From an uncultured virus (IMG/VR IMGVR_UViG_3300044653_000122) (taxonomy: Duplodnaviria; Heunggongvirae; Uroviricota; Caudoviricetes): a DNA stretch of 64,000 nt. The translations under genes and the position numbers were made by a program. The stretch is taken from IMG/VR virus record IMGVR_UViG_3300044653_000122; one strand, given 5' to 3'. The notes beneath the pieces were generated by a model. That model ran no database searches and was not told the origin of the DNA. It saw nothing but the letters and a program-made list of their open reading frames with translations. This document shows positions 1-64,000 of this stretch, in pieces (the stretch's first letter is position 1; each line of letters begins with the position of its first letter).

Positions 1-298
1 GGTCCCATGATATAGGGCCACCGGGGGCTCCTTCTCCTCGTAGCCGAGGTTGACCTCCACGGAATGCCCCTGGCTTGCGCGGATCTTCCTACCGTCGGAG
101 GAGTACTCAAAGCGCTTCTTGTTGTTGTCCCGGACTACTTCGTCGAGTTGATCTTGTGTCATCTTCATCGCGGGGAGGAGCTTCTCGACCTCAACCCAGC
201 CCGCCGAGTCCAAGACGAGTCCCACGCTTCCTGGGTTATGCCGGAGGACGAGGCTGAGGTGCTTGCTGTGTCGAACGAGGTCTTTGCTCATGTCGCCA

Positions 299-631
299 TC
301 ATTCGTCGTCGAACAACTCTGGCGTCAAGATGCGCTCGATGTCCTCACACCCCGCGCACGTGCCCATGATGCTCCGCCCGTGTTCACAGAAATTGGGATC
401 CTCCAGCAGCGAGAATTTGCACGCCTTGACGGCCAGTTCCCTCCAGAGCTTTCGGTCGTCTCGGTCGGCGGCTTCCCTGGCTTGCTCGATAATATTGCCA
501 CGTTCGACCTTCTCGGCATCCCATCGCTGTACAATAGCGAGCTGCTGAGGGGAGAGTAGGGTCTTGCGCTCCTCCCGCTTCTTCGTCAGGTTGGCACGTT
601 CGGCCTCTGACAGGTCGTCCAGATCACGCAT
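299..631 (-). CDS. hypothetical protein
   Basis: ATG ORF co-oriented with neighbours; CxH..CxxC near the C-terminus. Confidence 0.55.
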   Translation of the reverse strand: MRDLDDLSEAERANLTKKREERKTLLSPQQLAIVQRWDAEKVERGNIIEQAREAADRDDRKLWRELAVKACKFSLLEDPNFCEHGRSIMGTCAGCEDIERILTPELFDDE

Positions 632-642
632 GGTCTGTTAGG

Positions 643-843
643 TCAGTCTTTCGGGCTTGCGGCCGGTTGGACGGGCTTGATCCACGGGAGGTCATCGACC
701 GAATCAAGCCACTCGACGTCCTTGGGAGCGCCGGTCCCGCGTCCGCCCATCTGGCCGACGTTGAGGTCCGTGCCCGGGAAGTAGCAGCCGTACGACTCCG
801 AGCCCTCGGAAACCTTCTTCCAGCGTCGCGGTGCGTGGTTCAT
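643..843 (-). CDS. hypothetical protein
   Basis: short ORF packed between co-oriented genes. Confidence 0.5.
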   Translation of the reverse strand: MNHAPRRWKKVSEGSESYGCYFPGTDLNVGQMGGRGTGAPKDVEWLDSVDDLPWIKPVQPAASPKD

Positions 844-892
844 CAGAACCCCCTATGTGCCATCACCCATGCGTGCCCTAAAGTACACCGCA

Positions 893-3373
893 TCAGTCAG
901 CCCCTTTCAGGTTGCAGACGGGGTACAAGCGGTGGGCGACCCGTGCGATGTTCTCAGACTCCAGAACCCCAAGAACGGAGTCCAAATCCTTGTAAACGTG
1001 CGCGCATTCGTCCAACGGAATGTGGCGGTGGTTGGAGACGATGCCCTCGATCTGGACGCCGTCGAACGTCCTCTTGACCGTGTTCATTTCCTCGTCGATG
1101 GCTTCCTGCCTGTGTTCCAGCTTCCGCTTGGCCTCCCCGCGGGCCATGATGCGCCCGCTCCCGTGGTTGACGGAGCACGCGGTCTTGTAGGCCCCCGCCT
1201 GACCGAAGAGGATGGCCGCACCCTCGTACATCGAGCCCGGGATGAGGCACGGATGGCCCGTCTTCTCCCACTGGGTACCAGCGAGGTCCGGGTGCCCGGC
1301 CGGGAACGCCCTCGTGGCGCCCTTCCTGTGGACGAAGCCCTTCTTGGTCGTCCCATCGGGTAGAACGAGAGTCTCCTCCTGGACGAGGTTGTGGCTGATC
1401 TCGTAGTAGACGTTGACATCCGCCTGGAAGATGTCCCGGGTCGCCGCCCGCACGCCGTCCACGATGATGTGACGGTTGGCCACGGCGAAGTTCGCCGCCG
1501 AGTTGTGGTGAGCCCAATACTCCTTGCCGAGGGGCTCGTCAGCACGGAGCCAGGAGTCGTCTCGGCGGTTCGAGGGCAGGCCACGGAGCTTAGCTCCGGC
1601 GTGGAAGAAGTAATCAGCCGTCTGCCAGCCATACCCACGAGAGCCACAGTGGACCATGATATAGACTTTGCCCGTGTCGCGGTCGACCTGCATCTCCACG
1701 AAATGATTGCCCCCGCCGACTGATCCAAGCTGGCCATTGACGCTCTTGTACGCCTTGTCGATCTTGGTGAGGTCGGTCGTCTCGGGGACGGGGATGTACT
1801 GGCGCTCACAGAGCTTCGCGTCGACCCCGAGGGCCTTGGCCCCATACCGAAGGATCTCGTCCGTCTTCGACTTGTTGAAAACGGGCATGAGTTCCGGTCG
1901 TGAGTGACCCTTCCCGGTCGCAATACGCTTCTCAACCTCGTTGACCCAGCGACGGCGCTCGTACTTGCTCTTCACGGAGCCTGCGTTGAGATCAGCTTCC
2001 ATGTAGAGGACCCCGCAGTTGTGGACAAATACACCTGCACTGAGTGCGAAGTTTGCGTACTTCTCGACAGTCAGGCAGTAGACATCAGCAGTGCGCTCGA
2101 TGGCGCGCACTGCAACAACCTTGTGGTTGTTGTGTCCAGTTACAATGTGGTGTGAGAGACCCTTCGCGCCAAAACACTCACGTCCACAGTGCGGGCAATT
2201 GAGGACCGTATGCTTCGCTCGAAGAGCTTCGAGTCGAAGCTGACGTTTGCTATTGGGCTTGACGCGGCCTCGATTTCTGATGCCGATGGCACGCGATGTC
2301 GCTCGACCCTTCTCACTCTGGTTGTATTTGACCAGACTGCCCTTGTTCCGCTGGCCGACTCCTGCACGATGATCCTTGTAGCCCCCTCGCGCGTTCACTT
2401 TTTTGTTCGTTTCTGCCATCGAGTTCCTACGGCGCTCGCGAAACGCAGGGTCGGCTTGAAGTCGGGTCATGTTTGCGGATCCCATGGCCGAGTACATCTC
2501 AGGATACAATTTGTGAGCCTTTGCGCCCCACGTCTCACCACGCATCAGCCGCTCTTTCGCCGTCCTTGAATGCAGGAGGAAGTGATCATGCTGATCCATC
2601 TCGACCAGGAAGCGGGGGTCGTCATTTCGCTTGTCCCGGTTCGGGTTGGCTGGGTTGAAGATGTCGTGGTGGACGACACGGGGCCAGATTGGCACGTATC
2701 CGTGAAATTCCCTGAATGAGACCCGGTACATTCTCTCGGTAGAGTTGTCTGCTGGATGCCGGACATTGCAATAACCGTCCTCATACGTTCTATAGAGGGG
2801 CATGAGGGAGGCGCCCTCCATAAGGGCACCAGCTTCACAGTAGGTGCCATCGCGCAACATGAATTCGTGATCTGGCGTAACGCAGATCGTCTTTCCGTTG
2901 TCCAGATCCACTTCCACGAGCTTGGCGTTAGTACGAATCTTGCGTGGACTGTGAGCTTTTCCGGCGGTCACTCGTCCGGCCGGCGTCATCGAATAGACGT
3001 AGAACTCACCCCCCTTGCCGTACTGCTTGACCAGCTCTGTAAAACTCATTTCACGCCCATCAACAAGGGGGACCTCGGTCTCCTCAGTGAAACAGGAGAT
3101 GTCGTAGCCGGACGCGCCCTGGATGATCGTGTCCTCGGTGACGATGACCGATCCGATGGGGACGCCGAAGCCGACATGTGCGTCCGGCATCAGATAGGCG
3201 CCGATCACGCCAGGAAACGAAGCGCCATCCACGATCTGCTTCCAAGCTTTCTCCTCAGAAGAAGCGTACAGGTCGTCTGAAAAGAAGGCGTGGACGTCCA
3301 CCTTCATCTCCCCCGTCTTCGGGAGGACGTAGTGGCCGTCGCTGATTCTCTGGACTGCGTACTTGAAGCTCAT
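893..3373 (-). CDS. rtcB: RtcB RNA 3'-phosphate/5'-OH ligase, intein-containing
   Basis: motifs MPDAHVGFG, GYDIS-C-G, GSVGGGNHFVE, VHCGSRG, HN, HRKGAT, PGSM, NHGSGR, DE..YKD. Confidence 0.95.
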   Translation of the reverse strand: MSFKYAVQRISDGHYVLPKTGEMKVDVHAFFSDDLYASSEEKAWKQIVDGASFPGVIGAYLMPDAHVGFGVPIGSVIVTEDTIIQGASGYDISCFTEETEVPLVDGREMSFTELVKQYGKGGEFYVYSMTPAGRVTAGKAHSPRKIRTNAKLVEVDLDNGKTICVTPDHEFMLRDGTYCEAGALMEGASLMPLYRTYEDGYCNVRHPADNSTERMYRVSFREFHGYVPIWPRVVHHDIFNPANPNRDKRNDDPRFLVEMDQHDHFLLHSRTAKERLMRGETWGAKAHKLYPEMYSAMGSANMTRLQADPAFRERRRNSMAETNKKVNARGGYKDHRAGVGQRNKGSLVKYNQSEKGRATSRAIGIRNRGRVKPNSKRQLRLEALRAKHTVLNCPHCGRECFGAKGLSHHIVTGHNNHKVVAVRAIERTADVYCLTVEKYANFALSAGVFVHNCGVLYMEADLNAGSVKSKYERRRWVNEVEKRIATGKGHSRPELMPVFNKSKTDEILRYGAKALGVDAKLCERQYIPVPETTDLTKIDKAYKSVNGQLGSVGGGNHFVEMQVDRDTGKVYIMVHCGSRGYGWQTADYFFHAGAKLRGLPSNRRDDSWLRADEPLGKEYWAHHNSAANFAVANRHIIVDGVRAATRDIFQADVNVYYEISHNLVQEETLVLPDGTTKKGFVHRKGATRAFPAGHPDLAGTQWEKTGHPCLIPGSMYEGAAILFGQAGAYKTACSVNHGSGRIMARGEAKRKLEHRQEAIDEEMNTVKRTFDGVQIEGIVSNHRHIPLDECAHVYKDLDSVLGVLESENIARVAHRLYPVCNLKGAD
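2018..3094 (-). mobile_element. intein (~359 aa) with internal endonuclease-like region
   Basis: begins CFTEET, block B VTPDHEF, ends VYCLTVEKYANFALSAGVFVHN followed by Cys(+1). Confidence 0.93.
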
Positions 3374-3801
3374 GGCGTTCTCACGAATCGTTCGAGGCGG
3401 CCGTCGTCGCGGAACTCGGCCGCGATGTAGCCTCTCTCGTCCTCGGCCCGGACCCCGACGATGCCGTTGAGAAGGCCGAGGAACCCGAGCGTAGAGTTCC
3501 TGTTGGCGTCGATGATCACCTGAATGGTAGGGTGGTTCAGGGCCTCTCCGGAGACCATGACACGCGTCTCAACGAGACGTTCGATGTCCGCCCGCACCGC
3601 TTCCGAGTCCTGGAGGATCGTATTCAGACGTTTGATCACGACATCGGCGAGGTCCGCGTCCGCGCGCGGAATGTCATAGTGATCACGACATGCCTGCATG
3701 TCAGCGAGCACCTTGAGCAGGTCTTCCTTGCTCATCTCGGCCGAGCACGTGGGACACGGATTGTAGAAGCCGTCCGCGCGAGTATGATTGAAGCTGGGCA
3801 C
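3370..3801 (-). CDS. hypothetical protein
   Basis: ORF with 4-nt overlap to the rtcB start. Confidence 0.65.
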   Translation of the reverse strand: MPSFNHTRADGFYNPCPTCSAEMSKEDLLKVLADMQACRDHYDIPRADADLADVVIKRLNTILQDSEAVRADIERLVETRVMVSGEALNHPTIQVIIDANRNSTLGFLGLLNGIVGVRAEDERGYIAAEFRDDGRLERFVRTP

Positions 3802-3802
3802 G

Positions 3803-4582
3803 TTACGCTTCCTTGGGCCGGTAGGTGAGGATGTTCATGAATAGCTCACCCTGTTCTTTGGCATCCTCGACAGCGACGTGAGTGTGCTTGCTCTCCGGGA
3901 ACCAGCTCTTCGGCATGTTCCGCTTCGTAGTCTCGCGATAGGGGAGCCTGAGGACGGCACTCGCATAGCTCTTGATGTCCAGGGCCGAGAAGCTGAACGG
4001 GCTTTGGAACCCAAACGCGATGATGTAATGGTATACGAACGTAAAGTCGAACCCAGCCGGGTAGCCCACGAAGACCGGCTTCCCAGGGATCGCGTTGACC
4101 CACTTGACGAACGCCCCAATGGCCTCTTTGGGGTCTCGGGGGTTCTTCGTGGCTGCGTCCCAAGCCTCTGGATTCTTGTCCCAGAACTCAGCCTTGGTGA
4201 CTGGGTCCATCTTGGCTCCTGGAAGGGGCTCCAAGTTGGCCGAGAACGTGTCCACCATTCGATACTTGAGGGGCCTGACGCCAAGGCCATCGGGAAGGTG
4301 GAGATCACTCACTGGAACCGCGAGTGCAAAGGCCGCAGCCCCTAGGCTCAGCATCGAGTGAGGTCCGGGGATCGGACCATCGGTCTCGATGTCGACGCTA
4401 ATATAGATGCTGTCGTCCATAGGTTTCTGATCCGGGTTGTGCAGGCGTTGCAAACGATGAAGGGCTGGGATGGCCTTCTGGAGGTCTCCACCGGACTGGT
4501 GCACCACGCGGCGGCACTGGCTCATGGAGGCCCCAGTCTTCTCGTGGGCCTCCCTGGCCTTGATTTCGTTCTCGCGACTCAT
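3803..4582 (-). CDS. DEDDh 3'-5' exoribonuclease (RNase AS/Rv2179c-like) with EF-Ts-N/UBA-like N-terminus
   Basis: SVDIETDG, AGFDF, ALDIKS, HTHVAVEDA; N-terminus EKTGASMSQCRR..GDLQKAI. Confidence 0.8.
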   Translation of the reverse strand: MSRENEIKAREAHEKTGASMSQCRRVVHQSGGDLQKAIPALHRLQRLHNPDQKPMDDSIYISVDIETDGPIPGPHSMLSLGAAAFALAVPVSDLHLPDGLGVRPLKYRMVDTFSANLEPLPGAKMDPVTKAEFWDKNPEAWDAATKNPRDPKEAIGAFVKWVNAIPGKPVFVGYPAGFDFTFVYHYIIAFGFQSPFSFSALDIKSYASAVLRLPYRETTKRNMPKSWFPESKHTHVAVEDAKEQGELFMNILTYRPKEA

Positions 4583-5148
4583 CTGCCGAAAGATGCGTAG
4601 CGGAAGGAGTCGAAGATAATGCGCTTAGCTTGAGGACTGAGCGGCCCGAGCTTGTGGTCTGCTTTGGGGGACCAGACGCCGTCCCACTTGGGGCCGGTGA
4701 CCATGATGCTGTAGCTCGTGCCTCCGAGGGGTCGGACAGAGTGCCACCCGTTGGGCCGGATCATCTCGTACGTAGACCCTTTCGTGAGCACAAGGGTAGC
4801 AGCACACGGTGGGGGCACTTGGAACGAATCCCCATCCCTGAGAACGTCCTGCATTCTCCCATACCCCATCTGCATCTTTCCATACCCTAGTGCCATCATG
4901 TAGCTCCCCGAGAGGATCTTGATGGCACTAGGCCACGGATGGGGGTGGTAGAGCGCCTTCTCACATGGGTGGATGCGATGGAGGTACAGACGACCGTCCT
5001 CAAACTCCCGCCAGAGCCGTTCGACCCGCGGGGGCTCGTAGTTCACGTCGAGGGTGCGCCAGCTATCGAAGCTGGAGTCGTCAAGCAGACCTTCCTCCAA
5101 GGCATGCTCCGCCCGAATCAGCATGTCCAACATCTCCCCGTCGCGCAT
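4579..5148 (-). CDS. cupin-like hypothetical protein
   Basis: HPHPW and WHSV motifs; GGTGTA motif upstream. Confidence 0.6.
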   Translation of the reverse strand: MRDGEMLDMLIRAEHALEEGLLDDSSFDSWRTLDVNYEPPRVERLWREFEDGRLYLHRIHPCEKALYHPHPWPSAIKILSGSYMMALGYGKMQMGYGRMQDVLRDGDSFQVPPPCAATLVLTKGSTYEMIRPNGWHSVRPLGGTSYSIMVTGPKWDGVWSPKADHKLGPLSPQAKRIIFDSFRYASFGR

Positions 5149-5156
5149 GATCTCTA

Positions 5157-5513
5157 CTACACCGGATACCCGGCTGTTTGGACGACTTCTTGGAGCCGGA
5201 GGAAGCGCTCCTTGGCCGTCTTGTAGGCGCGCTCGACGGTCCCAGCTACGTCGTCAACGAACTGACGCTCCAAGTGCCCCCGCGAGTGTCCAACGTAGAC
5301 GTACTGGTTGTACGTGACGACTCTCTCGACTCCTTCGTGGGTCCAGTAGAAGGTGAAGCGAAGGAGCGGATCGTTGGGATCTCGGTCAGGTGGTCTGACC
5401 TCCTCGCTCCGATACGACAGTTCTTCCGCTGGGTAGAGGGGCCCCTCGAAATCTTCGCCTCCAAGGGAGATGTAAATGAAGGCGCGAAGGGTTTCCTTGC
5501 GGATGGTAGGCAT
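5157..5513 (-). CDS. hypothetical protein
   Basis: ATG 11 nt after GGTGTA motif. Confidence 0.6.
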   Translation of the reverse strand: MPTIRKETLRAFIYISLGGEDFEGPLYPAEELSYRSEEVRPPDRDPNDPLLRFTFYWTHEGVERVVTYNQYVYVGHSRGHLERQFVDDVAGTVERAYKTAKERFLRLQEVVQTAGYPV

Positions 5514-5548
5514 GGGCCCACCACTACACCGAGTACATCAGCTCTTTG

Positions 5549-5635
5549 CGGAGAGTGAGGGGATCGAACCCCCGTGCGCTTTTGACGCAGCTTCCGATTT
5601 CAAGTCGGACGCCATTACCACTCGGCCAACTCTCC
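5549..5635 (-). tRNA. tRNA-Ser(TGA)
   Basis: cloverleaf, TCCGA-CTTGAAA-TCGGA, long variable arm. Confidence 0.9.
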
Positions 5636-5664
5636 AAGAGCCCCTTTCAGGGCTCACCAGAACC

Positions 5665-7338
5665 TTACCAGCTCTTGGACTTACGGGAAAGGCGATCTTT
5701 CCTCATGGCCTTGTGCTCGGCCTTGGCTTTGCTGTCCGTTCGTGGAGGGGGCGGGGGAGAGGGCGCGACACCAACCGGAGCAGGAGCGGGTTGGGCGCCC
5801 ATCAGGTTGAGGTTGACACCGTTGGAGGAGACGATCCCAAAAGTGTGGTCGAAGACCCTAGAGGAGTCAACGACACCGCCACCGACAGGCGCCACACCAC
5901 CCCACTGGAGGCTGCTGTCCCCGAGACTCGTGGTTGGCCAGACCTGGCCAACCACCGGGGCGACCGATGCCGCGTCCCCCGCGAAGGCGTTCGAGGTGCT
6001 GGTCTGGACCGAGTTCGACAGCGACACCCCGTACGAAGCGAGGGCCGCCGAAGCGCTCGTATCATAGGAGGCCCCGCCCATGGCGCGGGTGCCCCCCGTC
6101 GCCATGCTGCGGAGGTACCCTCCGTTGTCCTGGTACGCCTGGGCGCTGCACAGACGGATGCCCACCTGGCCGGCGAGATAAGCTGCTGCGGACTGGCCCC
6201 CAGCTCCGAAACGGCGTGCGGCCGTGGTCATGTGCTTGACGGCTCCCTGGTAGTCCCCGCGCTTGGCCAGCTCTTCGGCTTCGAGTTGTGCCTGAACGAC
6301 CTGAGCGAGGCTGATGATCTTGGCCAAATCGGTGGGCACCTCCTTGGACTCCTCGCCGGCCTTGACGAACTGGACCTTGGCCTTTGCCTCGTCTCCCTTG
6401 CGCTCCTTCTTGGAATTCGCATCGAGGATATCCCAGCCCGCCTTCACGTTGAAGACGTTGACCGCACGAGGCCCAACGTTGCCCTTCTGAGTCTTCAGCT
6501 TCACGGCGAGAACGATGTGGCGAGCCTCCTCGGCCAGAATGTCAGGGATCTTGATGCGGACCCCCTGTCCAACCTTCTCCTCTTCGGAGTCCACGTCGGA
6601 CACGACATCCGTGATCTCATGCTCCCCGCACGCCGAGATGTTGAGGAGCAGGTTCGTCGCGTACGTGCTGAGAAGACCGCCCAACTCCTTGCCGAACGCC
6701 GTGAGGGCGTCGTCCGGGTTCTGGACGAACGCGTAGTTGCCAGAGCCCTTCTTCGCCAGCTCAGCGAGGAGGTTCTGGTCCGCGTCGGCACCGTATCCGA
6801 AGGCGCTCGCCGTGCACGATCCCATGTTCGCTTCGAGGAGCTTCACGAGCCCAGCCAGGTCGCGAGCCGGACCCATGTTCGCCTGACCATCGGTGAAGAG
6901 AACGACGCGAACGATCACATCCCCGGGAAGGTCGAGCTTGTTCCCCAGTTCCAAACCCTTGAGAAGGGCGTCAGCGATGTTGGTGGCGTTCCCGCACGAG
7001 AGGCTCGCGACAGCGCGCTTGAGGGACGCCTTGTTCTCAGCCGTCACCTTCATCGGGCGTGCGACGACTTCTGCCGACCCGCTGAATTGGACAAGACCGC
7101 AGTAGTCGGTGGGCGCGAGATGGTCGAGGAGCTTGTCGACCGAGCGTTTGGCGTAGTTGATCTTCTGCCCACCCGACTCGTACATCGACGGCGACACATC
7201 GATGAGAGGGATGATGCAGAGCTTCGAGCGCGTGGCCTCCGCCTCGATGGGGGGTGCGGTCAGAGTGACGACCAGGTGCGCATCCGTGTCCTGGTCGTGA
7301 CGGATTTTTTCGAACGAGAGAGCGGCTTCTACCTTCAT
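5665..7338 (-). CDS. vWA domain protein
   Basis: DVSPSM, ATNI, LFTDGQAN, AFGYG MIDAS-type motifs. Confidence 0.85.
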   Translation of the reverse strand: MKVEAALSFEKIRHDQDTDAHLVVTLTAPPIEAEATRSKLCIIPLIDVSPSMYESGGQKINYAKRSVDKLLDHLAPTDYCGLVQFSGSAEVVARPMKVTAENKASLKRAVASLSCGNATNIADALLKGLELGNKLDLPGDVIVRVVLFTDGQANMGPARDLAGLVKLLEANMGSCTASAFGYGADADQNLLAELAKKGSGNYAFVQNPDDALTAFGKELGGLLSTYATNLLLNISACGEHEITDVVSDVDSEEEKVGQGVRIKIPDILAEEARHIVLAVKLKTQKGNVGPRAVNVFNVKAGWDILDANSKKERKGDEAKAKVQFVKAGEESKEVPTDLAKIISLAQVVQAQLEAEELAKRGDYQGAVKHMTTAARRFGAGGQSAAAYLAGQVGIRLCSAQAYQDNGGYLRSMATGGTRAMGGASYDTSASAALASYGVSLSNSVQTSTSNAFAGDAASVAPVVGQVWPTTSLGDSSLQWGGVAPVGGGVVDSSRVFDHTFGIVSSNGVNLNLMGAQPAPAPVGVAPSPPPPPRTDSKAKAEHKAMRKDRLSRKSKSW

Positions 7339-7597
7339 GGGACTCCTCCGTGCTTCGACGGGTCGGTCACACCCGGGATGCGGACCTGACGAAGGGTCCC
7401 AAATCCACGAGCTGCCTTAGCGATCGTCCAAACCGTCCCCCCAAACCCAAAGGTGCGGGGGCCGGCGACGGAGGCCCAAACCCAAAGGGTGCGGTCTCCG
7501 TGTGTGCCTCTACCCTTTACACCAGGAACCTGTTGCGCGCGAGCTTTTTCTTTGATCGACCGACCCTGCGGTGTAAGAGACGATCGAAGGAGCCCTG

Positions 7598-9967
7598 ATG
7601 GCACACACGACAAGTTCGTTCAAGGTGGCGACCAACCTGCACCTCGTCCGCCACACGATTTCGCAAGACAAGGCACCCCCGGCCAAGCCGGTGGAGATCC
7701 CCACCGATCACATCGCGATCTTCGACTGCTCTGGCTCGATGGCCTGGGATCTTCCCAAGATCCGCAGCCAGATGAAGAAGAAGCTCCCCAAGATGCTGAA
7801 GAAGGAGGACACCTTCTCGGCGATCTGGTTCAGCGGGCGCGGCCAGTGCGGCATCCTCCTGGAGAAGGAGCCCGTAGCGACCCTCACGGACCTCGCGACC
7901 GTGGAGAAGGCCATCGACCGCTGGCTGACCCCCAACGGTCTCACGGGCTTCAAGGACCCCCTGGAGAAGGCGGTGGGCTTGGCGGAGAAGCTCGGCGGCA
8001 AGGGTCGCGTCACCTCTCTCATGTTCCTGTCCGACGGCTGCGACAACCAGTGGCCGCGCGCCGACATCCTCAAGGTGATGGAGAAGCTCGGGCCCAAGGT
8101 CTCCTCGACCACGATCGTCGAGTACGGCTACTACGCCGATCGTCCCCTCCTGACCGCGATGGCGGAGAAGGCCGGCGGGTCGCTGATCTTCGCCGAGGAC
8201 TTCGACCGCTACGAGCCCGCCTTCGAGGGCATCCTCACGAAGAAGGTCTCGGGCGGCAAGCGTATCGAGGTCGCCGTCAAGGGGGATCCCGTCGGAGGGA
8301 TCGCCTACGCTCTCGTGGACGGAGACCTCGTGACCTTCGCGGCTTCCTCTGGCACCATCGCGGTCCCGGAGGATCTCAAGGAGGTCTTCTACCTGTCCCC
8401 ATCGTCCATCGGTGAGACCCGCTCGGACATCCACACGCTCTCGAAGAGCGAGGCGGATCCGAAGTCCGAGGTGATGGACTCCTTCGCAGTCGGCGCCACC
8501 TATGCTGCCGTCAGCCTTTTCGCCGTCCGCATGAAGCCGGACGTCGTCTTCCCGCTCCTCAAGGCGCTCGGCGATGTGAAGCTCATCGAACAGTTCGCCA
8601 ACTGTTTCGGCAAGCAGAAGTACTCCACGTTCATGGACGACGCCAAGAGCCTCGCGTTCGGGGCGGCCAAGCGCTTCGAGAAGGGCTGGGATCCGAACAA
8701 GGTCCCCCGCGACGACGCCTTCACCATCCTGCACGTGCTGGAGCTGCTCCAGACCGACTTCAAGGCCCGCGTCCTCCTCGACGACCCCAACTTCAAGTAC
8801 TCGAAGATCGGTCGTGGCCGCGTCGATGTGAGCGCCGACCTCACCGAGGCCGAGCTGGAGGAGCTACGCAAGCTCACCGACGCCCTCTCCAAGGAGAAGG
8901 ACGTCACGAAGATCAAGGAGCTGAACGGCAAGATCGCCGCCTTCACCGAGAACAAGAACGAGACGCTCAAGTTCGTCGGGACCCCCCAGCCCGACGGCTA
9001 TCCCATCCTCAAGCTGACGTTCAACGAGGACCGGCCCAACGTCTCGATCCTCACGAAGCGTCCAGGGACCATCGACCTCTCGAAACGCCTCAAGGACGCC
9101 CCCAACAAGAACATCCCGGCGACCTTCGAGACCTACGTCTACCGCAACTACGCCCTCATCAAGGACGGCCTCGTCAACGTCGAGCGACTCCCCGTGCGCG
9201 TGTCGGCCGAGACCTACACGAAACTCACCAAGGAGGGGGTCCACGACGCTCTCGGCCGCACGCCAGCCGCGGGAGGCGAGACGGTCGACCTCGTGATCGA
9301 CCTCAAGGCCCTGCCGGTCATCAACCGCCAGATGGTCAAGGCCGTGAGCGCCAAGGTCTTCTTCAACGTCCAGTACGAGCTGGTACGCGCCCAGTGCGCC
9401 CAGAAGGTCTTCAACTCCTACGCGAAGGAGTTGGGCCTGGAGAAGAAGGTTGCGGGCTTCGTCGAGAAGTACGGCGAGGACGGCACCAAGTGGCTCAAGG
9501 AGCAGGGCATCGGCGACGGCTACCAGCCGCCGCACACGAAGCAGACCGAGTCCACGGACTTCTACGTGGGCAAGGAGCTGACGGTCACCCTGGCCAAGCT
9601 GGGCAAGCTCCCGAGCCTCAAGGAAGCCAAGGAGCAGCTCAACAAGGGCAAGCTGAACGCCCCTGGCGCGCTCATGGCGGAGACCATCAAGGAGGTCGAG
9701 GCCTACATGGCGTCCTCGGCGTACACGGGCGCCGCCAACAAGGACCAGGCGATCCTCGCCTGGCTGGAGACCCACAAGAAGGCGGCGACCGAGAAGTGCC
9801 GCAAGCTCATCTTCGAGATCGCCCAGACCACCTTCGCGCTCATCGTCGGCCAGGTCTGGTTCACGGAGTTCTCCTCGATCGACGAGAACTCGATGGACCT
9901 CGACGTCGGCGGCGGTCAGAAGATCGCCTGCAAGGCCGAGATGCGCGACATCGAGATCAAAATCTGA
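7598..9967 (+). CDS. vWA domain protein
   Basis: DCSGSM, LTGF, FLSDG; strong SD and strong codon bias. Confidence 0.85.
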   Translation: MAHTTSSFKVATNLHLVRHTISQDKAPPAKPVEIPTDHIAIFDCSGSMAWDLPKIRSQMKKKLPKMLKKEDTFSAIWFSGRGQCGILLEKEPVATLTDLATVEKAIDRWLTPNGLTGFKDPLEKAVGLAEKLGGKGRVTSLMFLSDGCDNQWPRADILKVMEKLGPKVSSTTIVEYGYYADRPLLTAMAEKAGGSLIFAEDFDRYEPAFEGILTKKVSGGKRIEVAVKGDPVGGIAYALVDGDLVTFAASSGTIAVPEDLKEVFYLSPSSIGETRSDIHTLSKSEADPKSEVMDSFAVGATYAAVSLFAVRMKPDVVFPLLKALGDVKLIEQFANCFGKQKYSTFMDDAKSLAFGAAKRFEKGWDPNKVPRDDAFTILHVLELLQTDFKARVLLDDPNFKYSKIGRGRVDVSADLTEAELEELRKLTDALSKEKDVTKIKELNGKIAAFTENKNETLKFVGTPQPDGYPILKLTFNEDRPNVSILTKRPGTIDLSKRLKDAPNKNIPATFETYVYRNYALIKDGLVNVERLPVRVSAETYTKLTKEGVHDALGRTPAAGGETVDLVIDLKALPVINRQMVKAVSAKVFFNVQYELVRAQCAQKVFNSYAKELGLEKKVAGFVEKYGEDGTKWLKEQGIGDGYQPPHTKQTESTDFYVGKELTVTLAKLGKLPSLKEAKEQLNKGKLNAPGALMAETIKEVEAYMASSAYTGAANKDQAILAWLETHKKAATEKCRKLIFEIAQTTFALIVGQVWFTEFSSIDENSMDLDVGGGQKIACKAEMRDIEIKI

Positions 9968-10036
9968 TCAGGACGCCCCACAACAGAGCGCCCTGATCAG
10001 ATTCGGGGGTCATGGTAGCGCATGACCCCCGATCTT

Positions 10037-10128
10037 TGGCGGAGAGAGAGGGATTCGAACCCTCGGTACCCCTTTCGGAATACACACGCTTTCCAGGCGT
10101 GCGCCATCGCCCACTCGGCCACCTCTCC
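10037..10128 (-). tRNA. tRNA-Ser(GGA)
   Basis: cloverleaf, long variable arm, encoded CCA. Confidence 0.92.
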
Positions 10129-10135
10129 AAAAACT

Positions 10136-10792
10136 CTAGCTGCGGTCGTATGAATAAGCGACCACCGGCGGGGCGACGATCGGGCCGCCTGGATGGACGG
10201 TCTTGAACCGGCCCTCCACAACGTTCCAATCAACGTAACCCATGACCCTGCTCAAATAGGAACCCTTGTCGGTCCCGAAGTCCATCCAGTATGCGTGCTC
10301 GTATGTATCAATGACGAGCAACGGGCAGTACCCATAGACGGCGCCGAGGTCGTGGGCGTCCAGAGCAAAGATGCGGAGATCCGACACGTCGTTGTAGGCC
10401 ACAGCCAGGACAACCCAGCCTCGCGCCTCAAGCCCGGCCGCTACGAACTCCTTGCGGAAAGCTTCTTGCGACCCCCATCGAATCTCGCAGGCCTTGTCGA
10501 TGCCAAGAAGGATGAGCGGACGGATCGTGAGCCGGGTCAGGTTCTCGAAGTATAGCTCGTGGAGATGCGCCCCTGCGAGGGCAAAGCCTTGGCCCCAGAG
10601 AAGTCCGCTATAGGGCGACTCGTACTGGCTCTTGGTCGGCCGGGGCGCCGTCAGGAGCCCCTGGCCCACCCGCTGGACCTGCTCTCGGTACCCGAGGTAG
10701 AGCTTGTAGTGCTCAGCCAGCTCCCGCGCCGAGACGGCGCCGGGTAGCTCCTGGTAGGGCAGAACAACGGGCTGGGAAGCTAGAAGACCCAT
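10136..10792 (-). CDS. Fe/Mn superoxide dismutase family protein
   Basis: EHYKLY, HELYFENL, GWVVL, PLLVIDTYEHAY. Confidence 0.85.
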   Translation of the reverse strand: MGLLASQPVVLPYQELPGAVSARELAEHYKLYLGYREQVQRVGQGLLTAPRPTKSQYESPYSGLLWGQGFALAGAHLHELYFENLTRLTIRPLILLGIDKACEIRWGSQEAFRKEFVAAGLEARGWVVLAVAYNDVSDLRIFALDAHDLGAVYGYCPLLVIDTYEHAYWMDFGTDKGSYLSRVMGYVDWNVVEGRFKTVHPGGPIVAPPVVAYSYDRS

Positions 10793-10853
10793 CCCCCTAG
10801 CGGGGCCATCGAAGGACTACAGATGAGTGATCCTACCATCGTCCACAGGGACG

Positions 10854-11174
10854 CTACAGCGGAGGTCGCCGGATCAGCTCCCAGACGCTCGGGCCGATCA
10901 CTGGCTTTGGGCTGCGGTCCTTGGTGATGGTCCTCGATCCGTCTCCGTTGATCTTCACCAGTCGGATGGCGTGGAACTCGACAGCCTTGGGAAGCTGTAA
11001 CGCTGACGGAACCTCGACCACCAAACCCTGTTCCCAGGAAAACAGAGCAGCGGGGTAAAGTCTTGAGAGGAGCAGGAGGCGGCCCTCCCTCTGCTTTGAG
11101 GTCATGGAGGACCCGAGAAGAGCGACGATGGCCGTTGCCTTCTGTGCTTTCTCTGCGAGCAGGGGCGGGGGCAT
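10854..11174 (-). CDS. hypothetical protein
   Basis: ATG 11 nt after GGTGTA motif. Confidence 0.55.
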   Translation of the reverse strand: MPPPLLAEKAQKATAIVALLGSSMTSKQREGRLLLLSRLYPAALFSWEQGLVVEVPSALQLPKAVEFHAIRLVKINGDGSRTITKDRSPKPVIGPSVWELIRRPPL

Positions 11175-11206
11175 GTGCCCTTAATTACACCGACCAACTC
11201 GACCAG

Positions 11207-11749
11207 CTACTTCTTCGTTTCGGGAAGACGAGCGAGGATCTCTCCAAGCATCTCCTTGAGAGCTGGGACGGACTGGACGGCCTCCTTGACCTCTCGCATG
11301 TCATCTTTGAGCGTCTGGACATCCCTGCGAACCTCGTTCAACACTTTGTGTTGAGTCGCCAACTCGTCATCCACCTTGTGGGTATGCTTGCTGTTGATCT
11401 CGACCTTGGTCGTGAGCAGAGCGATTTGCTGTGTGCGTAGTTCTACCGATTTGACGATCTCATGAACGTCAGCAGCCATCTTGATGCCACCCTCAATGGC
11501 GGCTTCGGCGTACTCGCATGTGGCAATAAGCCCCGCATGGACCCGCTCCAATGTGATGGGCTCTCCACGATCCTTCCACGATGTAAGGGGATCTGTGGAG
11601 GGTGGCATGTCGTCATCCATGCCGGGGGCAGGATCGGTCGGTCGGACAGCGTACATTTCCCGCTCCGAGGCGGTACGATTGACGATTCGTTGCTCGATGT
11701 TTTGAAGAGGGGTGGATGGGCGCTCGCCGTTACCGTTGTGTTCACTCAT
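11207..11749 (-). CDS. coiled-coil hypothetical protein
   Basis: heptad-rich C-terminus; start placed downstream of tRNA-Pro. Confidence 0.6.
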   Translation of the reverse strand: MSEHNGNGERPSTPLQNIEQRIVNRTASEREMYAVRPTDPAPGMDDDMPPSTDPLTSWKDRGEPITLERVHAGLIATCEYAEAAIEGGIKMAADVHEIVKSVELRTQQIALLTTKVEINSKHTHKVDDELATQHKVLNEVRRDVQTLKDDMREVKEAVQSVPALKEMLGEILARLPETKK

Positions 11750-11796
11750 CTCAACAATGACGGCGCACAAATAGCCTTGTAGATGAGCTACTACGG

Positions 11797-11871
11797 TCGG
11801 GACGGCCGGATTCGAACCGGCAACCTTCTGTCCCCCAGACAGACGCGCTAACCAGATTGCGCTACGCCCCG
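11797..11871 (-). tRNA. tRNA-Pro(GGG)
   Basis: TCTGT-CTGGGGG-ACAGA. Confidence 0.92.
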
Positions 11872-11904
11872 TAGACCTCCCGTTCAGAGTCGGGAGCACA
11901 CTCT

Positions 11905-12696
11905 TCAGTTCAAGGTGCGTGGAACAGGGAGCCCGTCCCACGTCTTACCATCCAAGATGCGGCCCGCCTGCTTCTTGCCGAGCTTGATCCCATCGGGACC
12001 GAACTCGCCGAACTGCTTGAAGTTGACCGGGATGCCAGCCCTGTCGGCCTGGTCACGCAAGCTGCGGAACCAATCCGTGTTGCTAGGCCGTGCGCCGATG
12101 CCGGACTCACCTCCAAGGATGACCCAGTCGATGTCTTTGAGGTAGGGCCCCAAGTCCACACCACCGAGGAGCGGCTCCATCGAGAGGAACCTGACAACGG
12201 CTGAGGCACCATATCTCGCGAGGAGCGGGATACGGATGTCCGCGTACTTTTGGTTCTCGACCGTGGCACCCAGCCAGATGTTACCAGGCCAAGTGGTCCT
12301 GTCGGGCCACATGAGGCTGAGCAGCTCCCCCAAGTTTTCCGGCCTCTTCGTGAGGAAGAGCCAGTCGAGATTGGGGGTCTTGTCGACGAGCTGTGCGAGC
12401 TTGGCCTTCCAGACCTTGAGGTCGTCTCTGGATTCGCCAACATCTGCCATGCTGGCGCAGAAGACACGCGCCCTCACCCCCTCAGCCTTCGCATCCCTAT
12501 CCCACTTGAGGGGTTCATTCCAGTGTTTGTCGCCAAAAAACCTCCTGGGCGACTTCACCCCCCAGATGGGGAGCTTCTGGCGCACCGTTGCAAAGGTCTC
12601 GGCGTAGCAGTTTTCACATGCCGGGCTCACCCTCGCACACCCCCACCAGGGGTTGAAAGTATGGGTGGTCCAGGAAATGGTTGTGAATCTACCCAT
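11905..12696 (-). CDS. phage Gp37/Gp68 (DUF5131) family protein
   Basis: [50 protein letters not shown]. Confidence 0.9.
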
Positions 12697-13126
12697 GATT
12701 GCGCTCCAAATATTCGGCGGCCGACCTCAAAAGATTGGGATTATCCCCAAGAAGCCCCATACCCACATTACACGAGTTACAGAGCACCCCACGCACCCGC
12801 CCTGTTGCATGATCGTGATCCACGACGAGTTTTTTTGGCTCGCGTTGACACAGTTCACATCGACCCCCGCTGCGAATTAGAAGGGCCCGAAGAGCTTCCA
12901 GTGATAGGCCGTATCGACTAGCGGTGATCGCCAACGATACACAAGCCTTGCAACTCGCCGTACGCCCTTGAGAGCGGGATCGATCGACGGAGAACATGCT
13001 CAGAGGGTGCCAGCCTCGACAACGGAAACAATGTCGAAGACCTAACGACCGTCGGTGACGCCATTCCTCAAGCGAAAGTCCAGTCTTCTTTGCTGCTGAT
13101 TTTTCAACACTAAGGTAGCTGCCCAC
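12689..13126 (-). CDS. endonuclease VII domain protein
   Basis: [28 protein letters not shown]; start uncertain. Confidence 0.85.
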
Positions 13127-13482
13127 ACCAGGGGCTACACCGAACTACCTGAAACCAGCGAATGTGGTCGCCGGTGTTGTCTCGGTTGGTTCCGGCACAG
13201 TCCCGGTTAGCCTCATCCTCCGCGTAGGCGATGATCTCCTCCAGGGTCCTACCTGTGAAGCCGTAGTTGAGAACGTTGCTGGTTTGCCAACGGACCAGCT
13301 CCCCGGGAGGCAGGACGGACGGCGTGCCCGCTCGGGGCTCCCCGTTCTCGAAAGCGATGGCTATGTGTAGCTGGCCCCTGGTCTCGACCGCCGGGGGAAC
13401 TCGGCATCGACGATGTAGAGGTCGCACCAACCGCACCGTAGGGCCTTGCGGCCCCACAGCTCGGTGTCGGTCCAGGCGTGCC

Positions 13483-13869
13483 TCACTTCAGCTCGACTAC
13501 GGCACCAGCCGCTTCGAGTTGTGACTTGAGCATCTCAGCGGAGGTCTTGTCGAGCCCTTCCTTGACGGGCTTGGGCAAACCACTCTCGACCAAGTCCTTC
13601 GCTTCTCTGAGGCCGAGACCGATCGCCGTCCGGACGGCCCTGATAACGTCGAACCTCTTCTCCCCAATGGCGACGAGCAAAACCGAAAACTCGGTCTGCT
13701 CTTGCTGTCGAGCAGATTGGACGGGTTCGACCTCAAGACTGTGGATTCCTGGCAGTGGAACGGGCTCCAACTTGATGCCCCACCTGTCTTCCAGCTCTCG
13801 CGTCAGGGAGATGAGCTGCATGACGCTCATCTGTCCGAGCGCTTGAACGATCTCTTCTTGCGTGGGCAT
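13483..13869 (-). CDS. rplL: 50S ribosomal protein L7/L12
   Basis: [36 protein letters not shown]. Confidence 0.93.
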
Positions 13870-13882
13870 TGTGCGTCTCCTG

Positions 13883-13927
13883 CTTCGAAAAGAAAAAGGG
13901 CCCGGTGGTTTTACACCAGGCCCTTTT
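13883..13927 (-). terminator. intrinsic terminator
   Basis: AAAAGGGCCC..GGGCCCTTTTT hairpin followed by T-run. Confidence 0.7.
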
Positions 13928-13929
13928 GC

Positions 13930-14517
13930 TCAGCCCGTCGCCTCTGCGGGCACCCAGACCGAACCGGAGAGGTTCATGTACGGGAGCCAGAGCTTCGGGA
14001 CACGATCGAGCGGCCAGATCGGGACCGTCATCGGGAGAGTCTTCGGCCGGAACGGCTTCCGACGCAACTTCATCCCTGCCTGCTCCGGGGTCCTGCCGGC
14101 CTTACGGTCGTTACAGGGGTAGCAGGAGGTGACGATGTTCTCCCAGTCCGTCATCTGACGGACTGAACCCTTCCACTGAATCCGCGGGATCACGTGATCG
14201 TAGTTCAGATCCCTCATCGGGAGCTGACGCCCACAATACTGGCACGTGAAGTTGTCACGCGTGAAGACGTTCACGCGGGAGAACTTGACGCCCTTCTTGT
14301 AGTTGTTCACGCGGGTCGTCAGACGGGCCACGGCCGGGAGTTTGAACTCCATGCTGGGCGTCCTGATGACCTCGTCCCAGGATTCGAGCACGTCGATCTT
14401 CACGGGCTGCGTGTCACCCTTTTGGCGACCGTGCACGTAGAGGAAAGCGCTCTTTTCCCAGGGTACGATCCTGTGGACTGACATCCACGGTGTCAGAAGC
14501 AGTGTGTGGGTCTCCAT
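13930..14517 (-). CDS. HNH endonuclease
   Basis: RDNFTCQYCG, DHVIPR, WENIVTSCYPCNDRKA. Confidence 0.9.
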   Translation of the reverse strand: METHTLLLTPWMSVHRIVPWEKSAFLYVHGRQKGDTQPVKIDVLESWDEVIRTPSMEFKLPAVARLTTRVNNYKKGVKFSRVNVFTRDNFTCQYCGRQLPMRDLNYDHVIPRIQWKGSVRQMTDWENIVTSCYPCNDRKAGRTPEQAGMKLRRKPFRPKTLPMTVPIWPLDRVPKLWLPYMNLSGSVWVPAEATG

Positions 14518-14522
14518 GATGA

Positions 14523-14549
14523 CTATCGCCGCCTGCGTCTCCGCTTCAT
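14523..14549 (-). CDS. putative leader micro-ORF MKRRRRRR
   Basis: GGAG SD, ATG AAG CGG AGA CGC AGG CGG CGA TAG, ending 5 nt before the HNH start. Confidence 0.5.
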   Translation of the reverse strand: MKRRRRRR

Positions 14550-14595
14550 GGCGTCTCCAAGTGGTGGGTTAAGATGTTGCAGTGGGGTTACCTGT

Positions 14596-14672
14596 TGGTG
14601 CTCGCGGTGGGAGTCGAACCCACAACTTGTAGTTTTTGAAACTACCTCCTCTGCCAGTTGGGACACGCGAGC
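14596..14672 (-). tRNA. tRNA-Leu(CAA), short variable loop
   Basis: GTAGT-TTCAAAA-ACTAC, CCA. Confidence 0.85.
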
Positions 14673-14686
14673 AAGCTATTCAATAG

Positions 14687-14786
14687 TCCTGGGGATGGGG
14701 ATCGAACCCATATGCCTCCCGGCCACAGAGGCTCAGCGCGGGAGCACTGAGCCCGTGTGTGTGTCTTCCTGTTCCACCACCCCAGG
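14687..14786 (-). ncRNA. tRNA-like RNA with elongated anticodon arm
   Basis: acceptor CCTGGGG/CCCCAGG, Leu-like D arm, T arm, inserted GGCTCAG/CTGAGCC helix. Confidence 0.7.
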
Positions 14787-14787
14787 G

Positions 14788-14862
14788 TGTTCGCGGGGGG
14801 ATTCGAACCCCCATTCGACCGATTTTAAGGTGGTTGCCTTTTCCAATTTAGGCTACGCGAAC
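14788..14862 (-). tRNA. tRNA-Leu(TAA), short variable loop, weak anticodon stem
   Basis: loop CTTAAAA; two stem mismatches. Confidence 0.7.
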
Positions 14863-14876
14863 ATTGTCACCTTTTG

Positions 14877-14920
14877 GCCAAAAAACAAGGGAGCTAGCGA
14901 CTTTCGTCACCAGCTCCCTC
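14877..14920 (-). terminator. intrinsic terminator
   Basis: AGGGAGCT..AGCTCCCT followed by TGTTTTTT. Confidence 0.7.
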
Positions 14921-14989
14921 GGGGCCCGAACGGTTTCCCGATCTGCCTCCACCACTCCACAAACCCACACCAGCGTGGGCCGCGAAGAC

Positions 14990-15568
14990 TTACCGCGAGC
15001 GCATCTTGATGACTCGCGGAATCTTGTCGAGCGTGCCGAGGATGGCTTCGTTGGCCGCCCGCACCTCAGGGGTCAGGTTCTTCGACACCCGACGATAGAA
15101 CTCGCTCTTCAGCCAGTCGGCGTAGCTCATGTCGCCACGCGTCTTGTTGCACTTGCGGCACGCGGTCACGAGGTTCGCTTCGATCCAGGGCCCGCGCTCC
15201 TCCCAGCGGACCAGATGGTCCACCGTCAGCGGTACCTTGTCGTTGGCGCAGTACCGGCAGACGTACTTGTCGCGCCGGTAGACCGCCCACGAGACGGTGT
15301 TGTCCACCTCGCGGTTGGACTTGCGAAGGATGGCCTTCTGACCGCTGCCGTCGGGGTACGCCTCGACGGGGAGGGTGTCCGTCTGGTTGAGGAACTCCTT
15401 CCAGTCGTCGAGGGTCAGATCGAGCATCTCGACCGGAGCTTGCCTCGCATCGCCCTGGCCTTCGGGGAAGAGGACGCCGTAGACCTTTCCCTTGCCGGCG
15501 TACAGAGCGCCAACCATCGCGATCGAATGGCCTACGTCGAGCAAGTTGATGTCCTTCAGCGAACCCAT
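14990..15568 (-). CDS. HNH endonuclease domain protein
   Basis: RDKYVCRYC, TVDHL, NLVTACRKCNKTRG. Confidence 0.85.
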   Translation of the reverse strand: MGSLKDINLLDVGHSIAMVGALYAGKGKVYGVLFPEGQGDARQAPVEMLDLTLDDWKEFLNQTDTLPVEAYPDGSGQKAILRKSNREVDNTVSWAVYRRDKYVCRYCANDKVPLTVDHLVRWEERGPWIEANLVTACRKCNKTRGDMSYADWLKSEFYRRVSKNLTPEVRAANEAILGTLDKIPRVIKMRSR

Positions 15569-15674
15569 GTGATCCTCATCTTCATCTGGGGGTTGGTGCG
15601 AAGGCGAGGGGTGGGCCGTACAGCCCTCGCAGCCAGACTCCTGCATTGGTCGGCGCCTGAGCCTGTCTTCGCGG

Positions 15675-16014
15675 TGGAGATGCCGGGAATCGAACCCGGG
15701 TCCTAAGAGCATTCCGAACACCCTCATCCACATGCTTGGACGCCGTATCCCCGGCGACTGAGTTCGCGGATTCGGCCGCGACCTAGCCCTCCTGTTCCTC
15801 TCGTCGTAGAGCCCGGTGACCCAGCTCTACGACCAGCCCTGGTGGTTGACGACTCCTTCGCCGCTAGGACGACCCAGCGAGGAATCGGCTTTCAGGCCGC
15901 AGCCTGGAAAGCGTTGTCGTTGTCGTTGGCGACTATGACATACTCGGTTGAACGGGCCGAGCGCCGTTGCATGCGGGCAGTTCTTGTTTCTCCCAGTCGA
16001 AACCTGTCATCCCC
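15675..16014 (-). ncRNA. ssrA: tmRNA, tag peptide ANDNDNAFQAAA* (15892-15930)
   Basis: 5' GGGGATGAC..TTCGAC, 3' GGTTCGATTCCCGGCATCTCCA, G3:U70, resume context ATAGTC-GCC. Confidence 0.95.
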
Positions 16015-16048
16015 TTATTGTCAAACGGGCCGAAGTCCGGACCGTTAG

Positions 16049-16132
16049 TGCGAACGGAGGGATTTGAACCCTCACCCCCTTTCGGGGACAGGCACCTCAA
16101 GCCTGCGCGGCTGCCAATTACGCCACGTTCGC
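16049..16132 (-). tRNA. tRNA-Leu(GAG)
   Basis: CAGGC-TTGAGGT-GCCTG, long variable arm. Confidence 0.9.
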
Positions 16133-16184
16133 GAATTTTTCTTGCCAGACGAATAACCCGAAGATACCCGTCTGGCAAGTACCT

Positions 16185-16523
16185 TCACAGGATGAACCCG
16201 CACAAGTAGACGCGGGTGATGATCTTGTCGAGGACGGGCGGGAACTCCCCCTCCCGGCTGTAGTGGTCCTTCCACCGCTGCGCCCACTTCGAGCCGACAG
16301 GGTGCTCCTTGTCGAGGTGCTCCGCGTTCTGGCAGAGCGCGTTGTTGATGCAGTTCAGCGCCTTGTAGGACTCCGGGTCGTCCTCGTTGTTGATGTACTT
16401 GCCGTGAGCCTTCGTGAGCACCTTCAGGTCGCTCTCGTCGAGGGTGTTGTTGGGGATGACGACCAGCCGGGTGTTTTCCGGGATCTCCTCCCAAATGAGC
16501 AACGTGTACGTGGTATCGGGCAT
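16185..16523 (-). CDS. hypothetical protein
   Basis: GGAGG SD and GGTGTA motif upstream. Confidence 0.7.
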   Translation of the reverse strand: MPDTTYTLLIWEEIPENTRLVVIPNNTLDESDLKVLTKAHGKYINNEDDPESYKALNCINNALCQNAEHLDKEHPVGSKWAQRWKDHYSREGEFPPVLDKIITRVYLCGFIL

Positions 16524-16564
16524 CAGGAACCTCCGATCCCTAATACACCGTCAACTTGACCCGA

Positions 16565-16837
16565 TCAAACCTCATTCGCGATGCGTGCCAGGACATCCCC
16601 ATGGCACGCGAGAGGTTTGCACCAGCAGCCGAGCACCTTCCCCCTCAGCACGTCCTTCGCGAGCCGCACCATGTCGGGTCGAGCCTTGAACCATTCCTCG
16701 AACTTCGCGATGGCCTCCTCACGGGTAGCCACCTGGAACTGTGCTTTCGTCCCCACCTTGTGGGAGAATGGGTTTCCCCAAACCGAAGGCCTACCGATGT
16801 ATACATCGTAACAATCTTTCTTGCAGTGGACGACCAT
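16565..16837 (-). CDS. DUF4326 family protein
   Basis: VYIGRPSVWGNPF, LRGKVLGCWCKPLACHGDVL. Confidence 0.88.
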   Translation of the reverse strand: MVVHCKKDCYDVYIGRPSVWGNPFSHKVGTKAQFQVATREEAIAKFEEWFKARPDMVRLAKDVLRGKVLGCWCKPLACHGDVLARIANEV

Positions 16838-16839
16838 TC

Positions 16840-17073
16840 TCAGTTGGGGGCGACGGGGGTGCACCCGTCCTTGAGGGCCGTAACAAGGCCGGTCTTGGGA
16901 TCGATCACCAGGTCCACCTCGCGACACCGAACCGCGTGGGTACGGCAGGACGTGTCCCATCCAGAGTGAATCTTGTGGTCCCCGTTGCGATCCTTGCTGC
17001 GCCGTCCGCAGGCCGCGCAGACAAAAACCTCACCCGGGCCAGCTACCTGATTCGTAGGATCCAGAGCGATCAT
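16840..17073 (-). CDS. small Cys-containing hypothetical protein
   Basis: CAACG motif; GGTGTA upstream. Confidence 0.5.
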   Translation of the reverse strand: MIALDPTNQVAGPGEVFVCAACGRRSKDRNGDHKIHSGWDTSCRTHAVRCREVDLVIDPKTGLVTALKDGCTPVAPN

Positions 17074-17099
17074 GGTGAACATTGTACACCATCTACCCG

Positions 17100-17669
17100 T
17101 CAATCACCAATCGCTTCCCCCACCACGATCTGAAGCGCTTCAAGCGCCTTGATAGCTGCCGCGCACACCTGCCGATAAGCCTCGGGCAGAGTGTCGGCAT
17201 GGCACTCGATCTGGTGCTCGGGATCCATGAGGTCCGCATCAAAAAGATGGGCGTTGGCTTGGTCGATGGCATCTCGGAGCTTGGCCCATCTGTCGGGGGA
17301 CACCCAGCCCTGCGCCTGGGCTTCTGCTACCCAGCTCGGACTGCGGGGAGGGAGCCCCAACTCGGACCGCAGCTTGTCCTCGGTCTGCTCATCCTTTGCG
17401 ATAGCGACCAGCACATCCTGCACGACTCGACGAAGTGGGCCGCCATTGGCATCATCGAGCCAGCACTGGCCGGCGGCGTCAATTGTGTACCGGAAGGGAA
17501 CCTTCTGTCCCTCATGGAGAACTTCCCCGAACGACCGGAGGGGGATCGCTGGATACCCTGCACTGGTGTCGAACGTGTAGCCGACCCTCTGGACGACCTC
17601 GTGCCGCGCCAGGTTGGGGATGGGAACCGGAGACCCGGTGAGGTATGAGTGGACAGGTTGAAAACTCAT
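17100..17669 (-). CDS. hypothetical protein
   Basis: ORF directly after tRNA-Leu. Confidence 0.6.
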   Translation of the reverse strand: MSFQPVHSYLTGSPVPIPNLARHEVVQRVGYTFDTSAGYPAIPLRSFGEVLHEGQKVPFRYTIDAAGQCWLDDANGGPLRRVVQDVLVAIAKDEQTEDKLRSELGLPPRSPSWVAEAQAQGWVSPDRWAKLRDAIDQANAHLFDADLMDPEHQIECHADTLPEAYRQVCAAAIKALEALQIVVGEAIGD

Positions 17670-17680
17670 GTTTGCCTAAG

Positions 17681-17762
17681 TGCGCAGAGCGGGACTTGAA
17701 CCCGCACGGTGTTACCCATTCGCATCTGAAACGAACGCGTTTGCCAATTACGCCATCTGCGC
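17681..17762 (-). tRNA. tRNA-Leu(CAG)
   Basis: TTCGT-TTCAGAT-GCGAA, long variable arm. Confidence 0.88.
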
Positions 17763-17790
17763 AAACGAACGAGGAACAACAGGACAAGTA

Positions 17791-17963
17791 GGGCTTGTAG
17801 AGGCCAGGGCATTGGTTTTGGCTTACCCCTGGGTCGGTCTTCCCTACGGGGTACTTGACGCCTAAGTTCGCGCCCCAAACCTAATCTACAGGCGTTCCAG
17901 GCTATCTCTAACCTAACTTTTTTGGGTTCCTCGTTCAGCCGGAACTCACCTTGCGGCAAGCCC
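17791..17963 (-). ncRNA. candidate structured ncRNA
   Basis: terminal GGGCTTG/CAAGCCC helix enclosing several hairpins including a GAGA tetraloop. Confidence 0.45.
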
Positions 17964-17977
17964 CGGCTCTTGATCCC

Positions 17978-18493
17978 TCACTCGAAGAGAGAAGGATCCA
18001 AGTCCTCGATGTCGACCTCCTTGGTGTTGCCGACCGCGATGGCCGCCCGGAACGCCCCCGCCTGCTTGGCCTGCTGGGTCGCGAGCCTCATCGCCTCGAT
18101 CGTGCTGACCGTCGACTTCGCCACGATCGTCGTGGCGTCCCTGGTCGTCTCGGCGCGGTAGCCGTAGCGATCCTGCTTGGGGGCCGCTGCCGTCCGCCAG
18201 AACTTCTCGGCCCGTGCCGGTCCCCCGACGCGCTTGATGGCCTCTTCGAGGGTGATGACCTCACCCAGCACCTCAACCTTGACTGCCAGGTTATAGCGCT
18301 TCTGCGCCACCTGGAGCTTGGCGAGCGCCTTCTCCGCCCGGAGATACTCCTCCGCGAGCTTGTGCGGCGTGTCCTTCTCCTCGTCGGGGAACTTCATGAG
18401 GGTCCCGTTGAAGGCCCCCGCCGCCGTGTCGCTCCGAAGCTTCTGCATGGTGAGGCCCTCTTTGAGGACCGTTCCCGTGATCTTCATCTGCAT
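17978..18493 (-). CDS. helical hypothetical protein
   Basis: AGGAG SD, GGTGTA motif, strong codon bias. Confidence 0.75.
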   Translation of the reverse strand: MQMKITGTVLKEGLTMQKLRSDTAAGAFNGTLMKFPDEEKDTPHKLAEEYLRAEKALAKLQVAQKRYNLAVKVEVLGEVITLEEAIKRVGGPARAEKFWRTAAAPKQDRYGYRAETTRDATTIVAKSTVSTIEAMRLATQQAKQAGAFRAAIAVGNTKEVDIEDLDPSLFE

Positions 18494-18561
18494 CTCCTGT
18501 GAGTGTATACACCGATTCGGGGTCACTTCACGACGCGAAGATGCCCTCGATGCACCTTTTC

Positions 18562-18783
18562 TTACCTCTCCTCTTCCGGGTAGGGAAGAGAGGGCCTGGC
18601 AGCCTTCTCACGGCGCTCCTCATCAAGGAGGTTCGCCATCATGTGAGCCAGACGCTTGAGGGACGGGTCCAACCCGTTCAGGATCGCCCTGCGACCCTCT
18701 ACGTCCCGAGGATGGGCGCCCTTCATGATCTTGCGGTACCAGGCCTTCGCCGCGTTGATGGCGTTCAACTGGTTCGTCGTCAT
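18562..18783 (-). CDS. hypothetical protein
   Basis: ATG 11 nt after GGTGTA motif. Confidence 0.6.
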   Translation of the reverse strand: MTTNQLNAINAAKAWYRKIMKGAHPRDVEGRRAILNGLDPSLKRLAHMMANLLDEERREKAARPSLPYPEEER

Positions 18784-18858
18784 CCCTCAGGTACTACACC
18801 GAGAGGGTCTGGTTCGACGTAAGATTTGATCCGACACAGCCCTCGCTGTAGGAGCCCC

Positions 18859-19281
18859 ATGGACCCCCTTCTTGTCGTCTGCACCGCAATCGAAGAGGAG
18901 CTTATCGCGAGAGGTCTGGGTTTCTCGTGGGACCCTGGCATCGCAGCAGCTTCCGCCGAGGGCCTAACGTGTATTGGGGAGGGTCGTCATCGGATCGTCT
19001 ACAGACTGAACGACCAAAGCGTGATCAAGATCCCCAGAGGGGAGTGGGGTTTGGCCAGCAACAGTCGGGAGGCATCCATCAGCCAGACCACCGATGAAAA
19101 GGGCTGGCTCTTCGGCATCCGCTACGCAAAGTGCCATGAGAAGGGCCCCATCCTCGTAATGGAGTACGTCACACCCGTGCCATATACCAAAGCCATGCCA
19201 GCATGGGTCAACTTCGTTGACTGCCAGCAAGTGGGTTACGACCGTGAGGGGAACTTGAAGGCGTTCGACTTCGGGTATTAG
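18859..19281 (+). CDS. hypothetical protein, possibly kinase-fold-like
   Basis: IGEGRHRIVY..VIKIP..LVMEY..AFDFG pattern. Confidence 0.6.
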   Translation: MDPLLVVCTAIEEELIARGLGFSWDPGIAAASAEGLTCIGEGRHRIVYRLNDQSVIKIPRGEWGLASNSREASISQTTDEKGWLFGIRYAKCHEKGPILVMEYVTPVPYTKAMPAWVNFVDCQQVGYDREGNLKAFDFGY

Positions 19282-19362
19282 TGGGCCGCCGAGGAGTTGA
19301 ACCCCTACGCCGCCCGCTCATAAGACGGGTGCCGGCAGACCGTCCGACTTAGGCGACGGCCC
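19282..19362 (-). tRNA. tRNA-Ile(TAT), enlarged D arm
   Basis: CCCGT-CTTATGA-GCGGG. Confidence 0.7.
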
Positions 19363-19367
19363 GTTTG

Positions 19368-19441
19368 TGCTCATGAGAGGAGTTGAACCTCCAACCTTTC
19401 CCTTCTAAGGGGAACGCCTCTGCCAGTTGGGCTACATGAGC
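19368..19441 (-). tRNA. tRNA-Leu(TAG), short variable loop
   Basis: TTCCC-CTTAGAA-GGGAA. Confidence 0.85.
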
Positions 19442-19468
19442 GTACTTTTACTTGTGCCACATAAGGGC

Positions 19469-20251
19469 ATGACCATCAATCTACCCCCCAATGCGGGGCC
19501 TCAACGCGATGCAGCGGTCCTCCAACGGATCACGGACGGGGAATACGACCCCCTCCAGTTGGGCACAGTCACCGCTGACTACAACGGCCATCACGCGGAG
19601 TTCACCGTCCTCGCGGATGCCCTCAAGCTCGACGGCGTACGGGTTGGTGCCGGGGCGATGCTTGCCCAACAGGTCGCCGACGCCCTCAAATGCAGCCTCC
19701 TGACGCCCAAGCTGCTCGACATGATGTACGCCCAGGCGAGCGTCATCCTCCCGCCGTTCCCCCTCGGGACCGTCAACATGATGACCACTCAACGGTTTGT
19801 CGACCACTCAAAGATGATCGATGCCGCCCTCGCCAAGGCGGGATACAACGGGCAGGGCATCGTCCAGACGGTCGGGAAGCCCTGGATGCTCGACAACGAC
19901 CTCCTCGACGCGGCCCACGCTGGCCACTCCGAAAACTACGGCTGGCACGTCAACAGCTCGATGTGGGAGCCGGAGGACCCCAACCATTGGGACGGGGTCC
20001 ACATCCTCCCGTGTGTCACCTTGGCGCCCGGAGACGCCAAAGTCATCCAGCCCCCGAGCTGGGCCCACGGCCTCGACCAGGCCGATTACTCAGAGATCAT
20101 GCTGTTCGTCCTCTGGGCGTGCACCCTCGACGGTGCGCCCGCCGACGTCAGAGACATCCTCCAGAACCCCGACCTCGCCCCTTTGGCGAGCCACCAGGGT
20201 GTGTTGAAGCTCCTCCGCCAACCGGGGGTTCCCCTTGTGGTTGCAGCCTAG
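19469..20251 (+). CDS. hypothetical protein
   Basis: long ORF with codon bias; YGWH..IQP..H..DYS pattern. Confidence 0.7.
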   Translation: MTINLPPNAGPQRDAAVLQRITDGEYDPLQLGTVTADYNGHHAEFTVLADALKLDGVRVGAGAMLAQQVADALKCSLLTPKLLDMMYAQASVILPPFPLGTVNMMTTQRFVDHSKMIDAALAKAGYNGQGIVQTVGKPWMLDNDLLDAAHAGHSENYGWHVNSSMWEPEDPNHWDGVHILPCVTLAPGDAKVIQPPSWAHGLDQADYSEIMLFVLWACTLDGAPADVRDILQNPDLAPLASHQGVLKLLRQPGVPLVVAA

Positions 20252-20267
20252 GATACTTCCTCTTCGC

Positions 20268-20528
20268 CTAGAGCTTCCGCCCGCCCGCCTCTTGCTCCCA
20301 ACGGGAGAGCTTGTTGAGGATGCTCTTCACCGTGTCCACGAGCTGAGCATCCCTCCACGAGCGCTTGACCTTTAGATGACAGCAGAGGCACTCCGTCGAG
20401 CTGTCGTCGCAAACAGCCCGCAACCGCCGAAGGGACGCCTCGATGATGGGAACCTCGCGTCGAAGGGCTTCCTTCGCTGCCTCGGTCAGACCTGTACCCT
20501 TCTCCTCCGCCAGGATGCTTTCGTCCAC
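20268..20528 (-). CDS. hypothetical protein
   Basis: GGAGG SD before GTG. Confidence 0.5.
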   Translation of the reverse strand: MDESILAEEKGTGLTEAAKEALRREVPIIEASLRRLRAVCDDSSTECLCCHLKVKRSWRDAQLVDTVKSILNKLSRWEQEAGGRKL

Positions 20529-20589
20529 TTGGACCTCCTGGCTTCTTCTGTGCGCGAGACGGGCCGTTGTTGCGGAAAATCGACTGCGG

Positions 20590-20662
20590 CTGGGGCAGAG
20601 GGACTCGAACCCCCAACAACCAGCTTCAAAGGCTGGAGTCCTGCCGATTGGACGATGCCCCA
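20590..20662 (-). tRNA. tRNA-Gln(TTG)
   Basis: CCAGC-CTTTGAA-GCTGG. Confidence 0.88.
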
Positions 20663-20666
20663 AGGG

Positions 20667-20740
20667 TGCCGGCGGAGGGAATCGAACCCCCGACAAGGCG
20701 CGTATGAAACGCCCGCTTCTACCAACTGAGCTACGCCGGC
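20667..20740 (-). tRNA. tRNA-Met/Ile2(CAT)
   Basis: GGCGT-TTCATAC-GCGCC. Confidence 0.85.
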
Positions 20741-20760
20741 ATTATGTTGCGACCAACTAG

Positions 20761-21240
20761 ATGAAAGTCCTCGCGCTAACCCTCCTCGCCCTCTCTTGCA
20801 ATCCTACACCAAACCCCGTGCCTGAGCAGAAGGAATCAGCACCCGGATGCGTCATCGACGCCATCTACCACATGCCGAACCCGCAGTGGACCCCTGGGGC
20901 ACTCTGCACCGAAGGGGACACGGACTTCGACGGCTTTCGGTACAAGGCTCATGTCGCCCACTGCGGACGGAGCATCACGATGTCCGAAAAGGACAAGGTG
21001 GCGCAGCTCTACGGCATCCCGAAGACCGACTACTATAAATACGAATTTGACCACTTCTTCCCGCTCAACGCTGGGGGGAGCAACTCCGCCGAGAATCTAT
21101 GGCCCCAGCCACTCGACGAAGCCAAACTCAAGGATCGCGTCGAGGAAGAGGTTTACAATGGCCTCCGCCACGGGACGATGACTCAAGACGAAGCTGTAGC
21201 GAAGATTCGCTCCTGGCGGTCCCCCGCCTGTCCGAACTAG
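20761..21240 (+). CDS. putative lipoprotein with HNH-like motif
   Basis: lipobox LSC; YEFDHFFPLNAGGSNSAENLWPQ. Confidence 0.75.
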   Translation: MKVLALTLLALSCNPTPNPVPEQKESAPGCVIDAIYHMPNPQWTPGALCTEGDTDFDGFRYKAHVAHCGRSITMSEKDKVAQLYGIPKTDYYKYEFDHFFPLNAGGSNSAENLWPQPLDEAKLKDRVEEEVYNGLRHGTMTQDEAVAKIRSWRSPACPN

Positions 21241-21314
21241 CCTGCCCGGGCGGAGTCGAACCGCCAACCTCAGCCTTCGCAGGGCTGCGCTCTTTCCAGT
21301 TGAGCTACGGGCAG
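21241..21314 (-). tRNA. tRNA-Arg(GCG)
   Basis: CAGCC-CTGCGAA-GGCTG. Confidence 0.88.
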
Positions 21315-21316
21315 AT

Positions 21317-21390
21317 TGGTACCCCTGCTCAGACTCGAACTGAGACAAACGGCTTCGAAGGCCGTAGCTTGGATCCGCCAAGACAGGGGC
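21317..21390 (-). tRNA. tRNA-Arg(TCG)
   Basis: ACGGC-CTTCGAA-GCCGT, CCA; atypical D arm. Confidence 0.8.
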
Positions 21391-21408
21391 ATGGTGTACT
21401 AGGTGACG

Positions 21409-21795
21409 ATGGAGCCCGAAGAGAACGACCCGATGGTCCAGTACTTTGTCGTGAAGGAGTCCCTGGGGATGTCCCCTGGGAAGCTCGGCGCTCAGGTCGC
21501 CCACGCCGAGATGCTCTTCATGCTGGAGGTCTACACGTGGGCGGTCCCCGATGTGCAGCCCCCGAAGTACAAGACCGTCGAGGAATGGCTCAAGACAAGC
21601 TACACGAAGATCCTCCTGGGGGCCTCCGACAACGAATTCGAGAAGGCCAAGACGGACGAGATTCAGCACGTCGTGGTGGTCGACCTCGGGAGGACCGAGA
21701 TCGCCGCCGGCTCGGAGACCGTCATCGGGTTCTGGCCGATGAGGAAGAGCGCCCGGTCGCGTTCCAAGGCTTTGAAGCGGCTTCGGCTGCTCTGA
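21409..21795 (+). CDS. pth2: peptidyl-tRNA hydrolase, Pth2 family
   Basis: LGMSPGKLGAQVAHA, VVDLGRTEIAAGSETVIG. Confidence 0.9.
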   Translation: MEPEENDPMVQYFVVKESLGMSPGKLGAQVAHAEMLFMLEVYTWAVPDVQPPKYKTVEEWLKTSYTKILLGASDNEFEKAKTDEIQHVVVVDLGRTEIAAGSETVIGFWPMRKSARSRSKALKRLRLL

Positions 21796-21849
21796 CCTGA
21801 CTAAATTCGGCCGCCTGAGCCGTGGGACAGGAGGCCGAATTTAGTCAGG
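21796..21849. terminator. 17-bp inverted repeat between convergent units
   Basis: CCTGACTAAATTCGGCC / GGCCGAATTTAGTCAGG. Confidence 0.6.
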
Positions 21850-21852
21850 AAG

Positions 21853-21928
21853 TGGTACGCCCGGCAGGATTCGAACCTGCGAAAAACGGCTTCGTAGGCC
21901 GCTGCCTTGTCCACTAGACTACGGGCGC
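21853..21928 (-). tRNA. tRNA-Arg(ACG)
   Basis: GCGGC-CTACGAA-GCCGT, CCA. Confidence 0.9.
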
Positions 21929-22441
21929 ATGGGGGACGGGAAGACCCAGTTCAGCATGGGTTTCCCTGTGGCAGTTTGCACACAACAGGTCACATTTATC
22001 GAGTTCACGCTGGATCTCCTCAGTCCACGTGCAACTTCTACGACGGCTCAGGCCGAAGTCCTTCTTGGTGGGATCGCGATGGTGGAAATCCATCGCCCCG
22101 CTGTAGCGGTTGTACCCACATTTGAGACATGCCCCGCCCTTATACTGGATGCAGCGTTCCTTGAACGCGCGCTGCCTAGTGGCAGCGTCGTCCCTGTAAC
22201 ACTTGCGACACCACGGGCTTAGGTTGCCAATCCCCACCCTCTTACGCCGCGGGTAAAATTGGCTGGTCGGCTGCGGGTTATGGCACCGTGAGCACGTCTT
22301 GAGGCACCCTGTCTTGCTGTTTTTGGCACGCTCACCGTACGGTGAGCACACAAGACAATAGCGCCTGTTTGACAGGTTTACCGTGCGCTCTCCGACACGG
22401 GCCCAGTTCGGGATTTTGCTGCCGCACGCTTTACAGTCCAT
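21914..22441 (-). CDS. HNH (homing-type) endonuclease
   Basis: KGGACLKCGY, MDFHHRDP, KCDLLCANCHRETH. Confidence 0.85.
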   Translation of the reverse strand: MDCKACGSKIPNWARVGERTVNLSNRRYCLVCSPYGERAKNSKTGCLKTCSRCHNPQPTSQFYPRRKRVGIGNLSPWCRKCYRDDAATRQRAFKERCIQYKGGACLKCGYNRYSGAMDFHHRDPTKKDFGLSRRRSCTWTEEIQRELDKCDLLCANCHRETHAELGLPVPHAPVV

Positions 22442-22469
22442 AGTGTAGCCAAACGTAGAGGTGGCCTGG

Positions 22470-22496
22470 TTACGGCGGCATCTTGGTCTTCTCCAT
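22470..22496 (-). CDS. putative leader micro-[11 protein letters not shown]
   Basis: follows GGTGTA motif; ends CCG CCG TAA. Confidence 0.4.
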
Positions 22497-22529
22497 CGTG
22501 TGTACCCTACACCGGGCGATAAGGGAATT

Positions 22530-22589
22530 TGGTGGACCACCGGGGAATCGAACCCCGATCCAACGCTCTATCCATTGAGCTACAGACGC
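22530..22589 (-). pseudogene. chimeric tRNA remnant lacking the anticodon arm
   Basis: Arg-like 5' half joined to Ala-like T arm and CCA; acceptor strands do not pair. Confidence 0.7.
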
Positions 22590-22590
22590 A

Positions 22591-22667
22591 TGGCGTGCCC
22601 GGAGGGAGTCGAACCCACGACCTCTTCCTTCGGAGGGAAGCGCTCTATCCAACTGAGCTACGGGCAC
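22591..22667 (-). tRNA. tRNA-Arg(CCG)
   Basis: CTTCC-CTCCGAA-GGAAG, CCA. Confidence 0.92.
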
Positions 22668-22762
22668 ATTGTGCTGAAGTGTGTTCAAAGTTGTCTTTGT
22701 GGGCGCGGAGTGGTTGTTGGCATATTGTTTTGATCGGTGGGCCTCCCTGTTGTAGACGGGGC

Positions 22763-23791
22763 ATGAGACCTTCCAACCGACTGAACGCCATCCCCATTCT
22801 CTCTCTACTGGCCCTCTCTGCTTGTGGCCGGCCCTTCACCATCTCCTTCCCGGACGACGCAGGAGACTCAGGCAACGATTGTTGCGACACCCCTGATGCA
22901 GGGGGCGCCGCGTCGACGAGTTCGACCGCAACCAGTTCCTCCAGCTCTGGGACGAACCCTGCCAGCTCTTCGAGTTCCAGCGGCACCGGAGGATCGTGCT
23001 CCGCGTGCGATGGTGGGATCGGCGGCCAGACGGCCTCCTCTAGCACCTCGTCGAGTTCGAGCAGCTCTTCTGGGGGTGGGGGCGGAGCGAGCAGCTCTTC
23101 TTCAAGTTCATCGTCGAGCAACAGCTCTTCGAGTTCGAGCAGCTCTTCTGGGGGCGGGGCTGGTGGTTCGACCGGCACGAGCGGTTCAGGGGGGTCCTCG
23201 GTGGACGCTGGGCCGGACGGGCCGCCCCCTTGTACGGACCTGGAGACGACGTGCGCGGGGCTCCAGCCCCTCATCTGCCAGAACGGCGCGTGGACGACCA
23301 ACGGAGGCGTCTGCGGCTACGCGTGCAACGCCGGAGCTTGCACCTGCAACGACCCCTACATGGCTACGGCTGACGCTGGCCTGGTCGGAAGATTCCAGCC
23401 GGAGCCTGGCGGCGGACTCATGGATCATCTGACTGGGGCCACTTGGTACACTACTGCCGCGGTTGCTGATCACTACGTCGGCTTCGACGAGGCGCAGATG
23501 ATCTGCGAGGAGTACAACGCCCGACTCCCTCACCTCAGCGAGGTGCTGGCCGTCATCGCCCAGCAGTCGAGCGATGTCTTCTGCCCTGACTTCGACGCCG
23601 ACTCGCAGTTCCAGTCGTCGTTCGAGATGGTTCCGGGCTGGTACTGGACCGATACACCCCCCTCGGGTCACCCCCTCGACCAGCAGGCCGTCTGCTGGGC
23701 GAACGGCTCGGTGTGTGACATTTACAGCACTTGTCTCGGATGCCCTGCACCCCCGGTAGGGGAGTCGTACACGATCTGCATCTCCCCGTAA
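22763..23791 (+). CDS. myxobacterial-style lipoprotein with Ser/Gly linker and Cys-rich C-terminal domain
   Basis: lipobox LSAC, DAG motifs, poly-Ser/Gly, RLP..E..YWT pattern. Confidence 0.8.
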   Translation: MRPSNRLNAIPILSLLALSACGRPFTISFPDDAGDSGNDCCDTPDAGGAASTSSTATSSSSSGTNPASSSSSSGTGGSCSACDGGIGGQTASSSTSSSSSSSSGGGGGASSSSSSSSSSNSSSSSSSSSGGGAGGSTGTSGSGGSSVDAGPDGPPPCTDLETTCAGLQPLICQNGAWTTNGGVCGYACNAGACTCNDPYMATADAGLVGRFQPEPGGGLMDHLTGATWYTTAAVADHYVGFDEAQMICEEYNARLPHLSEVLAVIAQQSSDVFCPDFDADSQFQSSFEMVPGWYWTDTPPSGHPLDQQAVCWANGSVCDIYSTCLGCPAPPVGESYTICISP

Positions 23792-23793
23792 CT

Positions 23794-23870
23794 TGGTGCC
23801 CCTGGAGGGACTCGAACCCCCAACCCTCCGCTTAGAAGGCGGATGCTCTTTCCGGTTGAGCTACAGAGGC
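23794..23870 (-). tRNA. tRNA-Arg(TCT)
   Basis: TCCGC-CTTCTAA-GCGGA, CCA. Confidence 0.92.
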
Positions 23871-24020
23871 GTGAGTTAGTGAGGCGCTGTCAGGGACCAG
23901 TGGTTATCAACCCGGTCGACCCCCTACCGTTTGGTCCTGTCCGTGGCTGGCCGTGTCACAGCCCTTTGGACTCGAACAGGACGGCGAGGTTACTCCCAGA
24001 TGGGACCTCAGTCACCTCGG

Positions 24021-24100
24021 AGGCGAGATCGAGGATCGAACTCATAGCTCGCGGGTTTGCAATCCGCTCCCACCTCCCAGGTGAGTGAAGCTATCTCGCC
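24021..24100 (-). tRNA. tRNA-Cys(GCA), enlarged D arm
   Basis: loop TTGCAAA, U73 discriminator. Confidence 0.75.
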
Positions 24101-24301
24101 AAAATCTACCTAGGTCGTCGTCGAAGCTGTAACCGAGGTACGCGGTCATCTCGGGTTCCTCGGGGTAGAAAGATAAAGCCACCCACAACCCTCACAAGGG
24201 CGAGATGAGCACAGGACCCCACCTCCATGAGGACCGTAGCCGGAAAGCTGCACTCCCCGCAGCCCTGGAGGGGGCTTTGGGGGCATCTTTCACAACCTTA
24301 G

Positions 24302-24374
24302 AGCGGGCGATGGGATTCGAACCCACGACATCAACCTTGGGAAGGTTGCACTCTACCAACTGAGTTACGCCCGC
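24302..24374 (-). tRNA. tRNA-Gly(CCC)
   Basis: CAACC-TTCCCAA-GGTTG. Confidence 0.92.
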
Positions 24375-24412
24375 ATCTTGGGGGTCCGGAATGAGCCGGA
24401 CCCCCACATCTA

Positions 24413-24694
24413 TCAGACCATCTGCATCCGAGCGAGCTGCGTCGGGGTGTGGAGGTTCCTCCAGGTCGGGTTGCACTTCTTGCAACCGATATTCCCGCAG
24501 GGCCCACCCGCGTGATCCCCCGAACGACCGCTTTGCTTGCGCTGCTTCTTCGTCCTGAGTTTGACGCGCTTGCTCTTCGTGTTGCGCCCTTCGTCCCTCC
24601 ACTTCTCGTAGAGGGTCTTCTGAGCCAACTTTCTCGCCACCTTCTTTGCCCGACGCTTCTTACGTGCGGCGAGCCTCTTCGCTTTACCTGCCAT
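24413..24694 (-). CDS. small basic protein with Cys cluster
   Basis: Lys/Arg-rich; H..CGNIGCKKC. Confidence 0.65.
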   Translation of the reverse strand: MAGKAKRLAARKKRRAKKVARKLAQKTLYEKWRDEGRNTKSKRVKLRTKKQRKQSGRSGDHAGGPCGNIGCKKCNPTWRNLHTPTQLARMQMV

Positions 24695-24940
24695 GCTGAC
24701 CAACCCAGCCGCTAACCGGAGTCCGGCGGAGCGTGGGCGGTCGGAGATGAACTCCTACGGCTTGTCAGCGTTCATCCCCGAGTACGCCCACGGACGGGCC
24801 TACTCACGGAGCGCGTGATGTTGATCCTCCGCGTGAACAACGTCACGCGCAAAGGACGATGGTGTTCTTCATGGCGCACCTCCTATTTCGTCTCTACACC
24901 GGCCAGGGTGCGAAGGCGATCAATTTCGCTGAGCAATTTG

Positions 24941-25012
24941 AGCAGGCGAGGAGATTTGAACTCCCGACCACGTGCTTGGCAAGCACGGACTCTACCACTG
25001 AGCTACGCCTGC
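24941..25012 (-). tRNA. tRNA-Gly(GCC)
   Basis: CGTGC-TTGCCAA-GCACG. Confidence 0.9.
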
Positions 25013-25078
25013 ATGTCTACAACTGAAAATCTTTGGCCCAAAGAACCCCCTTCGCCTGGTTGTTTTTGGGGGGATCAA

Positions 25079-25153
25079 TGGAGCAGGTGACGAGAATCGA
25101 ACTCGCCTAAGCCTCGTTGGCAACGAGGGGCCTCACCAGTCGGCTTCACCTGC
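25079..25153 (-). tRNA. tRNA-Gly(GCC)
   Basis: CCTCG-TTGCCAA-CGAGG, CCA. Confidence 0.88.
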
Positions 25154-25209
25154 ATGGGTTCCGATCTCGGACTCGCTTCACCGGCTCGGAACTAGACCGG
25201 GATAGGCGG

Positions 25210-25281
25210 AGCGGATGACTGGATTCGAACCAGCGACGTACAGCTTGGAAGGCTGACACTCTACCACTGAGTTACACCCGC
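25210..25281 (-). tRNA. tRNA-Gly(TCC)
   Basis: CAGC-CTTCCAA-GCTG. Confidence 0.9.
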
Positions 25282-25298
25282 AAAACCGCAAAAACCAG

Positions 25299-25370
25299 AG
25301 CCGACCAGGGGACTTGAACCCCCAACCCCCTGCTTACAAGGCAGGTGCTCTACCATTGAGCTAGATCGGC
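25299..25370 (-). tRNA. tRNA-Thr(TGT)
   Basis: CCTGC-CTTGTAA-GCAGG. Confidence 0.92.
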
Positions 25371-25382
25371 ATAACACACCGG

Positions 25383-25454
25383 AGCCGAAGATGGGAATCG
25401 GACCCACGACCTTCTCCTTACCAAGGAGATGCTCTACCCCTGAGCTACTTCGGC
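25383..25454 (-). tRNA. tRNA-Thr(GGT)
   Basis: TCTCC-TTGGTAA-GGAGA. Confidence 0.9.
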
Positions 25455-25458
25455 AAAA

Positions 25459-26439
25459 CTAGTTGGAAGACGAGAGAACGGCCTTCTTAGCCACCTCGAA
25501 GTCTCCTGGGACGCCCCAAGTCTTCCAGTCCCCGTGGTGGCTGAATCCGTACGGAGCAGCAGCCTCCATCGTAGCCTTGCTGGCCTTCTCCATCACCCTC
25601 GCGAACTGCATGAGCGCATGGTCGGAGAACTTCTGGAAGTCGGAGCGGAACGATGTGATCACACTCCGTACATGATGGCGTAGGTCGTCCCACTCCATCG
25701 GCACACTCTCGCTCGTCACGATGAGCGACTGAAGGTTCCCGTCCATCTTCTCGAACTCGTAGTAGGCCTCGATGAACTTCTTCACCTCGAAGTAGATGCG
25801 GGTCACGAAGAGCCAGGTTAGGGGTTCCCCGCCAAACCCGAGCATAGCAGCGTGTGCCTCGCCACCCATCTTGAGGATCTTCATGAAACGCACCGAGAGT
25901 CGATGGGACATCCCAGTCAGCATGTGGGTGAGACCCATCGCCTTTTTCAGGTCTGGGTTCATCTCATGTGCTTCAATGCTCTCGTGGATCTTGTCGAGCA
26001 CCTCACGGTACTCGTGGTCCAAGAATGTGGCGAGATTAAGCCTCCAGCCAATCAAGTCGGTGCCCTTGATGGCCAACTCGGCCGCAGCGAGAGCCGCCGC
26101 GCTCCCTTCCGAGATAATCTTGAGTGCCACCTGTCGCTTGCGATCCTCCTCAGCGCGACGTGCTGCTTCTGGATCGGCCTTCCAGGAGACTGGGGGGTGC
26201 TGGTCTTCCCTTCGGTTGCCCAGCAGGATGTCCTTGGCGACGTTGAGATCCACCATGCGCTCGTGTGTGCCACCCTTGTCCGGGTGATTCTCGATCGCTT
26301 TGGTCCGGTAGGCCTTCTGAACGTCCGTCGGCGAGAACGCATGCGGCGGGAGGCCAAGCACCTGCTTGGCCTGGTCTACAGACATCGCCCGAAGGACACG
26401 GGCGTATCGGACGGCGTACCTGCGGTCGTAGTCGATCAT
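25459..26439 (-). CDS. J-domain (DnaJ-like) protein
   Basis: AKQVLGL..VQKAYR..NHPDKGG..LNVAKDIL. Confidence 0.85.
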   Translation of the reverse strand: MIDYDRRYAVRYARVLRAMSVDQAKQVLGLPPHAFSPTDVQKAYRTKAIENHPDKGGTHERMVDLNVAKDILLGNRREDQHPPVSWKADPEAARRAEEDRKRQVALKIISEGSAAALAAAELAIKGTDLIGWRLNLATFLDHEYREVLDKIHESIEAHEMNPDLKKAMGLTHMLTGMSHRLSVRFMKILKMGGEAHAAMLGFGGEPLTWLFVTRIYFEVKKFIEAYYEFEKMDGNLQSLIVTSESVPMEWDDLRHHVRSVITSFRSDFQKFSDHALMQFARVMEKASKATMEAAAPYGFSHHGDWKTWGVPGDFEVAKKAVLSSSN

Positions 26440-26466
26440 GTCGACCACAGCCGAGTTACAAGAGGA

Positions 26467-26871
26467 TCAGAAGAGCCGGGTCATCGTCGCGTCGGCTGCG
26501 AAGAGCTTGTTCAGCTCCGCTCCGAGGTTTCGCGCCACGACCTCCGGGCTGGAAAAGGAGTCGAAGTTGAGCTTGATGTTGCTCTTCAAGTCGCGCCCCA
26601 ACTCCAACGCGGCGAACCCAACGACGTGCATGTCCTTGCCGAGGTTCAAGGTCATGCGGATCTGATCAGAGCCATTGGCGAAGGTCGCGGACGAAGAGAG
26701 TTGGTTCATCGCCCCTCGGCCGATATCCTTGACCTCCCACCCGTGTGGGAGGTGCTTCACGAGATCGTACGCGATCGTGGCCACCCATTCGTGCATCGCA
26801 AACCCGATGGCTGCCCACAGGGATCCGTGCATCGACGTCTTGACCGAGGCGCTACGATCGTAGTCGTACAT
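26467..26871 (-). CDS. hypothetical protein
   Basis: CCTCTTGT motif upstream; starts MYDYDR. Confidence 0.65.
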   Translation of the reverse strand: MYDYDRSASVKTSMHGSLWAAIGFAMHEWVATIAYDLVKHLPHGWEVKDIGRGAMNQLSSSATFANGSDQIRMTLNLGKDMHVVGFAALELGRDLKSNIKLNFDSFSSPEVVARNLGAELNKLFAADATMTRLF

Positions 26872-26901
26872 GCCGTGGCTGATACACAAGAGGTTTAGCT
26901 A

Positions 26902-26990
26902 GGGTGTGCCGCCGAGTCGAACGGCTTCCTCCAAGGGCAAAGGGGAGTCGAACCCCACGTGGCGTCCCACGCACGACCAATCACACACCC
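26902..26990 (-). ncRNA. tRNA-like RNA with two T-arms
   Basis: GGGTGTG/CACACCC closing helix; two TTCGACT hairpins. Confidence 0.6.
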
Positions 26991-26993
26991 TAG

Positions 26994-27066
26994 TGGAACC
27001 GAAGGGGATCGAACCCTCAACCTCAGGCTTGCAAAGCCCGCGCTCTCCCAATTGAGCTACAGTCCC
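26994..27066 (-). tRNA. tRNA-Ala(TGC)
   Basis: loop TTTGCAA, G3:U70. Confidence 0.92.
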
Positions 27067-27069
27067 GTG

Positions 27070-27237
27070 TTAGTACTGCCCTCTCTTCATCCTTCGAGGG
27101 TCTTGTCGGTGTCGGCATTTTTGACACCGCCGACCAGCTCCAACAAGGTTGGCATCACAACCATCGCACCAGAAGCGACCCATCCGAGGCTTCAGCTTGA
27201 TATACCTGTTGGTTTGCCAAACATCATCGCGTTTCAT
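27070..27237 (-). CDS. small Zn-ribbon-like protein
   Basis: WCDGCD..CQKC. Confidence 0.55.
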   Translation of the reverse strand: MKRDDVWQTNRYIKLKPRMGRFWCDGCDANLVGAGRRCQKCRHRQDPRRMKRGQY

Positions 27238-27252
27238 TGGCCGAACCTGGGG

Positions 27253-27324
27253 CTGAGGGGTAGGGACTCGAACCCTAACAGCGGGTACCAAAAGCCCGCG
27301 TCCTGCCAATTAGACGACCCCTCA
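27253..27324 (-). tRNA. tRNA-Gln(TTG)
   Basis: loop TTTTGGT. Confidence 0.85.
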
Positions 27325-27392
27325 ATGCGCCAATCGATTCTGGGAACCTTCGCCGCCTTACGACGGACCCGCGTGATTGGCAATCGCGGTAG

Positions 27393-27463
27393 CTGGGGAG
27401 CAGGGATTCGAACCCCGATAGGCGGCACCAGAAACCGCCGTCCTGCCGTTAGACGACTCCCCA
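27393..27463 (-). tRNA. tRNA-Gln(CTG)
   Basis: GCGGT-TTCTGGT-GCCGC. Confidence 0.9.
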
Positions 27464-27528
27464 AAGCGAGTACCGTACTTCTTGCGCTTAACAAGTGAGC
27501 TAGTGGCCACAGTGACCACCCAAGTTAG

Positions 27529-27599
27529 TGGAGCCGAAGGGAATCGAACCCTTATTCACGCACTGCCAGCGCGTTGTCCTCCCGTTGAACGACGGCCCC
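27529..27599 (-). tRNA. tRNA-Ala(GGC)
   Basis: ACGCG-CTGGCAG-TGCGT, G3:U70. Confidence 0.88.
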
Positions 27600-28250
27600 A
27601 AATGTCAAAACCTTGTCCCAATCTTCTGCCACGTCCTCTCGGATCGTGATCACAGTCTTATTTTTGTCTGTCTCATCCCACGAAAACACATAGGCTGTGT
27701 CCGTGTACAGGCTGTACCCCACCAAGAAATCGAAGTCTTTCTTAGAGTAGCGTTGGCGACGACTATGACCCTCTGTTCGAGTCAAGCTCAGGTGCGGCAA
27801 TCCGTGACGACCTGCGGCCGAAGCCCATTTCACTTGGATTTTGGCTAGATCGCCTGATGGGACTTGAACGAGCCAATCAGTACGGCCGCCATCGAACACA
27901 GGCGCCATAACGTGCAAACCGTACAAGGTACATCGGAAAAGAATGGCCGCTTCGGCGATATTACCCTTCTCCGAAGGAGTGAGTTCTCGTTCAGTCAGCA
28001 TCTCGTGGTACTTGGACCGTTCCCCCCGATCCTTCCGGGCACCGACGCGAGGTTTCGTGACACCAGCTTGGTGCTTCGCGTGCAGCTCCTCTTCCGAGAG
28101 AGGATGGTTCAACAACCACCGGCTGAGGGAACTCTTCGAGATGCCAGTACGGTCTTGGATCTCTCGGAAAGAAAGCCTTTCCTCGACCCGCAGACGCACA
28201 GCCTCTAGCTGCCCTTTTTCGTTCGGAACACCGCGCATAGTACGAACCAT
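27552..28250 (-). CDS. HTH + PD-(D/E)XK homing-type endonuclease
   Basis: LSFREI..GISKSSLSRW; KGNIAE..D..KIQVK..Y..DFD. Confidence 0.8.
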   Translation of the reverse strand: MVRTMRGVPNEKGQLEAVRLRVEERLSFREIQDRTGISKSSLSRWLLNHPLSEEELHAKHQAGVTKPRVGARKDRGERSKYHEMLTERELTPSEKGNIAEAAILFRCTLYGLHVMAPVFDGGRTDWLVQVPSGDLAKIQVKWASAAGRHGLPHLSLTRTEGHSRRQRYSKKDFDFLVGYSLYTDTAYVFSWDETDKNKTVITIREDVAEDWDKVLTFGAVVQREDNALAVRE

Positions 28251-28340
28251 AACATATGGTTCGTACCGACTGCAAGAGTTATAGGGAGAGGATGAGGGGA
28301 AGTTTTTGACCTCCCCTCATCCGACTCACAACCCCAAGTC

Positions 28341-28439
28341 TTACCTCCGCCTACGGATCAGGTACGCCCTCCGCCAGCAGGGCCGACACATGTACGGCTT
28401 GCCTGCGAGCTGAGAGGCGATCTGGCACCATTTGCACAT
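28341..28439 (-). CDS. 32-aa CxxC..CxxC basic micro-protein
   Basis: GGAGG SD; MCKWCQIASQLAGKPYMCRPCWRRAYLIRRRR. Confidence 0.55.
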   Translation of the reverse strand: MCKWCQIASQLAGKPYMCRPCWRRAYLIRRRR

Positions 28440-28470
28440 GGGCCGCCTCCTTTCAAGATGAAAGGCGCGG

Positions 28471-28503
28471 CTACGGCGGATGCAAAGAGGTCTCCGTCTT
28501 CAT
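28471..28503 (-). CDS. putative leader micro-ORF MKTETSLHPP
   Basis: GGTGTA motif and AGGAG SD; ends CCG CCG TAG. Confidence 0.5.
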   Translation of the reverse strand: MKTETSLHPP

Positions 28504-28520
28504 GTGGCTCCTATACACCA

Positions 28521-29183
28521 TCACTTTCCGAGAGTCGAGGCGTATGCAGCGACAAGGCGCTGATAGTCTGCGTTCGGGGCCCCTGCCGAGGTGGAGCCGT
28601 TCGCCATGGTCGAGGCTTCGACCAGCGAGAGGCCCATCGTCTTCATGAGATACCCAATGTGGAACGCCCCCGTGCGGTCAGCCCCGAGCTGGCAGTGGAC
28701 GTAGATGGCCGAGTCGACCATCGTGTGCAGCAGGTCGACGACGTGATTGATGAAACCAGAGTAGTCCCAACCCGGCGAGAAGAGAAACGTCTTCGGCTCG
28801 GTGTTGGCTGGAAGACCCTCGAAGGGTCGCCATACGATCGAGCCCGTGTGCATCGAGCCCTCAGCGTAGACCTCCGTGCCGAGCATCTTGTTCGGCTCGT
28901 AGCCAGCCTGCATCCAGGGTGGCCAGTAGGTTTGGGGGTAGATGTTTGGATCGACCTTGAAGGCCTTGAAGATAGCCTCGAACTGCTTCCGCTCACCCAC
29001 GTTGTCGATGATGGGCATCTCGACGAGTTTCATCGCCGAGATGTCTACCCCAGAGGCCTCCTCGATCTCGTTGTAGGCGTAGTGTAGGTCGCCCCCGAGG
29101 AGCGGCATGTTTCCGCGGATGAGAACGTTGCTGCCCACGGTGTCGATGTGTGCGCATCGACTCGCGAGAAAGGTCGAGCCCAT
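28521..29183 (-). CDS. protein-tyrosine/dual-specificity phosphatase family protein
   Basis: IYVHCQLGADRTG (CX5R). Confidence 0.85.
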   Translation of the reverse strand: MGSTFLASRCAHIDTVGSNVLIRGNMPLLGGDLHYAYNEIEEASGVDISAMKLVEMPIIDNVGERKQFEAIFKAFKVDPNIYPQTYWPPWMQAGYEPNKMLGTEVYAEGSMHTGSIVWRPFEGLPANTEPKTFLFSPGWDYSGFINHVVDLLHTMVDSAIYVHCQLGADRTGAFHIGYLMKTMGLSLVEASTMANGSTSAGAPNADYQRLVAAYASTLGK

Positions 29184-29203
29184 GCCTTGCTTCTGTCTAT
29201 GAG

Positions 29204-29276
29204 TGGAATCGAAGGGAGTCGAACCCTCGGCCTCTCCGATGCGAACGGAGTGCTCTCCCAACTGAGCTACGATCCC
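29204..29276 (-). tRNA. tRNA-Ala(CGC)
   Basis: CTCCG-TTCGCAT-CGGAG. Confidence 0.9.
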
Positions 29277-29344
29277 ATGGCAGGGCTCTCCCAGCGGTCA
29301 CACCACTGTGGCAGGTGTCGCCCTCCGTTACCCTGGAGACGGAG

Positions 29345-29415
29345 TGGACCGCCGGGGAATCGAACCCCGATCTTTCCCGTGCGAGGGGAATGTACGCCCA
29401 TTGTACTAGCAGCCC
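29345..29415 (-). tRNA. tRNA-Ala(CGC)
   Basis: TTCCC-CTCGCAC-GGGAA. Confidence 0.85.
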
Positions 29416-29524
29416 ATGCGAAGGGCCCCCGCCGTCCCCTTGCCCCATGGAGCGTGGGGGCGGACAGAAGCCTTGGGAGGTCTCACCTCCCGTTCTCAGA
29501 CCTTCATTGGCCCATCCTCCATTT

Positions 29525-30076
29525 TCACACACGCCCCAGGACTTTTCGTCCCAAGCGCATGAGCGCCAAGCCCGCTAGCTCCGGGTCCTGCACGTCTTCT
29601 CGCAGCTCAACCGCCTTGCTGTAGTCTACATGCCCATGAAGGTCTACGGGCGCGTAGAGCACGCTGATAAAGGTGCGGTGATTATGGGCCCCCAAAGAGA
29701 CTGCGATGTTTTCTAGGGGGTGCTTCGGAGCGAAGTAGTAGTAGATGTGCGTTCCCGACATGCTGGCGTTCGCGTGGAACGTGTCCCGGAACTTCTGCTT
29801 CAACAGAGCCAGGAAGCTCGGTAGCATGGCGGCAATCGATTCACGAGCCTCGTCGAAAAGCTGCCTGTCGGTCTTGACGACCGGCATCGGCTGCGTCTTC
29901 TGGAACTGTAGGTCGTGGAGGTAGCCTTTATCAGCGTACGCCGTCTTGACGTTGCCAGCATGAACACGAATCGCCCACTCCGTCACCCATGTGGGGATCG
30001 TCGGGTTTGGGGCGACCATCGCGACGCTCCAGCCCCATCGGCCAGCTACCTTGCGTGCAAGAGGATCGAGCGCCAT
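29525..30076 (-). CDS. hypothetical protein with DPLAxKVAxRW N-terminus
   Basis: shares N-terminal motif with other ORFs in the window. Confidence 0.65.
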   Translation of the reverse strand: MALDPLARKVAGRWGWSVAMVAPNPTIPTWVTEWAIRVHAGNVKTAYADKGYLHDLQFQKTQPMPVVKTDRQLFDEARESIAAMLPSFLALLKQKFRDTFHANASMSGTHIYYYFAPKHPLENIAVSLGAHNHRTFISVLYAPVDLHGHVDYSKAVELREDVQDPELAGLALMRLGRKVLGRV

Positions 30077-30105
30077 CGCTTGGTGCACCCGATAGGTAGA
30101 GTTTT

Positions 30106-30177
30106 GACTGGTGTGCGCCTGGTTACACCATCGCGCCCAAGTGAGCGTCTGCGGGGGTCGAACCCGCTCCACCAATC
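30106..30177 (-). ncRNA. circularly permuted tRNA-like RNA
   Basis: order T arm, closed acceptor-like hairpin, D arm, inside GATTGGTG/CACCAGTC helix. Confidence 0.55.
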
Positions 30178-30181
30178 GTAG

Positions 30182-30252
30182 CAGGCCAGGAGCGAATCGA
30201 ACGCTCTCGCTAGGGTTTTGGAGGCCCTGCCGTCACCATGACTGTCTGACCT
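30182..30252 (-). tRNA. tRNA-Trp(CCA)
   Basis: loop CTCCAAA. Confidence 0.8.
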
Positions 30253-30330
30253 ATGGTAGAGATGAAGTTGACGGACCGAGAAGCCCCAACCCTGGGAACC
30301 GTGGGTCACAGCTCCCCAACCTCATCTCAG

Positions 30331-30403
30331 CGCCTCGTACGGGGAACGATCCCGTCTACTCTTGATTGACAATCAAGCGCCGTCTCCTGCTGGCTCACGA
30401 GGC
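30331..30403 (-). tRNA. tRNA-Asp(GTC)
   Basis: CTTGA-TTGTCAA-TCAAG; T loop ATCG variant. Confidence 0.8.
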
Positions 30404-30436
30404 AAACCGGGGGAAGCTTTCCGCTTCCCCCATCTT

Positions 30437-31603
30437 TCACTCGACGCTGACGATGACGCCCGCGCCGACCGTCTTGCTACCCTCGCGGACTGCGAACCGC
30501 ATGCCGGGCTCCAAGCCGATGGGCACCATCAACTCCAACGAGACCTGTGCGTGGTCCCCAGGGTTGATCATCTTGTTCTCGCCGAAGCCCGTCACCGTGC
30601 CGGTGACATCGGTCGTGCCGAAGAAGAACTGGGGCTTGTATCCCGGGAAGATTGGCGTGTGCCGACCACCCTCCTCCTTCGGAATCACGAACAGCTCGGC
30701 CAGGGCCTTGGCGTGAGGTTGCACGGAGCCAGGGGCGATGAGCACCTGACCACGAACCACCTCGTCCCGGGCGACGCCGCGGAGGAGCAGACCGCAGTTC
30801 TCACCCGCACGTGCCTCAGGCTGGTCCTTGTGGAACATCTGGATGCTCGTGCACACGACCTGACGGGGTTTGGAGTCCGCCTCCACGAGCCCGACGATCT
30901 CGACGGTGGACCCCGCCTTGAGGACCCCACGCTCGATACGCCCAGTGACGACGGTGCCACGACCAGGGATCGTGTGCACGCCCTCGATGGGCATCATGAA
31001 CGGCGCGTCGTAGTCCCGCTTCGGGTCGGGGAAGTGCCGGTCCATCGTGGCGACCAGCTCTGCGATGCAGGCCCCATCCTCTGCGGGGTTCTTGAGCGCC
31101 TTGAGCGCCGAACCCTTGACCACCGGGCAGTCCTTGTAACCGTGCAGCTCCAGGCGCTCGACCGTCTCCATGACGACCAGCTCCAACAGCTCGGGATCGG
31201 AGATGTCCACCTTGTTGATGAACACGACGATCCTCTGAACCCCGACCTGGCGAGCGAGCAGGATGTGTTCCTTCGTCTGGTACTGGGGTCCCTGGCTACC
31301 GTCGACCAAAAGCACGGCTCCGTCCATCTGGGCGGCCCCCGTGATCATGTTCTTGATGTAGTCAGCGTGCCCAGGGCAATCGATGTGGGCGTAGTGCCTC
31401 GTGGCACTCTCGTACTCGACGTGGGACACGTTGATGGTCACCGTCTTCGACTCGTCGCGGACCGTGCCACCCTTGGCGATGTCCGCATAGGACTTGACCT
31501 TCGCGAGCTTCGAGTACGCTTGTACGGCCAGGAGGGCTGCCGTCAGCGTGGTCTTGCCGTGGTCGACGTGCCCGATCGTGCCCACATTTACGTGCGTTTT
31601 CAC
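30437..31603 (-). CDS. tuf: elongation factor Tu
   Basis: [48 protein letters not shown]. Confidence 0.97.
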
Positions 31604-31678
31604 TGTTTCGTCTTTCGGGGGTGCCAGCCCCTTCTTTCTCCGTTGCGCCCCGTCGAGAGAGTCTCGACTCCAGGGACG

Positions 31679-31966
31679 TTAGAGCAGACCCTTCGTGTGA
31701 AGGATCCGCAACCTCTCGACGACCACATCCCGGAAGGACGGGTCGAAAACATCGGAAAGGGCTTCATCAAGCTTCGACAGAACCCTCTCGTGCTTCATCC
31801 CAGCGGCCAGGGCCTCCTTGTAGAAGGAGACCCAGCAGGGGATAGCGTTCTTCGTCAAGAGCATGCCGAGCAAGATGTCAAGCGGCATACCGTGCGTCTC
31901 GAAGAACCGATAGACATTTGCGAGGACGATCTTGCCGTCCGTCGTCTCACCCACAACCGTGAGCAT
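31679..31966 (-). CDS. small protein resembling an AlaRS helical segment
   Basis: VYRFFETHGMPLD resembles AlaRS F.LYDTYGFPLD. Confidence 0.55.
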   Translation of the reverse strand: MLTVVGETTDGKIVLANVYRFFETHGMPLDILLGMLLTKNAIPCWVSFYKEALAAGMKHERVLSKLDEALSDVFDPSFRDVVVERLRILHTKGLL

Positions 31967-31983
31967 GTTGTTCACTACACCGG

Positions 31984-32058
31984 CGGCCCCGAAGGGATTC
32001 GAACCCTCGTTCTCCTACGTGACAGGCAGGCGTCCACTCCTGGCTGGACCGCGGGGCC
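31984..32058 (-). tRNA. tRNA-Asp(GTC)
   Basis: CCTGC-CTGTCAC-GTAGG. Confidence 0.9.
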
Positions 32059-32078
32059 ATTCATCGTCACTATCTGGT

Positions 32079-32733
32079 CTATCCACGGTCTTCTCCTTTC
32101 TTTGGAGTGTTATGGCTAAGGGCGAGCACCACACGGTCGACCCCAATGGCCCACCCGATGCCCTCTTTGTAGCGGCCCCCACCAGCAATTTGCTTTTGGG
32201 CGCCGAGCGTTTCAACTTCGGCCTCGAACCCGTCCTCGACGTAGTACGTGAGGCCACGCTTGACCGCAGGGTTGAACTTGTAGGGAACCTGGAGACGATC
32301 GAGGCAAGCTCGGAGCGAGCCCTCAGCCTCCTCGGTGTCCCCCTTGCCCTGACCCCCTAGGATCTCGACGCCGAACTGCGTGAACTCCCGGTACCGGCCC
32401 GCCTGTGGGCGCTCGTAGCGGTAGCAGCGCTGGCAGTAGAAGATTTGGTAGGGCCGCTTGACGCTCCGGCTCCACTCGTCGTTCCAGAGGCGTTGGATGA
32501 GTGCGGTTGCCTCAGGGATGAAGACACACCGGACGATCACCCTTGTCCCGGAAGGCCCACATCTGGTTGACGATCTCAGGACCCGCCTTCTGTACGAAGG
32601 TCTCCTGATCCCACAGGGACGGGAGGATGACCTCCTCGAACCCACGGTCCGTGAGCGTCTCCCGAATCGTTGACGTGACCTTGGTGAAGAGCTTCGCTTC
32701 GGTGCCAGTGATGACGCGGGTGCCACGGATCAT
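32079..32733 (-). CDS. minimal HisRS-like catalytic domain, split by a +1 frameshift near 32515
   Basis: RGT..GFEEV..P; PEAT; YRYERPQAGRYREFTQFGVE; RGLTYY; GGGRY; GWAIGVDR. Confidence 0.85.
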
Positions 32734-32760
32734 GACGTGATCTCCAGTTGAGGTTTGCAG

Positions 32761-32850
32761 CGGAGAGAGGCGGAATCGAACCGCGTACCCCTTTCGAGGT
32801 ACACTCGCTTAGCAGGCGAGCGGTCCCTGCCAGTGGACCAGCTACTCTCC
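32761..32850 (-). tRNA. tRNA-Ser(GCT), atypical acceptor/D region
   Basis: CTCGC-CTGCTAA-GCGAG, long variable arm. Confidence 0.82.
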
Positions 32851-32851
32851 A

Positions 32852-32940
32852 TGGCGGAAGGTGGAAGAGTCGAACTTCTACGGCTCATCACCGCACTCTG
32901 GTGTTCGAAGCCAGTCGCCACCCACGTAGCAGCACCTTCC
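32852..32940 (-). tRNA. tRNA-Ser(CGA), 8/4-type fold
   Basis: GGAAGGTG/CACCTTCC, T stem GAAG/CTTC, loop TTCGAAC, CCA. Confidence 0.8.
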
Positions 32941-32945
32941 AAGAT

Positions 32946-33407
32946 TCAGTACTCGTAACTGATGGAGTCCTTCGACAGCTTGATGTTGTACATCTTGCAC
33001 CATTCCTCGTTGCGAGGAGTGAAGGCGTAGCTGGTGAACAAATCCCAGCAGTCTTGCCGGAAGCTGCCGCCCTTCCTCTCCCGAAACCTCGACGGGACGC
33101 CCCGGAGGTGCTCATAGACCGAGCGAACATCGAGGCGCGGGACCATCTGTTCAGAGATGTTTAGCAGCCTCTCTGGTCCGGTGCCCGGATACAGCTCGTG
33201 TTCGAAAAGCGTGATGCCCACGCCTCCGAACATCCCTGAGCAGTAGAGAGTGGTCACCAAAGGCGTCGGTTCGATGAGGGCGAGCGCTCGCTCAAGATCC
33301 TCTCGTGGGATCTTTTTCCACTCATCAGCAAGCTTGATACGCTCGTTTGTTGACCACAGCTCCGCGTTCAGAGCCTTGAGCCATGCACGGTCTTCGTCGC
33401 TCAGCAC
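32946..33407 (-). CDS. hypothetical protein
   Basis: GTG 10 nt after GGTGTA motif. Confidence 0.65.
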   Translation of the reverse strand: MLSDEDRAWLKALNAELWSTNERIKLADEWKKIPREDLERALALIEPTPLVTTLYCSGMFGGVGITLFEHELYPGTGPERLLNISEQMVPRLDVRSVYEHLRGVPSRFRERKGGSFRQDCWDLFTSYAFTPRNEEWCKMYNIKLSKDSISYEY

Positions 33408-33425
33408 AACGGGGTATTACACCGG

Positions 33426-33498
33426 CACCCCTGGCCCGACTCGAACGGGCGACATTTCGTTTAGGAAACGAACGCTCTATCCACTGAGCTACAGGGGC
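33426..33498 (-). tRNA. tRNA-Arg(CCT)
   Basis: TTCGT-TTCCTAA-ACGAA. Confidence 0.9.
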
Positions 33499-33499
33499 A

Positions 33500-33578
33500 T
33501 GGGGTGACCGAGGGGATTCGAACCCCCGAATGCGAGAATCACAATCTCGTGCCTTAACCAGACTTGGCTACGGCCACC
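33500..33578 (-). tRNA. tRNA-His(GTG)
   Basis: G-1:C73, loop TTGTGAT, CCA. Confidence 0.92.
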
Positions 33579-33721
33579 ATGGTCTCAGCGTACTGAGCCT
33601 TCTTTGAATGTTCCCACGTGGCACGGCCCGTATGGGGAAACTGCACCCGCCCGCGCGCCAGCCGGATGCTTGATTGTGTGAGGCCCCTGGAGCTAGTTGA
33701 GCGCGCGGAGGCCAGAAGATG

Positions 33722-33849
33722 GGGGAATGTGCCGGGGTTAGCCGGACGCTTGTGAGGACCGCAGAGGTTGCGGGGCGCCTCTCCTCCCCTCTTGCGAGGG
33801 TTCTTGAGACGCCCGAGATGCGATCCTGGTTGAGCTGCGTCACATCCCC
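33722..33849 (-). ncRNA. module RNA 1 (shared module, no tRNA arms)
   Basis: CTCGGG..CCCCGC..ACAAGC inside GGGGATGTG/CACATTCCCC helix. Confidence 0.65.
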
Positions 33850-33872
33850 GTAAGGTGCTCAACCCTGTAAAC

Positions 33873-34006
33873 TGGAGGCGGGTCTTGGAGTCGAACCAAG
33901 CAAGCTTGTAAGCACGCGGAGTTTGCGGGGCCCCCGTGGAGGCCCGAGTGATGCGCGCTGTCGATTTCTCTTATGAGGAGAAGCGGGACCCACGTCCCTA
34001 CCCGCC
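33873..34006 (-). ncRNA. module RNA 2: tRNA shell (CAT loop, CCA) with module in variable arm
   Basis: GGCGGGT/ACCCGCC-T-CCA; TTCTC-CTCATAA-GAGAA. Confidence 0.8.
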
Positions 34007-34015
34007 ATGATATTT

Positions 34016-34151
34016 GAAGACACCCGAGGTGCAACCCTGGTCACGCCTTACGGCGAGCAGTGGGGATCGAACCCACATCCTTCGGTTTCACGTACCAACG
34101 CTCATCCAGTTGAGCTATGCTTGTTAGGGCTACGAGGTGCGGGGTGCCTTC
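34016..34151 (-). ncRNA. module RNA 3: module encloses D/anticodon(GTG)/T arms
   Basis: GAAGGCACCCCGC...CTCGGGTGTCTTC terminal helix. Confidence 0.8.
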
Positions 34152-34153
34152 AG

Positions 34154-34282
34154 AGCCGGATCCAGGAGTCGAACCTGGCGAGCTTGTTAGCGCGCTTTGG
34201 GGCGGGGTCCCCGTGGAGACCCGAGTAGTGCACGCTGTGGTTTTACCTGGGAAAGGTAGCGGGACCCACGTCCCTATCCGGC
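34154..34282 (-). ncRNA. module RNA 4: tRNA shell (TCC-like loop) with module in variable arm
   Basis: GCCGGAT/ATCCGGC acceptor, T arm. Confidence 0.8.
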
Positions 34283-34323
34283 ATGATCTCGAACTTGTCC
34301 TACTTCGAAGGCGAGGACTTGCC

Positions 34324-34438
34324 TGGGGGCGGACTCTGGAGTCGAACCAGAGGCTTGTGTGCACGTTGGGGTGCGGGGCCCCCGTAGAGGCCCGAGGAAA
34401 ACGCGCAGTGAAAGTGGGACCCACGTCCCAAGTCCGCC
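34324..34438 (-). ncRNA. module RNA 5: tRNA shell with CCA, module replaces the anticodon arm
   Basis: GGCGGAC/GTCCGCC-C-CCA. Confidence 0.8.
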
Positions 34439-34447
34439 GAAATGTTA

Positions 34448-34573
34448 GGCGACGCCCGAGTTGCAACCCTGGTGTGTGGTAGCAGCAGGAATCGAACCTG
34501 CCCTGTCTCGTTATCAGCGAGATGCTCAACCAGTGAGCTTTGCTTGTGAGGGTAGCGGGGGCGGGGCGCCGCC
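34448..34573 (-). ncRNA. module RNA 6: module encloses D/anticodon(GAT)/T arms
   Basis: GGCGGCGCCCCGC...CTCGGGCGTCGCC. Confidence 0.8.
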
Positions 34574-34575
34574 AG

Positions 34576-34708
34576 CGCCGGATGAAGGAGTCGAACCTTC
34601 CTAGCTTGTAAGCACGCGTGGTTGCGGGGTCCCCTAAGAGACCCGAGTGGTGCGCGCTGGGAATGGCTTCCTTAACAGGGAAGTGACCTCCCCGAGGTCT
34701 AATCCGGC
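34576..34708 (-). ncRNA. module RNA 7: tRNA shell (GTT loop) with module in variable arm
   Basis: GCCGGAT/ATCCGGC; CTTCC-CTGTTAA-GGAAG. Confidence 0.8.
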
Positions 34709-34717
34709 ATGATGTTA

Positions 34718-34844
34718 GGAGACGCCCGAGATGCAACCCTGTTGTGTGTGCAGCGGGTGTCGAAACCCGCAACCCACGGCTTGAGAGGCCGTTGCTCTAC
34801 CATTGAGCTATGCTTGTGAGGGCTGCGAGGGGCGGGGCGCCTCC
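34718..34844 (-). ncRNA. module RNA 8: module encloses D/anticodon(CTC)/T arms
   Basis: GGAGGCGCCCCGC...CTCGGGCGTCTCC. Confidence 0.8.
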
Positions 34845-34846
34845 AG

Positions 34847-34980
34847 GGCCGACTGTGGGAATCGAACCCACTATGCTTGTATGCGCGTTGTGGGGCGGGG
34901 TCCCCGTGGAGACCCGAGATGTACGCGCAGGTGAATTGCTTCCTGTTCAGGGAAGTGCCCAACCGGAGGGCTTAGTCGGC
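34847..34980 (-). ncRNA. module RNA 9: tRNA shell (GAA loop) with module in variable arm
   Basis: GCCGACT/AGTCGGC; CTTCC-CTGAACA-GGAAG. Confidence 0.8.
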
Positions 34981-35017
34981 GAAACGTACGAGACTGGAAC
35001 TACTGAGAGAAGATTTC

Positions 35018-35163
35018 GGTCACGCCCGAGATTGACGCCTGTGTGCTGTATGTTCACTTTCGATGTGAATGCCTTACCGTTAGGCTACATCTCCCGAAGG
35101 AGGTGATGGGACTCGAACCCACATTTTGTGCTTGTAAGGCGTCGTGCTTGGCGGGGCGCGACC
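35018..35163 (-). ncRNA. module RNA 10: module encloses a permuted tRNA (T arm, TTCG-capped acceptor, D arm, anticodon arm)
   Basis: GGTCGCGCCCCGC...CTCGGGCGTGACC. Confidence 0.8.
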
Positions 35164-35166
35164 TAG

Positions 35167-35311
35167 CTGGGGGTCTAGGATTCGAACCTAGAAGAGCTTG
35201 TTTGAACCGCTTTTTGGCGGGGTCCCCGTGGAGACCCGAGATGCGATCCAGGGTTTTGCTTTCGCAACGTGGTTTGGAATCACGCTGGCCTGCCATCGGC
35301 CAATACCCCCA
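35167..35311 (-). ncRNA. module RNA 11: tRNA shell (CCA loop) with module in variable arm
   Basis: TGGGGGT/ACCCCCA acceptor, T arm. Confidence 0.8.
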
Positions 35312-35390
35312 ATGGGTTGTCGAGGAGTGACCCCGACGAGGAGGAGAGGTTACGTCTTGCCGGAACGACCGTCAAGATTTTTTGTGGGGG

Positions 35391-35972
35391 TCAGATTCGA
35401 ATCGTACCCCCGGGGCTGACCTGGTAGGACAGGCGCGCCCCCTTGCCGACGAACTCCTTGACGGAGTGTGCAACGTAAGCGGAAACGACCGCGAGGAAGG
35501 GGAGGTGCTCCCCGTTCTCACACGTCGGAGCGCCCTGGGCGTCCTCTTCGTCGATGACGAACGACTCGTCCCACGCTACGCGGCCGAAGTTGCCGTTGGC
35601 ATCCACAGCCGCATGAAGGCAGGGGATCTTGGCTTTGCGGACGAAGGTCTGGATGACACGCCGAGAGGCAGCGTTGTCCAGACAATCGACCACAAGGTCC
35701 GCTCCCCCGAGGAGCTGTTCAGCGTTGTCCGAAACGAGCTTGTTCGAGTTCGTCTGGAGCTTGACGCCGAAGAGGAGATCCATCGCTCCGGCGAGAGCCA
35801 GCACCTTCGGCTTACCTACGCCCGGCTTGCCGTGGAACTGGCTCTGGATGTTCTTCGCCTCCACACGGTCGAAGTCGATGACCTTGAGGGCCGCCTTGAC
35901 GTTGCGGAGGAGCATGACGGCCTGGGACCCGAGGGCACCCACGCCGACGAATACGATGGTCTTCATCTTCAT
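35391..35972 (-). CDS. ThiF/E1-like adenylyltransferase
   Basis: GVGALGS, IDFDRVEAKNIQSQ, GKPKV, VVDCLDN; candidate Cys in PTCE. Confidence 0.9.
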   Translation of the reverse strand: MKMKTIVFVGVGALGSQAVMLLRNVKAALKVIDFDRVEAKNIQSQFHGKPGVGKPKVLALAGAMDLLFGVKLQTNSNKLVSDNAEQLLGGADLVVDCLDNAASRRVIQTFVRKAKIPCLHAAVDANGNFGRVAWDESFVIDEEDAQGAPTCENGEHLPFLAVVSAYVAHSVKEFVGKGARLSYQVSPGGTIRI

Positions 35973-36033
35973 CTCCCTCGGGACATCACCAAGCCCCTCT
36001 GGTTACTACACCAGAGGGGCCAGCGAAATCCTC

Positions 36034-36306
36034 TCAACCATAGGCAGTCTTGGGTCTCACGAAAATGCGGTTGTGGTCCGCCTGCCCCGGCGCCGGATTG
36101 GCCGGCGCGTCGAAGCGGTCGACCATGAAGTTCGTGAGGTCGACGTTGGGATCCGCCACCACACCGGGAACGGATCCCGTGCGGATGGCCTCGGCCGCCC
36201 ACCCCTTGATGTCACCGTCCCCCGCCTGGTAGTGCACGGGGTCCGGCAGCTCGAAGTTCTGCCCGTTGTAGGTGATGTTCACCCGGGCCTCGTGAGGCTG
36301 GATCAT
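36034..36306 (-). CDS. putative ubiquitin-like protein
   Basis: 90 aa, beta-grasp-like pattern, ends RIFVRPKTAYG; lies between JAB and E1. Confidence 0.65.
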   Translation of the reverse strand: MIQPHEARVNITYNGQNFELPDPVHYQAGDGDIKGWAAEAIRTGSVPGVVADPNVDLTNFMVDRFDAPANPAPGQADHNRIFVRPKTAYG

Positions 36307-36710
36307 GGCTGCATCTCCTTCTGATCTGTTACCGGCTGCGAGTGCCGGCGAAGTTCCTCGACCCAAGGCGGCTCGTCGTAGACCTTCGAGACGCTGTAGT
36401 CGTACCGATTGGGACCGACCCACCGGACCACCACAAGACGGTCCATGCTGGCGATCCACCACTTGTATCGTCGCCCGAGCCCGCTCTCGCAGGCCTCGTA
36501 CGTCGTGATGTCTTCCCAAGAAGGGCCCGGCCAACCGAGGCCAGGGTGGCTGTGCGCCTGCCCCGACATGGTGAGCCGGTTCTCCCAGTAGACATCCCAG
36601 AGCTTGGGGCTGTCAGGGAGCGCGACGACATTTCGGTTGGTTGGCAGGTGCCAGTAAACAACCTGCGTCTCATCGGACCCGATGACAACCCCTGCTTCGC
36701 GCATGTTCAT
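36303..36710 (-). CDS. JAB/JAMM metallo-isopeptidase
   Basis: N-terminal E (REAG), HSHP....PSWED. Confidence 0.85.
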   Translation of the reverse strand: MNMREAGVVIGSDETQVVYWHLPTNRNVVALPDSPKLWDVYWENRLTMSGQAHSHPGLGWPGPSWEDITTYEACESGLGRRYKWWIASMDRLVVVRWVGPNRYDYSVSKVYDEPPWVEELRRHSQPVTDQKEMQP

Positions 36711-36719
36711 GTCGACCCC

Positions 36720-37697
36720 CTAATCCTCGAAGTCATCATGGTCCTCGAAGTCATCGTCTCCCGCGTGACGGTTGACGACGAGCACGCGATCCCGATCGGC
36801 TGCGAGGATGACGGCCGGCAGAGATTCCAGGGTGAACTTGGTGTCACCCACCTCTCCAGTCGCGTGATTGACGAGACAGATGCCTGCGTTGATGATCCGA
36901 AGAGTCGTCGAATCGCAGGTGGAAACGTACTGGCGACGTGCGAGACGGTAGGTCACGACCATCTCGTTGCGTTGGTACCCCTTCTTGTGGTCGAGGTACT
37001 CGGCCCCGCCGAGCGCCAGAGCAGCGCGAGCCGCTTGGGCGAAGTCGAGTTGGGCCATGGCACGACGACCCTCCCCCGTGCCAAGCTGCTGAGCGATCTG
37101 TTGTCTTCGCTCTTCAGCCAGCCGCTTGGCCTCTTCCTCCTGACGCCTGCGCTCCTCTACGGCACGCCGACGCTCGGTCTCCGTCCGCATGAACGACTCC
37201 ATGCGGAAGGCTGCATCGAGAGCAGGGAGGACGTTGGGAATGCCTCCAACGTCAGCCTTGCGGTCGAAATAGGCCTGGAGAACATCCGTTTCCGGACCCA
37301 AAGGAAAGTCCTGCGTCTTGTAGACGAGGGGACCATCCTCGAAGGGGCGACCCGCCACGACCCGCACAAAGCGATCGAGGCTGGGGTCGAGAAGAGCAAC
37401 CGGCTCGGAGTAGCCGATGATCTTTGCAGGGTCGGGATCCACGTGCACAGCGTCGGGAACGATGCGGTCCCCCACGAGGTACCCACGGATCTCATGACCG
37501 AGAATATCGGTTTGGGGGTCCGAAGCCTTGTCCAGGAACGCCTTGCGCCCGTTGAGCTTGAAGTTGTACCAGCCGACCTCCTTCGGAAGTCGACCGTCAA
37601 TGTTCCAGGTACGAGCACCCGACCGGAGATCCCTCCCTCCCAGCCAGGGCGAGACCAAGGCCTCATTGCCCGTCTGTAGAAGGTCTCTCCACGACAT
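36720..37697 (-). CDS. hypothetical protein with possible C-terminal E2-like domain
   Basis: coiled coil then beta-rich domain with AGICL..D.KFTLESL; operon context. Confidence 0.6.
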   Translation of the reverse strand: MSWRDLLQTGNEALVSPWLGGRDLRSGARTWNIDGRLPKEVGWYNFKLNGRKAFLDKASDPQTDILGHEIRGYLVGDRIVPDAVHVDPDPAKIIGYSEPVALLDPSLDRFVRVVAGRPFEDGPLVYKTQDFPLGPETDVLQAYFDRKADVGGIPNVLPALDAAFRMESFMRTETERRRAVEERRRQEEEAKRLAEERRQQIAQQLGTGEGRRAMAQLDFAQAARAALALGGAEYLDHKKGYQRNEMVVTYRLARRQYVSTCDSTTLRIINAGICLVNHATGEVGDTKFTLESLPAVILAADRDRVLVVNRHAGDDDFEDHDDFED

Positions 37698-37757
37698 GCT
37701 CATCTCCATCTGGTGGAGGAAAAACCCCACCACCTTCACAGATGGTGGGGTTCCCTG

Positions 37758-39683
37758 TTACGCCGCCTTCGACGACACGGGCACGGAAGCCCAGGCCGGC
37801 TTCTTGAGCAGGTCCGTCTTGAGGATCGTGTCCACGAGGGTCACGCGCGGAACTGCCACCTGCCCGGTGGCCTTGCCGACCGGAGTCGCCGCGATCAGGG
37901 CGCGGATCGTACGCGGGATGGCGTACGGGTCCGCTGCACCTCCGGTTGCGACCTGACCGAAGATACGCTGATCGACCGAGAAGCACGGGATGCCGAGGAC
38001 AGCAGCCGCGTTGGGGACGCACTTGTAGTTCTCGCCCTGGAGTTCGAGGAACCCGAACGCCACGGGGTTGAGCTTCGAGTCGCGGATGGCCGCCACGAGA
38101 CCGTGAGTCTCGCGCTGACCACCGTCACCAACCCAGACCATGATGCAGTCCTCGTCCGGTGCCGGCTTACGCCGGTCCGTGAGCGCCGAACGAACACCCG
38201 CGCTGTGGTCGGTCCCACCCCCTGCGGCGATACCGCGGAAGGCGTTCTCGACGCCAGCCTTGCTCGCGTGCTTGATCTCAACGACACGGCCCGCCGTGTT
38301 GAAGACCACCGTCACCGTCTTGTCCAGGGGGAAGCCCTGGAGGAACTGCGCGATGTAGGTCATCGACGCCTGGATCGACGCGCTCATCGAGCCCGAGATG
38401 TCGATGATGAAGTACACGAAAAGGCCCTTGATGACCTCCGCCACCTGCTTCTGGAGCGCGGTGTCGGCAGCCTGCTGGAGCTTATCCTTGCCCTCCTTCG
38501 ACTTCATGCGGAGCGCGATGTTGGCCGCCCGCATGTTCTCGGCTTCCCGAAGAGCCTTGTCGAGGCGCTCACGGTAGGTCTGGACCTGGAGCAGACCCAG
38601 CTCTTCGATCGTCGGAGCCAGGTTGATCATCTCCGCGTTGGAGATGCACCCCGACTCGATCGCGGCACCCATGATCGCCCTCGTGAGGCCGACACCCTTC
38701 GGCAACATGGCCGAGAGGCGGTTCCACTTCGGGCGGTCCTTGACGACACGTTCGCAGACCTGCTCCTCGGTCAGGCCGTCCCACGTCTCCGCGGCAGCGA
38801 CCTTCTCGTTGAGAGCGAGCTTGCGACGGCCGTCGCTGGACTGCACCTGCTTCCACCGAAGCGTCTGGTAGAACTTCGGCGTGAGCGGGACATACCGAGC
38901 CTGGCAGGCGAGGGAGATGACACTCCAACGCGCACCCGACTTGATGAGCCCTTCGAGCAGCTTGGGGTTACGCTCGCGGTAGGCGAGCCAGCGGTTCACC
39001 GCCTTGGGCCAGCGACCCAGCTCCGGGCGCCGAGCGGACTTGCCAAAGCCCAGCTCGTGGTTGATCTTGGCGATCTGCGGCAGCGAGAGCAGCTCGCGAG
39101 CGCGGACCAGGAGCTTGGCGTTGAAGCCGCCCTTCTCCTTGTCGAGAAGGAACATGGCCTCGCCGACCTCACGGAAGTCGTCGTCGAAGAACGCAAGCTT
39201 GCCGTTCTCCACGACCTCCTGCCCGCAGCGGCTCTGCACGAGCATGAACGCAGCGAGCACGACCTTGAGGTCCCGGTGCTCCTGCCCGAATGCGAACGAA
39301 GCCCAACGGGCCGCGAACTCGTTGTCCAGCTTCCAGACCTCGGCGACCTGCTGGTAGAGCCAGACCGCGACCTCCGTGAAGAAGCCGGGCTTGCGATACT
39401 CGCCGACGCGAGTCGTACCGTTCATGATCGTCTTCTTGTCCGCCGCGAACTCGCCGGCCTTGACCCAGGCCGTCTTCTTGCCGACCTTGCTTCCGAGGTA
39501 AAGGACACGCTTACGCGCGTCTCCCTCGCCCTCGTACTTGGCCTTCGCGAAGGCCCACTTGACGCCGACCACCGAGGTCGGGTCCGGCGTGACCATGCCG
39601 GGGCGGTTGTGAACGCAGTGGTCCACGTAAGGCGTGAGCGACGCGATGATGCGCTCCGCCGGTCCAAGATTCTCGTTCGCCAT
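37758..39683 (-). CDS. Ro60/TROVE-like helical domain + vWA protein
   Basis: long helical region then IIDISGSM, GGTD, VGDG; start placed at MANENL after GGTGTA motif. Confidence 0.65.
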   Translation of the reverse strand: MANENLGPAERIIASLTPYVDHCVHNRPGMVTPDPTSVVGVKWAFAKAKYEGEGDARKRVLYLGSKVGKKTAWVKAGEFAADKKTIMNGTTRVGEYRKPGFFTEVAVWLYQQVAEVWKLDNEFAARWASFAFGQEHRDLKVVLAAFMLVQSRCGQEVVENGKLAFFDDDFREVGEAMFLLDKEKGGFNAKLLVRARELLSLPQIAKINHELGFGKSARRPELGRWPKAVNRWLAYRERNPKLLEGLIKSGARWSVISLACQARYVPLTPKFYQTLRWKQVQSSDGRRKLALNEKVAAAETWDGLTEEQVCERVVKDRPKWNRLSAMLPKGVGLTRAIMGAAIESGCISNAEMINLAPTIEELGLLQVQTYRERLDKALREAENMRAANIALRMKSKEGKDKLQQAADTALQKQVAEVIKGLFVYFIIDISGSMSASIQASMTYIAQFLQGFPLDKTVTVVFNTAGRVVEIKHASKAGVENAFRGIAAGGGTDHSAGVRSALTDRRKPAPDEDCIMVWVGDGGQRETHGLVAAIRDSKLNPVAFGFLELQGENYKCVPNAAAVLGIPCFSVDQRIFGQVATGGAADPYAIPRTIRALIAATPVGKATGQVAVPRVTLVDTILKTDLLKKPAWASVPVSSKAA

Positions 39684-39801
39684 GTTCTGATCCGATCTCG
39701 GCGACACACCTTCGCCGTTTCCTAGTAATACACCGCCGTGGTGCGGGATCCCCGAAGAGATCCGAGATGGCGATGCAGAGGTCCCGAGGAAGCCGGGAAC
39801 C

Positions 39802-39878
39802 TGGTCGGGGAGGGGGGATTCGAACCCCCAACAACGAGCACCCAAAGCTCGTGCACTACCGGGTTGTGCTACCCCCCG
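39802..39878 (-). tRNA. tRNA-Pro(TGG)
   Basis: CGAGC-TTTGGGT-GCTCG, CCA. Confidence 0.92.
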
Positions 39879-39905
39879 AAGTTCTTCTTGTGGACCGAGC
39901 AGGAC

Positions 39906-40175
39906 ATGGATCCGCTCACGCCCCGCGTCGTCCGCCGCTACCTTGCCTTCAAACACCAGCCGAAGGAAACCAAGGAACACAAAGTGGAACGGGTACGGGA
40001 CCTCATCCGCCAGCACACCGGCCTCTCGAAGGGTCAGGCGGAAGCCATCGCCGACGCCCATGTCCGAGGACGTGAGGTCGAGCGGTTGGCCATCCAGAAG
40101 TCCTGGCCCATCGAGCACGGGGCCATCAAAGGCCCGTCCGGTACGCTGGAGCTGTCGAAGCTACCGAAAGATTGA
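39906..40175 (+). CDS. hypothetical protein (MDPLTPRVVRRY N-terminus)
   Basis: shared N-terminal motif; TCTTGT upstream. Confidence 0.65.
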   Translation: MDPLTPRVVRRYLAFKHQPKETKEHKVERVRDLIRQHTGLSKGQAEAIADAHVRGREVERLAIQKSWPIEHGAIKGPSGTLELSKLPKD

Positions 40176-40176
40176 A

Positions 40177-40362
40177 GGATCGCGCCCGAGGTTGTGCAGC
40201 AGTTGTGCCTTTTCAGGACAGCTTCCATTTGCTGTTGCGTCTTCCATTCCGCCACTGGCCCATTTTGGGGGTCCGAAGACCCTTGTGGGCCAGCCTGGAC
40301 TCGAACCAGGAATCCCCTTGCGGGGTTGCTTGTGTGCTTCACAGGATTGCGGGGCGCGATCC
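40177..40362 (-). ncRNA. module RNA 12: module encloses a permuted tRNA
   Basis: GGATCGCGCCCCGC..ACAAGC..T arm..CTGGCCC/GGGCCAG..D arm..CTCGGGCGCGATCC. Confidence 0.8.
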
Positions 40363-40364
40363 AG

Positions 40365-40438
40365 TAGGCATGGGGGGAGTTGAACCCACGACCTCAGCCT
40401 TATCAGGGCTGCGCTCTAACCAACTGAGCTACATGCCT
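40365..40438 (-). tRNA. tRNA-Ile(GAT)
   Basis: CAGCC-CTGATAA-GGCTG. Confidence 0.92.
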
Positions 40439-40460
40439 GTGTAAACAACCTTTCGGCCAG

Positions 40461-40532
40461 TTGGCGCGAGAGGGATTGAACCTCCGACCTTCCCCGTGTC
40501 AGGGGGATGCTCTACCACTGAGCTACGCGCCA
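40461..40532 (-). tRNA. tRNA-Val(GAC)
   Basis: TCCCC-CTGACAC-GGGGA. Confidence 0.92.
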
Positions 40533-40545
40533 ATGAATATCCGAG

Positions 40546-40618
40546 TGGGCCACGTCGGGCTCGAACCGACGACAACCGCCTTGTAAGGGCAGTGCTCTAC
40601 CAACTGAGCTAGCGGCCC
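40546..40618 (-). tRNA. tRNA-Val(TAC)
   Basis: CTGCC-CTTACAA-GGCGG. Confidence 0.92.
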
Positions 40619-40625
40619 GTTCTTG

Positions 40626-40890
40626 TGGGGTCGGCGGGATTCGAACCCGCGTGGATCTCGCAAAGCTGTCGTTTAGGAAACGCGCTTCCCTCACTTGGCA
40701 GTATCGGCCAGACCCCCATGAGTTACCCCATGGGGCAAGTTCCGGTGCATCCGCAACCTTTAACAGCAATTCGACGAGGTAGAGGTCCACCCGAGCAACA
40801 CCCTGTGGACGTGTGCCTCGTCTACTCCGAGAACCCCCTTGCGGGGTACCGTTCCGTTTTACGATCGCCTATCCGCTAGACTACGACCCC
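40626..40890 (-). ncRNA. 265-nt tRNA-shell RNA with large structured insert
   Basis: GGGGTCG/CGACCCC-A, D arm and T arm; about 190 nt replace the anticodon loop. Confidence 0.75.
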
Positions 40891-40918
40891 AAGATTAAGA
40901 TGCGTCAAGACAACCCGC

Positions 40919-41338
40919 TCAACGCGCATCAGTAGGCCCGAGAGGGTTTGAACCTCCGACTTCCTCCGTGTGAAGGAGGCGCTCTACCGCTGAGCTACAG
41001 GCCTGTGTTTCGAGTTCTTCAGGGACTTCAATTGGAGGGGGTTCCTCCTTTTTCCTCAGAAAGATAAGTCCCTCTCCGTCCACCCAGGTCATTGGGGCGA
41101 TGAAAGCCCCATCAAGGGAGGCCCGGTACGTCGCGCAATTCGCCAAGAACTCGGGAACGCGTGGTACCCTGGGCAGGGGGTCCATTTTGTCCGGCAGGAG
41201 CCCCCACAGCTCGGGAACGAACCAGCAGAGATTATGCCCCTCAGCATCCCGGTGCTTGCGGATGCCCGTACGGAGCTTCACCACCTCCGCGATGAGTGCC
41301 TCACGGTCCATGGCCTCTAGGTCGAGATCCAGCTCCAT
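40919..41338 (-). CDS. hypothetical protein (3' end reads through tRNA-Val)
   Basis: ATG 12 nt after GGTGTA motif. Confidence 0.6.
   Translation of the reverse strand: MELDLDLEAMDREALIAEVVKLRTGIRKHRDAEGHNLCWFVPELWGLLPDKMDPLPRVPRVPEFLANCATYRASLDGAFIAPMTWVDGEGLIFLRKKEEPPPIEVPEELETQACSSAVERLLHTEEVGGSNPLGPTDAR
40933..41004 (-). tRNA. tRNA-Val(CAC)
   Basis: CCTCC-TTCACAC-GGAGG. Confidence 0.9.
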
Positions 41339-41363
41339 GGGTTCTCTTTTTACACCGTGGCGA

Positions 41364-41440
41364 TGGTGCCAACGGCGGGATTCGAACCCGCACTGCCCCG
41401 TGTCTGAAACGGGTTACTCTGCCAGTTGGATTACGTTGGC
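41364..41440 (-). tRNA. tRNA-Leu(CAG), short variable loop
   Basis: CCCGT-TTCAGAC-ACGGG, CCA. Confidence 0.85.
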
Positions 41441-41443
41441 GTT

Positions 41444-41520
41444 TGGTCGGCGTGAGAGGATTCGAACCTCCGACCTTCTGCTCCCGAAGCAGACGCGCTA
41501 CCAGACTGCGCTACACGCCG
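41444..41520 (-). tRNA. tRNA-Pro(CGG)
   Basis: TCTGC-TTCGGGA-GCAGA, CCA. Confidence 0.93.
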
Positions 41521-41570
41521 ATGACGACCGGATGAGACAGCGGGGCCGGTCTTCCCTTCTTTGCTGTCTT

Positions 41571-41647
41571 TGGGGTCAGGGGTAGGATTTGAACCTACGG
41601 CCTTGAGCTTATGAGGCTCACGAGCTACCAGACTGCTCCACCCTGAC
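41571..41647 (-). tRNA. tRNA-Met(CAT)
   Basis: TGAGC-CTCATAA-GCTCA, fMet-like D arm, CCA. Confidence 0.88.
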
Positions 41648-41649
41648 AT

Positions 41650-41725
41650 TGGTAGCGGGCACAGGGAGTCGAACCCTGCCGTCCCAAGGTTATGAGCCTT
41701 GGATGAACCGCGTCACTCGCCCGCA
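41650..41725 (-). tRNA. tRNA-Met(CAT), 1:72 mismatch (initiator-like)
   Basis: CAAGG-CTCATAA-CCTTG, CCA. Confidence 0.82.
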
Positions 41726-41726
41726 G

Positions 41727-41799
41727 TGGTCAGGGTCGGAATCGGACCGACGACACCCCGCTCTTCAGGCGGGTGCTCTACCATCTGAGCTACCTGACC
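41727..41799 (-). tRNA. tRNA-Phe(GAA)
   Basis: CCCGC-CTGAAGA-GCGGG. Confidence 0.9.
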
Positions 41800-41815
41800 G
41801 TTGTACATCTAGTAG

Positions 41816-41889
41816 TCGAGGTGACAGGATTTGAACCTGCGATCTTCGGTCCCCCAGACCGACGCTTTACCAGGCTAAGCTACACCTCG
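41816..41889 (-). tRNA. tRNA-Pro(GGG)
   Basis: TCGGT-CTGGGGG-ACCGA. Confidence 0.9.
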
Positions 41890-41941
41890 ATGTTGTTTGC
41901 CGCAAGGGGAACTTGTATCCGGTGTACTAAAGAGAGCGAAC

Positions 41942-42487
41942 ATGGACCCGGAAGACCTGCCCGCCGAAGAGGAAGACTTTCTCGAAGAGGCTCTCCCGTC
42001 CGAGGACAACCTTTCCCAGGACGACGAGGAAGACCCGTCGGAAGAGCTTTCCGATGAAGACCATGAGTCTGAGGCCGACGTTGCGCAACCCCTCGATGAG
42101 GAGTCCCTGGCCAAAGCTGTTGAGGCTTGGGCGGAGGTCATCCATCTCCCCATCCTTCAGCCCGAGGGACCACCTCCTCAGACCCGAGCCGACTGTCTTG
42201 AGGATGGCCCAAACAGCGCCCGCCCGTGCAGGTGGATCACCTGCAAGTGGTACCTGCCTCGGGTGGTTCTTGGCCAACCCCATTCCTGCGCTCTCGACGT
42301 CGCCGACCAGGGAGGGACAACTCTCGAAGTGGTCGGTGAGCTGATGGGCCTGACCCGAGAGAGGGTCCGGCAAATCGAGGCGAAAGCCTTCCGCCGCCTC
42401 AGGGTTAGGGACGGTATGTACGAGAGGAGCATCCTTCAGTCCTTCATCGAAGACACAAGCCACCATCGACGTGGCTTCGTCTATTAG
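41942..42487 (+). CDS. sigma-70 region 4 domain protein with acidic N-terminus
   Basis: TLEVVGELMGLTRERVRQIEAKAFRRLR; upstream Cys cluster. Confidence 0.85.
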   Translation: MDPEDLPAEEEDFLEEALPSEDNLSQDDEEDPSEELSDEDHESEADVAQPLDEESLAKAVEAWAEVIHLPILQPEGPPPQTRADCLEDGPNSARPCRWITCKWYLPRVVLGQPHSCALDVADQGGTTLEVVGELMGLTRERVRQIEAKAFRRLRVRDGMYERSILQSFIEDTSHHRRGFVY

Positions 42488-42498
42488 TGTCATCGGTT

Positions 42499-42573
42499 TG
42501 GTGACCCCTACGGGAATTGAACCCGTTTTCAGTGTTTGAAAGACACTGGTCCTACCATTAGATCGAAGGGGCC
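42499..42573 (-). tRNA. tRNA-Glu(TTC)
   Basis: AGTGT-CTTTCAA-ACACT, CCA. Confidence 0.9.
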
Positions 42574-42574
42574 T

Positions 42575-42650
42575 TGGCGTCCCGTGGGGGATTTGAACCC
42601 CCGTTGCTGCCGTGAGAGGGCAGCGTCCTTGGCCACTAGACGAACGGGAC
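42575..42650 (-). tRNA. tRNA-Glu(CTC)
   Basis: CTGCC-CTCTCAC-GGCAG, CCA. Confidence 0.92.
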
Positions 42651-42659
42651 GTGTCTCAG

Positions 42660-42731
42660 TGATCCCAACGGGATTCGAACCCGTGTCTCCAGGTTGAGAA
42701 CCTAGCTATCCTTCCAGTAGACGATGGGACC
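42660..42731 (-). tRNA. tRNA-Glu(CTC)
   Basis: CTAGG-TTCTCAA-CCTGG. Confidence 0.88.
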
Positions 42732-42860
42732 TTGGCAACTGTGCTGAGCGCTCAGCTTCACACGGATGAGAAGGTCCCCTTCGCACCCGTCAAGGGCTAC
42801 ACACCCAGGGCACGTTCCCCCGAGCGTCCAGTCGCTTCCCTTTGCTCCTCGCGAGAGCAG

Positions 42861-42933
42861 AGCCGGTGAGGAGAGTCGAACTCCTTTAGTCCTCGTTACG
42901 AGTGAGGCGCTCGTCCACACGAGCATCACCGGC
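42861..42933 (-). tRNA. tRNA-Thr(CGT)
   Basis: loop CTCGTAA. Confidence 0.85.
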
Positions 42934-42962
42934 ATTGATTGATGGACCATGTTGGCCCACAG

Positions 42963-43034
42963 CGTCCCGCCAAGGAGTCGAACCTTGCCCTTTCGGTTAA
43001 CAGCCGATTGCTCCGCCTCTTGAGCTTGCGAGAC
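42963..43034 (-). tRNA. tRNA-Asn(GTT)
   Basis: TCGG-CTGTTAA-CCGA. Confidence 0.87.
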
Positions 43035-43039
43035 ATTCG

Positions 43040-43120
43040 CTCCAGGGGCAGGACTCGAACCCACATAAGCTCCGGTAACAGCGGAGTGCACTACCTTGCT
43101 TGCGCTTGTGCTACCCTGGA
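43040..43120 (-). tRNA. tRNA-Asn(GTT), enlarged D loop
   Basis: CTCCG-CTGTTAC-CGGAG. Confidence 0.82.
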
Positions 43121-43433
43121 AAAAAATGAAAGGGCGGAGAGCTTTTCCCGTGAGGGAGTCCAGCCCCCCGCCCCTTCCACGAACTTACAGGAAGGGTGGC
43201 CACGTCTGCGCGAGTCGGTTTGGTCGTCCGACTTTTTGGGCTCCTCGTCTGATCACCCTCCCTCGCGGGCGATGTCAGGCTTGCCCCCGAGGGCTACCGG
43301 GGAGCGCGCGTTTCCGCTTAGGTTCCCCGAAGAGAGTTTGGGCGGCGACGATGGGGGGCGTACCGGCGCTACCCGGTGCCTTTCCACCTGTCCTGCTAGG
43401 TTGTCAAGGATCAGAGACCCGAGGGTCTCTGGG

Positions 43434-43505
43434 TTGGGGGAGGGGGATTTGAACCCCCATTGCCGGTTTCAGAAGCCGGAGTCCTGCCAGTTGGACGATC
43501 CCCCA
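43434..43505 (-). tRNA. tRNA-Gln(CTG)
   Basis: loop TTCTGAA. Confidence 0.85.
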
Positions 43506-43524
43506 GCGTACGAGCTGAGTTATG

Positions 43525-43600
43525 TGGTGAGCCCGGCAGGAATTGAACCTGCTCTGTCGGAGGGTAAGAACCTCCCGCTCTTCCGGTGAGCTACGGGCCC
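43525..43600 (-). tRNA. tRNA-Lys(CTT)
   Basis: GGAGG-TTCTTAC-CCTCC, CCA. Confidence 0.88.
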
Positions 43601-43624
43601 GAGAACCTTCTCTCGAAGGCTTCG

Positions 43625-43696
43625 TGGACCCGGGGGGACTTGAACCCCCAACCATCTGGTTAAAAGCCAGCAGCTCTGCCGTTGAGCTACGGGTCC
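43625..43696 (-). tRNA. tRNA-Lys(TTT)
   Basis: CTGG-CTTTTAA-CCAG. Confidence 0.9.
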
Positions 43697-43762
43697 TCCT
43701 TTCGTTTTGGTGCCCGCTTTCCGGGCTTGCTCTTGCGTTTCATGTCTTCCTCTTTCTCTTGG

Positions 43763-43849
43763 TGGTGCCGCCGTAGGGAATCGAACCCTCTAGCCATAAG
43801 GCCCCGCGTTTACAGCGCGAGTCTGAATCCCAGTCAGAACCCCGTCGGC
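43763..43849 (-). tRNA. tRNA-Tyr(GTA), atypical D arm
   Basis: CGCG-CTGTAAA-CGCG, long variable arm, CCA. Confidence 0.8.
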
Positions 43850-44085
43850 ATGCTTCAAGCCCGGGGTATCGGTTTTCCGACACCTCCCGGGCGACGCTTG
43901 CCAGTTTCTTCGTCCCCTTCTTTTGGATCCTTTCGACTCCCCCGTCAACTCCTAATTTGGGGTTCGTGTTCTTTTTTCTTTGGGGTCTACTATGTAGCTA
44001 CAGACACTTTTCGCGATCTTCCAAGTCACACGCAGGGCGGATCCCTAGCGCGGGAGTTGGGGGTCATGATTGACATTCCGAGGCC

Positions 44086-44170
44086 AGAAACGCCGAAGGC
44101 CGCTTACCCGGGGGAGGGAAGCGGCCTTCTTGGTGCCCTAGTTGGGCTTCCTAAAGAACCGCTTCCCTAC
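44086..44170 (-). promoter_or_regulatory. putative attenuator (terminator/antiterminator pair)
   Basis: GAAGGCCGCTT/AAGCGGCCTTC + GGCGTTTCT; upstream AGGGAAGCGGTT can pair with GGCCGCTTCCCT. Confidence 0.6.
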
Positions 44171-44349
44171 GTACCGACCTCCGGGCGCTCGAAGCGAATT
44201 TCGCGTACGGAGGTATTGGCAGGGGTCGACGTAGCGAGAAGGCTCGAATCCAATCCGAAATACCGCTTCATGGGCTGGGCGCACCACGCCGCTGGCAGGC
44301 TTTTCGCCTGCTGCTGCGTTGCTTGATGCTGGTGCGCCCTGAGTCTCAT
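44167..44349 (-). CDS. putative 60-aa leader peptide containing all 20 amino acids
   Basis: stop codon overlaps the antiterminator segment. Confidence 0.5.
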   Translation of the reverse strand: MRLRAHQHQATQQQAKSLPAAWCAQPMKRYFGLDSSLLATSTPANTSVREIRFERPEVGT

Positions 44350-44421
44350 GTCTGTGCGATTTCCGTTTGGAGTGCGCTCGGTCGTAGGGCCCAGAGGACA
44401 GGTCTGGGTACCTTCATGTGC

Positions 44422-44448
44422 AGTATATCGTCTTGGACGCGATTGCAA
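44422..44448 (-). promoter_or_regulatory. sigma70-like promoter heading the tRNA array
   Basis: TTGCAA-15 nt-TATACT (short spacer), A/T tracts upstream. Confidence 0.45.
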
Positions 44449-44503
44449 GAGAAAAAGTTCACCACCCCTCACTTTTTTTGAGGGGCCCCCATTTCCCGAA
44501 GAA

Positions 44504-45265
44504 TCACGGAGGGGTTTGCGAGACGGCCGGCTGGATCTGCGAGGAAGTAGGGTTAGGCGAATTGCCCGCCTGCACCTTGTGGAGTGCCCCTACGAAGGAG
44601 GTGTAGGTGGAGAAGACGGCCCCCCGTCCATAAAGAACGGAGGTCGGCTGAAACGCGCCCCAAGGACCCGTCACCGCCCCGACCACCTGTACTACACCAT
44701 TCACAAGGAAGGCGACGAAGCTCGGAAGCACCGTCCCGGTCGAATCCCAAAACAGCCGTAGCTGGAGGGGGACCCCAGCCGGGAGAGCCGATCCACTCGG
44801 AGCCCCGACGGCCTTCGTGATGCCGTTGACATCCGTCACGGTAAAGGAGGGCCGGTTGGAGGCATCGAGCCAGACGCCGATGTACGAGGTCGGCGTCCCC
44901 CCCGTTGGCGATGTAAGGAAACCGAGACCTTGAACCGTCCCTGCCACCCCCGTCGTCAAATCGACCTGGATCGCACCCATCGTCCCACCGAGCTGGGGAG
45001 ATGACCCGTTGCCGATGCCCAGCATCGGGCTCCGCGCGGTTGAGAGAAGGTCGTACTCCCCCCCACCTCGGACCTGCACGATCGCCCCAGGTAGGAGTTG
45101 GGTGACACGCCAGGGTCCGGGGGATGCCGCTTGCCCGAAGTTCGGACTCTCGCCAGGCCCGATGTTGGGTTGCACGCCCACCGTCGCGTACCCCGGGCCG
45201 TAGCCGTTGAAGCTCGCGTCGATGATGAGCCCGTTGGCTCCGATCATGAAAGGTCCGTCGGACAT
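44504..45265 (-). CDS. Gly/Thr-rich beta-type hypothetical protein (possible virion protein)
   Basis: amino-acid composition; AGGAG SD. Confidence 0.65.
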   Translation of the reverse strand: MSDGPFMIGANGLIIDASFNGYGPGYATVGVQPNIGPGESPNFGQAASPGPWRVTQLLPGAIVQVRGGGEYDLLSTARSPMLGIGNGSSPQLGGTMGAIQVDLTTGVAGTVQGLGFLTSPTGGTPTSYIGVWLDASNRPSFTVTDVNGITKAVGAPSGSALPAGVPLQLRLFWDSTGTVLPSFVAFLVNGVVQVVGAVTGPWGAFQPTSVLYGRGAVFSTYTSFVGALHKVQAGNSPNPTSSQIQPAVSQTPP

Positions 45266-45324
45266 GGGTTATGATCTCCTACGAGAGCAACCGCAAAAGC
45301 TCTTTTGCGGTTGCTCTTGACGGA

Positions 45325-45951
45325 ATGTATCCCTCGCGCGAAACGATCGACCCGCAAGTCAAGGCTATGTTGAAGACGGCCTCGGACGCGACGGGACCCT
45401 CCAAACTGTTCCAGTGCCAAATCTTCAACTCGCAGTGGGATCAGTTCGTCATGCACTGGGCCCCCATCATCTACGACTTTGTGGGTCACGCCCTCGGACC
45501 GTACGGGATGGAGCCGCTCCCAGAGATTCTTCCCATGTCCGATGGGGAACACTCTGCGGGTGCCACCGCCTCTTTCAGCCCGGGTACGGGTCAGGTTCGA
45601 CTGTCCGGCTCGGTCCACAACAAGGCCGGCCAGACGTTGGAGAAGCTCACCCACGAGTTTACCCACGGATCATTGGCCAAATTCCCCGAAGGCGATCCGT
45701 TCTACGAAGAGGGCTTCGTGGACTACTCGGTCTGGGTCATGGCGCACGCACCCATCTGGGAGCCTTTTCGCGATGAGATGATCGAGGCGGCTGCCTTCAA
45801 CATCAAGATTCGTCGCGAACGAGCCATGCTCGACTTGGCAGACTGGGACCGAAAGCGCTGGGCGGGGGGTCTCTACGCGAGTTTCTCCCGTGGCCCCTTC
45901 ATCATCGCCAGCTTGCGCCACCGCAAGAGCGAGAACAACTTTACCTGGTGA
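45325..45951 (+). CDS. HEXXH zincin-like protein
   Basis: LTHEFTH..FYEEG. Confidence 0.7.
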   Translation: MYPSRETIDPQVKAMLKTASDATGPSKLFQCQIFNSQWDQFVMHWAPIIYDFVGHALGPYGMEPLPEILPMSDGEHSAGATASFSPGTGQVRLSGSVHNKAGQTLEKLTHEFTHGSLAKFPEGDPFYEEGFVDYSVWVMAHAPIWEPFRDEMIEAAAFNIKIRRERAMLDLADWDRKRWAGGLYASFSRGPFIIASLRHRKSENNFTW

Positions 45952-45980
45952 CCCACCAGGAGTAAGAAAGAGAGGATCAG

Positions 45981-46187
45981 ATGCGTGTCCAGAAGGACTA
46001 CACGAAGCGCGGCCAGAGGACTCCGGGTGCCTCGGTCGTCCCGAGCGTGCTCGTGGATGAGGCCAAGATGGGCGTCGGGAGCGGTGCCTCTCAGGGTAAC
46101 ATCGAGACGATGATCGCCCATGAGCAGGCGATGCATACCCGCGTTCGTCGCAGCTACGTGCCGAACAAGAGCCTCAACAAGAAGTGA
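45981..46187 (+). CDS. hypothetical protein
   Basis: GAGG SD. Confidence 0.55.
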   Translation: MRVQKDYTKRGQRTPGASVVPSVLVDEAKMGVGSGASQGNIETMIAHEQAMHTRVRRSYVPNKSLNKK

Positions 46188-46194
46188 TGTAGAC

Positions 46195-46446
46195 GTGCCC
46201 GTGTGGTACGTTTACATCCTCGCCAACGATGCGGCTGATCGGCTCTATACAGGTGTCTCCCCGGACCCCGTACACCGCCTCGACCAGCACAACGGCAAGT
46301 GTGCGGGAGGGGCAAAAGCTACTCGGGCTGGACGTCCATGGCGGATCGTCTTCACCGAAGAACACCGCTCAAGGGGTCTCGCGCTCAAGCGAGAACGGGC
46401 CATCAAGAAAATGACCCGTTCCAAGAAACTCGCGCTCGTGTCCTAG
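46195..46446 (+). CDS. GIY-YIG nuclease (YhbQ/SLX1-like)
   Basis: WYVYIL..LYTGVS..RLDQHNG..GAKATR. Confidence 0.88.
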   Translation: MPVWYVYILANDAADRLYTGVSPDPVHRLDQHNGKCAGGAKATRAGRPWRIVFTEEHRSRGLALKRERAIKKMTRSKKLALVS

Positions 46447-48017
46447 TCGTCCTCGCCCGAGCCGTCGATGTTGGCGAGCATATCATCCACCATGCTCTTC
46501 GTGTTGCGCTTCGAGATGGTCTGTTCGGTCAGGAAGATGAGCCGACGCTCGGCGATCTTGAGGTACATACGGTCCCGCTCGATCGCGAGATAGTTGCAAC
46601 CCTTCTCCAAGGCCCCCACACACGTCGTCCCGGACCCACAGTAGGGGTCTAGCACCAGCCCCCCAACCGGAGTCACGAGAGCGACCAACCAGGCCATGAG
46701 GCTCACCGGCTTGACCGTCGGGTGGTCGTTGTCCTCCGCCTTGGCCATGACGAAGAGGTCTCGGATCTCCGCTGGGATGTTGTACTCAGCTTGGGGCTGT
46801 TTTGGATCCCACCCACTCATGGGCCAGTGGTCCGTCAGACGTTCCAGATCCTCCTCGGTGAGCTTCTCGTCCTTGAGTTTGAGTCGTCGTTCACCCTTCT
46901 TGGTAGAAGCCTTGCCCTGGAGGAGGCCATCGTTCTTCTCAGCCTTCGAGGCCTTGCCCGTGTAGAAAAAGGGCGCGTCAGGGACAAACTGGGGGAAGAA
47001 GCGAGAAGCCCCCCCAGTGTCTCCGAAAGTACCGCCGATCGTGGCGCGCGGCCCGAACCCATCGTGATAGCCGCCCAGACCATCAGATCGTTGGCGCTGT
47101 TGGTCGGCATGCATCATCCCACTCGTGAGTGTCCCGCTCTGGACATCCATCATCTTAACCGGGCACCCATCAACACAGGCAGAAACAGGGGGGTCTCCCG
47201 TGCCGACTTGTACACACTCCGGGCTGTGCGACATCACCACGTTCGGGGGCCATCTTCCAGCGATCGTGACCTCGCTCGCGCCCGAGAGGTCAGAGGAGTT
47301 CTTCCAGGAGCCCTCCCACGAACCTCCTTCGGAACGGATACGCTCCACTTGCTCCTTGTGCTTCTCGAAATCCTCGGCGTTCGCATGCTTGATGCGACTT
47401 GCGTTGATGTTGAGGCCCCCGGTCCCCGTCGCTTCCACCTGGTCCGCCAAGGACTCGTGTTCGAGCGGCTTGCGGAAGCAGAGGATGGGTTCCCAGGCGG
47501 GCTTGAGCGCAGTCCCATACCCCTCGAAGAGATCAGCGAGCTTGTTGAGCCGCTCGGCTTCCTCCTTCTTGGCCTTCTTGGCCTTCTCGCGGAGCTTCTT
47601 CGAGATGTTCGTGCTCTTTGGGAAACCTTGACCATGAAGCCACTGGAGGCACGGGGAGCCAAAAAGGCTGGAGATGGTGTCCCGGTTGTCAAACCCCGCA
47701 GCACGTAGACCGATGCTCATGATGTCCCAGGTCCGTGTGCCGGCAAAGCTAAGAACATACCCCCCAGGCTTGAGCACGCGGAAGCACTCCTTCCACGTGG
47801 GGACCGTGGGGATCTCCCACGGTTTCCCCATGAAGTCCCCTCCAGTATCGAGCGACTTGCCCTGGAGATATAGTTCGATGTCCCGTGCTGTGGGTTCCTT
47901 GGTGCCGAGACCGTACGGCGGATCGGTAATGACCGAATCCACGCAAGCATCGGGGAGCGTACGAAGGACTTCCTCACATGCTCCGAAGAGGATCTTGTTG
48001 GTCGGGAGTTCAGTCAT
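46443..48017 (-). CDS. N4/N6 DNA methyltransferase (beta class)
   Basis: ITDPPY, RVLKPGG, HPTVKP, VLDPYCGSGTT. Confidence 0.92.
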   Translation of the reverse strand: MTELPTNKILFGACEEVLRTLPDACVDSVITDPPYGLGTKEPTARDIELYLQGKSLDTGGDFMGKPWEIPTVPTWKECFRVLKPGGYVLSFAGTRTWDIMSIGLRAAGFDNRDTISSLFGSPCLQWLHGQGFPKSTNISKKLREKAKKAKKEEAERLNKLADLFEGYGTALKPAWEPILCFRKPLEHESLADQVEATGTGGLNINASRIKHANAEDFEKHKEQVERIRSEGGSWEGSWKNSSDLSGASEVTIAGRWPPNVVMSHSPECVQVGTGDPPVSACVDGCPVKMMDVQSGTLTSGMMHADQQRQRSDGLGGYHDGFGPRATIGGTFGDTGGASRFFPQFVPDAPFFYTGKASKAEKNDGLLQGKASTKKGERRLKLKDEKLTEEDLERLTDHWPMSGWDPKQPQAEYNIPAEIRDLFVMAKAEDNDHPTVKPVSLMAWLVALVTPVGGLVLDPYCGSGTTCVGALEKGCNYLAIERDRMYLKIAERRLIFLTEQTISKRNTKSMVDDMLANIDGSGEDD

Positions 48018-48030
48018 CACAGGCGCCCTT

Positions 48031-48624
48031 CTACACCGAAATGAAGCATTCTCGCTCGGGCGGGGTGATGAGCTTTCGCATCCATTCGACCATCCCGCCG
48101 ATGCTCTCAAACTGCCAGAAAAACCGCGAATCTTCGAGATGTCTTACCGGGCAGCGTGTGGTGCATTCCCACGTCTGGATGTCGTCGATGACTCCCAGGT
48201 TCTTGCAGCTCTTGTCATGGATAAAGAGAACATTGACTGGCCAACGGCCGAGGGGGTTTGCGGGAGGGGCTTCCGTGTCGGCCTCGCTGTCGAGAGCCTG
48301 ATTGTCGAAGACCCGGTAGCTACGAATCCTACCCCAAGGGACCTGTGCTTTGCCAGGGACACGGCAACCGTCGATGTTCAGGCATCCGACTCCATCCGCC
48401 ATGATGCCTTCGAGGAGACCCTGTTCTGCAAGCGGCTTGCGAAGCAAAAACGCCGAGGAGGCTTTCGGGCCTGGGAGGAAGAGCGCGAACGAGTCTTGGA
48501 TCTGGAGCCCGCTCAGACGAAACTGGACGGCGAGGTCGGGGCCTCCGAGAGCCATGAGGTAGGCACCAGCCTTCAGGCTGGCCACGAGATCCGTGTCCAG
48601 ACCTCGCACGATGGCGGCATCCAC
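48031..48624 (-). CDS. degenerate methyltransferase-related protein
   Basis: RKPL..G.LNI..R..GRWP.NV..H..C..CPV shared with the adjacent MTase; no DPPY. Confidence 0.65.
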   Translation of the reverse strand: MDAAIVRGLDTDLVASLKAGAYLMALGGPDLAVQFRLSGLQIQDSFALFLPGPKASSAFLLRKPLAEQGLLEGIMADGVGCLNIDGCRVPGKAQVPWGRIRSYRVFDNQALDSEADTEAPPANPLGRWPVNVLFIHDKSCKNLGVIDDIQTWECTTRCPVRHLEDSRFFWQFESIGGMVEWMRKLITPPERECFISV

Positions 48625-48652
48625 GACCTGCGGCCTACACCGCTGAGCGCGC

Positions 48653-49564
48653 TCAGCGCTCGTAGTATCGCTTCACGACCTGATAAATGGTCGGCTTGAT
48701 AAACGCCTGCCAGTTCTCGGGGGTCATGCCCGTTGACCTGCTGCTCTGATCAATGTGAGGGAGCATCGACGGGGCCCCGGTGCGATAGTCCCCGATGATC
48801 TCCTTCGCATCGTATCCCTGAGCCAACAGTTGAAGGAACTTCACGGCGTCTCCCCGAGCCTTGGAGATCCCCTCCAGTTCCTTTCGGAGACCCGGATCCT
48901 CGTGAATGTCCTTGAGCACTTTCTCCGCGAAGTTGGCGTCATCATCGTGGGGGGAGATGAGTTCCGGGCCCCCGTTCTCCGAGTCGTCGATGGTAACGTG
49001 GTGCTTCTGCGACTTCTGCTCGTTGAGGAAAGTGTTCTTGATGGCCACCTTGATGTACTTGATAGCCGAGGCAAATGGCTCGCCCTTGATGTGGGAACCC
49101 CCGCCTTTCCAGATGGTCTCAAAGACCTTGGAGACGATGTTGTCCGCCTTCGCAGGGTTCTTGGCGAGGGCGAGAGCCTCCTTGTGCATGCCATCGGAAA
49201 TCTGACGCCCATAGCCGCCTGGCAACATCTTGATGAGTTGGTTGACCTGTTCGTGCCAACCCTTCTTACCGAACTTCTCGGAGAACTCCGACATGAACGC
49301 GGCGGTATCCTTTCCATGAACTGGGGGCATCCCGTGGACCCCCGCCAGCAGGAAGACAGCGGCGAGGGCCTGACCGTAGTGGTCGTAGCTCTCCCGGGCA
49401 AGAACGAGCCAAACGGCCGCCAGTCGCTCGAACGCCGACTGGGAGGCCCAGATCCTCCGTCGGACTTCGCTCGCCTGCTTCCGCAGCTCAATGTGGCCGA
49501 TGCTCGCCTGAAGGCGACGACAAAGGGTTGCAGCCTCTTGGGCGACGTCCTGTACGATGCTCAT
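48653..49564 (-). CDS. hypothetical protein with ECF-sigma region-2-like segment
   Basis: ADNIVSKVFETIW..F..YIKVAIKNTFLNE. Confidence 0.6.
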   Translation of the reverse strand: MSIVQDVAQEAATLCRRLQASIGHIELRKQASEVRRRIWASQSAFERLAAVWLVLARESYDHYGQALAAVFLLAGVHGMPPVHGKDTAAFMSEFSEKFGKKGWHEQVNQLIKMLPGGYGRQISDGMHKEALALAKNPAKADNIVSKVFETIWKGGGSHIKGEPFASAIKYIKVAIKNTFLNEQKSQKHHVTIDDSENGGPELISPHDDDANFAEKVLKDIHEDPGLRKELEGISKARGDAVKFLQLLAQGYDAKEIIGDYRTGAPSMLPHIDQSSRSTGMTPENWQAFIKPTIYQVVKRYYER

Positions 49565-49594
49565 CCTGTCGGTATCATCCGACAAGAGGAATAC

Positions 49595-49936
49595 TCAGCT
49601 CGATTCTACGAACAACACCTTACGGATACCCTCTTCACCGTCGGGCCAGCCGAGTATCCGAGCCAGCCTGAGTTGTTCTTGAGTGAGAGGCTGGGCGGGA
49701 AGGTCGTTGCGAACGAAGCCATCGAAGCCGTCAGGGTGCAGGTAGTTGAACGAACGCGTCCAGTAGTACCCCTCCTTCGGTTCTTCGGTTTGGAGGATCG
49801 TGCTGTAGAAAGTCAGCTTGTTCTTGTCAAACCAGATGAAGTTCTGTCCGGGTTCGAGTGCTTTCGTCCAGCTTCGATCGATTGTAATGTGAGGGGCCAT
49901 TTCATTCTCGCCCTCTGTACTTCCCTCTTCACCCAT
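49595..49936 (-). CDS. hypothetical protein
   Basis: packed co-oriented ORF. Confidence 0.55.
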   Translation of the reverse strand: MGEEGSTEGENEMAPHITIDRSWTKALEPGQNFIWFDKNKLTFYSTILQTEEPKEGYYWTRSFNYLHPDGFDGFVRNDLPAQPLTQEQLRLARILGWPDGEEGIRKVLFVESS

Positions 49937-49938
49937 GA

Positions 49939-50949
49939 TCAAACCTGCGCGGCCCGGGTGCGGAAGTCGGCAATCGACTTCAGCAGAGAGCGCCGGACCC
50001 GATCCGGAATGTCCAACTTGCGGACGGTCTCCGACAAGGGAACCCCTCGCTCCAGAAGCGCGTACATCTGGATTTCGGTTTGCTCGACAGGTTTGCACTG
50101 AACGACATCCGTGCCCTGCATGCTCTCGTGAAGAGTCTTCGAGAGCCGCGTCACGCACTCCTTGGCCAGGGCTCGCGTCTCCTGAAACGTACCCGTGGGG
50201 TCGACCAGCTCGTTCTCCCAGTTGGCCTCTGACTCGTCAGCACCGTCCCGAATGTACATCGGCCGGTCCTGTGACCACTTGCGCGCGTAGGTACGACACC
50301 AGTTAGAAAAGTCCGAGAAAACGGATTTGCTGAGGTACGCCTGGAAATGGGCCTTCGTCGGCTTCACTTCGGGGAGCTTGGATTCCGCAGGGTTCTCAAA
50401 GAACCCCATCTTCGAAAGACGAACGATCTCGTCCGACAGGTACATCGCATCGGGTCGGTGACACCCGTAGCTCACCAAACGGGGCGCATAACCTTTCTCG
50501 ATGAGCAAACCGTTCGTCCTTCTCGCACGACTTTCGCACTCCTTCCAGTCATTCGGCAAGGGCATCCAGTGCCCCAGCCGGTACCCGATGATCCTGTTGG
50601 GATCGCGGTGGCTCTTGATCGCCTCACCGCAGTGGTATGCCCACTGCGCTTTCCGCCACGTATCCCACGAGATCCCGAGGTAGTCGCAGGCCTGGAGCGC
50701 GCTCACGTTCCGCGGGAGCTTGTTCGTGAGCGACTCGCGAAACAGCTTGAGAATGTCCTTCTCGATCAGGCGCTTCCAGATGTAGGAGTTCAACTCCTCG
50801 AAGTTCCGTCCGACTTTGTTGTGCTTCCGCAGCGCTGATGCCACGAAGCCGGCATACTTCGTGTGTAGTTCCTTGTAGGTGGTAGGGATCTCATCGTCGA
50901 CAGCCGTCGTCGTCGTTCCCGCCGCGTTCGATACCGTCATCTGGTCCAC
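49939..50949 (-). CDS. sigma-factor-like protein with insertion
   Basis: YKELHTKY..FEEL..IWKRL; FQAYLSKSV..NWCR; C-terminal HTH. Confidence 0.6.
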   Translation of the reverse strand: MDQMTVSNAAGTTTTAVDDEIPTTYKELHTKYAGFVASALRKHNKVGRNFEELNSYIWKRLIEKDILKLFRESLTNKLPRNVSALQACDYLGISWDTWRKAQWAYHCGEAIKSHRDPNRIIGYRLGHWMPLPNDWKECESRARRTNGLLIEKGYAPRLVSYGCHRPDAMYLSDEIVRLSKMGFFENPAESKLPEVKPTKAHFQAYLSKSVFSDFSNWCRTYARKWSQDRPMYIRDGADESEANWENELVDPTGTFQETRALAKECVTRLSKTLHESMQGTDVVQCKPVEQTEIQMYALLERGVPLSETVRKLDIPDRVRRSLLKSIADFRTRAAQV

Positions 50950-51316
50950 CCCTCATCTACGCGGATGGGGCCCCCCGATCAAAGGGTGCCCGGTTCGTTC
51001 TTTGCAGCGTGCCCGTGCACCACCACCGAAAGGGCCCGAGTCCTAGCCCAAACCCCGCCCTCCCGTCCAGGCAAAAACTGCCACGGTGTGGCGGGAGAGT
51101 GGTCAAAATGAGAACCCCACCGCTTCTCCACAACTTTCCCCACAAAACGGAGCGCCCGGTGTATAGAGCGATCGTGAGTTTTGACGCGCGAGGCCATTCG
51201 TGAGTACCAGCCGGTGTACTGACAGGCCGTCCGCCCCTGGGAAGCATCCCGTACGCGGGGAGGTATTCGATACTACTGGGACAAGTGCTCCCTCGGTCGC
51301 CAGAATCTTCCACGAG

Positions 51317-51820
51317 ATGGATGCCCTCCAGGCCACCCTCCAGGTCGTTGACAGGGGAGGGAGTCGGGACAGAGCCCGGCTCCTCGGTCGTACTTTTCTG
51401 GCACGACTCGAACCGAAGGCTGTCGATGAGCTGATCACGGAGGCCGCCCTGCAACGGATCCTCGGTCGCCCCATCCCTTCGCCCACCTTCACCCCGTGCC
51501 CCGGCCCCTGGGAAAGGCACGTCGCCGAGACTGCTGCTATCGCATGGCTCCTCTGGGCGAGCGGAAAGGGACCCCAGGCTTGCGAGGTCGTGCATCTCCT
51601 GCGCTCCCGCCAGAAGGAGAAGGAGACCTTCTCCGGGCAAGGGGGTGCACTCCACCTGCTGACGCTCTCGTTCTGGACCGAGGCGACCACCCACCTTGTG
51701 GGTGGAGATCCCATCGGGGCTCGCCGCTTCTTCAAACGGGCCCTCTCGATGGGTTCGCAATTCGGCACCGACAGTCATCCCATGATCTCCTGGGCGTACG
51801 TCGCCTCGTTTTTCGTGTAA
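51317..51820 (+). CDS. hypothetical protein
   Basis: ORF, start uncertain. Confidence 0.5.
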   Translation: MDALQATLQVVDRGGSRDRARLLGRTFLARLEPKAVDELITEAALQRILGRPIPSPTFTPCPGPWERHVAETAAIAWLLWASGKGPQACEVVHLLRSRQKEKETFSGQGGALHLLTLSFWTEATTHLVGGDPIGARRFFKRALSMGSQFGTDSHPMISWAYVASFFV

Positions 51821-51822
51821 CC

Positions 51823-52260
51823 TTACTTCGGCCAGGTCACACGAGGGGTCGCTGTCTGTACCTCGATCAGTTCGAGGATCATCTCCCGATCTTCAGCATC
51901 GAGGCGAGCCAGCTTGTCGAAGAAGCCCTCCGCGAGATCCACCACGACCCGCTTGCGAAAGAGCAGCCGGAAGACATCTCCTGGGATGCCTGCTTCAGAA
52001 GCCAAGAGGTCAACCCCCGATCGTACCCGAGGAGATGCGGAAGGGAAGGTCACCATGACGCTTCCCAGGTGCCCTTCGAGCCGAACGGATTTTTCGTTTC
52101 GACGATCGATGATGCCCGTCTCTCCCAATTGCCGGAGAGCCCTCTTGATTTCTTCCAGCTCCACCGACTGTGCCTTGATGGATCGATCAAGTTCGATCCC
52201 GTAGTCCACGATCGTCGGTACATCGCCAGAGGCCATGACCTCCTGCGCGGTCTTGAGCAT
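51823..52260 (-). CDS. hypothetical protein
   Basis: AGGAG SD. Confidence 0.65.
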   Translation of the reverse strand: MLKTAQEVMASGDVPTIVDYGIELDRSIKAQSVELEEIKRALRQLGETGIIDRRNEKSVRLEGHLGSVMVTFPSASPRVRSGVDLLASEAGIPGDVFRLLFRKRVVVDLAEGFFDKLARLDAEDREMILELIEVQTATPRVTWPK

Positions 52261-52946
52261 CGATTATCTCCTGCAAGGGGACAACCTGCTCGAAAGTCGA
52301 GCTAGGAGGTCCACGAGCTTCGGCCCATGTCTACCGTCGGGGTTAGAGCCCGTCAACAAAAAACGTCGCCATCTCGGTCACCTGTGTTTTCCTCCTGCCG
52401 ATACTCTGTTCGCCGATGCTTCTACTACTACCTGCTCTGTCGTTTCTGTCGCTGCTGCTGCCGTCTGTATCGTCGCTGCGCTGTTGCTTGCTTCCGGTCT
52501 TTTTTTGGAGTCCTCAACTTCACCACCTCAGAGAGAGTAAATTTGATCTCTTAGAGGAGAGGTCTTTGTGGCCCAAAAAGGCCTCGTCGGGATGACCTCA
52601 GCGGTTACTTTGGCCGGAACAGAGCATAGAGCCCCGAAGCCCTGCTCTCTGTTCGCGTCACCATCCTCGGAGTGCTCGCTCTTCACCGGATGGTGAGACC
52701 ATCTCCCGGGCGTACGGCTGGCTTTGACCCGGGTTGAGGCAGTTGGTTTTTTCAGAGTGTTGGTCCGCCGAGCAGCGGCACCCTGACCTCACGAGGAGGC
52801 ACGGAACCTGGTAACCGATAGTCGCAAAGCCCTGCGACCGGCCCCGCTCTACACCTCGCGATCACGCTTGACCGCTCCATGATCGCGTTTCTTTGCTTAT
52901 GGGCCGTCAGGAAAGGGAGCGCCTCGCACGGTGTAGGGGCTCGATC

Positions 52947-53273
52947 ATGATACCGGCGACGATCGTTGAACTGGGAGACGTAGCAGGAAAGCCAAGGGCA
53001 AAGGTGGATCTTCCCTCACCTCTTCGAAACGGCGATCGAATCGCCCTGCGCTTCCGACTCACACGTCAGCACAACGGGCGCTCTGAGGTGCTCGATGTAG
53101 ACGGGGAGTTCGCTGTCAGGTCTGTCAGTTTCGATGCCACCTCGGGTCCCCCTCGCCAGAAGATCACGGTCGAGGCTACAACCGTTTCTCCCGTGTGGAG
53201 AGCGGTGAAAAAGCTGCATCCTCCACGCCGACCTTTCGGGCCGGCCCGAGCCAAACGAACGGTCATCGAGTGA
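52947..53273 (+). CDS. hypothetical protein
   Basis: ATG 11 nt after GGTGTA motif. Confidence 0.6.
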   Translation: MIPATIVELGDVAGKPRAKVDLPSPLRNGDRIALRFRLTRQHNGRSEVLDVDGEFAVRSVSFDATSGPPRQKITVEATTVSPVWRAVKKLHPPRRPFGPARAKRTVIE

Positions 53274-53575
53274 GCGACACACGAACTACCATTCCCGACC
53301 TCTTCACACAGATCCCGAACGCGATCTGGTCCCCTGCTGCACCCTTCCCCCTCGTTTACAGGGGGACCCCTGTCGAGATGGTCCAGCAGATGGCGAACGA
53401 AATGGGTCCCGGTGTAACCGTCTCGCAAGCGATGAACACCCTCTTGGAGGCTCTCGCGAAGGAGGGTCGGCTGCGGATTCAGATTACAGGAGACCCTCCT
53501 GAGGAGGTACTGGCGGGCATCTTCGTCTTCTCTCTGCTTCGCCACGGGGTCCTTCACCCGATGGCCCAGGCGTGA
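53270..53575 (+). CDS. hypothetical protein
   Basis: GTGA overlap with previous ORF. Confidence 0.55.
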   Translation: MSDTRTTIPDLFTQIPNAIWSPAAPFPLVYRGTPVEMVQQMANEMGPGVTVSQAMNTLLEALAKEGRLRIQITGDPPEEVLAGIFVFSLLRHGVLHPMAQA

Positions 53576-53576
53576 C

Positions 53577-53930
53577 TCAGGAGGCGTTTTCCTCGATGCC
53601 CAGCGCTCGCTTAGAAGCTGCGTCGCAGGCAGCCAGGACGGTGGCTCGAAAGCCCTCCCAGAGGGCTCGATAGAACTCGGCCTGGGCGTCGTGGTCGCAG
53701 AAGGTGTTGAGATCGGCGTTAATTCGCATTGCCTCCTCCCAATCACCCTCGATGACGGCCTCGATGGCTTGCTCGTGGAACGCTGTCGCGAAGATCGAGA
53801 CCTTCTTAATGCGCTCCAGCTCGACAGCGAGTTCGATGACGGTGCTCAGCCTGGCTTTCCTTTCAGGTCGCTCGGCCAGGCAGTAGGAACTGAGAAGAGC
53901 CTTCACCTGACGGTCCTCGACGGACGCCAT
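53577..53930 (-). CDS. hypothetical protein
   Basis: packed ORF, start uncertain. Confidence 0.5.
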   Translation of the reverse strand: MASVEDRQVKALLSSYCLAERPERKARLSTVIELAVELERIKKVSIFATAFHEQAIEAVIEGDWEEAMRINADLNTFCDHDAQAEFYRALWEGFRATVLAACDAASKRALGIEENAS

Positions 53931-53977
53931 GGCCCGGTGGAGAGCAGCCCGGAAGGGATTCTTGAAGGGCGGGTCAC

Positions 53978-54262
53978 TCACGGTTTGCGCCCGAAGTTTG
54001 GGAAGCCCCAGTCCCGCATCTTCTGGGCGAACGCCCGTTTCTTCCAGGGCAGGTTTGCCCACAGACGCCAGAGGCCAGGACTTACGGCGAAAACAGCGCC
54101 GCCCACACGGTGCCGCCAGTGGTTGACCCACCCACCTTTTGCACAGAGGTCACACTTCGAGTTGAACCGCTGGTGCCTTGAGCAGATCGAGTACCAGTCG
54201 CGCCGAGTGGGGCCCCAGCCTCGACGTGTATCAGTCTCGTCCTTTGGGTTGCTGTCCTTCAC
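53978..54262 (-). CDS. hypothetical protein
   Basis: 4-nt overlap; CxxH..CxxC. Confidence 0.5.
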   Translation of the reverse strand: MKDSNPKDETDTRRGWGPTRRDWYSICSRHQRFNSKCDLCAKGGWVNHWRHRVGGAVFAVSPGLWRLWANLPWKKRAFAQKMRDWGFPNFGRKP

Positions 54263-54660
54263 GGATCCTTTTTCTCCCCCATCTTGGCCTTGATCGCTTT
54301 GAAGTGGGTGGTGTTGAGCCGGCGATGCTCCTCTCCAGCCTCCCGCAACAGCCCCAAGAAGGCCTCAAAAAATTCAGGCATGCCGGCGCGATCGACCCAG
54401 GCAGACTGGACACTTTCGGTGGCCTTGGCAAGAGTATCAAGCTGGCGGAGGGTGACCTCGATGTCGGCGTACTCCTTGCCATTAGGATCCTTCTCGAACG
54501 AGAACCTGGCGGCGTTAAGAATGGCGTTGGGCCCCGGGATGATGAGACCCTGGACCGCACGGTCGTAATGGCTCTCGCAGGCTTTGGCGAGAGCTTCGAC
54601 CTCCTCCCGTGAGAGACGGAGCATCGTGAGAACCTGGTACTTGAAGTAGACACGCTCCAT
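54259..54660 (-). CDS. hypothetical protein
   Basis: AGGAG SD, stop/start overlap. Confidence 0.6.
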   Translation of the reverse strand: MERVYFKYQVLTMLRLSREEVEALAKACESHYDRAVQGLIIPGPNAILNAARFSFEKDPNGKEYADIEVTLRQLDTLAKATESVQSAWVDRAGMPEFFEAFLGLLREAGEEHRRLNTTHFKAIKAKMGEKKDP

Positions 54661-55001
54661 CACGACTCCTGCGGCAAGGTATCTTCGAAGGTCTCGTGCT
54701 GCTCGCCGACCAGCTCGATGTTGGCGTCGATTCTCCCGGTCGCTACGGCGAGTCGGAGGGTGATGTTGTTTCCAGGACCAAGCTGGTTTGCCAACCAACC
54801 GACGCAGGGTTGCTCCGCATCGACAGCGAACTCGTGACAGGCCATGATGCGGAAAACGCCGGTTTTGGGGCGTAGCGAACCAGGTTTGGCGATCGTTCGC
54901 TGGAGCGCGACGTGCTTCTCCGGATCGTAATCATTGGGGATGTCATAGGGGTTGACATCCTTGCGCCAAGGGCACTTCTTACACTGCTTGCGGGACATCA
55001 C
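54660..55001 (-). CDS. CxxCP..CH..C.G protein (DUF6283-like)
   Basis: QCKKCPWRKD, MACHE, CVGWL. Confidence 0.7.
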   Translation of the reverse strand: MMSRKQCKKCPWRKDVNPYDIPNDYDPEKHVALQRTIAKPGSLRPKTGVFRIMACHEFAVDAEQPCVGWLANQLGPGNNITLRLAVATGRIDANIELVGEQHETFEDTLPQES

Positions 55002-55387
55002 ACCCTCTTCTTTCTCCGAGGAGATTCATCCCCCAGCATGGCCTCGTACATCTCGTCGAAGGACTCGAAGATGGGGGCCCCCATGTCGAGTTTCTCTGGA
55101 TCGTACAACCCAAGGCGCTGGGCGATGCGCATCATCTGACTCGACCGCCCCTCCTTCTCCAGAAGGATGAGGGCTCCAGCACAATGGATGGAGTCCTTGG
55201 TCACGATGCGCTCCGGGTTCCCCTCTTCATCCTCGTGGTCCTCGGTGGTCTTGTGGCAAGGGAACTCGGCGCGGATCAGAGACCTCTCGATCTCTCGAAC
55301 CCTCTCAGCACGGAGGAAGGGTCGGATATCCTTGCGGAAAGGGCAATTCGCACAAGGGGTCGTCATGCTATAGGGCTTGGTCGACAT
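54998..55387 (-). CDS. CxxCP..CH..C.G protein (DUF6283-like), tandem paralog
   Basis: PCANCPFRKD, FPCHKT, CAGAL. Confidence 0.7.
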   Translation of the reverse strand: MSTKPYSMTTPCANCPFRKDIRPFLRAERVREIERSLIRAEFPCHKTTEDHEDEEGNPERIVTKDSIHCAGALILLEKEGRSSQMMRIAQRLGLYDPEKLDMGAPIFESFDEMYEAMLGDESPRRKKRV

Positions 55388-55388
55388 C

Positions 55389-55895
55389 TCAGTAGACCCC
55401 CAGAGCCTTGGCGAGCTTGTCCGCGATGAGGCCGGCGCCCGCCGCCCCATTGAAGGTCTTGACCATGAAAAGGCACATGTGCAGCATGGCGGACCCGTCG
55501 CCGCCGGGCTCACCGTGCTTCGGTTGGAGGATCAGCTCGATGCACACAATGTGACCCTCGGAGCCGCCGTGGCGCGCGTAGACGCAGACGCCACTGTGCT
55601 CCGGGCACTCGGTCTCGGGGGTGAGCTTTCCGACGCCGTACTTGAAGGCCTGCCCGAGAGTCGCCCACTCGTAGTCCATCCCCGCGATGATCGCGTGAAG
55701 ATCCGCCGCGATGGCGTTGACCGGACGACCTTTTTCTCGTTTGATGTAGGTCGTCTGGCGACCAGAGGTGTCCTTGAGGTAGCGGTAGATGTCGAGCGGG
55801 ACTTCCGCTGCGGAGGGACATAGGGAGCCAAAGAGGGCTGGCCCCTGGTTGTCGACGCCGGGGATTGGGAACCGGATTTCGATCTGCTGCTCCAT
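55389..55895 (-). CDS. hypothetical protein
   Basis: packed ORF with GAGG SD. Confidence 0.6.
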   Translation of the reverse strand: MEQQIEIRFPIPGVDNQGPALFGSLCPSAAEVPLDIYRYLKDTSGRQTTYIKREKGRPVNAIAADLHAIIAGMDYEWATLGQAFKYGVGKLTPETECPEHSGVCVYARHGGSEGHIVCIELILQPKHGEPGGDGSAMLHMCLFMVKTFNGAAGAGLIADKLAKALGVY

Positions 55896-55924
55896 GCAGC
55901 CTCTACAGCCCGAGAGGGCCCCGA

Positions 55925-56284
55925 TCAAAGATGGTCTTTCACCCAGTTGCGGAGGGTCATCGGGTCGGATCCTTTCTCGAAAAACCGGACCCCCAATCGC
56001 TGAGCATCCTCGCGGAGGTTGAGGTTGCCCGAGCATAGCAACACGGGGATGTTCGCCAGCGTCGCGTCCAGCTTCATGGCTTCGATCAGCTCGGGCCCTT
56101 GCATGAGGGGCATCTCGCCGTCCGTGACGACCACGGCAGGACGAAGATCCGCTTGAAGCAGATCGAGGGCCTCTCTACCCGTCCAGGCTTCGTAGACCTC
56201 AGCCAGATCCCGGAGGATCCGCTTCGTGGTGGAGCGCATGATCGCATCGTCGTCGACGAGGAGAATGATTTTTCGATCGGTCAT
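55925..56284 (-). CDS. single-domain response regulator receiver
   Basis: ILLVDDD, VVTDGEMPLMQG, IPVLLCSG, FEK. Confidence 0.9.
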   Translation of the reverse strand: MTDRKIILLVDDDAIMRSTTKRILRDLAEVYEAWTGREALDLLQADLRPAVVVTDGEMPLMQGPELIEAMKLDATLANIPVLLCSGNLNLREDAQRLGVRFFEKGSDPMTLRNWVKDHL

Positions 56285-56381
56285 GGTGTTTCTACTCGGC
56301 GGGCGGGGATCGATCAAGATCCCCCAGGTAGATACACCGAAGACCTGCGGAAACCACAGGTCTTCACAAGCTGTGGAAAAC

Positions 56382-57005
56382 CTACTTGATGAACTGACGC
56401 CAGGCCTGAGAGACGACAGCGCCTTCGGCAAATTCCCCGCGGTAGTGGCCGACCTTGTTGTAAGGGTTTTCGATGGGGCCGACGACCGTGTGGAAGCGGA
56501 CCTGACCGATGCGCATCCCGGGGAAGATTCGGATCGGGTGCGCCGCCTTGACCTCCAGCGTGAACTGGCCGTCGAAGAAGGGATCTCCATAGCCCGCCGT
56601 TACGTGAACGGTGATGAATAGCCTCCCAGTGGAGGACTTTCCGTCCAGGACGGGTACGAACCCGTTGGCGCGAATACGTTCCTTGGTGTGCATCAGGTAG
56701 CCGATGCCCGGTTTCACCACCCAGCCATGCTCGGGGCTCATCTTGAACCGCCTGAGCTGGGGTTCCTTGCGAATGTCGTGGATCCGGTTGGTGGGCGTGA
56801 AGTGGCGGCCGTCAAGATCGGGGAGATCCCTGTGCTCCGACGGGTACGTTTCAACCCAGTGGTCGTAGACGGCAACCTCCTCCCCCAGGAGGACATCGTA
56901 ACTTGAACCGTTGAGCTGCTCGGGGGTGAACGGGTCGATCAGGATGTCGCCGCTCTCTTGGGCCGCTTTGATGCTACTGTCGGAGAGAATGCCGCCGTTT
57001 TCCAC
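56382..57005 (-). CDS. dcd: dCTP deaminase
   Basis: QLNGSSYDV, DGKSSTGRL, HVTAGYGDPFFDGQFTLE. Confidence 0.92.
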   Translation of the reverse strand: MENGGILSDSSIKAAQESGDILIDPFTPEQLNGSSYDVLLGEEVAVYDHWVETYPSEHRDLPDLDGRHFTPTNRIHDIRKEPQLRRFKMSPEHGWVVKPGIGYLMHTKERIRANGFVPVLDGKSSTGRLFITVHVTAGYGDPFFDGQFTLEVKAAHPIRIFPGMRIGQVRFHTVVGPIENPYNKVGHYRGEFAEGAVVSQAWRQFIK

Positions 57006-57038
57006 GGCAACGTCCTTACACCGAATTGATCGAATCGA

Positions 57039-57344
57039 TTAGCCAACGCGGCCCGCAAAGCCAGCAACCTGCTCCCAGCCCGAACCTCCGTGAGATCGGG
57101 ACGATCCTGGCCCGAACCAGCGGTCGTGAGAGGACGAAGAGATGGTCCTGATGCGTCTCTCGGACGGGCGCTCGACCATCGCGAAGCCGTACTCCTTGAG
57201 GCCACGGATGGCGGGTGTAGGAAGGGAGAAGCCAAGTGCCTGGGCCAGCTCGCACGCCTCCTCAAATGTGAAGGTCGTCCGCCCCTCCTCCAACAAGAAC
57301 TCCCCGAAACTTTCGATGGATTGCATTTCAGGGGTGGTCGACAT
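57039..57344 (-). CDS. hypothetical protein
   Basis: packed ORF. Confidence 0.55.
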   Translation of the reverse strand: MSTTPEMQSIESFGEFLLEEGRTTFTFEEACELAQALGFSLPTPAIRGLKEYGFAMVERPSERRIRTISSSSHDRWFGPGSSRSHGGSGWEQVAGFAGRVG

Positions 57345-57378
57345 GGACTCTCTACAGCCCAAGGACTAGCCGATCAAA

Positions 57379-57936
57379 ATGTCTCTACTCCAAGTGCGCC
57401 ACTTTCCGGACCCGATCCTTAAGAAGGTCTGCGAGCCCGTGCATGAGATCGACGACGGCCTGCGCATGTTCCTCGTGGACATGGCCGAGACGATGATCGC
57501 CCAGAAGGGGGTAGGTCTCGCGGCCCCTCAAGTTGGCCGCTCGCAGCGGTTCTTCGTGGTCGACATCTGGTGGCCCTCCGACCAGGACGACAAGACCCTG
57601 ATTTTCATCAATCCGAAGATCACAGCGTACGAAGGCTCACAGCGTGGGCTGGAGGGGTGTCTTTCGATCCCCGGCGTCTTCGAGCACGTCACCCGGGCAC
57701 AGAAGATTCGTGTGGTGGCGCAGGATATCAACAGCCAGGTCTTCGAGCTGGACGCAGAGGGATTTCTTGCGGTCGCCATTCAACACGAGTTCGACCACCT
57801 GAACGGCGTGCTGACGTTTGACCGTCTCGGCCCCCTCGCGAGAAAGATGGCCACGAAGAAGTACGATCAGGCCAGCGAGGCACGTGCCCGGGACCGTAAG
57901 GGTGGTCCTCAGCTCTCGGTTGCGAAGAGACCCTAG
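57379..57936 (+). CDS. def: peptide deformylase
   Basis: GVGLAAPQVG, EGCLSIP, QHEFDHLNG. Confidence 0.96.
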   Translation: MSLLQVRHFPDPILKKVCEPVHEIDDGLRMFLVDMAETMIAQKGVGLAAPQVGRSQRFFVVDIWWPSDQDDKTLIFINPKITAYEGSQRGLEGCLSIPGVFEHVTRAQKIRVVAQDINSQVFELDAEGFLAVAIQHEFDHLNGVLTFDRLGPLARKMATKKYDQASEARARDRKGGPQLSVAKRP

Positions 57937-58559
57937 CCCGGCAGGTGATGCTTGCGGACGACCTCTTGGTATGAGGGCGTCACCGTAAGTGTCGTGAGCG
58001 GGCCGTTTTGCTTGACGTGCATCTTGGCCCTCTCCATTTCGTGGGCGGCCCTCAAGTACCGTCCCTCCAGATCCCGGTTTTGATCGCGTCGGACCGGATC
58101 ATCCTCGTCCGCGTTGTTCTCCGCGTACCGCTCGGCCGCACCGTAGAAGTGGCCGGCGAGTTGGTGGATGATGTGCTCCTGGAGCTTGTGATTTGGGGCT
58201 ACCAACCCGCGGGGGTCGGAGACTGTGATTGGGTTTTTCTTCCCAAAGGTCTGAACCATGAGGGCGGCCCAGGAAGGCTCGAACCACTGTTTGCGGGGGT
58301 CAAAGACAACGTCGGCATGGCTGGCGGGAACCTGCGGCGCTCTGCCCCCTTGTTCTCTTTCGATCTTGTCCAGGACAGCGAGCTGTTTGTCTGAGAGGGG
58401 GGAGCGCCCGGCCTGGCGATGGAGCGACACGAGGAAGTTGGAGCGTTGCCAACCAGGGATGGCCTCAATGCGCTTCAGGATTTCCTCTTTGTTGACGATC
58501 TGCTCGGCGACCTTGTGGTCGAGGAACCGCTGGGCGACCCTCTGGGCAAGAATGTCCAT
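57933..58559 (-). CDS. hypothetical protein (MDILAQRVAQRF N-terminus)
   Basis: shared N-terminal motif; FL.SL..Q...LS.KQ pattern. Confidence 0.7.
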   Translation of the reverse strand: MDILAQRVAQRFLDHKVAEQIVNKEEILKRIEAIPGWQRSNFLVSLHRQAGRSPLSDKQLAVLDKIEREQGGRAPQVPASHADVVFDPRKQWFEPSWAALMVQTFGKKNPITVSDPRGLVAPNHKLQEHIIHQLAGHFYGAAERYAENNADEDDPVRRDQNRDLEGRYLRAAHEMERAKMHVKQNGPLTTLTVTPSYQEVVRKHHLPG

Positions 58560-58567
58560 GTTCGACC

Positions 58568-59278
58568 TCAGTGGGAGTTCCAGCGAACGCCGAGCTGTTC
58601 CCAGACCTTGCGAAGATCCATGCCGGTCATGTGTCCGGCCACGCTCATGTTGGACTTCAGCCAGGTGTAGAAGACAGTCCCGTCTTGTTTCTTCGCGGGC
58701 CAGTAACTCGTGTCCTGGTGCATCCCGTGAGCTGGCTTGGGCCGTCCTTCAGCGTCCAAGGCGCTCATGACCTGGCTGTCCGTGACATGGAAGTCCTGCG
58801 GGGACGCCGTGATTCGCAGCCAGGACCCGTCCGGGAACTTGTTGTGCAGCTCGATTTTCGTCCCCATCGGCTCGACGTCCACGCCACGGTAGCTCGTCTC
58901 GGTGAGGTTGTAGATCGGGCGCCCGTTGGCTCCTGCATGCTCCTGCATGACCTTCTCCAGGTACGCTTTCGCCTGGTCGTAGGTCATGGACAGCGTCGTC
59001 TTGACGGCGTGCTGGATGATACGGATCGCGATGTCGTCGTCATGGGTGTCCGGGATCACGCGCAGCTCGCGTACCTTCTTCCCCCGCTTGCCCGCGTTGG
59101 CCATCTCGGTGATGGACAGGCTGCCGTGCCAGTGGTGGTACTTGAGGCCGTGTGGACTGAAGGTCTCCTTGCCAAGTTCGAGGGCTTCCCGATAACGGGT
59201 CGCGACCTTCTCAGCGATGGCGAGGTCTCGGCCCTTCTGGCAGGGGCAAGAGGCTGAGCAAGCGTGCTTGTCGATCAT
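58568..59278 (-). CDS. hypothetical protein (IAEKVATRY motif)
   Basis: GGAG SD; shared motif. Confidence 0.7.
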   Translation of the reverse strand: MIDKHACSASCPCQKGRDLAIAEKVATRYREALELGKETFSPHGLKYHHWHGSLSITEMANAGKRGKKVRELRVIPDTHDDDIAIRIIQHAVKTTLSMTYDQAKAYLEKVMQEHAGANGRPIYNLTETSYRGVDVEPMGTKIELHNKFPDGSWLRITASPQDFHVTDSQVMSALDAEGRPKPAHGMHQDTSYWPAKKQDGTVFYTWLKSNMSVAGHMTGMDLRKVWEQLGVRWNSH

Positions 59279-59290
59279 CGATGGTCTCCG

Positions 59291-60079
59291 TCAGAAGGTC
59301 GGTCCGAGGGTTGGCACCCAAAGGTCTTGGGTGAAACTCCAGGTGAGATAGGCGGGCGTGAAGAGGCAAAAACCCTCAGAGCCCCAGTCCGTACCCCAGG
59401 AGTTCTTGACGAGAAAGTTGGTGCCGTCCCAACCGACAACGACCATGCAATGACCTCCCGCGATGGTGTCGGTCGGGCTTGGGACATCCATGGGGCCGCT
59501 GCCCACGAGGTTTTCGAAGGCAGTAGATACGTTGGTACCGAAAACGACGGGGTGCTGAGTGCTCAGGGCTGTGATGATGTCGTTGAGCCGATCCTGTCCG
59601 AGTGTGTCGATCCGGTAAGCACCCGAAATAGTGTGACCGAGGGCTTCTTGCTGAGCGGCCAACGAGGGGCTCGTTGTCGCGAGACTGTCCTCATATGGCC
59701 AGGTGGCTTCTTGGCAGACCCCCAACGACGCGATGACGTTGAAGGCATCGCGAACGTAGCAGCCGGTGTTCTGATCGAGAAGACCTTCCTGGGTCCGCGC
59801 CATAGCCCAGACGAACATGCGGGAGAGGACGGTTGGCTGGTAGCCAGCAGCGCCGAGATGGGTAATGTTCTCCAGGATTTCCAGCGCCTCGCAGGTGGCG
59901 TTCCCTACACACGAGGGTAGATCGTACTGGTTCATGGCCACGCAAAACGGCGCAAGACTCACGGACGCGGAGGCCCCTGTCTTGAGCTTCTTCTTGAGGT
60001 GCACCGCAAGCTCGGAGAACTTCTTGTCTTGACCGTGGAGATCGGTCGGATCCGGCTTCCAGGCAAACGTTCGGCCCAT
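59291..60079 (-). CDS. papain-like (C1) cysteine peptidase
   Basis: Q....SC, GGHCMVVVGW, VKNSWG. Confidence 0.9.
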   Translation of the reverse strand: MGRTFAWKPDPTDLHGQDKKFSELAVHLKKKLKTGASASVSLAPFCVAMNQYDLPSCVGNATCEALEILENITHLGAAGYQPTVLSRMFVWAMARTQEGLLDQNTGCYVRDAFNVIASLGVCQEATWPYEDSLATTSPSLAAQQEALGHTISGAYRIDTLGQDRLNDIITALSTQHPVVFGTNVSTAFENLVGSGPMDVPSPTDTIAGGHCMVVVGWDGTNFLVKNSWGTDWGSEGFCLFTPAYLTWSFTQDLWVPTLGPTF

Positions 60080-60123
60080 GCTCGGGCCGCTCGATAAGTT
60101 CCCTATGAGGCCTTAGTCTCTGA

Positions 60124-61599
60124 ATGGATCCGCTCGCGCACCGAGTCGTCGCCCGGTTTCTCTCAGCCGATGCGCATCTCTGGACACAGGCTCAGGCTGA
60201 CCTTCGGGTCTTCAACGAGAGATACGCTGAAGCACAACACCTGAAAGAGCCTCTCGACAACACAGGAGAGAAACTCCTTAACGACTTTGCGTTCCGCAAG
60301 AACGGGACAGCCCCTTCCTTTGTCGACACAGGGTTCCAAAAATGGGCATCTTATGCCTTTGGGGTCGCGGATATTGACGACCCCGATGCCTACCGTCCGA
60401 TGGGCGTGGACATTCTGAAGGTTGTCGATGGGAAGCGTCCCCTACGAGAGTTCCTCCACGATCTCGATCGATACAAGGATGCGCTCCAGGCCGTTCTTCA
60501 CGCCACAGCGCCAACTAACTTCGAGTACCAGGGGTTCAAGATCACGAACCCGGAACATATCGGGGATACCCAAGCCCGACGGATGCTGGAAGGCGTGGAC
60601 TACGTTGCCGCGCTCTTTAAGACACGCGGACTGGACCATCTTCTCCGTCAAGGTCTGACCTCGATCGACCTGGCTCTCGATCTCGGAGGAAACACCCACG
60701 GGCTCTATCACTCGAACACGCGGCACATCTCTCTTTCAGCTAAGGCTATTGCGGGGTCGGGCAGGACAAGCCTCAAGTGGATCAACGAGGTATTCCTTCA
60801 CGAATTCGGGCATTTCGTACACCTTCACTACCTCTCGAAGGACGCCAAAGAGGTCTGGGACCACGGATGGGCAGAAGTTCACCAGAAGAGGCAGGAAGTG
60901 GACACCCTCTTCAAAAACATCTCCCAAGGGGAACGCCAGAGGTTTTTCGACCTCGTCAAGGCGTCCAACTGGGACGTGGGCTCAGCGTCGAAGAAGCTCA
61001 AGGGGGTTGACAAGGTGAAGTTTGGGGTGTGGTTGCGGACTCCAATGGTGGGCGACCCTCTCATCACCGACAAGCAATTTAGGCTCACAATGCAGGGAAA
61101 AATCACATTTACCTTTCTCAAGGACCCGGACAAGTTCATTGCAGACAACTACCAGATGGAGCCGGGCACTGAGAAGCACAAGAGGCAAGCACAGCTTCTT
61201 CAAAAGCGTGCACTAGACAAGCTTGGACTCCTCTGGGGCGGCAACTACCATGTCCCCACAGCGGTCGTGGATGAGATGGCGAAGGCGGATCCTGAGATGA
61301 ACAAGGCCGTCGAAGAAGCGATGGCAAAGCTGGAGATCGTTACCGACTACGGCAAAACGAACGAGAAGGAAGACTTCGCGGAGTCGTTCGTAGCTTTCGT
61401 CGGAGCGCCGAGCCAGCTCACCCCCACTGCCAAGTTCCGCATGCAGCAGGCCCTCGCACTATCGGGCCTTTACGGTAAGCACGTGATGCATCTCGCGAGC
61501 ACAGGAGATTTTCTCCTTATGGCCGAAGCTCTTCGAGAAGACCTATGCGCCGTGCCCTACTCCTACCAGCGCTCCTCGTCCTCGGCTGCAACGCCGTAA
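60124..61599 (+). CDS. zincin-like metallopeptidase domain protein (MDPLAHRVVARF N-terminus)
   Basis: FLHEFGH, YGKTNEKEDFAESF. Confidence 0.8.
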   Translation: MDPLAHRVVARFLSADAHLWTQAQADLRVFNERYAEAQHLKEPLDNTGEKLLNDFAFRKNGTAPSFVDTGFQKWASYAFGVADIDDPDAYRPMGVDILKVVDGKRPLREFLHDLDRYKDALQAVLHATAPTNFEYQGFKITNPEHIGDTQARRMLEGVDYVAALFKTRGLDHLLRQGLTSIDLALDLGGNTHGLYHSNTRHISLSAKAIAGSGRTSLKWINEVFLHEFGHFVHLHYLSKDAKEVWDHGWAEVHQKRQEVDTLFKNISQGERQRFFDLVKASNWDVGSASKKLKGVDKVKFGVWLRTPMVGDPLITDKQFRLTMQGKITFTFLKDPDKFIADNYQMEPGTEKHKRQAQLLQKRALDKLGLLWGGNYHVPTAVVDEMAKADPEMNKAVEEAMAKLEIVTDYGKTNEKEDFAESFVAFVGAPSQLTPTAKFRMQQALALSGLYGKHVMHLASTGDFLLMAEALREDLCAVPYSYQRSSSSAATP

Positions 61600-61868
61600 G
61601 CCCAAACCCCACCCCACCACCGGATACGGATCTCTGCCCGGCGATGTGTCAACACATCGGCCCTGTGGGCGGAGGGGGTCTGGGGTGCACACAAGGGAAC
61701 CCCATCTACTCGTCATCACTTCCGGGTGACGCGGGGGCCCCAAACATGAGCTGCACCCAGTTCTGCCAGCACCAGCAGGCGAACGGTGTCTTCGTCAACC
61801 CTCGGTGCGTGATGCAGGTCTCCGAGTGTGATCAGATCGAGGCTGCTCGGGCAAAGACCTGCAACTGA
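61545..61868 (+). CDS. Cys-rich lipoprotein
   Basis: lipobox LGC, DAG motif. Confidence 0.7.
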   Translation: MRRALLLPALLVLGCNAVSPNPTPPPDTDLCPAMCQHIGPVGGGGLGCTQGNPIYSSSLPGDAGAPNMSCTQFCQHQQANGVFVNPRCVMQVSECDQIEAARAKTCN

Positions 61869-61879
61869 CGGAGTGATCG

Positions 61880-64000
61880 ATGCCGCTTTCGCCGCTCTGT
61901 GTCGTCTCTGACAACGGTGGCCCGTTCGCTCCTACCACGAACGGGGTCAACGTCTCACCGAGCGACCCGATTCAGATCCAACTGGCCACCCCCACAGGGG
62001 TTGGAAGCTGGTACCTGACCGTTTATGGGACGGATGAGCTGACGACCCCACCAACGCTCTCAAACGTTAACCCAGGGACCGGGCAGGTCATCAGCCCGAC
62101 GGCGGTCGTAAGCTTCACCTACCCAGGACTCCCGTCTGGCCGCTCGATTGTCTTCCAGAGCACAGTCGTCTCTGGATCCAGCACAGCCCAAACGACCTTC
62201 GCTGTCTATACCCTGTCTCCGAACGATCGCCGGGTGGCGGCGGTCGGCGAGAGCCGTGAGGGGAATGTCAGCTATGGCTGGGCGGCTGTGCTCAACCCCA
62301 TCATGCGGCAAGGGGCTGCGTATCTTTACTATAACGATGGGCTCGCTTCGCCTGCCACAGGTTCGAACAACATCCAGGGAGCCCTTGATTACCTGAAGAG
62401 TCACGCCGGAGGTTCTTCGACCCCACCCCCTGTCTTCGTCTACCAAGAAGGGGGCTCCCCAGGACCCAACGTATTCACGAGCTTCGCTGCTGCGTACGCG
62501 GCGGCCTCTGCGGTCCAGCTTCTCGGGCCCGTCATCATCATCGATTCGTCTTTGGGGGCTCCTGTCATCCCATCGAATGCGTGGAATATCGACGGGATGA
62601 CTCTCCGGGGAAGAGCCAAGAGCGCCGATGATCTTCTTGACTCCGTGACCATCGAAAACGGGGCGACGTTCACAGCGACGTTTGGTTTCACCCTGGATTC
62701 CTTGGACGTTACATGGACGACGGTAACGTCCCCTGTCTTCACCTCGACGACGACTGGGTGCACCGTCTACCTTCGGAACTTCACGCAGGTTAGCCAGTCC
62801 GGGGCCTCTCAACCATTTATCTCGGTTACTGGCGGGTTTTTGCATGTTGTGGGGGGACAGTTGTCGGGGGGTATCGGAACCCCCTTCCTCAATGTCGGCG
62901 GTGGCGGACAGGCCAAGGTTTGGGTCGTTGATCCCCGCGACTCTATCGGTGCCAACTCGCTTGCTGGGACGGGGCCGATCCTGGTCCAAGTTGGAGAGCT
63001 GGCAGCCAACGTTAGTCAGACCCAAACGGGCACTGCGGTCACCTACTCGTTCCCGCTCGGGAGCGATCTCACCTACGAGGGGCCGTCTCAACAACTCGTT
63101 ACGGCTATCCAAGGGCTTCCGACCACGGTTTGGGCAAATGTGGAAGCCCCCTCAAACCCAGTTGTGCTGCCCTGCTCACCACTCGGTCAGTGTGACTGCG
63201 TATGCAGTGACGGGTCGAACATCTGGGTCGGGGACGGAGACCCGAGTGGCACCACCTCTGGTATTACCAGAGTATACAAGACCGACGGAAACAGCCTCCT
63301 CGGAGTGTTCCCGTTGCCGGCGGATGCTAGTGGTACGCAGGCGATCACATCGGATGGGACCCATGTTTTCGTACTGGTGGACTCCATCGCCACTACAGAC
63401 TGCCTTTACGTCCTCAACCTCAGCGGCAATGTTGTAGGTGTTGGACAATTCCCCGTTGCCCAAAATGGGGGAGAGGTTGTTGTCCAAGGCGGTTACTGCT
63501 GGTGCCAGGACGCAGTCAACGGTCTTACTGGCTACAGCATTGCGACCATGTTGGCGAATGGTCCCAACACGCCCACCCCGGCAGGAAAAACGTTGTCTGC
63601 CACGAGTGGTGGATCGAACAACGGCATCACCACCGACGGCACGAATCTTTACGCTACTGGTGGGAGCACAGTGTGGAAGATCGCGCCCGCCGGGCCATCA
63701 ATCACCACCTCGGTGACTCCTCCGTTCGGACAGGTTAACGGCGTATTTTACGCATCGATCGGACCAGGGCCGCGCATTTACTGTGGCGTTCATACAAACC
63801 CGAGCACCAATCAGGCACTCGTCCTCACAACCGCGCTCGCGACAGTGACGTCGTTCACCCCGACTTTCGCAGGTGGTGCAAACGGCTTCGTACAGGTAAC
63901 CGCACAGGATGGTAGCTACCTGTATCTCTCCGCAGGCAACGGCGTGTCGATCGTAAATCCGTCGACATTTGCTACGCTTCGAGCAGATTTCGCACCCAAT
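61880..64000 (+). CDS. large tail-fibre/virion-like protein, runs off the window end
   Basis: GGAG SD + ATG (MPLSPLCVV..); frame open at spot checks; NIQGALDYL motif, Thr/Gly/Ser-rich. Confidence 0.7.
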   Translation, partial: MPLSPLCVVSDNGGPFAPTTNGVNVSPSDPIQIQLATPTGVGSWYLTVYGTDELTTPPTLSNVNPGTGQVISPTAVVSFTYPGLPSGRSIVFQSTVVSGSSTAQTTFAVYTLSPNDRRVAAVGESREGNVSYGWAAVLNPIMRQGAAYLYYNDGLASPATGSNNIQGALDYLKSHAGGSSTPPPVFVYQEGGSPGPNVFTSFAAAYAAASAVQLLGPVIIIDSSLGAPVIPSNAWNIDGMTLRGRAKSADDLLDSVTIENGATFTATFGFTLDSLDVTWTTVTSPVFTSTTTGCTVYLRNFTQVSQSGASQPFISVTGGFLHVVGGQLSGGIGTPFLNVGGGGQAKVWVVDPRDSIGANSLAGTGPILVQVGELAANVSQTQTGTAVTYSFPLGSDLTYEGPSQQLVTAIQGLPTTVWANVEAPSNPVVLPCSPLGQCDCVCSDGSNIWVGDGDPSGTTSGITRVYKTDGNSLLGVFPLPADASGTQAITSDGTHVFVLVDSIATTDCLYVLNLSGNVVGVGQFPVAQNGGEVVVQGGYCWCQDAVNGLTGYSIATMLANGPNTPTPAGKTLSATSGGSNNGITTDGTNLYATGGSTVWKIAPAGPSITTSVTPPFGQVNGVFYASIGPGPRIYCGVHTNPSTNQALVLTTALATVTSFTPTFAGGANGFVQVTAQDGSYLYLSAGNGVSIVNPSTFATLRADFAPN

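Follow-up and report, generated by a model that had tools for sequence, protein, structure and literature searches.

A family of tRNA-like RNAs sharing one stem module, encoded with a predicted Ro60-like protein in a huge soil phage

Ro60 proteins accompanied by Y-like RNAs are already known in phages (PMC4201824; PMC12135203). The bacterial YrlA RNAs are small RNAs encoded beside the gene of a Ro60-type protein (Rsr/Ro60). They combine a long bulged stem, leaving at the anticodon stem, with a permuted tRNA-like domain, and tandem copies beside the gene have been reported (RF02553; Chen et al. 2014, PMC4201824). The Thermus phage phiLo (9KOP, 9L5Y) encodes a Ro60 adjoined by two Y-like RNAs, Yrl1 and Yrl2. 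Both have a plain stem-bulge-stem form that includes a CGAA motif, and they lack a tRNA-like body; the passages of the source consulted mention no ubiquitin-like cassette (PMC12135203). In metazoan Y RNAs, Ro60 binds a helix in which a single bulged C lies beside a G:C pair (cf. GGUCCGA; Stein et al. 2005, as cited in PMC4201824).

The 64,000-nt stretch of DNA analysed here (the window) belongs to a huge soil phage, and the RNA units described below lie within its tRNA array. As in the YrlA and phiLo systems, small RNAs are found near the gene of a protein with a Ro60-like predicted fold and, as in YrlA, they combine a long bulged stem with tRNA-like domains. An RtcB gene is also present in the window; bacterial YrlA RNAs likewise lie near rsr and rtcB. 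On the other hand, the locus encodes 12 copies, most of them unpermuted, and their stem branches off where a tRNA has its variable arm or its acceptor. The sequence of the putative partner protein shows no TROVE signature, and a ubiquitin-like cassette is present.

The earlier note on this DNA had claimed 12 minus-strand RNAs, 11 of them at 33722-35311 and the twelfth at 40177-40362, and a pattern search and a helix matcher together recover this set (Table 1). On the minus strand of both stretches, CCCCGC and CTCGGG each occur 14 times and ACAAGC 12 times, while the plus strand has one CCCCGC and neither of the other two motifs. The type A pattern, CTCGGG-N10-40-CCCCGC-N10-20-ACAAGC, has seven matches in the window, all on the minus strand (33748-35240), with a chance expectation of 0 in 100 shuffles. 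The reverse order, CCCCGC..ACAAGC..CTCGGG, has four matches in the window against 0 expected; one of the four is spurious and bridges two adjacent units. Two longer-bodied units, 35163-35018 and 40362-40177, have been recovered by the helix matcher.

All 12 units share one module, which runs from helix Y through a CUC-containing internal loop to helix X and ends in ACAAGC; both of its helices recur in the unconstrained fold of each unit. What differs is the body. Six type A units follow a cloverleaf design with the module at the variable-arm position. Among the type B units, B2, B3, and B4 have the acceptor stem replaced by the module, and B1 and B5 are circular permutations of the cloverleaf design, the internal order of B1 being ACAAGC, T arm, UUCG-closed acceptor, D arm, and anticodon-like hairpin. 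The anticodon-like loops listed beforehand are all present, namely CCA, GAA, GTT, TCC, and CAT in type A and CTC, GAT, and GTG in type B; two units, 34324-34438 and 33722-33872, have no anticodon arm. The units are tightly paired: each of the five type B units starts 1-3 nt past the 3' end of another RNA, either a type A unit or tRNA-Ile. The latter applies to B5, which begins 2 nt past tRNA-Ile and has a syntenic copy at 8997-9158 in L001, the closest relative. The counterpart of the degenerate A7 in L001 keeps the full cloverleaf. Overall, the folds and the covariation described below bear out the view of a structured RNA family with interchangeable tRNA-like parts.

Table 1. RNA units and protein-coding features of the locus (positions in the window).
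Feature	Position	Strand	Description	Basis
A7	33722..33872	-	degenerate: module with long helix X; no D, anticodon, or T arms	fold, sequence; R1 28.5 bits, E 3.2e-4
A6	33873..34006	-	cloverleaf, CAT loop, CCA encoded	R1 90.0 bits, fold
B4	34015..34152	-	module for acceptor stem; GTG loop; body called tRNA-His by ARAGORN	fold, helix matcher; Rfam tRNA 43.7 bits, model positions 1-71
A5	34154..34282	-	cloverleaf, TCC loop	R1 95.4 bits, fold
A4	34324..34438	-	lacks an anticodon arm; acceptor stem with a single hairpin, the module, and a T arm; CCA encoded past discriminator	R1 84.6 bits, fold
B3	34448..34573	-	module for acceptor stem; GAT loop	fold, helix matcher; Rfam tRNA 44.8 bits, model positions 4-67
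A3	34576..34708	-	cloverleaf, GTT loop	R1 92.2 bits, fold
B2	34718..34844	-	module for acceptor stem; the three arms (D, CTC anticodon, T) keep the normal order	fold, helix matcher; Rfam tRNA 45.4 bits, only model positions 5-66
A2	34847..34980	-	cloverleaf, GAA loop, module as variable arm	R1 91.3 bits, fold
B1	35018..35163	-	permuted; the RNA's two ends form helix X	fold, helix matcher
A1	35167..35311	-	cloverleaf-like: 7-bp acceptor (7/7 pairs), CCA loop, extra GAAA hairpin, variable-arm module, T arm	MFE fold; covariance model R1 63.8 bits
E1-like	35391..35972	-	ThiF/MoeB-type E1-like adenylyltransferase	Pfam ThiF 81.6 bits
Small protein	36034..36306	-	~90 aa, probably ubiquitin-like; C-terminal RPKTPFG	no family match
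JAB	36303..36710	-	JAB/JAMM-type peptidase	Pfam Prok-JAB 23.7 bits, just below cut-off 25
339-aa protein	36720..37739	-	unknown family; second cassette gene at every locus	
Ro60-like	37758..39686	-	642 aa; helical N-terminal part with beta-rich insertion, C-terminal VWA	model, family searches
Leader hairpin	39729..39777	-	module-like hairpin in mRNA leader of Ro60-like gene	R1 29.8 bits, E 1.5e-4
B5 (twelfth)	40177..40362	-	permuted, 11-bp terminal helix X	fold, helix matcher

Several other origins for the units have been considered. Type A units as recent copies of phage tRNAs were rejected, the stems being unlike those of the phage's own tRNAs of the same anticodon. A reading as archaeal bulge-helix-bulge introns or split tRNAs was dropped because the tmRNA points to a bacterial host and because type B units minus the module do not give normal tRNAs. 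No ribozyme family was found by Rfam at E up to 10 in 33400-40500.

A covariance model of the module has matches in 17 of 27 related huge-phage loci, adding 36 further copies. The window and the 17 loci together provide 38 distinct type A modules, in which 94.7% of the pairing cells are paired, compared with 63.7% after shuffling and 30-50% with the partners slid. Two-sided changes are found at 18 of the 19 pairs. The helix covariation that had been noticed between copies is seen both between copies and across phages. An acceptor stem with 7/7 pairs lies 30-60 nt upstream of the module in 37 of the 38. A scan of 508 kb for the type B design gave 38 hits on the gene strand, among which 36 distinct helix X sequences occur, and none on the opposite strand. 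The CUC, the T loop, and, within ACAAG, the ACA and the G do not vary among the 38 type A modules. The retention of single-stranded CUC and ACAAG over 38 divergent copies points, as a pattern of sequence conservation, to sequence-specific recognition. A CUC(G)-CAAG pseudoknot pairing was dropped, as one position is mismatched and ACACGC variants keep U14 unchanged. No near-identical DNA was found among GenBank phages; at the protein level, only one record matches, Virus Rctr197k (48.7% identity, annotated hypothetical), with a weak R1 match of 17.9 bits in the stretch of the record examined.

The helix with a single bulged C, which the earlier note had placed at the centre of the family, can be drawn in each copy of the window as a C:G pair with one C bulged, but it is not the conserved determinant. 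Of the 38 distinct family members, only 15 form its closing pair, and the unpaired base is A in L001 and in most other relatives. The bulged C is specific to the lineage of the window. Much like GGUCCGA of metazoan Y RNAs, the terminal stem of the units in the window can be drawn with a single bulged C beside a G:C pair, whereas in the relatives this C becomes A or is lost. The conserved nucleotides lie on the other strand, opposite the one mainly contacted by Ro60 in Y RNAs (PMC4201824, section 6). The GGUCCGA and GNCGAA motifs discussed in that section are absent from the units by motif search.

The likeness to YrlA stands in part. The YrlA-type order of T arm, closed acceptor, and D arm is found in two of the 12 units (B1 and B5), and the other 10 are not permuted. 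However, no unit is a YrlA RNA by Rfam (RF02553): the best match, to the core of B1 (35071-35123, model positions 30-81), reaches 25.8 bits against a gathering score of 69. The GNCGAAN0-1G motif, located near the 5' end of YrlA (PMC4201824, section 6), occurs in 0 of 12 units.

Class II tRNAs (tRNA-Leu, Ser, and Tyr) have a helix between the anticodon and T arms, within a variable arm of 10-20 nt. Type A units share a cloverleaf with a helix in this place. By comparison, their arm is ~50 nt long with two helices and conserved loops, their D arms are non-canonical, and the same arm is also present on permuted and acceptor-less bodies.

The earlier note had called the neighbouring gene Ro60-like. 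This description is supported by the predicted fold, a helical-repeat ring followed by a VWA domain, but not by a TROVE sequence match. The AlphaFold model of the 642-aa protein has a pLDDT of 85.9. In Foldseek searches with the whole model, TROVE domain and Ro60 chains are the top matches, the best being 9kop of the phiLo system (E 1.5e-7), with 1yvp, 2nvo, and 9l5y of phage phiLo also present. Whole-model structure comparison gives 1yvp_A with Z 13.2 (428 aligned, rmsd 5.5). When the N-terminal 420 aa are compared with 48,161 chains, only three score Z >=8 and all are Ro60, namely 1yvp_A (Z 11.5, 297 aligned), 2nvo_A (Z 9.7), and 9l5y_B (Z 9.0), the next chain being at 6.5; Z 9-11.5 is a range in which, according to the tool's warning, helical repeat proteins can also score. 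Foldseek with the N-terminal part alone gives nothing at E <=0.001. At the sequence level, no TROVE domain was found in the 642-aa protein, with Pfam giving VWA families only, and PDB sequence searches for Ro60 chains, with the single protein and with a 43-sequence profile, return VWA proteins only. The MIDAS site is intact, with D429, S431, S433, T492, and D521 invariant in the 43 sequences.

The Ro60-like gene is the first of a cassette, followed by the genes for the 339-aa protein, the JAB peptidase, the ubiquitin-like protein, and the E1-like enzyme. This order holds at each of the 24 loci whose downstream DNA is long enough, and the RNA array usually lies directly after the E1 gene. The JAB/JAMM-type protein has the HxH...S..D motif in its sequence and a conserved position in the cassette. 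The small protein is probably ubiquitin-like; in its family, RPKTPFG is followed by 0 to ~60 variable residues. The E1-like protein also has a weak match to TcdA. Searches of PHROGs, PADLOC, NCBIfam, and the ESM Atlas gave nothing for the Ro60-like, 339-aa, or small protein.

Sets of E1, JAB, and ubiquitin-like proteins are present in bacterial Bil/Bub-type defence operons, and sulfur-carrier pairs such as ThiS/ThiF are related arrangements. Like these systems, the cassette encodes an E1-like adenylyltransferase and a JAB peptidase, together with a small protein in which a C-terminal Gly is followed by a tail that could be removed. It differs from them in that no E2 is recognised and in that a phage carries the genes, joined in a single cassette to the gene of a Ro60-like protein and to an RNA array. 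In the literature searched, no report linking a ubiquitin-like/E1/JAB set to a Ro60-like gene was found, and the fixed link is a new association.

The RNA module and the protein occur together. Among loci bearing the Ro60-like protein, the module is present in 23 of 27 loci or their contigs, and the other four are fragments. Starting from the RNA pattern alone, the protein is found within 10 kb in 40 of 64 loci, and several contigs place the array 12-16 kb away from it. The hairpin in the leader of the Ro60-like mRNA has the module's helix Y, CUC, helix X, and C-GC, without ACAAGC or the T arm. It is present in the window and in L001, with compensatory changes between them. With a strict matcher, a hairpin lies <=150 nt upstream of the gene in 4 of 25 loci against 0.35 expected, and with a relaxed matcher the enrichment is only modest, 6 of 25 loci having one where chance would give 2.3 (P about 0.02). 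The sequence GGCGAAGG occurs once in the leader and was set aside as uninformative, the motif being too common (85 on the minus strand). In two soil metatranscriptomes, a few low-depth exact contigs cover the array (including 34727-34925) and the protein gene; these contigs may be carried-over DNA, and they show no RNA ends.

Based on the RNA structures and their covariation, the protein fold, and the genomic linkage, we propose, with moderate confidence, that the locus encodes a strongly diverged and expanded phage version of the Ro60/Y-RNA partnership in which the module is a putative protein handle. The phage would transcribe ~12 small RNAs within its tRNA array, each with a tRNA-like body and a ~50-nt module. 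In the module, helix Y of 7-8 bp is followed by an asymmetric internal loop that carries the invariant CUC and then by helix X of 7-12 bp, and the invariant ACAAG(C) stands directly 3' of Y. The RNAs would be matured by the tRNA-processing enzymes of the cell, as type A acceptors are normal and type B starts abut preceding 3' ends. The protein that holds the module would come from the adjacent cassette and would most likely be the Ro60-like TROVE/VWA protein, although one of the four further conserved cassette proteins could be the binder instead. The Ro60-like protein probably also binds the leader hairpin of its own mRNA, which would provide feedback control. The bodies, with their varied loops and topologies, may recruit partners that bind tRNA to the Ro60-like protein or serve as protected mimics of tRNAs. 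Candidates for such partners are tRNA-cutting host nucleases, repair enzymes such as the phage RtcB, and modification enzymes.

The fixed five-gene order in 24/24 loci and the usual position of the array right after E1 would also fit RNAs that serve the ubiquitin-like/E1/JAB part or the 339-aa protein, with the module as the docking site of that enzyme. The RNAs could be substrates or cofactors of an E1-dependent reaction, for instance one that passes sulfur to tRNA-like RNAs in the manner of the TtuB/TtuC-type thiolation pathway, or guides for conjugation. RPKTPFG with its variable tail fits a modifier trimmed by a JAB peptidase, and E1-like enzymes acting on tRNA exist, the weak TcdA match being in line with this. 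However, family searches recognised no thiouridylase-type or E2-type protein at the locus, the leader hairpin precedes the Ro60-like gene, and among the cassette members only relatives of Ro60 are known to bind RNAs of this kind. We regard this explanation as unlikely. Cassette and array could also form a new kind of machine, with tRNA-like RNAs that bear or guide a protein modifier, an idea we hold to be highly improbable. E1 would activate the small RPKTPFG protein, type A acceptor ends would accept or present it, the Ro60-like protein would hold the RNA by the module, and the anticodon-like loops would pick targets or partners. Open tRNA-style acceptor ends are present in 37 of the 38 type A copies, and the comparison would be with the way tRNAs present amino acids in tRNA-dependent transferases.

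Packing like that of tRNA precursors, with 5/5 type B units starting 1-3 nt past an acceptor 3' end, and the 12-16 kb between array and protein in several contigs could indicate that the module has no cassette partner. Its role would lie in maturation or stability: as a compact helix pair it would stop exonucleases or steer host RNases, letting tRNA look-alikes pile up as decoys, and nearness to the cassette would be a by-product of a shared tRNA island. Three observations make this improbable: single-stranded CUC and ACAAG are conserved in 38 divergent copies, the first cassette gene has a module-like hairpin in its leader, and co-occurrence is near complete wherever contigs are long enough. 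Even less credible, and very much so, is a role of the type A units in translation, as charged, working tRNAs whose variable arm is giant. They do have a perfect 7-bp acceptor in 37/38 copies, canonical T loops, 7-nt anticodon loops, and encoded CCA in two units, and three of five discriminator bases fit the anticodon identity rule. Against this, the D arms are non-canonical (5-bp stems, 4-5-nt loops), U is missing at position 8, one unit lacks the anticodon arm, and ordinary phage tRNAs already carry the same anticodons. Moreover, neither ARAGORN nor the Rfam tRNA model RF00005 calls the type A units, and the same module is also present on bodies without an acceptor stem.

Ro60 and Y RNAs are conserved from bacteria to humans. 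This phage lineage has multiplied and diversified the tRNA-like part of bacterial Y RNAs while keeping one handle, and it supplies dozens of related phages and, within a single genome, up to a dozen natural variants. The many natural variants make the idea of an exchangeable working end directly testable. The locus also indicates that Ro60-type proteins can evade sequence-based annotation, and "orphan" tRNA-like Y RNAs of other phages may therefore have unrecognised partners.

The RNAs that accompany the Ro60-like gene form a genuine family, conserved and with a defined structure. Across its two stretches, the minus-strand counts of CCCCGC, CTCGGG and ACAAGC are 14, 14 and 12, and the plus-strand counts 1, 0 and 0. 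The ordered pattern CTCGGG..CCCCGC..ACAAGC gives seven matches, with none expected in 100 shuffles, and the reverse-order pattern four, again with none expected; one of the four reverse-order matches spans two neighbouring units and has been discarded as an artefact. Together with two longer units recovered by a helix matcher, these matches bear out the 12 tRNA-like units counted in the earlier note, with 11 in 33722-35311 and one at 40177-40362.

The units share a structural element of about 50 nt, which we term the module. Its alpha strand consists of a helix Y strand, 2-5 nt, CUC and a helix X strand, while its beta strand consists of the second helix X strand, 5-10 unpaired nucleotides, the second helix Y strand, 1-2 nt and ACAAGC. 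The base of helix X is formed by the GGG of CTCGGG paired with the CCC of CCCCGC. The unpaired nucleotides of the beta strand begin with C-G-C in the window, and the first of them is the bulged C of the earlier note.

Based on the sequence and unconstrained folds, the module occurs in three settings. In type A units (A1-A6 and the degenerate A7) it takes the variable-arm position of a cloverleaf. The acceptor stem of this cloverleaf has 7 bp; it is accompanied by a small hairpin resembling a D arm, in most cases an anticodon arm (5-bp stem, 7-nt loop), and a T arm of canonical form. Helix X is capped by a 4-nt loop. The permuted type B units, B1 and B5, correspond to the type A design opened at the helix X loop, with the acceptor stem closed (by a UUCG loop in B1), so that helix X is made by the RNA ends and the body runs from the T arm through the closed acceptor and the D arm to the anticodon-like hairpin. 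The non-permuted type B units, B2, B3 and B4, have well-formed D, anticodon and T arms and an acceptor of only 3-4 bp; here the module substitutes for the acceptor stem, with ACAAGCA at positions 1-7. These settings account for the annotation results: the Rfam tRNA model matches B2 and B3 with its positions 5-66 and 4-67 only, and B4 is the only unit called by ARAGORN, as a tRNA-His.

Conservation of the type A design has been measured with R1, a covariance model built from eight type A modules with their T arms. At E ≤ 1e-4 the window yields six copies, and a further 36 are spread over 17 of the 27 related huge-phage loci that bear a homologue of the Ro60-like protein; A7 and the leader hairpin described below score just short of this cut-off. 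Over 38 distinct type A sequences, 94.7% of cells are paired compared with 63.7% in shuffles and 30-50% with slid partners, and in 18 of 19 pairs both partners vary, confirming the covariation noticed earlier; the alignment was fitted to R1 and these figures therefore lean towards structure, but the margin is large. Three elements are invariant in 38/38: CUC, the T loop and, within ACAAG(C), the A-C-A and the G. A perfect 7-bp acceptor stem, with its 5' strand 30-60 nt upstream of the module, is found in 37/38, while shifted positions reach 7/7 in 15/38 (best of three shifts). For the type B design, a strict matcher run over both strands of 508 kb gives 38 matches, all on the gene strand, with 36 different helix X sequences (near-duplicate loci L015, L020 and L025 excluded).

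A comparison by eye with L001, the closest relative, shows that some anticodon-like loops are kept (GTT, TCC) and others differ (CCA in the window and GTA in L001). In a near-identical strain (DNA run X2), the first anticodon-like base of A2 is altered at 34948, changing GAA to AAA, and the helix X loop of A1 changes from CACG to TTAG (35228-35230) with the helices intact. Y-like RNAs that lack a tRNA-like body are also seen in two related loci (L007, 21534-21632; L016, 11292-11388): 97-99 nt long, they comprise helix X, CUC, helix Y and ACAAGC and have no T loop.

The neighbouring 642-aa protein had been described as Ro60-like. This holds for its fold, but not for recognisable membership of the TROVE family, which is rejected since sequence searches recognise the VWA domain alone. 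The protein family is large but closed: of the scored candidates, 1,508 reach E ≤ 0.001, and at 50% identity the family is covered by 226 representatives. The MIDAS residues do not vary. The AlphaFold model (43 sequences; pLDDT 85.9, pTM 0.82) places the TROVE domain and Ro60 chains at the top of the Foldseek matches (9kop, E 1.5e-7, and further 9nfa, 9l5y, 2i91, 1yvp and 2nvo), in alignments covering 525-595 columns, with VWA-only matches ranking below. A second structure aligner matches the whole model to 1yvp_A at Z 13.2 across 428 residues. Folded separately (pLDDT 90.2), the N-terminal 420 residues have three matches at Z ≥ 8 among 48,161 representative chains, all of them Ro60 (1yvp_A 11.5, Rsr 2nvo_A 9.7 and phage phiLo 9l5y_B 9.0; next chain 6.5), although the aligner flags Z near 10 as an uncertain range for helical repeats. 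Foldseek on these 420 residues gives no match at E ≤ 0.001. We accept a Ro60-like fold on the strength of the predicted models.

RNA and protein are linked across phages. Co-occurrence, one of the checks proposed earlier, is supported by R1 matches within 10 kb in 17 of the 27 protein-bearing loci. L007 has one R1 match at E 3.2e-4, and on the contigs of L010, L018, L005, L025 and L026 arrays lie at a distance of 12-16 kb or at the opposite end of the contig. The remaining loci, L009, L013, L022 and L023, are fragments: L009 is 3 kb long and the other three are estimated to be 4-26% complete. In the reciprocal test, a scan of IMG/VR with the RNA pattern alone returned 64 loci, 40 of them with the protein within 10 kb. 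Of the other 24, eleven go unmatched by R1; these are probably ordinary tRNAs. Among the 13 R1-confirmed loci without a nearby protein, five are on contigs known to carry it, L083 has it 12 kb from the RNA, four are whole records (5-68% complete) in which it is absent, and for L028, L072 and L074 the protein search covered the retrieved stretch only.

The bulged C proposed as the common determinant does not survive comparison. Its closing C:G pair is available in only 15 of the 38 distinct members, the unpaired base in L001 is A (CCAGC) instead of C, and the beta loop in most other phages begins with A and has no G on offer. GNCGAAN0-1G, described as a bacterial Y RNA motif (PMC4201824), occurs in 0/12 units. 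Likewise, no unit reaches the gathering score of Rfam YrlA, the bacterial Y RNA family; the best match, to the B1 core (T arm, closed acceptor, D arm), scores 25.8 bits against the required 69. On paper, the units would function as Y RNAs do; they are not YrlA members, and the family is instead a novel variant of the Ro60/Y-RNA kind.

A further module-like element, the leader hairpin, is located between a tRNA-Pro and the start codon of the Ro60-like gene and has no ACAAGC and no T arm. L001 has it at the equivalent place, with compensatory changes in both helices, and CUCG hairpins are seen by eye upstream of the gene in L003, L011, L012, L017, L021 and L026. Within 150 nt upstream, a strict matcher finds the hairpin in 4/25 loci against 0.35 expected, and a relaxed matcher in 6/25 against 2.3 expected. 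Together these observations argue, with moderate strength, for recognition of the module by a cassette protein, in the manner of RNA-binding proteins that regulate their own expression.

The cassette has a constant order in 24/24 loci with enough downstream DNA: the Ro60-like protein, a 339-aa protein that matched no known family, a JAB peptidase, a small protein of ~90 aa and a ThiF/E1-like enzyme. The RNA array is usually directly downstream of the E1 gene. The small protein family ends in RPKTPFG followed by 0 to ~60 variable residues, a pattern expected of a ubiquitin-like modifier or sulfur carrier that would be trimmed by the JAB peptidase. The cassette resembles a ubiquitin-like or sulfur-carrier system of a phage, joined to an RNA-binding module.

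The units are tightly packed. All five type B units begin 1-3 nt past the discriminator base of a type A unit (of tRNA-Ile for B5), and B2, B3 and B4 are followed by the next type A unit 8-9 nt downstream, giving the layout [A1 B1], [A2 B2], [A3 B3], A4, [A5 B4], A6, A7. L001 has identical A/B pairing and an identical tRNA-Ile/B5 junction. This packing suggests that the units are released by tRNA end-processing enzymes. The spacers after B2, B3 and B4 (34709-34717, 34439-34447 and 34007-34014, minus strand) are alike, reading UAACAUCAU, UAACAUUUC and AAUAUCAU; cleavage by RNase P at the following unit would leave them as single-stranded 3' tails on the type B RNAs. A type B unit may have been lost from the A4-A5 spacer (34284-34323, minus strand), where a small hairpin (GTCCT...AGGAC) and a remnant reading GTTCGAG are found.

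The G+C content of the window is ~60%, and its minus strand carries 54 tRNA genes and a tmRNA, besides which the window has genes for translation and RNA repair (listed below). Relatives of the Ro60-like protein are found on IMG/VR viral contigs of up to ~500 kb and the window's own contig is 147 kb. This is therefore a huge phage of a bacterial host. One tRNA, with a four-base anticodon, may resemble a frameshift suppressor or be a false call. RtcB homologues are also encoded in L002 and L011, at 3-9 kb from the Ro60-like gene. The small ORF beside B5 is probably a real gene of ~90 aa.

Features of the window discussed in the text
Feature	Coordinates	Strand	Remarks
RtcB RNA ligase, intein-interrupted	893-3373	-	Pfam RtcB 275 bits; Intein_splicing 59 bits
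Ribosomal protein L7/L12	13483-13869
tRNA with four-base anticodon (aaaa)	14785-14863	-	ARAGORN; Rfam tRNA model 54.9 bits
tmRNA	15673-16014	-
Peptidyl-tRNA hydrolase PTH2	21403-21795
EF-Tu	30437-31603
HisRS-like fragment, short	32079-32726
Five-gene cassette	35391-39686	-
Ro60-like protein, 642 aa	37758-39686	-
Leader hairpin	39729-39777	-	helix Y, CUC, helix X, C-GC; R1 29.8 bits
Small ORF between B5 and tRNA-Pro	39906-40175	+	54.5% identical counterpart at same place in L001
Peptide deformylase	57379-57936

Ro60 with tRNA-like Y RNAs is described from bacteria and some phages (PMC4201824), a structure is available for a phage Ro60 whose partners are two simple Y-like RNAs (PMC12135203), and TROVE proteins with a tRNA-like partner have been noted in a few jumbo phages (PMC7824862). 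A search of article full texts returned no tRNA cloverleaves with a Ro-type stem as variable arm, no arrays of comparable size and no Ro60-like/ubiquitin-like cassette. In two soil metatranscriptomes, a few low-depth contigs match exactly, one of them across 34727-34925 and others within the cassette genes; this is a weak hint of expression.

The best-supported reading is a Ro60/Y-RNA-type particle, in which the module would be the protein handle and the tRNA-like bodies would be exchangeable working ends. The RNAs would mature via tRNA-processing enzymes and the leader hairpin would provide feedback control. We hypothesise that the units serve the phage as adaptors or decoys, whose tRNA-like ends may engage host anticodon nucleases, RtcB, or modification or charging enzymes.

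What the first reader, a model, noticed from the sequence alone, without database searches (positions are those of the whole stretch)
33873..35311. Three circular-permutation topologies of the same tRNA+module RNA, largely alternating in the array
Seen: type A has a normal acceptor end with the module closed by a loop in the variable arm (33873, 34154, 34576, 34847, 35167) or replacing the anticodon arm (34324). Two type A copies encode CCA. Type B has the module as the terminal helix in place of the acceptor stem (34016, 34448, 34718). Type C has the module terminal and the tRNA permuted, with the acceptor stem capped (TTCG loop at 35018, a hairpin insert at 40177). Inference: the 3D architecture is under selection rather than the ends. 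Type A could be aminoacylated or bound by EF-Tu, whereas B and C cannot be charged unless further processed.
Basis: partly seen in the sequence, partly recalled or inferred. Interest (0 to 1): 0.88.

Follow-up and report, generated by a model that had tools for sequence, protein, structure and literature searches.

The report
Phage array of modular tRNA-shaped RNAs
A giant phage carries a row of about a dozen small RNA genes that join a tRNA-like body to one conserved two-helix handle in several wirings, and they look like an expanded, rewired relative of bacterial Y RNAs whose protein partner is still unidentified.

Summary
On the minus strand, 35311-33723 holds 11 tandem tRNA-like units, with a further unit at 40360-40177 and a handle-only copy at 39780-39718. 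Each carries one module: helix Pa, an internal loop with invariant CUC, helix Pb, then NU-ACAAGC.

- **Type A:** the module is hairpin-capped in the variable-arm position.
- **Type C:** the module is open as the RNA termini and the acceptor stem is capped. This is a true circular permutation of A and has YrlA topology.
- **Type B:** the module is open and sits on a 3-4 bp acceptor stub. This is not a circular permutation of A.

My covariance model found 85 closed modules in 38 of 64 sources, all on the gene strand, with 13 of 13 pairs covarying. Types B, C and a tRNA-less mini form recur in other giant phages.

The arrays flank a conserved cassette: a 641-aa vWA protein, a 339-aa protein, JAB and an E1-like ThiF. 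Distant cassette homologues in cultured myxobacteria have type C RNAs directly upstream, and one matches Rfam YrlA over its full length (43.8 bits, E 4e-8, below the 69-bit cut-off).

Best reading: divergent Y-RNA-like adaptor RNAs diversified in phage tRNA islands.

The parts
35167..35311 (-). Unit A1, type A: acceptor stem, D arm, anticodon-like arm (CCA triplet in a 9-nt loop), small hairpin, closed module, T arm. Discriminator G, then CUA.
   Evidence: (54.8 bits)
35018..35163 (-). Unit C1, type C: 10-bp terminal helix Pb, Pa, ACAAGC, T arm, UUCG-capped acceptor stem, D arm, anticodon arm, CUC.
   Evidence: (RF02553 partial hit 35071-35123, 25.8 bits, E 0.0097)
34847..34980 (-). Unit A2, type A, anticodon loop GAA.
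   Evidence: (72.1 bits)
34718..34844 (-). Unit B2, type B: terminal Pb, Pa, ACAAGC running into a 3-bp acceptor stub, then D, anticodon (CUC) and T arms.
   Evidence: (RF00005 positions 5-66, 45.4 bits)
34576..34708 (-). Unit A3, type A, anticodon loop GUU.
   Evidence: (70.6 bits)
34448..34572 (-). Unit B3, type B, anticodon loop GAU.
34324..34438 (-). Unit A4, type A without an anticodon arm. CCA is encoded after the discriminator.
   Evidence: (61.9 bits)
34154..34282 (-). Unit A5, type A, anticodon-like loop UCC, short-looped D-like hairpin.
   Evidence: (68.5 bits)
34016..34150 (-). Unit B4, type B. ARAGORN calls its body tRNA-His(GUG) at 34052-34124. An extra GUAA hairpin lies in the 3' linker.
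33873..34006 (-). Unit A6, type A, anticodon loop CAU. CCA is encoded.
   Evidence: (60.7 bits)
33723..33849 (-). Unit A7, type A-like. The module's Pb (9 bp) is capped by a 24-nt insert with its own GCAA hairpin. The T-like arm is degenerate.
   Evidence: (46.4 bits)
40177..40360 (-). Unit C2, type C, with a hairpin insert capping the acceptor stem. It lies about 500 nt upstream of the 641-aa gene.
   Evidence: score 15; an orthologous unit lies in L041 at about 7000-7150
39718..39780 (-). Handle-only copy of the module (Pa, CUC, Pb with UUCG loop, no ACAAGC, no tRNA part) in the leader of the 641-aa gene, 35 nt before its start codon.
   Evidence: (46.4 bits)
37758..39683 (-). Gene of the 641-aa protein (P0001): N-terminal region of about 415 aa in no detectable family, plus a C-terminal vWA domain. 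It is the first gene of the conserved cassette and my candidate partner of the module.
36720..37739 (-). 339-aa cassette protein with no family match.
36303..36710 (-). JAB/JAMM-like cassette protein (just below the Pfam cut-off).
35391..35972 (-). E1-like ThiF-family adenylyltransferase, the last cassette gene. The RNA array begins about 80 nt after its stop codon.

Best explanation
These are genes for a divergent, phage-expanded branch of the bacterial Y RNA (YrlA-type) class. Each RNA is a bipartite adaptor.

- **Handle.** One part is a conserved protein-docking module: helix Pb, an internal loop with invariant CUC, helix Pa, and a single-stranded junction of CC on one strand and NU-ACAAGC on the other.
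- **Payload.** The other part is a tRNA-shaped domain, or in mini forms just small hairpins.

The module can be the RNA's terminal stem, as in Y RNAs (types B, C and mini). It can also be a capped side arm at the variable-arm position of an end-intact tRNA mimic (type A).

Inferred steps:
1. The units are transcribed with the surrounding tRNA island.
2. They are cut apart by the tRNA-processing enzymes acting at the type A acceptor ends. That would also set the ends of the open units packed between them.
3. The module is bound by a product of the adjacent cassette, most likely the 641-aa vWA protein acting as a functional counterpart of Ro60/Rsr.
4. The tRNA-like domain recruits or decoys a tRNA-recognising factor, in the service of tRNA and RNA surveillance or repair during infection.

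Shown here: the RNA folds, their conservation and covariation, their genomic linkage to the cassette, and the similarity of the myxobacterial members to YrlA.

Not shown: transcription beyond one RNA-library contig, RNA ends, the binding partner and the biological role.
For: **Structure and conservation of the module**
- My model R2 found 85 closed modules at E <= 0.05 in 38 of 64 sources (1.09 Mb). All 85 lie on the strand of the cassette gene and none on the other strand.
- On that model-fitted alignment, 93.6% of cells pair and 13 of 13 pairs show compensatory change. 0 of 500 shuffles reached this, and slid controls pair at 33-55%.
- CUC is present in 84-85 of 85 copies and the positions of ACAxGC in 83-84 of 85.

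**tRNA context of closed modules**
- 76 of 84 distinct closed modules are followed by a T arm and a 7-nt strand that pairs (>= 6 of 7) with a 7-mer 24-67 nt upstream. This is the type A arrangement.

**Open forms**
- My script found 42 open modules at score >= 15 on the gene strand of 69 loci, against 0 on the opposite strand.
- Among 34 distinct open modules, Pb is 9-11 bp in 23.
- Folds of 6 of 6 tested open units from other phages give type B or C, with z-scores from -2.9 to -5.1.
- RNAalifold on a plain MAFFT alignment of 15 type B units predicted 26 pairs, 21 of them with compensatory change.
- Mini forms without a tRNA part exist, as YrlB does beside YrlA.

**Linkage to the cassette**
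- The gene order 641-aa, p339, JAB, ThiF holds in 57-64 of 68 loci.
- The first module RNA lies within 600 nt after the ThiF stop in 24 of 47 loci, and 35 of 47 have modules flanking the cassette.
- In 5 whole phage records (2.0 Mb), 13 of 13 R2 hits cluster within about 9 kb downstream of the gene.
- A handle-only copy sits in the gene's leader in the window and in 7 of 54 loci, against 1 of 54 in an internal control.

**Bridge to Y RNAs**
- Homologues at 33-39% identity in cultured myxobacteria keep the cassette. They have type C or B module RNAs directly beside the gene.
- The RNA in the Myxococcus xanthus AM003 locus aligns to Rfam YrlA over model positions 1-114 at 43.8 bits, E 4e-8.
- Window unit C1 gives a partial YrlA hit.
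- The NUAC that precedes AAGC sits where YrlA has its conserved YUAY (PMC4201824, section 6 read).

**Context**
- RtcB lies in the window. The known rsr-yrlBA-rtcBA link is described in passages of PMC4201824 and in the abstract of PMC7790460.
Against: - No sequence method places the 641-aa family in TROVE/Ro60. Pfam TROVE was found in 0 of 49 members and not in the myxobacterial homologue. PDB searches by sequence and by profile returned vWA hits only. A Ro60 HMM scored the family at noise level, like reversed sequences.
- hhalign gave only 10% probability over 125 collinear columns. The language-model look-up gave TROVE clusters at 0.85 with a low shared-feature count, which is a lead only.
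- The Rsr-binding motif GNCGAAN0-1G of YrlA is absent: 0 of 13 window units and 1 of 38 open units elsewhere.
- No unit reaches the Rfam YrlA gathering score.
- Arrays can lie far from the cassette, for example 232 kb away in one complete 436-kb genome, inside a second tRNA island. Linkage may therefore be partly to tRNA islands in general.
- Expression evidence is a single 200-nt, depth-3 contig in one metatranscriptome, and this could be DNA carry-over.
- Type A has no precedent among described Y RNAs.
Confidence: 0.55

Rival explanations
1. The module is an excisable, intron-like or processing element. A protein endonuclease would cut at the conserved single-stranded CUC and ACAAGC sites. 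The phage RtcB would then ligate the ends, turning type A precursors into ordinary tRNAs, and perhaps circularising or re-permuting types B and C.
For: - An intein-containing RtcB is encoded in the window.
- The module sits exactly at a loop position of the tRNA.
- With the two helices removed, 30 of 84 type A units are called tRNA by ARAGORN.
- The conserved nucleotides are single-stranded and flank helices.
Against: - 54 of 84 units are not recognisable as tRNA even after removal of the helices, and 4 of the 30 recognised have aberrant anticodon loops. Some lack the anticodon arm or have 3-4-nt D loops.
- The window already encodes canonical tRNAs with the same anticodons (Phe, Asn, Gly, Met, His).
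- Type B has only a 3-4 bp acceptor stub, so excision cannot give a chargeable tRNA.
- Mini forms and the leader copy have no tRNA to mature.
- No known self-cleaving ribozyme or intron family matched at E <= 10.
- By inspection of the folds, the internal loop is not a bulge-helix-bulge.
Confidence: 0.12
2. The units are free tRNA decoys or sponges. Their tRNA-shaped bodies, many with intact anticodon loops, would soak up host tRNA-targeting defence nucleases or tRNA-modifying enzymes. The module would be only a stabilising clamp or nuclease-resistant cap, not a docking site for the cassette protein.
For: - Type B bodies keep canonical D, anticodon and T arms with U33-type 7-nt loops and varied anticodons.
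- The RNAs sit in large phage tRNA islands beside RtcB, tmRNA, EF-Tu and PTH2, which is a translation-maintenance setting.
- Arrays can lie far from the cassette.
Against: - A mere clamp would not need invariant single-stranded CUC and ACAAGC across phages whose helix sequences are otherwise unrelated.
- Handle-only and mini forms exist without tRNA bodies.
- Linkage to the cassette persists down to 33% protein identity, into myxobacterial genomes.
Confidence: 0.15
3. Type A units are functional, chargeable tRNAs with an extra arm that serves as an identity or recruitment element for phage translation factors, namely the phage EF-Tu and the synthetase fragment. Types B and C would be by-products of tandem duplication.
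For: - Type A has 7-bp acceptor stems with a discriminator. CCA is encoded in 16 of 76 units.
- A phage EF-Tu and a HisRS fragment lie 2-3 kb downstream.
- Class II tRNAs show that long variable arms are tolerated (established knowledge).
Against: - Orthologous units in the related contig differ in their anticodon loops. Window A1 has a CCA triplet in a 9-nt loop, whereas L039 U1 has a loop without U33.
- Many units lack a normal D loop or the whole anticodon arm.
- Types B, C and mini are themselves conserved with covariation, so they are not debris.
Confidence: 0.08

Closest known systems
YrlA, the tRNA-like bacterial and mycobacteriophage Y RNA (Rfam RF02553; Chen et al. 2014, PMC4201824)
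   Same: - Type C has the same order: terminal stem from the 5' and 3' ends, T arm, loop-capped acceptor stem, D arm.
- The family occurs as tandem small-RNA genes beside a vWA-containing protein gene, with RtcB in the same genome.
- A tRNA-less sibling exists (mini form here, YrlB there).
- A pyrimidine-U-A-pyrimidine element precedes the T arm.
- The myxobacterial member aligns to RF02553 over its full length at E 4e-8.
- For comparison, I located a canonical Ro/YrlA pair in mycobacteriophage Bxz1.
   Different: - All units score below the 69-bit gathering threshold.
- The GNCGAAN0-1G Rsr motif is absent.
- The terminal stem has its own conserved signature, CUC and ACAAGC.
- Type C here keeps an anticodon arm.
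- Types A and B have no described YrlA counterpart.
- The neighbouring protein has no detectable TROVE domain and comes with a p339, JAB and E1-like cassette rather than being Rsr alone.
Circularly permuted tRNA genes of the red alga Cyanidioschyzon merolae (recalled; the topic is mentioned in the search listing)
   Same: In type C the 3' half of a tRNA-shaped gene precedes the 5' half. An RtcB-type ligase is available in the genome.
   Different: - Those genes mature through a circular intermediate into normal tRNAs.
- Here the acceptor stem is sealed by a tetraloop or hairpin, the bodies are often degenerate, and no evidence of circularisation was obtained.
- Tandem duplication of type A units would by itself generate type C.
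Class II tRNAs (Leu, Ser, Tyr) with long variable arms
   Same: Type A carries its extra helix at the variable-arm position of an otherwise tRNA-like cloverleaf.
   Different: - The arm is about 60 nt, with two helices, an internal loop and invariant single-stranded motifs.
- The same module also occurs detached from any tRNA.
- ARAGORN and Rfam tRNA do not call type A units.
tRNA-punctuated processing of neighbouring small RNAs, e.g. mascRNA/MALAT1 (recalled; Rfam RF01684 appeared only as a weak chance hit)
   Same: Open units are packed 0-3 nt after the discriminator-plus-three of a type A unit and about 9 nt before the next acceptor stem. RNase P and RNase Z cuts at type A would therefore release them.
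   Different: Processing here is inferred from the spacing alone. No ends were mapped.

Membership tests
YrlA / bacterial Y RNA (RF02553) | Score at or above the Rfam gathering threshold (69 bits) | tested here: not met
   Window: best 25.8 bits, partial (model 30-81), at 35071-35123; none at gathering. Myxococcus xanthus AM003 relative: 43.8 bits, full length, E 4e-8.
YrlA / bacterial Y RNA (RF02553) | Permuted tRNA-like domain (T arm, capped acceptor stem, D arm) enclosed by a stem formed from the 5' and 3' ends | tested here: met
   Met for type C units 35163-35018 and 40360-40177 and for type C units of other phages and myxobacteria. Not met for types A and B.
YrlA / bacterial Y RNA (RF02553) | GNCGAAN0-1G Rsr-binding motif near the 5' end (PMC4201824, section 6) | tested here: not met
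   0 of 13 window units; 1 of 38 open units elsewhere.
YrlA / bacterial Y RNA (RF02553) | Encoded beside a Ro60/Rsr (TROVE) gene | tested here: not met
   No Pfam TROVE among 57 window ORFs scanned, nor in 5 related phage records. The neighbouring 641-aa vWA family has TROVE in 0 of 49 members.
Ro60/TROVE protein family (for the 641-aa neighbour) | TROVE HEAT-repeat ring followed by a vWA domain | tested here: inconclusive
   The vWA domain with a DxSGSM MIDAS motif is at the C-terminus, as in Ro60. For the N-terminal part: language-model look-up gave TROVE clusters at 0.85 (lead only), hhalign gave 10% probability, and the HMM scored at noise level.
tRNA (RF00005 / ARAGORN) | Detected as tRNA with a 7-bp acceptor stem and a canonical anticodon loop | tested here: not met
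   Type A units are not called. After in-silico removal of the two helices, 30 of 84 are called, 4 with aberrant loops. Type B bodies hit RF00005 only over positions 4-67 or 5-66, with 3-4 bp acceptor stubs.
Known self-cleaving ribozymes and introns in Rfam 15 | Match to any ribozyme or intron covariance model | tested here: not met
   The permissive cmscan of 33500-35500 at E <= 10 returned only tRNA, YrlA and three weak unrelated hits.
Permuted tRNA genes matured via a circular intermediate | Circular RNA intermediate and a mature tRNA product | not testable with these tools
   Only contigs were available. One RNA-library contig spans the A2/B2 junction. No junction reads can be assessed.

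The most novel reading that the evidence does not exclude
A protein with no detectable kinship to Ro60, working with an E1-like enzyme and a JAB peptidase, has its own family of tRNA-shaped adaptor RNAs. Giant phages of myxobacteria have turned that handle into a portable tag. In type A the tag sits on end-intact, CCA-bearing tRNA mimics that can still enter tRNA pathways (RNase P and Z, CCA addition, perhaps charging and the phage EF-Tu). The phage could then tether or mark components of the translation or tRNA-repair machinery through one common handle. That would be a new ribonucleoprotein system, convergent with Ro/Y RNA rather than a member of it.
Probability: 0.15. Interest if true: 0.9.

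Novelty: new variant of a known kind. Interest (0 to 1): 0.76.

Why it matters
Y RNAs are known as one wiring: a Ro-binding terminal stem plus an effector domain. Here the same handle is found in at least four wirings, all kept by selection across many giant phages:
- a capped side arm of a tRNA mimic,
- a terminal stem on a permuted tRNA mimic,
- a terminal stem on an acceptor-less tRNA body,
- alone, without a tRNA part.

This is a natural experiment showing which parts of such an adaptor RNA matter.

The finding also links a large, unannotated phage and myxobacterial protein family (more than 1,200 homologues), and its JAB/E1 neighbours, to a defined RNA partner.

The relatives in cultured Myxococcus offer a tractable host in which to ask a long-open question: what the tRNA-like half of bacterial Y RNAs is for.

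Tried and rejected
- **Whole-genome searches of the window's own genome.** None is held.
- **Exact pattern scan of IMG/VR for the closed module.** It gave 37 single matches, all chance-like, with no hairpin and no T arm.
- **blastn of the array against GenBank phages.** One 57-nt tRNA-like match only.
- **RNA-first pattern scan** (TACAAGC, 3-10 nt, GGTTCGANTCC). Many matches were ordinary tRNA-Val(UAC) anticodon loops. 18 of 78 loci searched with R2 had hits at E <= 0.01. 17 of these lie on contigs already known to carry the 641-aa gene. The 18th is a 27%-complete fragment without it.
- **Is CCA encoded only where no open unit follows, and CUR where one does?** This holds for 6 of 6 window cases. 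In the wider set it is inconclusive: CCA with an open unit 1, CCA without 15; CUR with 8, CUR without 18. My detector for a following open unit was too strict.
- **Assigning p339.** PHROGs, PADLOC, NCBIfam, Pfam, the language-model atlas and a PDB profile search gave nothing significant.
- **Promoter and terminator scan of 33300-40500.** Nothing on the minus strand and counts at chance level.
- **Sequencing runs.** RNA run X7 gave one 200-nt contig at 34727-34925, depth about 3. That is not enough to claim transcription or ends.
- **Earlier notes of this scan.** None for this genome or this protein.
- **Literature searches.** Searches found no description of this module, of type A or B wirings, or of the cassette. 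Only listings and abstracts of those hits were seen, apart from the papers read as cited. Supplements of PMC4201824, which list phage YrlA RNAs, were not opened and may bear on whether any of these phages was covered.
- **Structure prediction of the 641-aa protein.** It could not be run.
Full report
**Setting**

The window is phage-like at 60% G+C. ARAGORN finds 54 tRNA genes and a tmRNA, all on the minus strand, and Rfam confirms them. The same strand also encodes:
- an intein-containing RtcB (893-3373),
- EF-Tu (30437-31603),
- L7/L12 and a HisRS fragment.

Two further translation genes, a PTH2 peptidyl-tRNA hydrolase (21403-21795) and a peptide deformylase (57379-57936), lie on the plus strand.

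No whole genome is held. The finding must therefore be read on the minus strand.

**The observation**

Read that way, 35311-33723 is a head-to-tail row of 11 units, with a short hairpin between two of them. Every unit contains one module. In RNA sense the module is:
1. a 6-7 bp helix Pa,
2. 1-4 nt,
3. an invariant CUC,
4. a helix Pb,
5. a 5-8 nt return strand,
6. the second strand of Pa,
7. two nucleotides, then ACAAGC.

In six units Pb is closed by a tetraloop and the module sits between the anticodon arm and the T arm of a cloverleaf with a 7-bp acceptor stem. This is type A. One of these units lacks the anticodon arm. A seventh unit (33849-33723) has a hairpin insert in the Pb loop.

In three units Pb is formed by the two ends of the RNA, and ACAAGC runs into a 3-4 bp acceptor stub followed by D, anticodon and T arms. 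This is type B.

In 35163-35018 and 40360-40177 Pb is again terminal, but ACAAGC is followed by the T arm, a loop-capped acceptor stem, the D arm and the anticodon arm. This is type C.

MFE folding reproduces the stated wiring for 10 of 10 units.

One correction is needed. A and C are circular permutations of each other. B is not, because its module lies between the acceptor strands rather than between the anticodon and T arms.

**Is it more than chance?**

A related contig (L039/L041, neighbouring protein 57-61% identical) has a syntenic array with types A, B and C, and its helices are changed in a compensatory way.

I built a covariance model from six closed modules and rebuilt it from 28 hits. 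Searching the window plus 63 loci around homologues of the neighbouring protein (1.09 Mb) gave these results:
- 85 hits at E <= 0.05, in 38 sources, all on the gene's strand and none on the other.
- 93.6% of cells pair on that alignment and all 13 pairs show double changes.
- No shuffle of 500 matches this, and sliding the partner drops pairing to 33-55%. The alignment is fitted to the model, which favours it.
- The unpaired CUC and ACAAGC are near-invariant, while the helix sequences are unrelated between phages.

76 of 84 distinct closed modules have the type A context of T arm plus acceptor pairing.

For open modules I wrote a pairing script.
- At score >= 15 it finds 42 on the gene strand and none on the opposite strand of 69 loci.
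- Pb is typically 9-11 bp.
- Three classes appear: T arm first (type C), T arm after the D and anticodon arms (type B), and short mini forms with only small hairpins.
- Six open units from other phages fold as expected.
- RNAalifold on an ordinary MAFFT alignment of 15 type B units finds Pa, part of Pb and the three tRNA arms, with compensatory change in 21 of 26 pairs.

**Are type A units tRNAs?**

ARAGORN and Rfam do not call them. With the two helices removed in silico, 30 of 84 are called, with varied anticodons, and four of those have aberrant loops. Others have 3-4-nt D loops or no anticodon arm. The window already has canonical tRNAs for the same anticodons. Most type A units therefore look like mimics.

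**Genomic context**

The real neighbouring gene encodes 641 aa (37758-39683). It has more than 1,200 homologues, mostly on contigs of 100-600 kb.

Across 68 IMG/VR loci the order 641-aa protein, 339-aa protein, JAB, E1-like ThiF is kept in 57-64. The first module RNA starts within 600 nt of the ThiF stop in 24 of 47 loci, and modules flank the cassette in 35 of 47.

In five whole phage records all 13 model hits lie in one cluster within about 9 kb downstream of the gene.

A handle-only copy, with no ACAAGC and no tRNA part, lies in the leader of the 641-aa gene in the window (39780-39718) and in 7 of 54 loci. An internal control region gave 1 of 54. This hints at autoregulation.

Arrays can also lie in other tRNA islands far from the cassette.

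**What is it like?**

Rfam at permissive thresholds gives only tRNA and YrlA hits in the array and no ribozyme or intron family.

YrlA is the tRNA-like Y RNA bound by bacterial Ro60 (Rsr). It has exactly the type C order, it is encoded beside rsr, and it is often near rtcB (PMC4201824: abstract, section 6 and passages read; PMC7790460: abstract; PMC7824862: passages on TROVE in jumbo phages).

I located a canonical pair, Ro60 with Pfam TROVE plus vWA_Ro60 and a YrlA-like RNA upstream, in mycobacteriophage Bxz1 for comparison. Its stem carries the GNCGAA-type motif. The units here do not.

A scan of one genome per prokaryote species found 80 homologous loci.
- The closer homologues, mostly contigs binned with Myxococcota, again have closed modules: 26 hits, all on the gene strand.
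- The distant homologues (33-39% identity) include cultured Myxococcus, Citreicoccus, Pyxidicoccus and Paraliomyxa. They keep the p339/JAB(/ThiF) cassette and have type C or B module RNAs directly beside the gene.
- The RNA in the M. xanthus AM003 locus aligns to RF02553 over all 114 model positions at 43.8 bits, E 4e-8, below the 69-bit cut-off.

So the family grades into YrlA.

**The partner protein**

The protein beside these RNAs has a C-terminal vWA domain with a MIDAS motif, as Ro60 does, and an N-terminal region of about 415 aa. No sequence method ties that region to TROVE:
- Pfam: 0 of 49 members, and not in the Myxococcus homologue.
- PDB sequence and profile searches: vWA hits only.
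- A Ro60 HMM: noise level.
- hhalign: 10% probability over a collinear 125 columns.
- A language-model look-up: TROVE clusters first, but at scores that shuffled proteins often reach.

**Mechanism I commit to (0.55)**

These are Y-RNA-like adaptors. The CUC/ACAAGC two-helix module is a protein handle, most likely for the 641-aa protein acting as a Ro60 counterpart. The tRNA-shaped part engages a tRNA-recognising factor.

In the phage the units are made from tRNA-island transcripts. The packing suggests that RNase P and RNase Z cuts at type A acceptor ends release the open units. An open unit starts three nucleotides after a type A discriminator and ends about nine before the next acceptor.

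Tandem duplication of type A units would by itself create type C. A relative seen in a sequencing run lacks three units, so copy number is fluid.

Everything about binding, processing and role is inferred.

**Rivals**
- An excisable intron-like element with RtcB ligation (0.12).
- Free tRNA decoys with the module as a clamp (0.15).
- Chargeable tRNAs with an extra identity arm (0.08).

**Novelty**

Five literature searches found no description of this module, of the type A and B wirings, or of the cassette. I rate it a new variant of a known kind, namely Y RNA or tRNA-mimic adaptors. The rewiring is unusually informative, and there is a possible non-Ro60 partner.

Noticed in passing
window 893-3373 (-): RtcB RNA ligase interrupted by an intein (Pfam RtcB 1.3e-81 plus Intein_splicing 6.5e-16) in an 826-aa ORF.
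   Followed up: no
window 30437-31603 (-), 13483-13869 (-), 21403-21795 (+), 57379-57936 (+), 32079-32726 (-): The phage encodes its own EF-Tu, ribosomal protein L7/L12, PTH2 peptidyl-tRNA hydrolase and peptide deformylase. It also has a 215-aa fragment resembling the HisRS catalytic core.
   Followed up: no
window 14785-14863 (-): ARAGORN calls a tRNA with a four-base anticodon (aaaa) in an enlarged loop. Rfam scores it as tRNA at 54.9 bits. It is a possible frameshift-suppressor-type tRNA.
   Followed up: no
window 33893-34289 and 33604-33860: A 90-95% similar relative in sequencing run X4 replaces these stretches (units A5, B4, A6 and most of A7) with 56 and 67 other letters. The array therefore varies in unit number between close relatives.
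   Followed up: partly
L128 9796-10633 (contig of L084, 436 kb, complete): A second array of five closed modules lies 232 kb from the cassette gene of the same genome, inside another tRNA island.
   Followed up: partly
L302 4722-4868 and 4878-5470 (Myxococcus xanthus AM003 contig): A second type C module RNA, with UACAAGC, sits directly upstream of a separate ORF of about 197 aa that precedes the YrlA-like RNA and the 589-aa gene. That ORF has no Pfam match within the longer frame I scanned.
   Followed up: partly
window 7598-9967 (+): A 789-aa ORF on the opposite strand to nearly all other genes, with GC3 of 0.93 and no Pfam match.
   Followed up: no
window 5665-7338 (-): A second vWA protein (557 aa, vWA at the N-terminus) lies next to tRNA-Ser. 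It is unrelated in architecture to the 641-aa protein.
   Followed up: no
window 43109-43024 (-): My open-module script scored 14 here, with a 9-bp outer helix, overlapping tRNA-Asn. This is probably chance.
   Followed up: no

Follow-up and report, generated by a model that had tools for sequence, protein, structure and literature searches.

The window (the whole 64,000-nt stretch of viral DNA analysed here) contains a five-ORF operon in the order RoL, p339, JAB, Ubl and E1, followed by an array of structured RNAs, with every ORF on the minus strand and at the place given by the original prediction (Table 1). Little space separates the genes: there is a 4-nt overlap between JAB and Ubl, and the remaining intergenic gaps measure 9–62 nt. 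In a 49-sequence alignment, the homologues of p339 begin at its Met15, and the true p339 start is therefore likely to be at approximately 37697.

Table 1. Features of the operon and its flanking RNAs
Feature	Coordinates	Strand	Description
E1	35391-35972	minus	193 aa; minimal ThiF/MoeB-type adenylating enzyme
Ubl	36034-36306	minus	90 aa; Ubl-type protein, ends ...KTAYG (Gly90)
JAB	36303-36710	minus	135 aa; JAMM metallopeptidase, predicted Ubl C-terminal processing enzyme
p339	36720-37739	minus	339 aa; AGICL-containing
RoL	37758-39683	minus	641 aa; remote Ro60/TROVE-like protein
R1 array	33868-35311	minus	six structured R1 elements and cloverleaf units
R1 elements	33868-33960, 34146-34237, 34319-34408, 34568-34659, 34839-34930, 35159-35251	minus	
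R1 cloverleaf units	34006-33868, 34282-34146, 34708-34568, 34980-34839, 35311-35159	minus	
Three further tRNA-like elements	34052-34124, 34481-34544, 34750-34813	minus	between R1 units
R1-like hairpin	39705-39778	minus	without T-arm; leader, between tRNA-Pro and RoL start codon

The E1 sequence matched the Pfam ThiF family (E = 6e-23, 81.6 bits) and MoeB (1jw9, E = 4e-11), and its best matches were ThiF/MoeB/UbaA adenylyltransferases. GxGxxG, D33, K56, D96/D99 and C151 form its invariant set; within the PTCE motif, T150 and C151 were invariant among 45 sequences, and Cys151 is situated in the crossover-loop region. JAB matched Prok-JAB slightly below the Pfam cut-off (23.7 bits against 25, E = 4.6e-5), and its JAMM residues E5, H53, H55, S64 and D67 (HSHP...S..D) were invariant in 49 sequences. 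Both the E1 and the JAMM assignments are solid. The Ubl gave no Pfam match and no PDB sequence match. Its C-terminal motif, RPKT(P/A)(F/Y)G, contains R84, K86 and G90, all invariant in 45 sequences, and the homologues carry from 0 to more than 50 residues beyond the Gly. Such tails were observed in 55 of 71 loci with JAB and in none of the 10 loci without it, where the Ubl always terminated exactly at the Gly. The conserved Gly and the covariation of the tails with the JAMM gene make a Ubl-type substrate a well-supported assignment, and the ThiF/E1, JAMM and Ubl identities originally proposed were thereby retained.

The AF2 model of p339 (pLDDT 90) consists of tandem OB-like β-barrels (residues ~25–148), a long coiled-coil helix (172–243) and a small C-terminal domain of a β-meander and a helix, which bears the invariant Cys288 of AGICL and the near-invariant Cys273. 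G286, C288 and L289 of this motif were invariant in 49 sequences. The approximately 1093 homologues are all unnamed, the protein belongs to no Pfam family, and no nucleotide-binding signature was found in it. The AGICL protein had been proposed to be an E2, but neither fold nor profile searches yielded a UBC/E2 match in support of this assignment. Consequently, the invariant Cys is the single feature that carries the step dividing conjugation from sulfur transfer.

Sulfur transfer offers a rival explanation of the cassette, in which the Ubl is a carrier of the ThiS/MoaD/TtuB/Urm1 type that is adenylated by the E1 and merely matured by the JAMM peptidase. A persulfide on Cys151 of the E1 or Cys288 of p339 would convert the Ubl to a thiocarboxylate for thiolation of phage tRNAs or tRNA-like RNAs, which RoL and p339 would present. 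Systems for tRNA thiolation (TtuB/TtuC, Urm1/Uba4) are known, some Ubl sulfur-carrier systems include a JAMM trimming enzyme, and triads of E1, JAMM and Ubl also serve sulfur metabolism (CysO/Mec+, QbsE/QbsD). The closest relatives of the E1 in sequence belong to these pathways (ThiS-ThiF, MoaD-MoeB, TtuB-TtuC, Urm1-Uba4, CysO-MoeZ-Mec+), which likewise use a small Gly-ended carrier, and the E1 is a minimal, MoeB-like protein devoid of E1-specific domains. In addition, loci that encode an already mature Ubl can do without JAMM, as a pure processing role predicts, the operon lies among tRNA arrays, and the searches detected no E2 fold in p339. However, the sulfur-accepting or thiolating enzyme of such a pathway was missing: scanning the 56 window ORFs at E <= 1e-3 detected no PP-loop thiolase, rhodanese, ThiG or MoaE, and neither these ORFs nor the conserved operon include a PP-loop ATPase (TtuA/Ncs6/MnmA), rhodanese or cysteine desulfurase. 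Sulfur carriers end in Gly-Gly, whereas the Ubl ends in F/Y-G; p339 lacks a nucleotide-binding signature; and nothing in sulfur-carrier pathways corresponds to RoL and p339, the constant partners here. We regard a sulfur-carrier role as rather unlikely.

RoL comprises a β-rich N-terminus (residues ~29–97), a helical region (~103–418) and a vWA domain in which the MIDAS motif is complete (D428, S430, S432, T491 and D520) and its residues were invariant among the homologues. Pfam detected VWA_2 alone (E = 7e-6) and never TROVE, whereas true phage Ro proteins, used as a positive control, did match TROVE. When the AF2 model (pLDDT 74) was compared with the PDB using Foldseek, ranks 1–10 were all Ro60/TROVE structures (E = 2.6e-7 to 1.4e-5), at TM-scores of merely 0.23–0.33, and the BFVD matches included phage Ro-like and TROVE proteins. 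Alignment to TROVE by hhalign covered residues 224–554 (95.2% probability, E = 2.6e-8); the helical part alone aligned weakly (E = 0.16). These profile and model comparisons show RoL to be a remote relative of Ro60, and it is at this remote level that the Ro60 assignment in the original prediction stands.

Each R1 element is laid out as a helix, P1, around a hairpin, P2, followed by TACAAGC and a T-arm. Five of the six are contained in a cloverleaf having a 7-bp acceptor stem and an anticodon-like arm, so that the R1 RNAs are tRNA-shaped genes with a conserved two-helix insertion of ~50 nt in the variable region. Across the R1 alignment, 93.5% of cells were paired, as compared with at most 51% in slid controls, and compensatory changes occurred in 18 of 19 pairs, indicating that R1 is a real structured RNA family. 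The hairpin in the RoL leader was recognized by the motif (39743-39766) and by the R1 model (29 bits, E = 1.3e-4). The three elements interspersed among the R1 units combine D, anticodon and T arms of normal form with an acceptor stem of only 3–4 bp; they matched the Rfam tRNA model in part (positions 4–67 and 5–66), and one was called tRNA-His by ARAGORN. Beyond the short acceptor stem, their predicted structures continue through an internal loop into an outer helix of ~8 bp.

At 54 related loci, 78 R1 matches were obtained at E <= 1e-4, of which 59 fell in the 3 kb downstream of E1, 12 in the 3 kb upstream of RoL and 7 elsewhere; none was inside the operon. At the same threshold, at least one adjoining copy was present in 34 of the 42 viral loci with sufficient flank (absent in 8) and in 13 of the 33 GTDB loci (absent in 20). 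Five whole phage genomes contained 25 matches, 11 of them in the module loci (~18 kb), with at least one adjoining copy per genome; the other 14 were outside, including a cluster of 7 lying ~225 kb off in one genome. No match was found among the 150 of 4984 candidates scored in a myxobacterial genome. The cloverleaf form, the covariation and the adjoining copies in most viral loci all agree with the proposal that an array of tRNA-mimic RNAs accompanies the cassette; the E3-like selection of targets by these RNAs that was also proposed is hypothetical.

The gene order of the operon recurs in 61 of 65 related IMG/VR loci, and the 4 loci lacking p339 all have less than 1 kb of downstream flank. 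p339, JAB, Ubl and E1 were found in 61, 60, 57 and 53 of these loci, respectively, the absences falling at locus ends, and the single strand and fixed order are kept even where as much as several kb has been inserted between genes. A compact form occurs in 33 GTDB loci, on contigs mostly binned to Myxococcota; two of these (L097 and L101) have an E1 but no RoL in the flank upstream, and in one (L083) Ubl and JAB are swapped. The viral copies sit in the tRNA islands of huge phages, whereas in the chromosome of a cultured myxobacterium the cassette occupies an ordinary 70%-GC region, among kinase, RND efflux and YcaO/P450 genes, with a single tRNA in 80 kb. These two settings suggest that the cassette moves as a unit. 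The neighbourhood survey of viral and GTDB loci thus gave the expected gene order, and the description of the system as a phage RNP fits its presence in phages but not its ordinary chromosomal setting in the myxobacterium. The arrangement is far beyond chance and is read here as a functional operon, not an accidental neighbourhood, although most loci belong to one phage lineage and the conserved synteny is partly due to shared descent.

Such descent is central to another explanation, namely that a Ro-like protein with Y-RNA-like partners, serving RNA quality control, merely adjoins a Ubl/E1/JAMM/p339 set that works separately, on unrelated proteins of the phage or its host. The occurrence of phage Ro60 together with Y-like RNAs has been documented, and canonical phage and bacterial Ro60 loci have Y-like RNAs without Ubl genes, as far as the available parts of these reports describe them (PMC12135203, PMC4201824). 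Insertions part the five genes in many loci, R1 clusters also occur far from the operon, and all close relatives belong to a narrow family, 1.84 billion proteins having yielded 208 representatives at E <= 1e-3. On the other hand, one order and one strand are kept across proteins that are just 40–60% identical, and the five genes travel jointly into a bacterial chromosome. Moreover, the families of RoL and p339 are alike in size and occur on the same types of contig, and R1 elements occur on either side of the operon but never within it. Independent neighbours are, in our judgement, unlikely.

Known Ro60 (Rsr)/Y RNA RNPs include phage Ro60 (Thermus phage phiLo, mycobacteriophages, CcrColossus and Bacillus phage G) and the bacterial rsr-yrlBA-rtcBA operon. 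RoL resembles these in its helical domain followed by a MIDAS vWA, with Ro60 as the best structural matches, and in the adjoining tRNA-like RNA genes and an RtcB gene in the same tRNA/translation island. It differs in the lack of a Pfam TROVE match and in the extra β-rich N-terminal region. The cassette RNAs reached at most 31 bits with the Rfam YrlA model (gathering score 69), and unlike YrlA, in which a permuted T/acceptor/D module sits on the Ro-binding stem, R1 RNAs keep the cloverleaf whole and carry their insertion in its variable region. No known Ro locus in the literature and databases searched had Ubl, E1 or JAMM genes, and the pairing of a Ro60-like protein with these genes thus appears to be undescribed, as had been supposed.

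Bacterial ubiquitination-like operons, comprising Bil (BilA Ubl, BilB E2, BilC JAB, BilD E1), Bub types I and II and type II CBASS Cap2/Cap3, share with the cassette a C-terminal-Gly Ubl, a JAMM able to mature the pre-Ubl and an adenylating E1, according to the portion of PMC11601596 available. The vWA-MoxR "FtsH ternary" conflict systems possess a complete set for Ubl conjugation and couple a vWA protein genetically to JAB, E1, E2 and Ubl genes (Kaur et al. 2020, PMC7159879, available in part). The cassette might accordingly be a bacterial conjugation (defence) system of the Bil/Bub/CBASS type that phages have captured, with RoL as no more than a vWA-type sensor or adaptor having no RNA role; PADLOC E1-E2 (Cap2-like) models (best E = 3.8e-14) and NCBIfam 6A-MBL cap2_3 (E = 2.5e-10) match the E1, and the cassette is present in a bacterial chromosome. 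However, the PADLOC models matched by their E1 part only, and PADLOC found nothing for RoL, p339 or Ubl and just E = 0.056 for JAB. The E1 is a MoeB-like core that lacks both inactive-adenylation and mobile Cys domains; the cassette has no recognisable E2 and includes two additional proteins, one of OB/coiled-coil/Cys make-up and one Ro-like. It also lacks a MoxR/FtsH ATPase, RING E3 and EAD1 or caspase effector, and its vWA follows a Ro-like helical domain. Since it is largely phage-borne and outside defence islands, and its embedding among tRNA genes and its R1 RNAs would be left unexplained, this origin is highly improbable.

We tentatively favour the possibility that a Ro60-like RNA-binding ring, tRNA-shaped RNA partners and a minimal Ubl activation system constitute one functional operon. 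The JAMM peptidase would trim the Ubl precursor to expose Gly90, whose carboxylate the ThiF-type E1 would adenylate before loading the Ubl onto Cys151. The Ubl may then be relayed to Cys288 of p339, a protein that, with or without a UBC fold, would be an E2 analogue in function. The two OB-like barrels of p339, together with the helical domain and MIDAS vWA of RoL, would hold R1 tRNA-like RNAs or damaged tRNAs, and the Ubl would consequently be attached to a protein in or at the RoL/p339 RNP. The thioester relay, the RNA-binding roles of RoL and p339 and the kind of target are the inferred elements of this scheme. The location of the operon in a phage tRNA/translation island that includes RtcB suggests that the system serves to survey or repair tRNAs, or to counter a host defence directed at tRNA.

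The five open reading frames (ORFs) were confirmed at the positions given in the original prediction. They form a tight operon in the order RoL (the Ro60-like helical and vWA protein), p339 (a Cys protein with tandem OB-like barrels), JAB (a JAMM peptidase), Ubl (a small, putatively ubiquitin-like protein ending in Gly) and E1 (ThiF-type), with a 4-nt overlap between JAB and Ubl and gaps of 9–62 nt elsewhere. Pfam placed a vWA domain at the C-terminus of the 641-aa RoL and matched neither p339 nor Ubl, and searches of PADLOC, PHROGs and NCBIfam contributed E1-type matches only. The window has a GC content of ~60% and carries 54 tRNA genes (ARAGORN) and one tmRNA, nearly all on the minus strand, together with translation genes. 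Considering this load, and that some viral contigs carrying relatives of RoL reach 619 kb, the window was identified as a huge phage's tRNA/translation island.

Cassette genes, translation-related genes and other neighbours in the window
Feature	Position (nt)	Strand	Remarks
RtcB RNA ligase with intein	893-3373	-	RtcB E 1e-81; Intein_splicing E 6e-16
Second vWA protein	5665-7338	-	557 aa, vWA N-terminal, E 7e-15; near RtcB
L7/L12 ribosomal protein	13483-13869		phage-carried translation gene
tmRNA	15673-16014		phage-carried, translation-related
EF-Tu	30437-31603		phage-carried translation gene
HisRS-like protein, truncated (fragment)	32079-32726		phage-carried translation gene
E1	35391-35972	-	cassette
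Ubl	36034-36306	-	cassette
JAB	36303-36710	-	cassette
p339	36720-37739	-	cassette
RoL	37758-39683	-	cassette
Peptide deformylase	57379-57936		phage-carried translation gene

RtcB, the customary operon partner of bacterial Ro60 and Y RNA, lies in the same tRNA island ~32 kb downstream of the cassette. One tRNA, at 14785-14863 (-), was assigned a four-base anticodon (aaaa) by ARAGORN and is possibly frameshift-suppressor-like or degenerate. In a near-identical DNA contig from another sequencing run, 97 other letters replace 108 nt at 35973-36082, a stretch spanning the C-terminal codons of Ubl and the Ubl–E1 spacer, and this junction is therefore a variable spot. Two soil RNA-library contigs matched the window exactly, at 34727-34925 (the RNA array) and 37071-37306 (p339); these matches do not demonstrate transcription, because such libraries may contain DNA. 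The remaining small-share sequencing-run matches came from other organisms and consisted of short tRNA-like fragments.

A scan of IMG/VR with the RoL alignment yielded 65 loci, in which the partner genes were then sought by tblastn. p339 was present in 61, JAB in 60, Ubl in 57 and E1 in 53 of the 65. These genes invariably followed RoL on its strand, and their order did not change; inter-gene insertions reached several kb, and absent genes fell at the ends of the loci. The alignment-based scan succeeded where a scan of viral contigs with a single p339 sequence found no relative. When GTDB contigs were scanned with the E1 alignment, 33 close loci (L076-L108) carrying a compact form of the same cassette were obtained, so that the gene order noted in the original prediction recurs in both collections. 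Most of these contigs were binned to Myxococcota (Kofleriaceae, Polyangiaceae, Sandaracinaceae and others). Exceptions to the arrangement were L083, in which the order of Ubl and JAB is swapped, and L097 and L101, in which E1 has no RoL in its upstream flank. One locus (L103; G006:C58:128548-130368) belongs to a cultured myxobacterium and is located on a 799-kb contig, where its setting is that of an ordinary chromosome; the GC content is uniformly ~70% over the surrounding 80 kb, in which the single tRNA, a tRNA-Arg, directly follows E1 and the cassette is surrounded by kinases, two-component proteins, an RND pump and YcaO/P450/halogenase genes. That phage tRNA islands and a cellular chromosome share the cassette is an argument for its moving, and functioning, as one unit. 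The myxobacterial copies also give a hint of which hosts these phages infect and offer an experimental system. More distant E1 relatives (L109-L119; 28–35% identity) resemble generic ThiF/MoeB loci.

Among GenBank phage records, a RoL homologue occurred only in KX853510.1 (Virus Rctr197k, L066; 48.7% identity), in which the homologue is annotated only as a misc_feature directly after ~30 tRNA genes and a ThiF-like gene is located ~7 kb downstream. In-frame stops were observed in the ORFs of several RoL homologues (L009, L015, L016, L020, L025, L029, L032 and L039) and p339 homologues (L049-L051 and L056), and a single in-frame TGA was observed in G007:C4:190823-192688. These stops could represent read-through between neighbouring genes, frameshifts or, in some phages, stop-codon recoding.

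The ThiF/E1 assignment was borne out. E1 (193 aa) matched the Pfam ThiF profile with an E value of 6e-23 (81.6 bits against a cut-off of 28.1), and the nucleotide-binding motif GxGxxG (G10, G12, G15) and the Mg-binding Asp are present, D33, K56, D96 and D99 being invariant in the family. Two cysteines are likewise invariant, C97 and C151, the latter in a PTCE motif at the position of the crossover loop; judged from the alignment, C151 and C97 are candidates for the catalytic Cys that would form a thioester or persulfide. The PADLOC E1–E2 models aligned to E1 over their E1 part only (profile 276–409 of 489), and the closest solved relative was MoeB (E 4e-11). A MoeB-like E1 in a tRNA setting fits a sulfur-carrier pathway for RNA thiolation, which is the main rival explanation of the cassette; however, no thiolating enzyme was found among the 56 window ORFs scanned, and we consider this pathway rather unlikely.

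The JAMM assignment also held, the zinc-site residues E5, H53, H55, S64 and D67 being invariant in 49 sequences, with a Pfam Prok-JAB score for the 135-aa protein of 23.7 bits, just below the cut-off of 25. Ubl had no match in Pfam or in the PDB profile search and no ESM Atlas model. Its C-terminal motif is RPKT(P/A)(F/Y)G, in which R84, K86 and G90 are invariant in the family; the terminal Gly of the 90-aa protein is thus conserved, and the gene adjoins E1 in all loci examined. Many Ubl homologues extend past the Gly by 1–5 residues or more, and some of the tails are Cys-rich; those of L023, L024, L027 and L033 are CxxC-like, as if Ubl were fused to a small zinc-ribbon for removal by the JAMM. 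In loci without a JAB gene, 10 of 10 distinct Ubls stop exactly at the Gly. In loci with JAB, a tail was found in 55 of 71 Ubls (42 of 1–5 residues, 13 longer), 13 were tail-less and three were left unparsed. That the tails track the presence of the JAMM is strong, though indirect, evidence that the JAMM matures the neighbouring Ubl and that the free Gly carboxylate is the functional end of Ubl.

The confident p339 model (pLDDT 90) contains a long helix (172–243) followed by a small domain composed of a helix, a four-strand meander, a loop and a helix. This C-terminal domain carries the invariant G286-x-C288-L289 and, downstream, P308, and its order of elements and G-x-C-L...P-A pattern recall E2 enzymes, which is a likeness and not evidence. 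In E2 enzymes an HPN motif is found upstream of the catalytic Cys; in p339 there is no conserved His-Pro-Asn upstream of the Cys, and only D/N at −3 is common. No E2 family was among the 26 Pfam families matched at E ≤ 10 by 49 p339 members, and no E2 match was obtained in PADLOC, NCBIfam or PHROG. Foldseek with the p339 model returned nothing at E ≤ 1e-3, and no UBC chain was among the best 50 of 48,161 in the fold comparison. Prok-E2_B proteins, sought as a comparator for the p339 profile, numbered 0 in 401 genomes of one phylum and 0 in the controls. A complex prediction for E1, Ubl and p339 gave a score of 0.00 with p339 as the partner, was run without controls and weighs neither way. The E2 assignment made in the original prediction is thus unsupported by family profiles or fold matches, though p339 may still be an E2; only its Cys, C288, was found as proposed. 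The family comprises ~1093 unnamed members, whose contigs are of the same kinds as those of RoL. Bil and Bub operons (covered in excerpts of PMC11601596) and type II CBASS operons differ from the cassette, in which their extra-domain E1 and recognisable E2 are missing, and nothing in PADLOC matches p339; that the cassette is a captured conjugation system of the defence type appears improbable. vWA–MoxR systems accompanied by a Ubl-conjugation set are treated in excerpts of PMC7159879.

The AF2 model of RoL (pLDDT 74) comprises a beta-rich N-terminus, ~315 helical residues and a vWA domain whose MIDAS is invariant. A helical (HEAT-like) domain preceding a MIDAS-bearing vWA domain is the architecture of Ro60. 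In a Foldseek search of the PDB, ranks 1–10 were all Ro60/TROVE structures, the top one being Ro60 of Thermus phage phiLo (9KOP), with E values of 2.6e-7 to 1.4e-5 over 510–576 columns, though with TM scores of only 0.23–0.33 and an rmsd of 14–16 Å; the best vWA-only protein ranked behind them (E 3.2e-5). BFVD matches followed the same pattern, and phage proteins annotated as Ro-like or TROVE were among them. When both alignments were enriched, hhalign gave a probability of 95.2% (E 2.6e-8) over 314 co-linear columns, pairing RoL 224–554 with Bxz1 Ro 148–521 across ~200 helical residues (RoL 224–420) and the vWA domain. The helical part alone kept the same register and was not significant (E 0.16), and shallow alignments of RoL and TROVE gave a weak 25.7%, the signal coming from the enriched alignments only. 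Pfam TROVE (PF05731) was not matched at E ≤ 10 by any of 32 RoL family members, nor by any of five whole huge-phage genomes or 17 distant RoL relatives drawn from a search of 1.84 billion representative proteins (208 matches in all); as a positive control, three of three known Ro-encoding phages matched, two of them above the cut-off. Sequence searches of the PDB returned vWA or chance matches only, and those of the ESM Atlas returned unnamed viral clusters or nothing. RoL loci do have adjacent tRNA-like/Y-like RNA genes, as expected of a Ro60-type protein, and these RNAs are not Rfam YrlA members. We conclude that RoL is Ro60-like in architecture; it is probably a remote Ro60 homologue and not a canonical TROVE member. 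According to excerpts of PMC7824862, TROVE proteins are present in a small subset of jumbo phages, and phiLo Ro60 with its Y-like RNAs is the subject of PMC12135203, likewise in excerpt.

The six repeats located 3′ of E1 (R1, a tRNA-shaped RNA element) share a structure in which helix P1 encloses hairpin P2, TACAAGC is conserved and the T-arm is canonical. A covariance model derived from these repeats (full-length matches at E ≤ 1e-4) detected 78 further copies in 54 related loci, of which 59 were ≤3 kb downstream of E1, 12 were ≤3 kb upstream of RoL, none was inside the operon and seven were elsewhere. A P2 motif scan, from exact to four mismatches, found nothing in the 65 loci, whereas the covariance model did find the element. 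Covariation was strong: in the R1 alignment, which was fitted to the model, 93.5% of cells were paired, against ≤51% in slid controls, and compensatory changes were seen in 18 of 19 pairs. The 7 nt after the T-arm paired 7/7 with a 7-mer 40–75 nt upstream of P1 in 72 of 84 elements (3–7 of 84 in shifted controls), thereby indicating that each R1 is the enlarged variable region of a cloverleaf; this cloverleaf also includes an acceptor stem and, in most cases, an anticodon-like arm whose triplet varies. The D-arm of the window copies forms a tight hairpin that lacks the customary D-loop, and none of these copies is closely paralogous to the normal tRNAs sharing its triplet. R1 overlapped an ARAGORN tRNA in only one of 78 cases; a normal tRNA followed in 19 of 78, at 21–27 nt in 18 and at 48 nt in one. 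For these RNAs, Rfam gave only partial tRNA matches and weak YrlA scores (for YrlA architecture, see the excerpted PMC4201824). The RoL leader contains an R1-related hairpin without a T-arm.

At least one adjoining R1 copy was present in 34 of the 42 loci with sufficient flank, in agreement with the proposed association of cassette and RNAs. Five whole phage genomes yielded 25 R1 matches, of which 11 lay in loci of the module, and every genome had at least one adjoining copy; among the GTDB loci, 13 of 33 had a match. No R1 was found in the myxobacterial genome among 150 of 4984 candidates scored, which is not evidence of absence. The linkage of R1 to the operon is frequent and specific, not exclusive, and it is unlikely that we are dealing with independent systems that are merely neighbours. 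Some huge-phage genomes also have R1-type clusters at a great distance from the cassette (G004:C1:97936-100461, G001:C1:90558-92083 and G005:C1:262252-264867).

As a whole, we regard as firm a conserved, mobile operon with an E1 and a JAMM that look active, a substrate that ends in Gly and is matured by the JAMM, a Ro-like vWA protein and adjoining tRNA-mimic RNAs. We tentatively propose that the operon links a Ro-like RNP to Ubl activation, with Cys288 of p339 as the likely acceptor after Cys151 of E1. Going further, the cassette would be an RNA-linked Ubl system in one of two forms, which even jointly are very improbable: either the Ro-like ring and the OB-fold protein would hold the R1 RNAs, and these would choose the target to which Ubl is attached by RNA-guided tagging, or, more boldly, the Ubl-adenylate made by E1 would be loaded onto the 3′ end of tRNA-like acceptors by chemistry like that of aminoacyl-tRNA synthetases. 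If the bolder form were true, the R1 RNAs would become carriers of an activated protein tag.

Both Ro60–Y RNA particles and ubiquitin-like conjugation are of ancient origin and have been studied thoroughly. Full-text literature searches found no description of a Ro60/TROVE–Ubl coupling, as the original prediction had supposed, and a genetic coupling of the two has not been reported so far. A conserved operon joining Ro60-like and Ubl parts would be a tractable system for asking what purpose the MIDAS/vWA domain of Ro60 serves. The known Ubl systems of prokaryotes and viruses would gain a type with a minimal E1 and possibly a non-UBC Cys carrier, and a new class of tRNA-shaped RNA with a conserved variable-arm insertion would be exposed. 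The operon is found in huge-phage tRNA/RtcB islands as well as in a myxobacterium that can be cultured, and it may therefore be relevant to how phages protect translation against host tRNA-directed defences.
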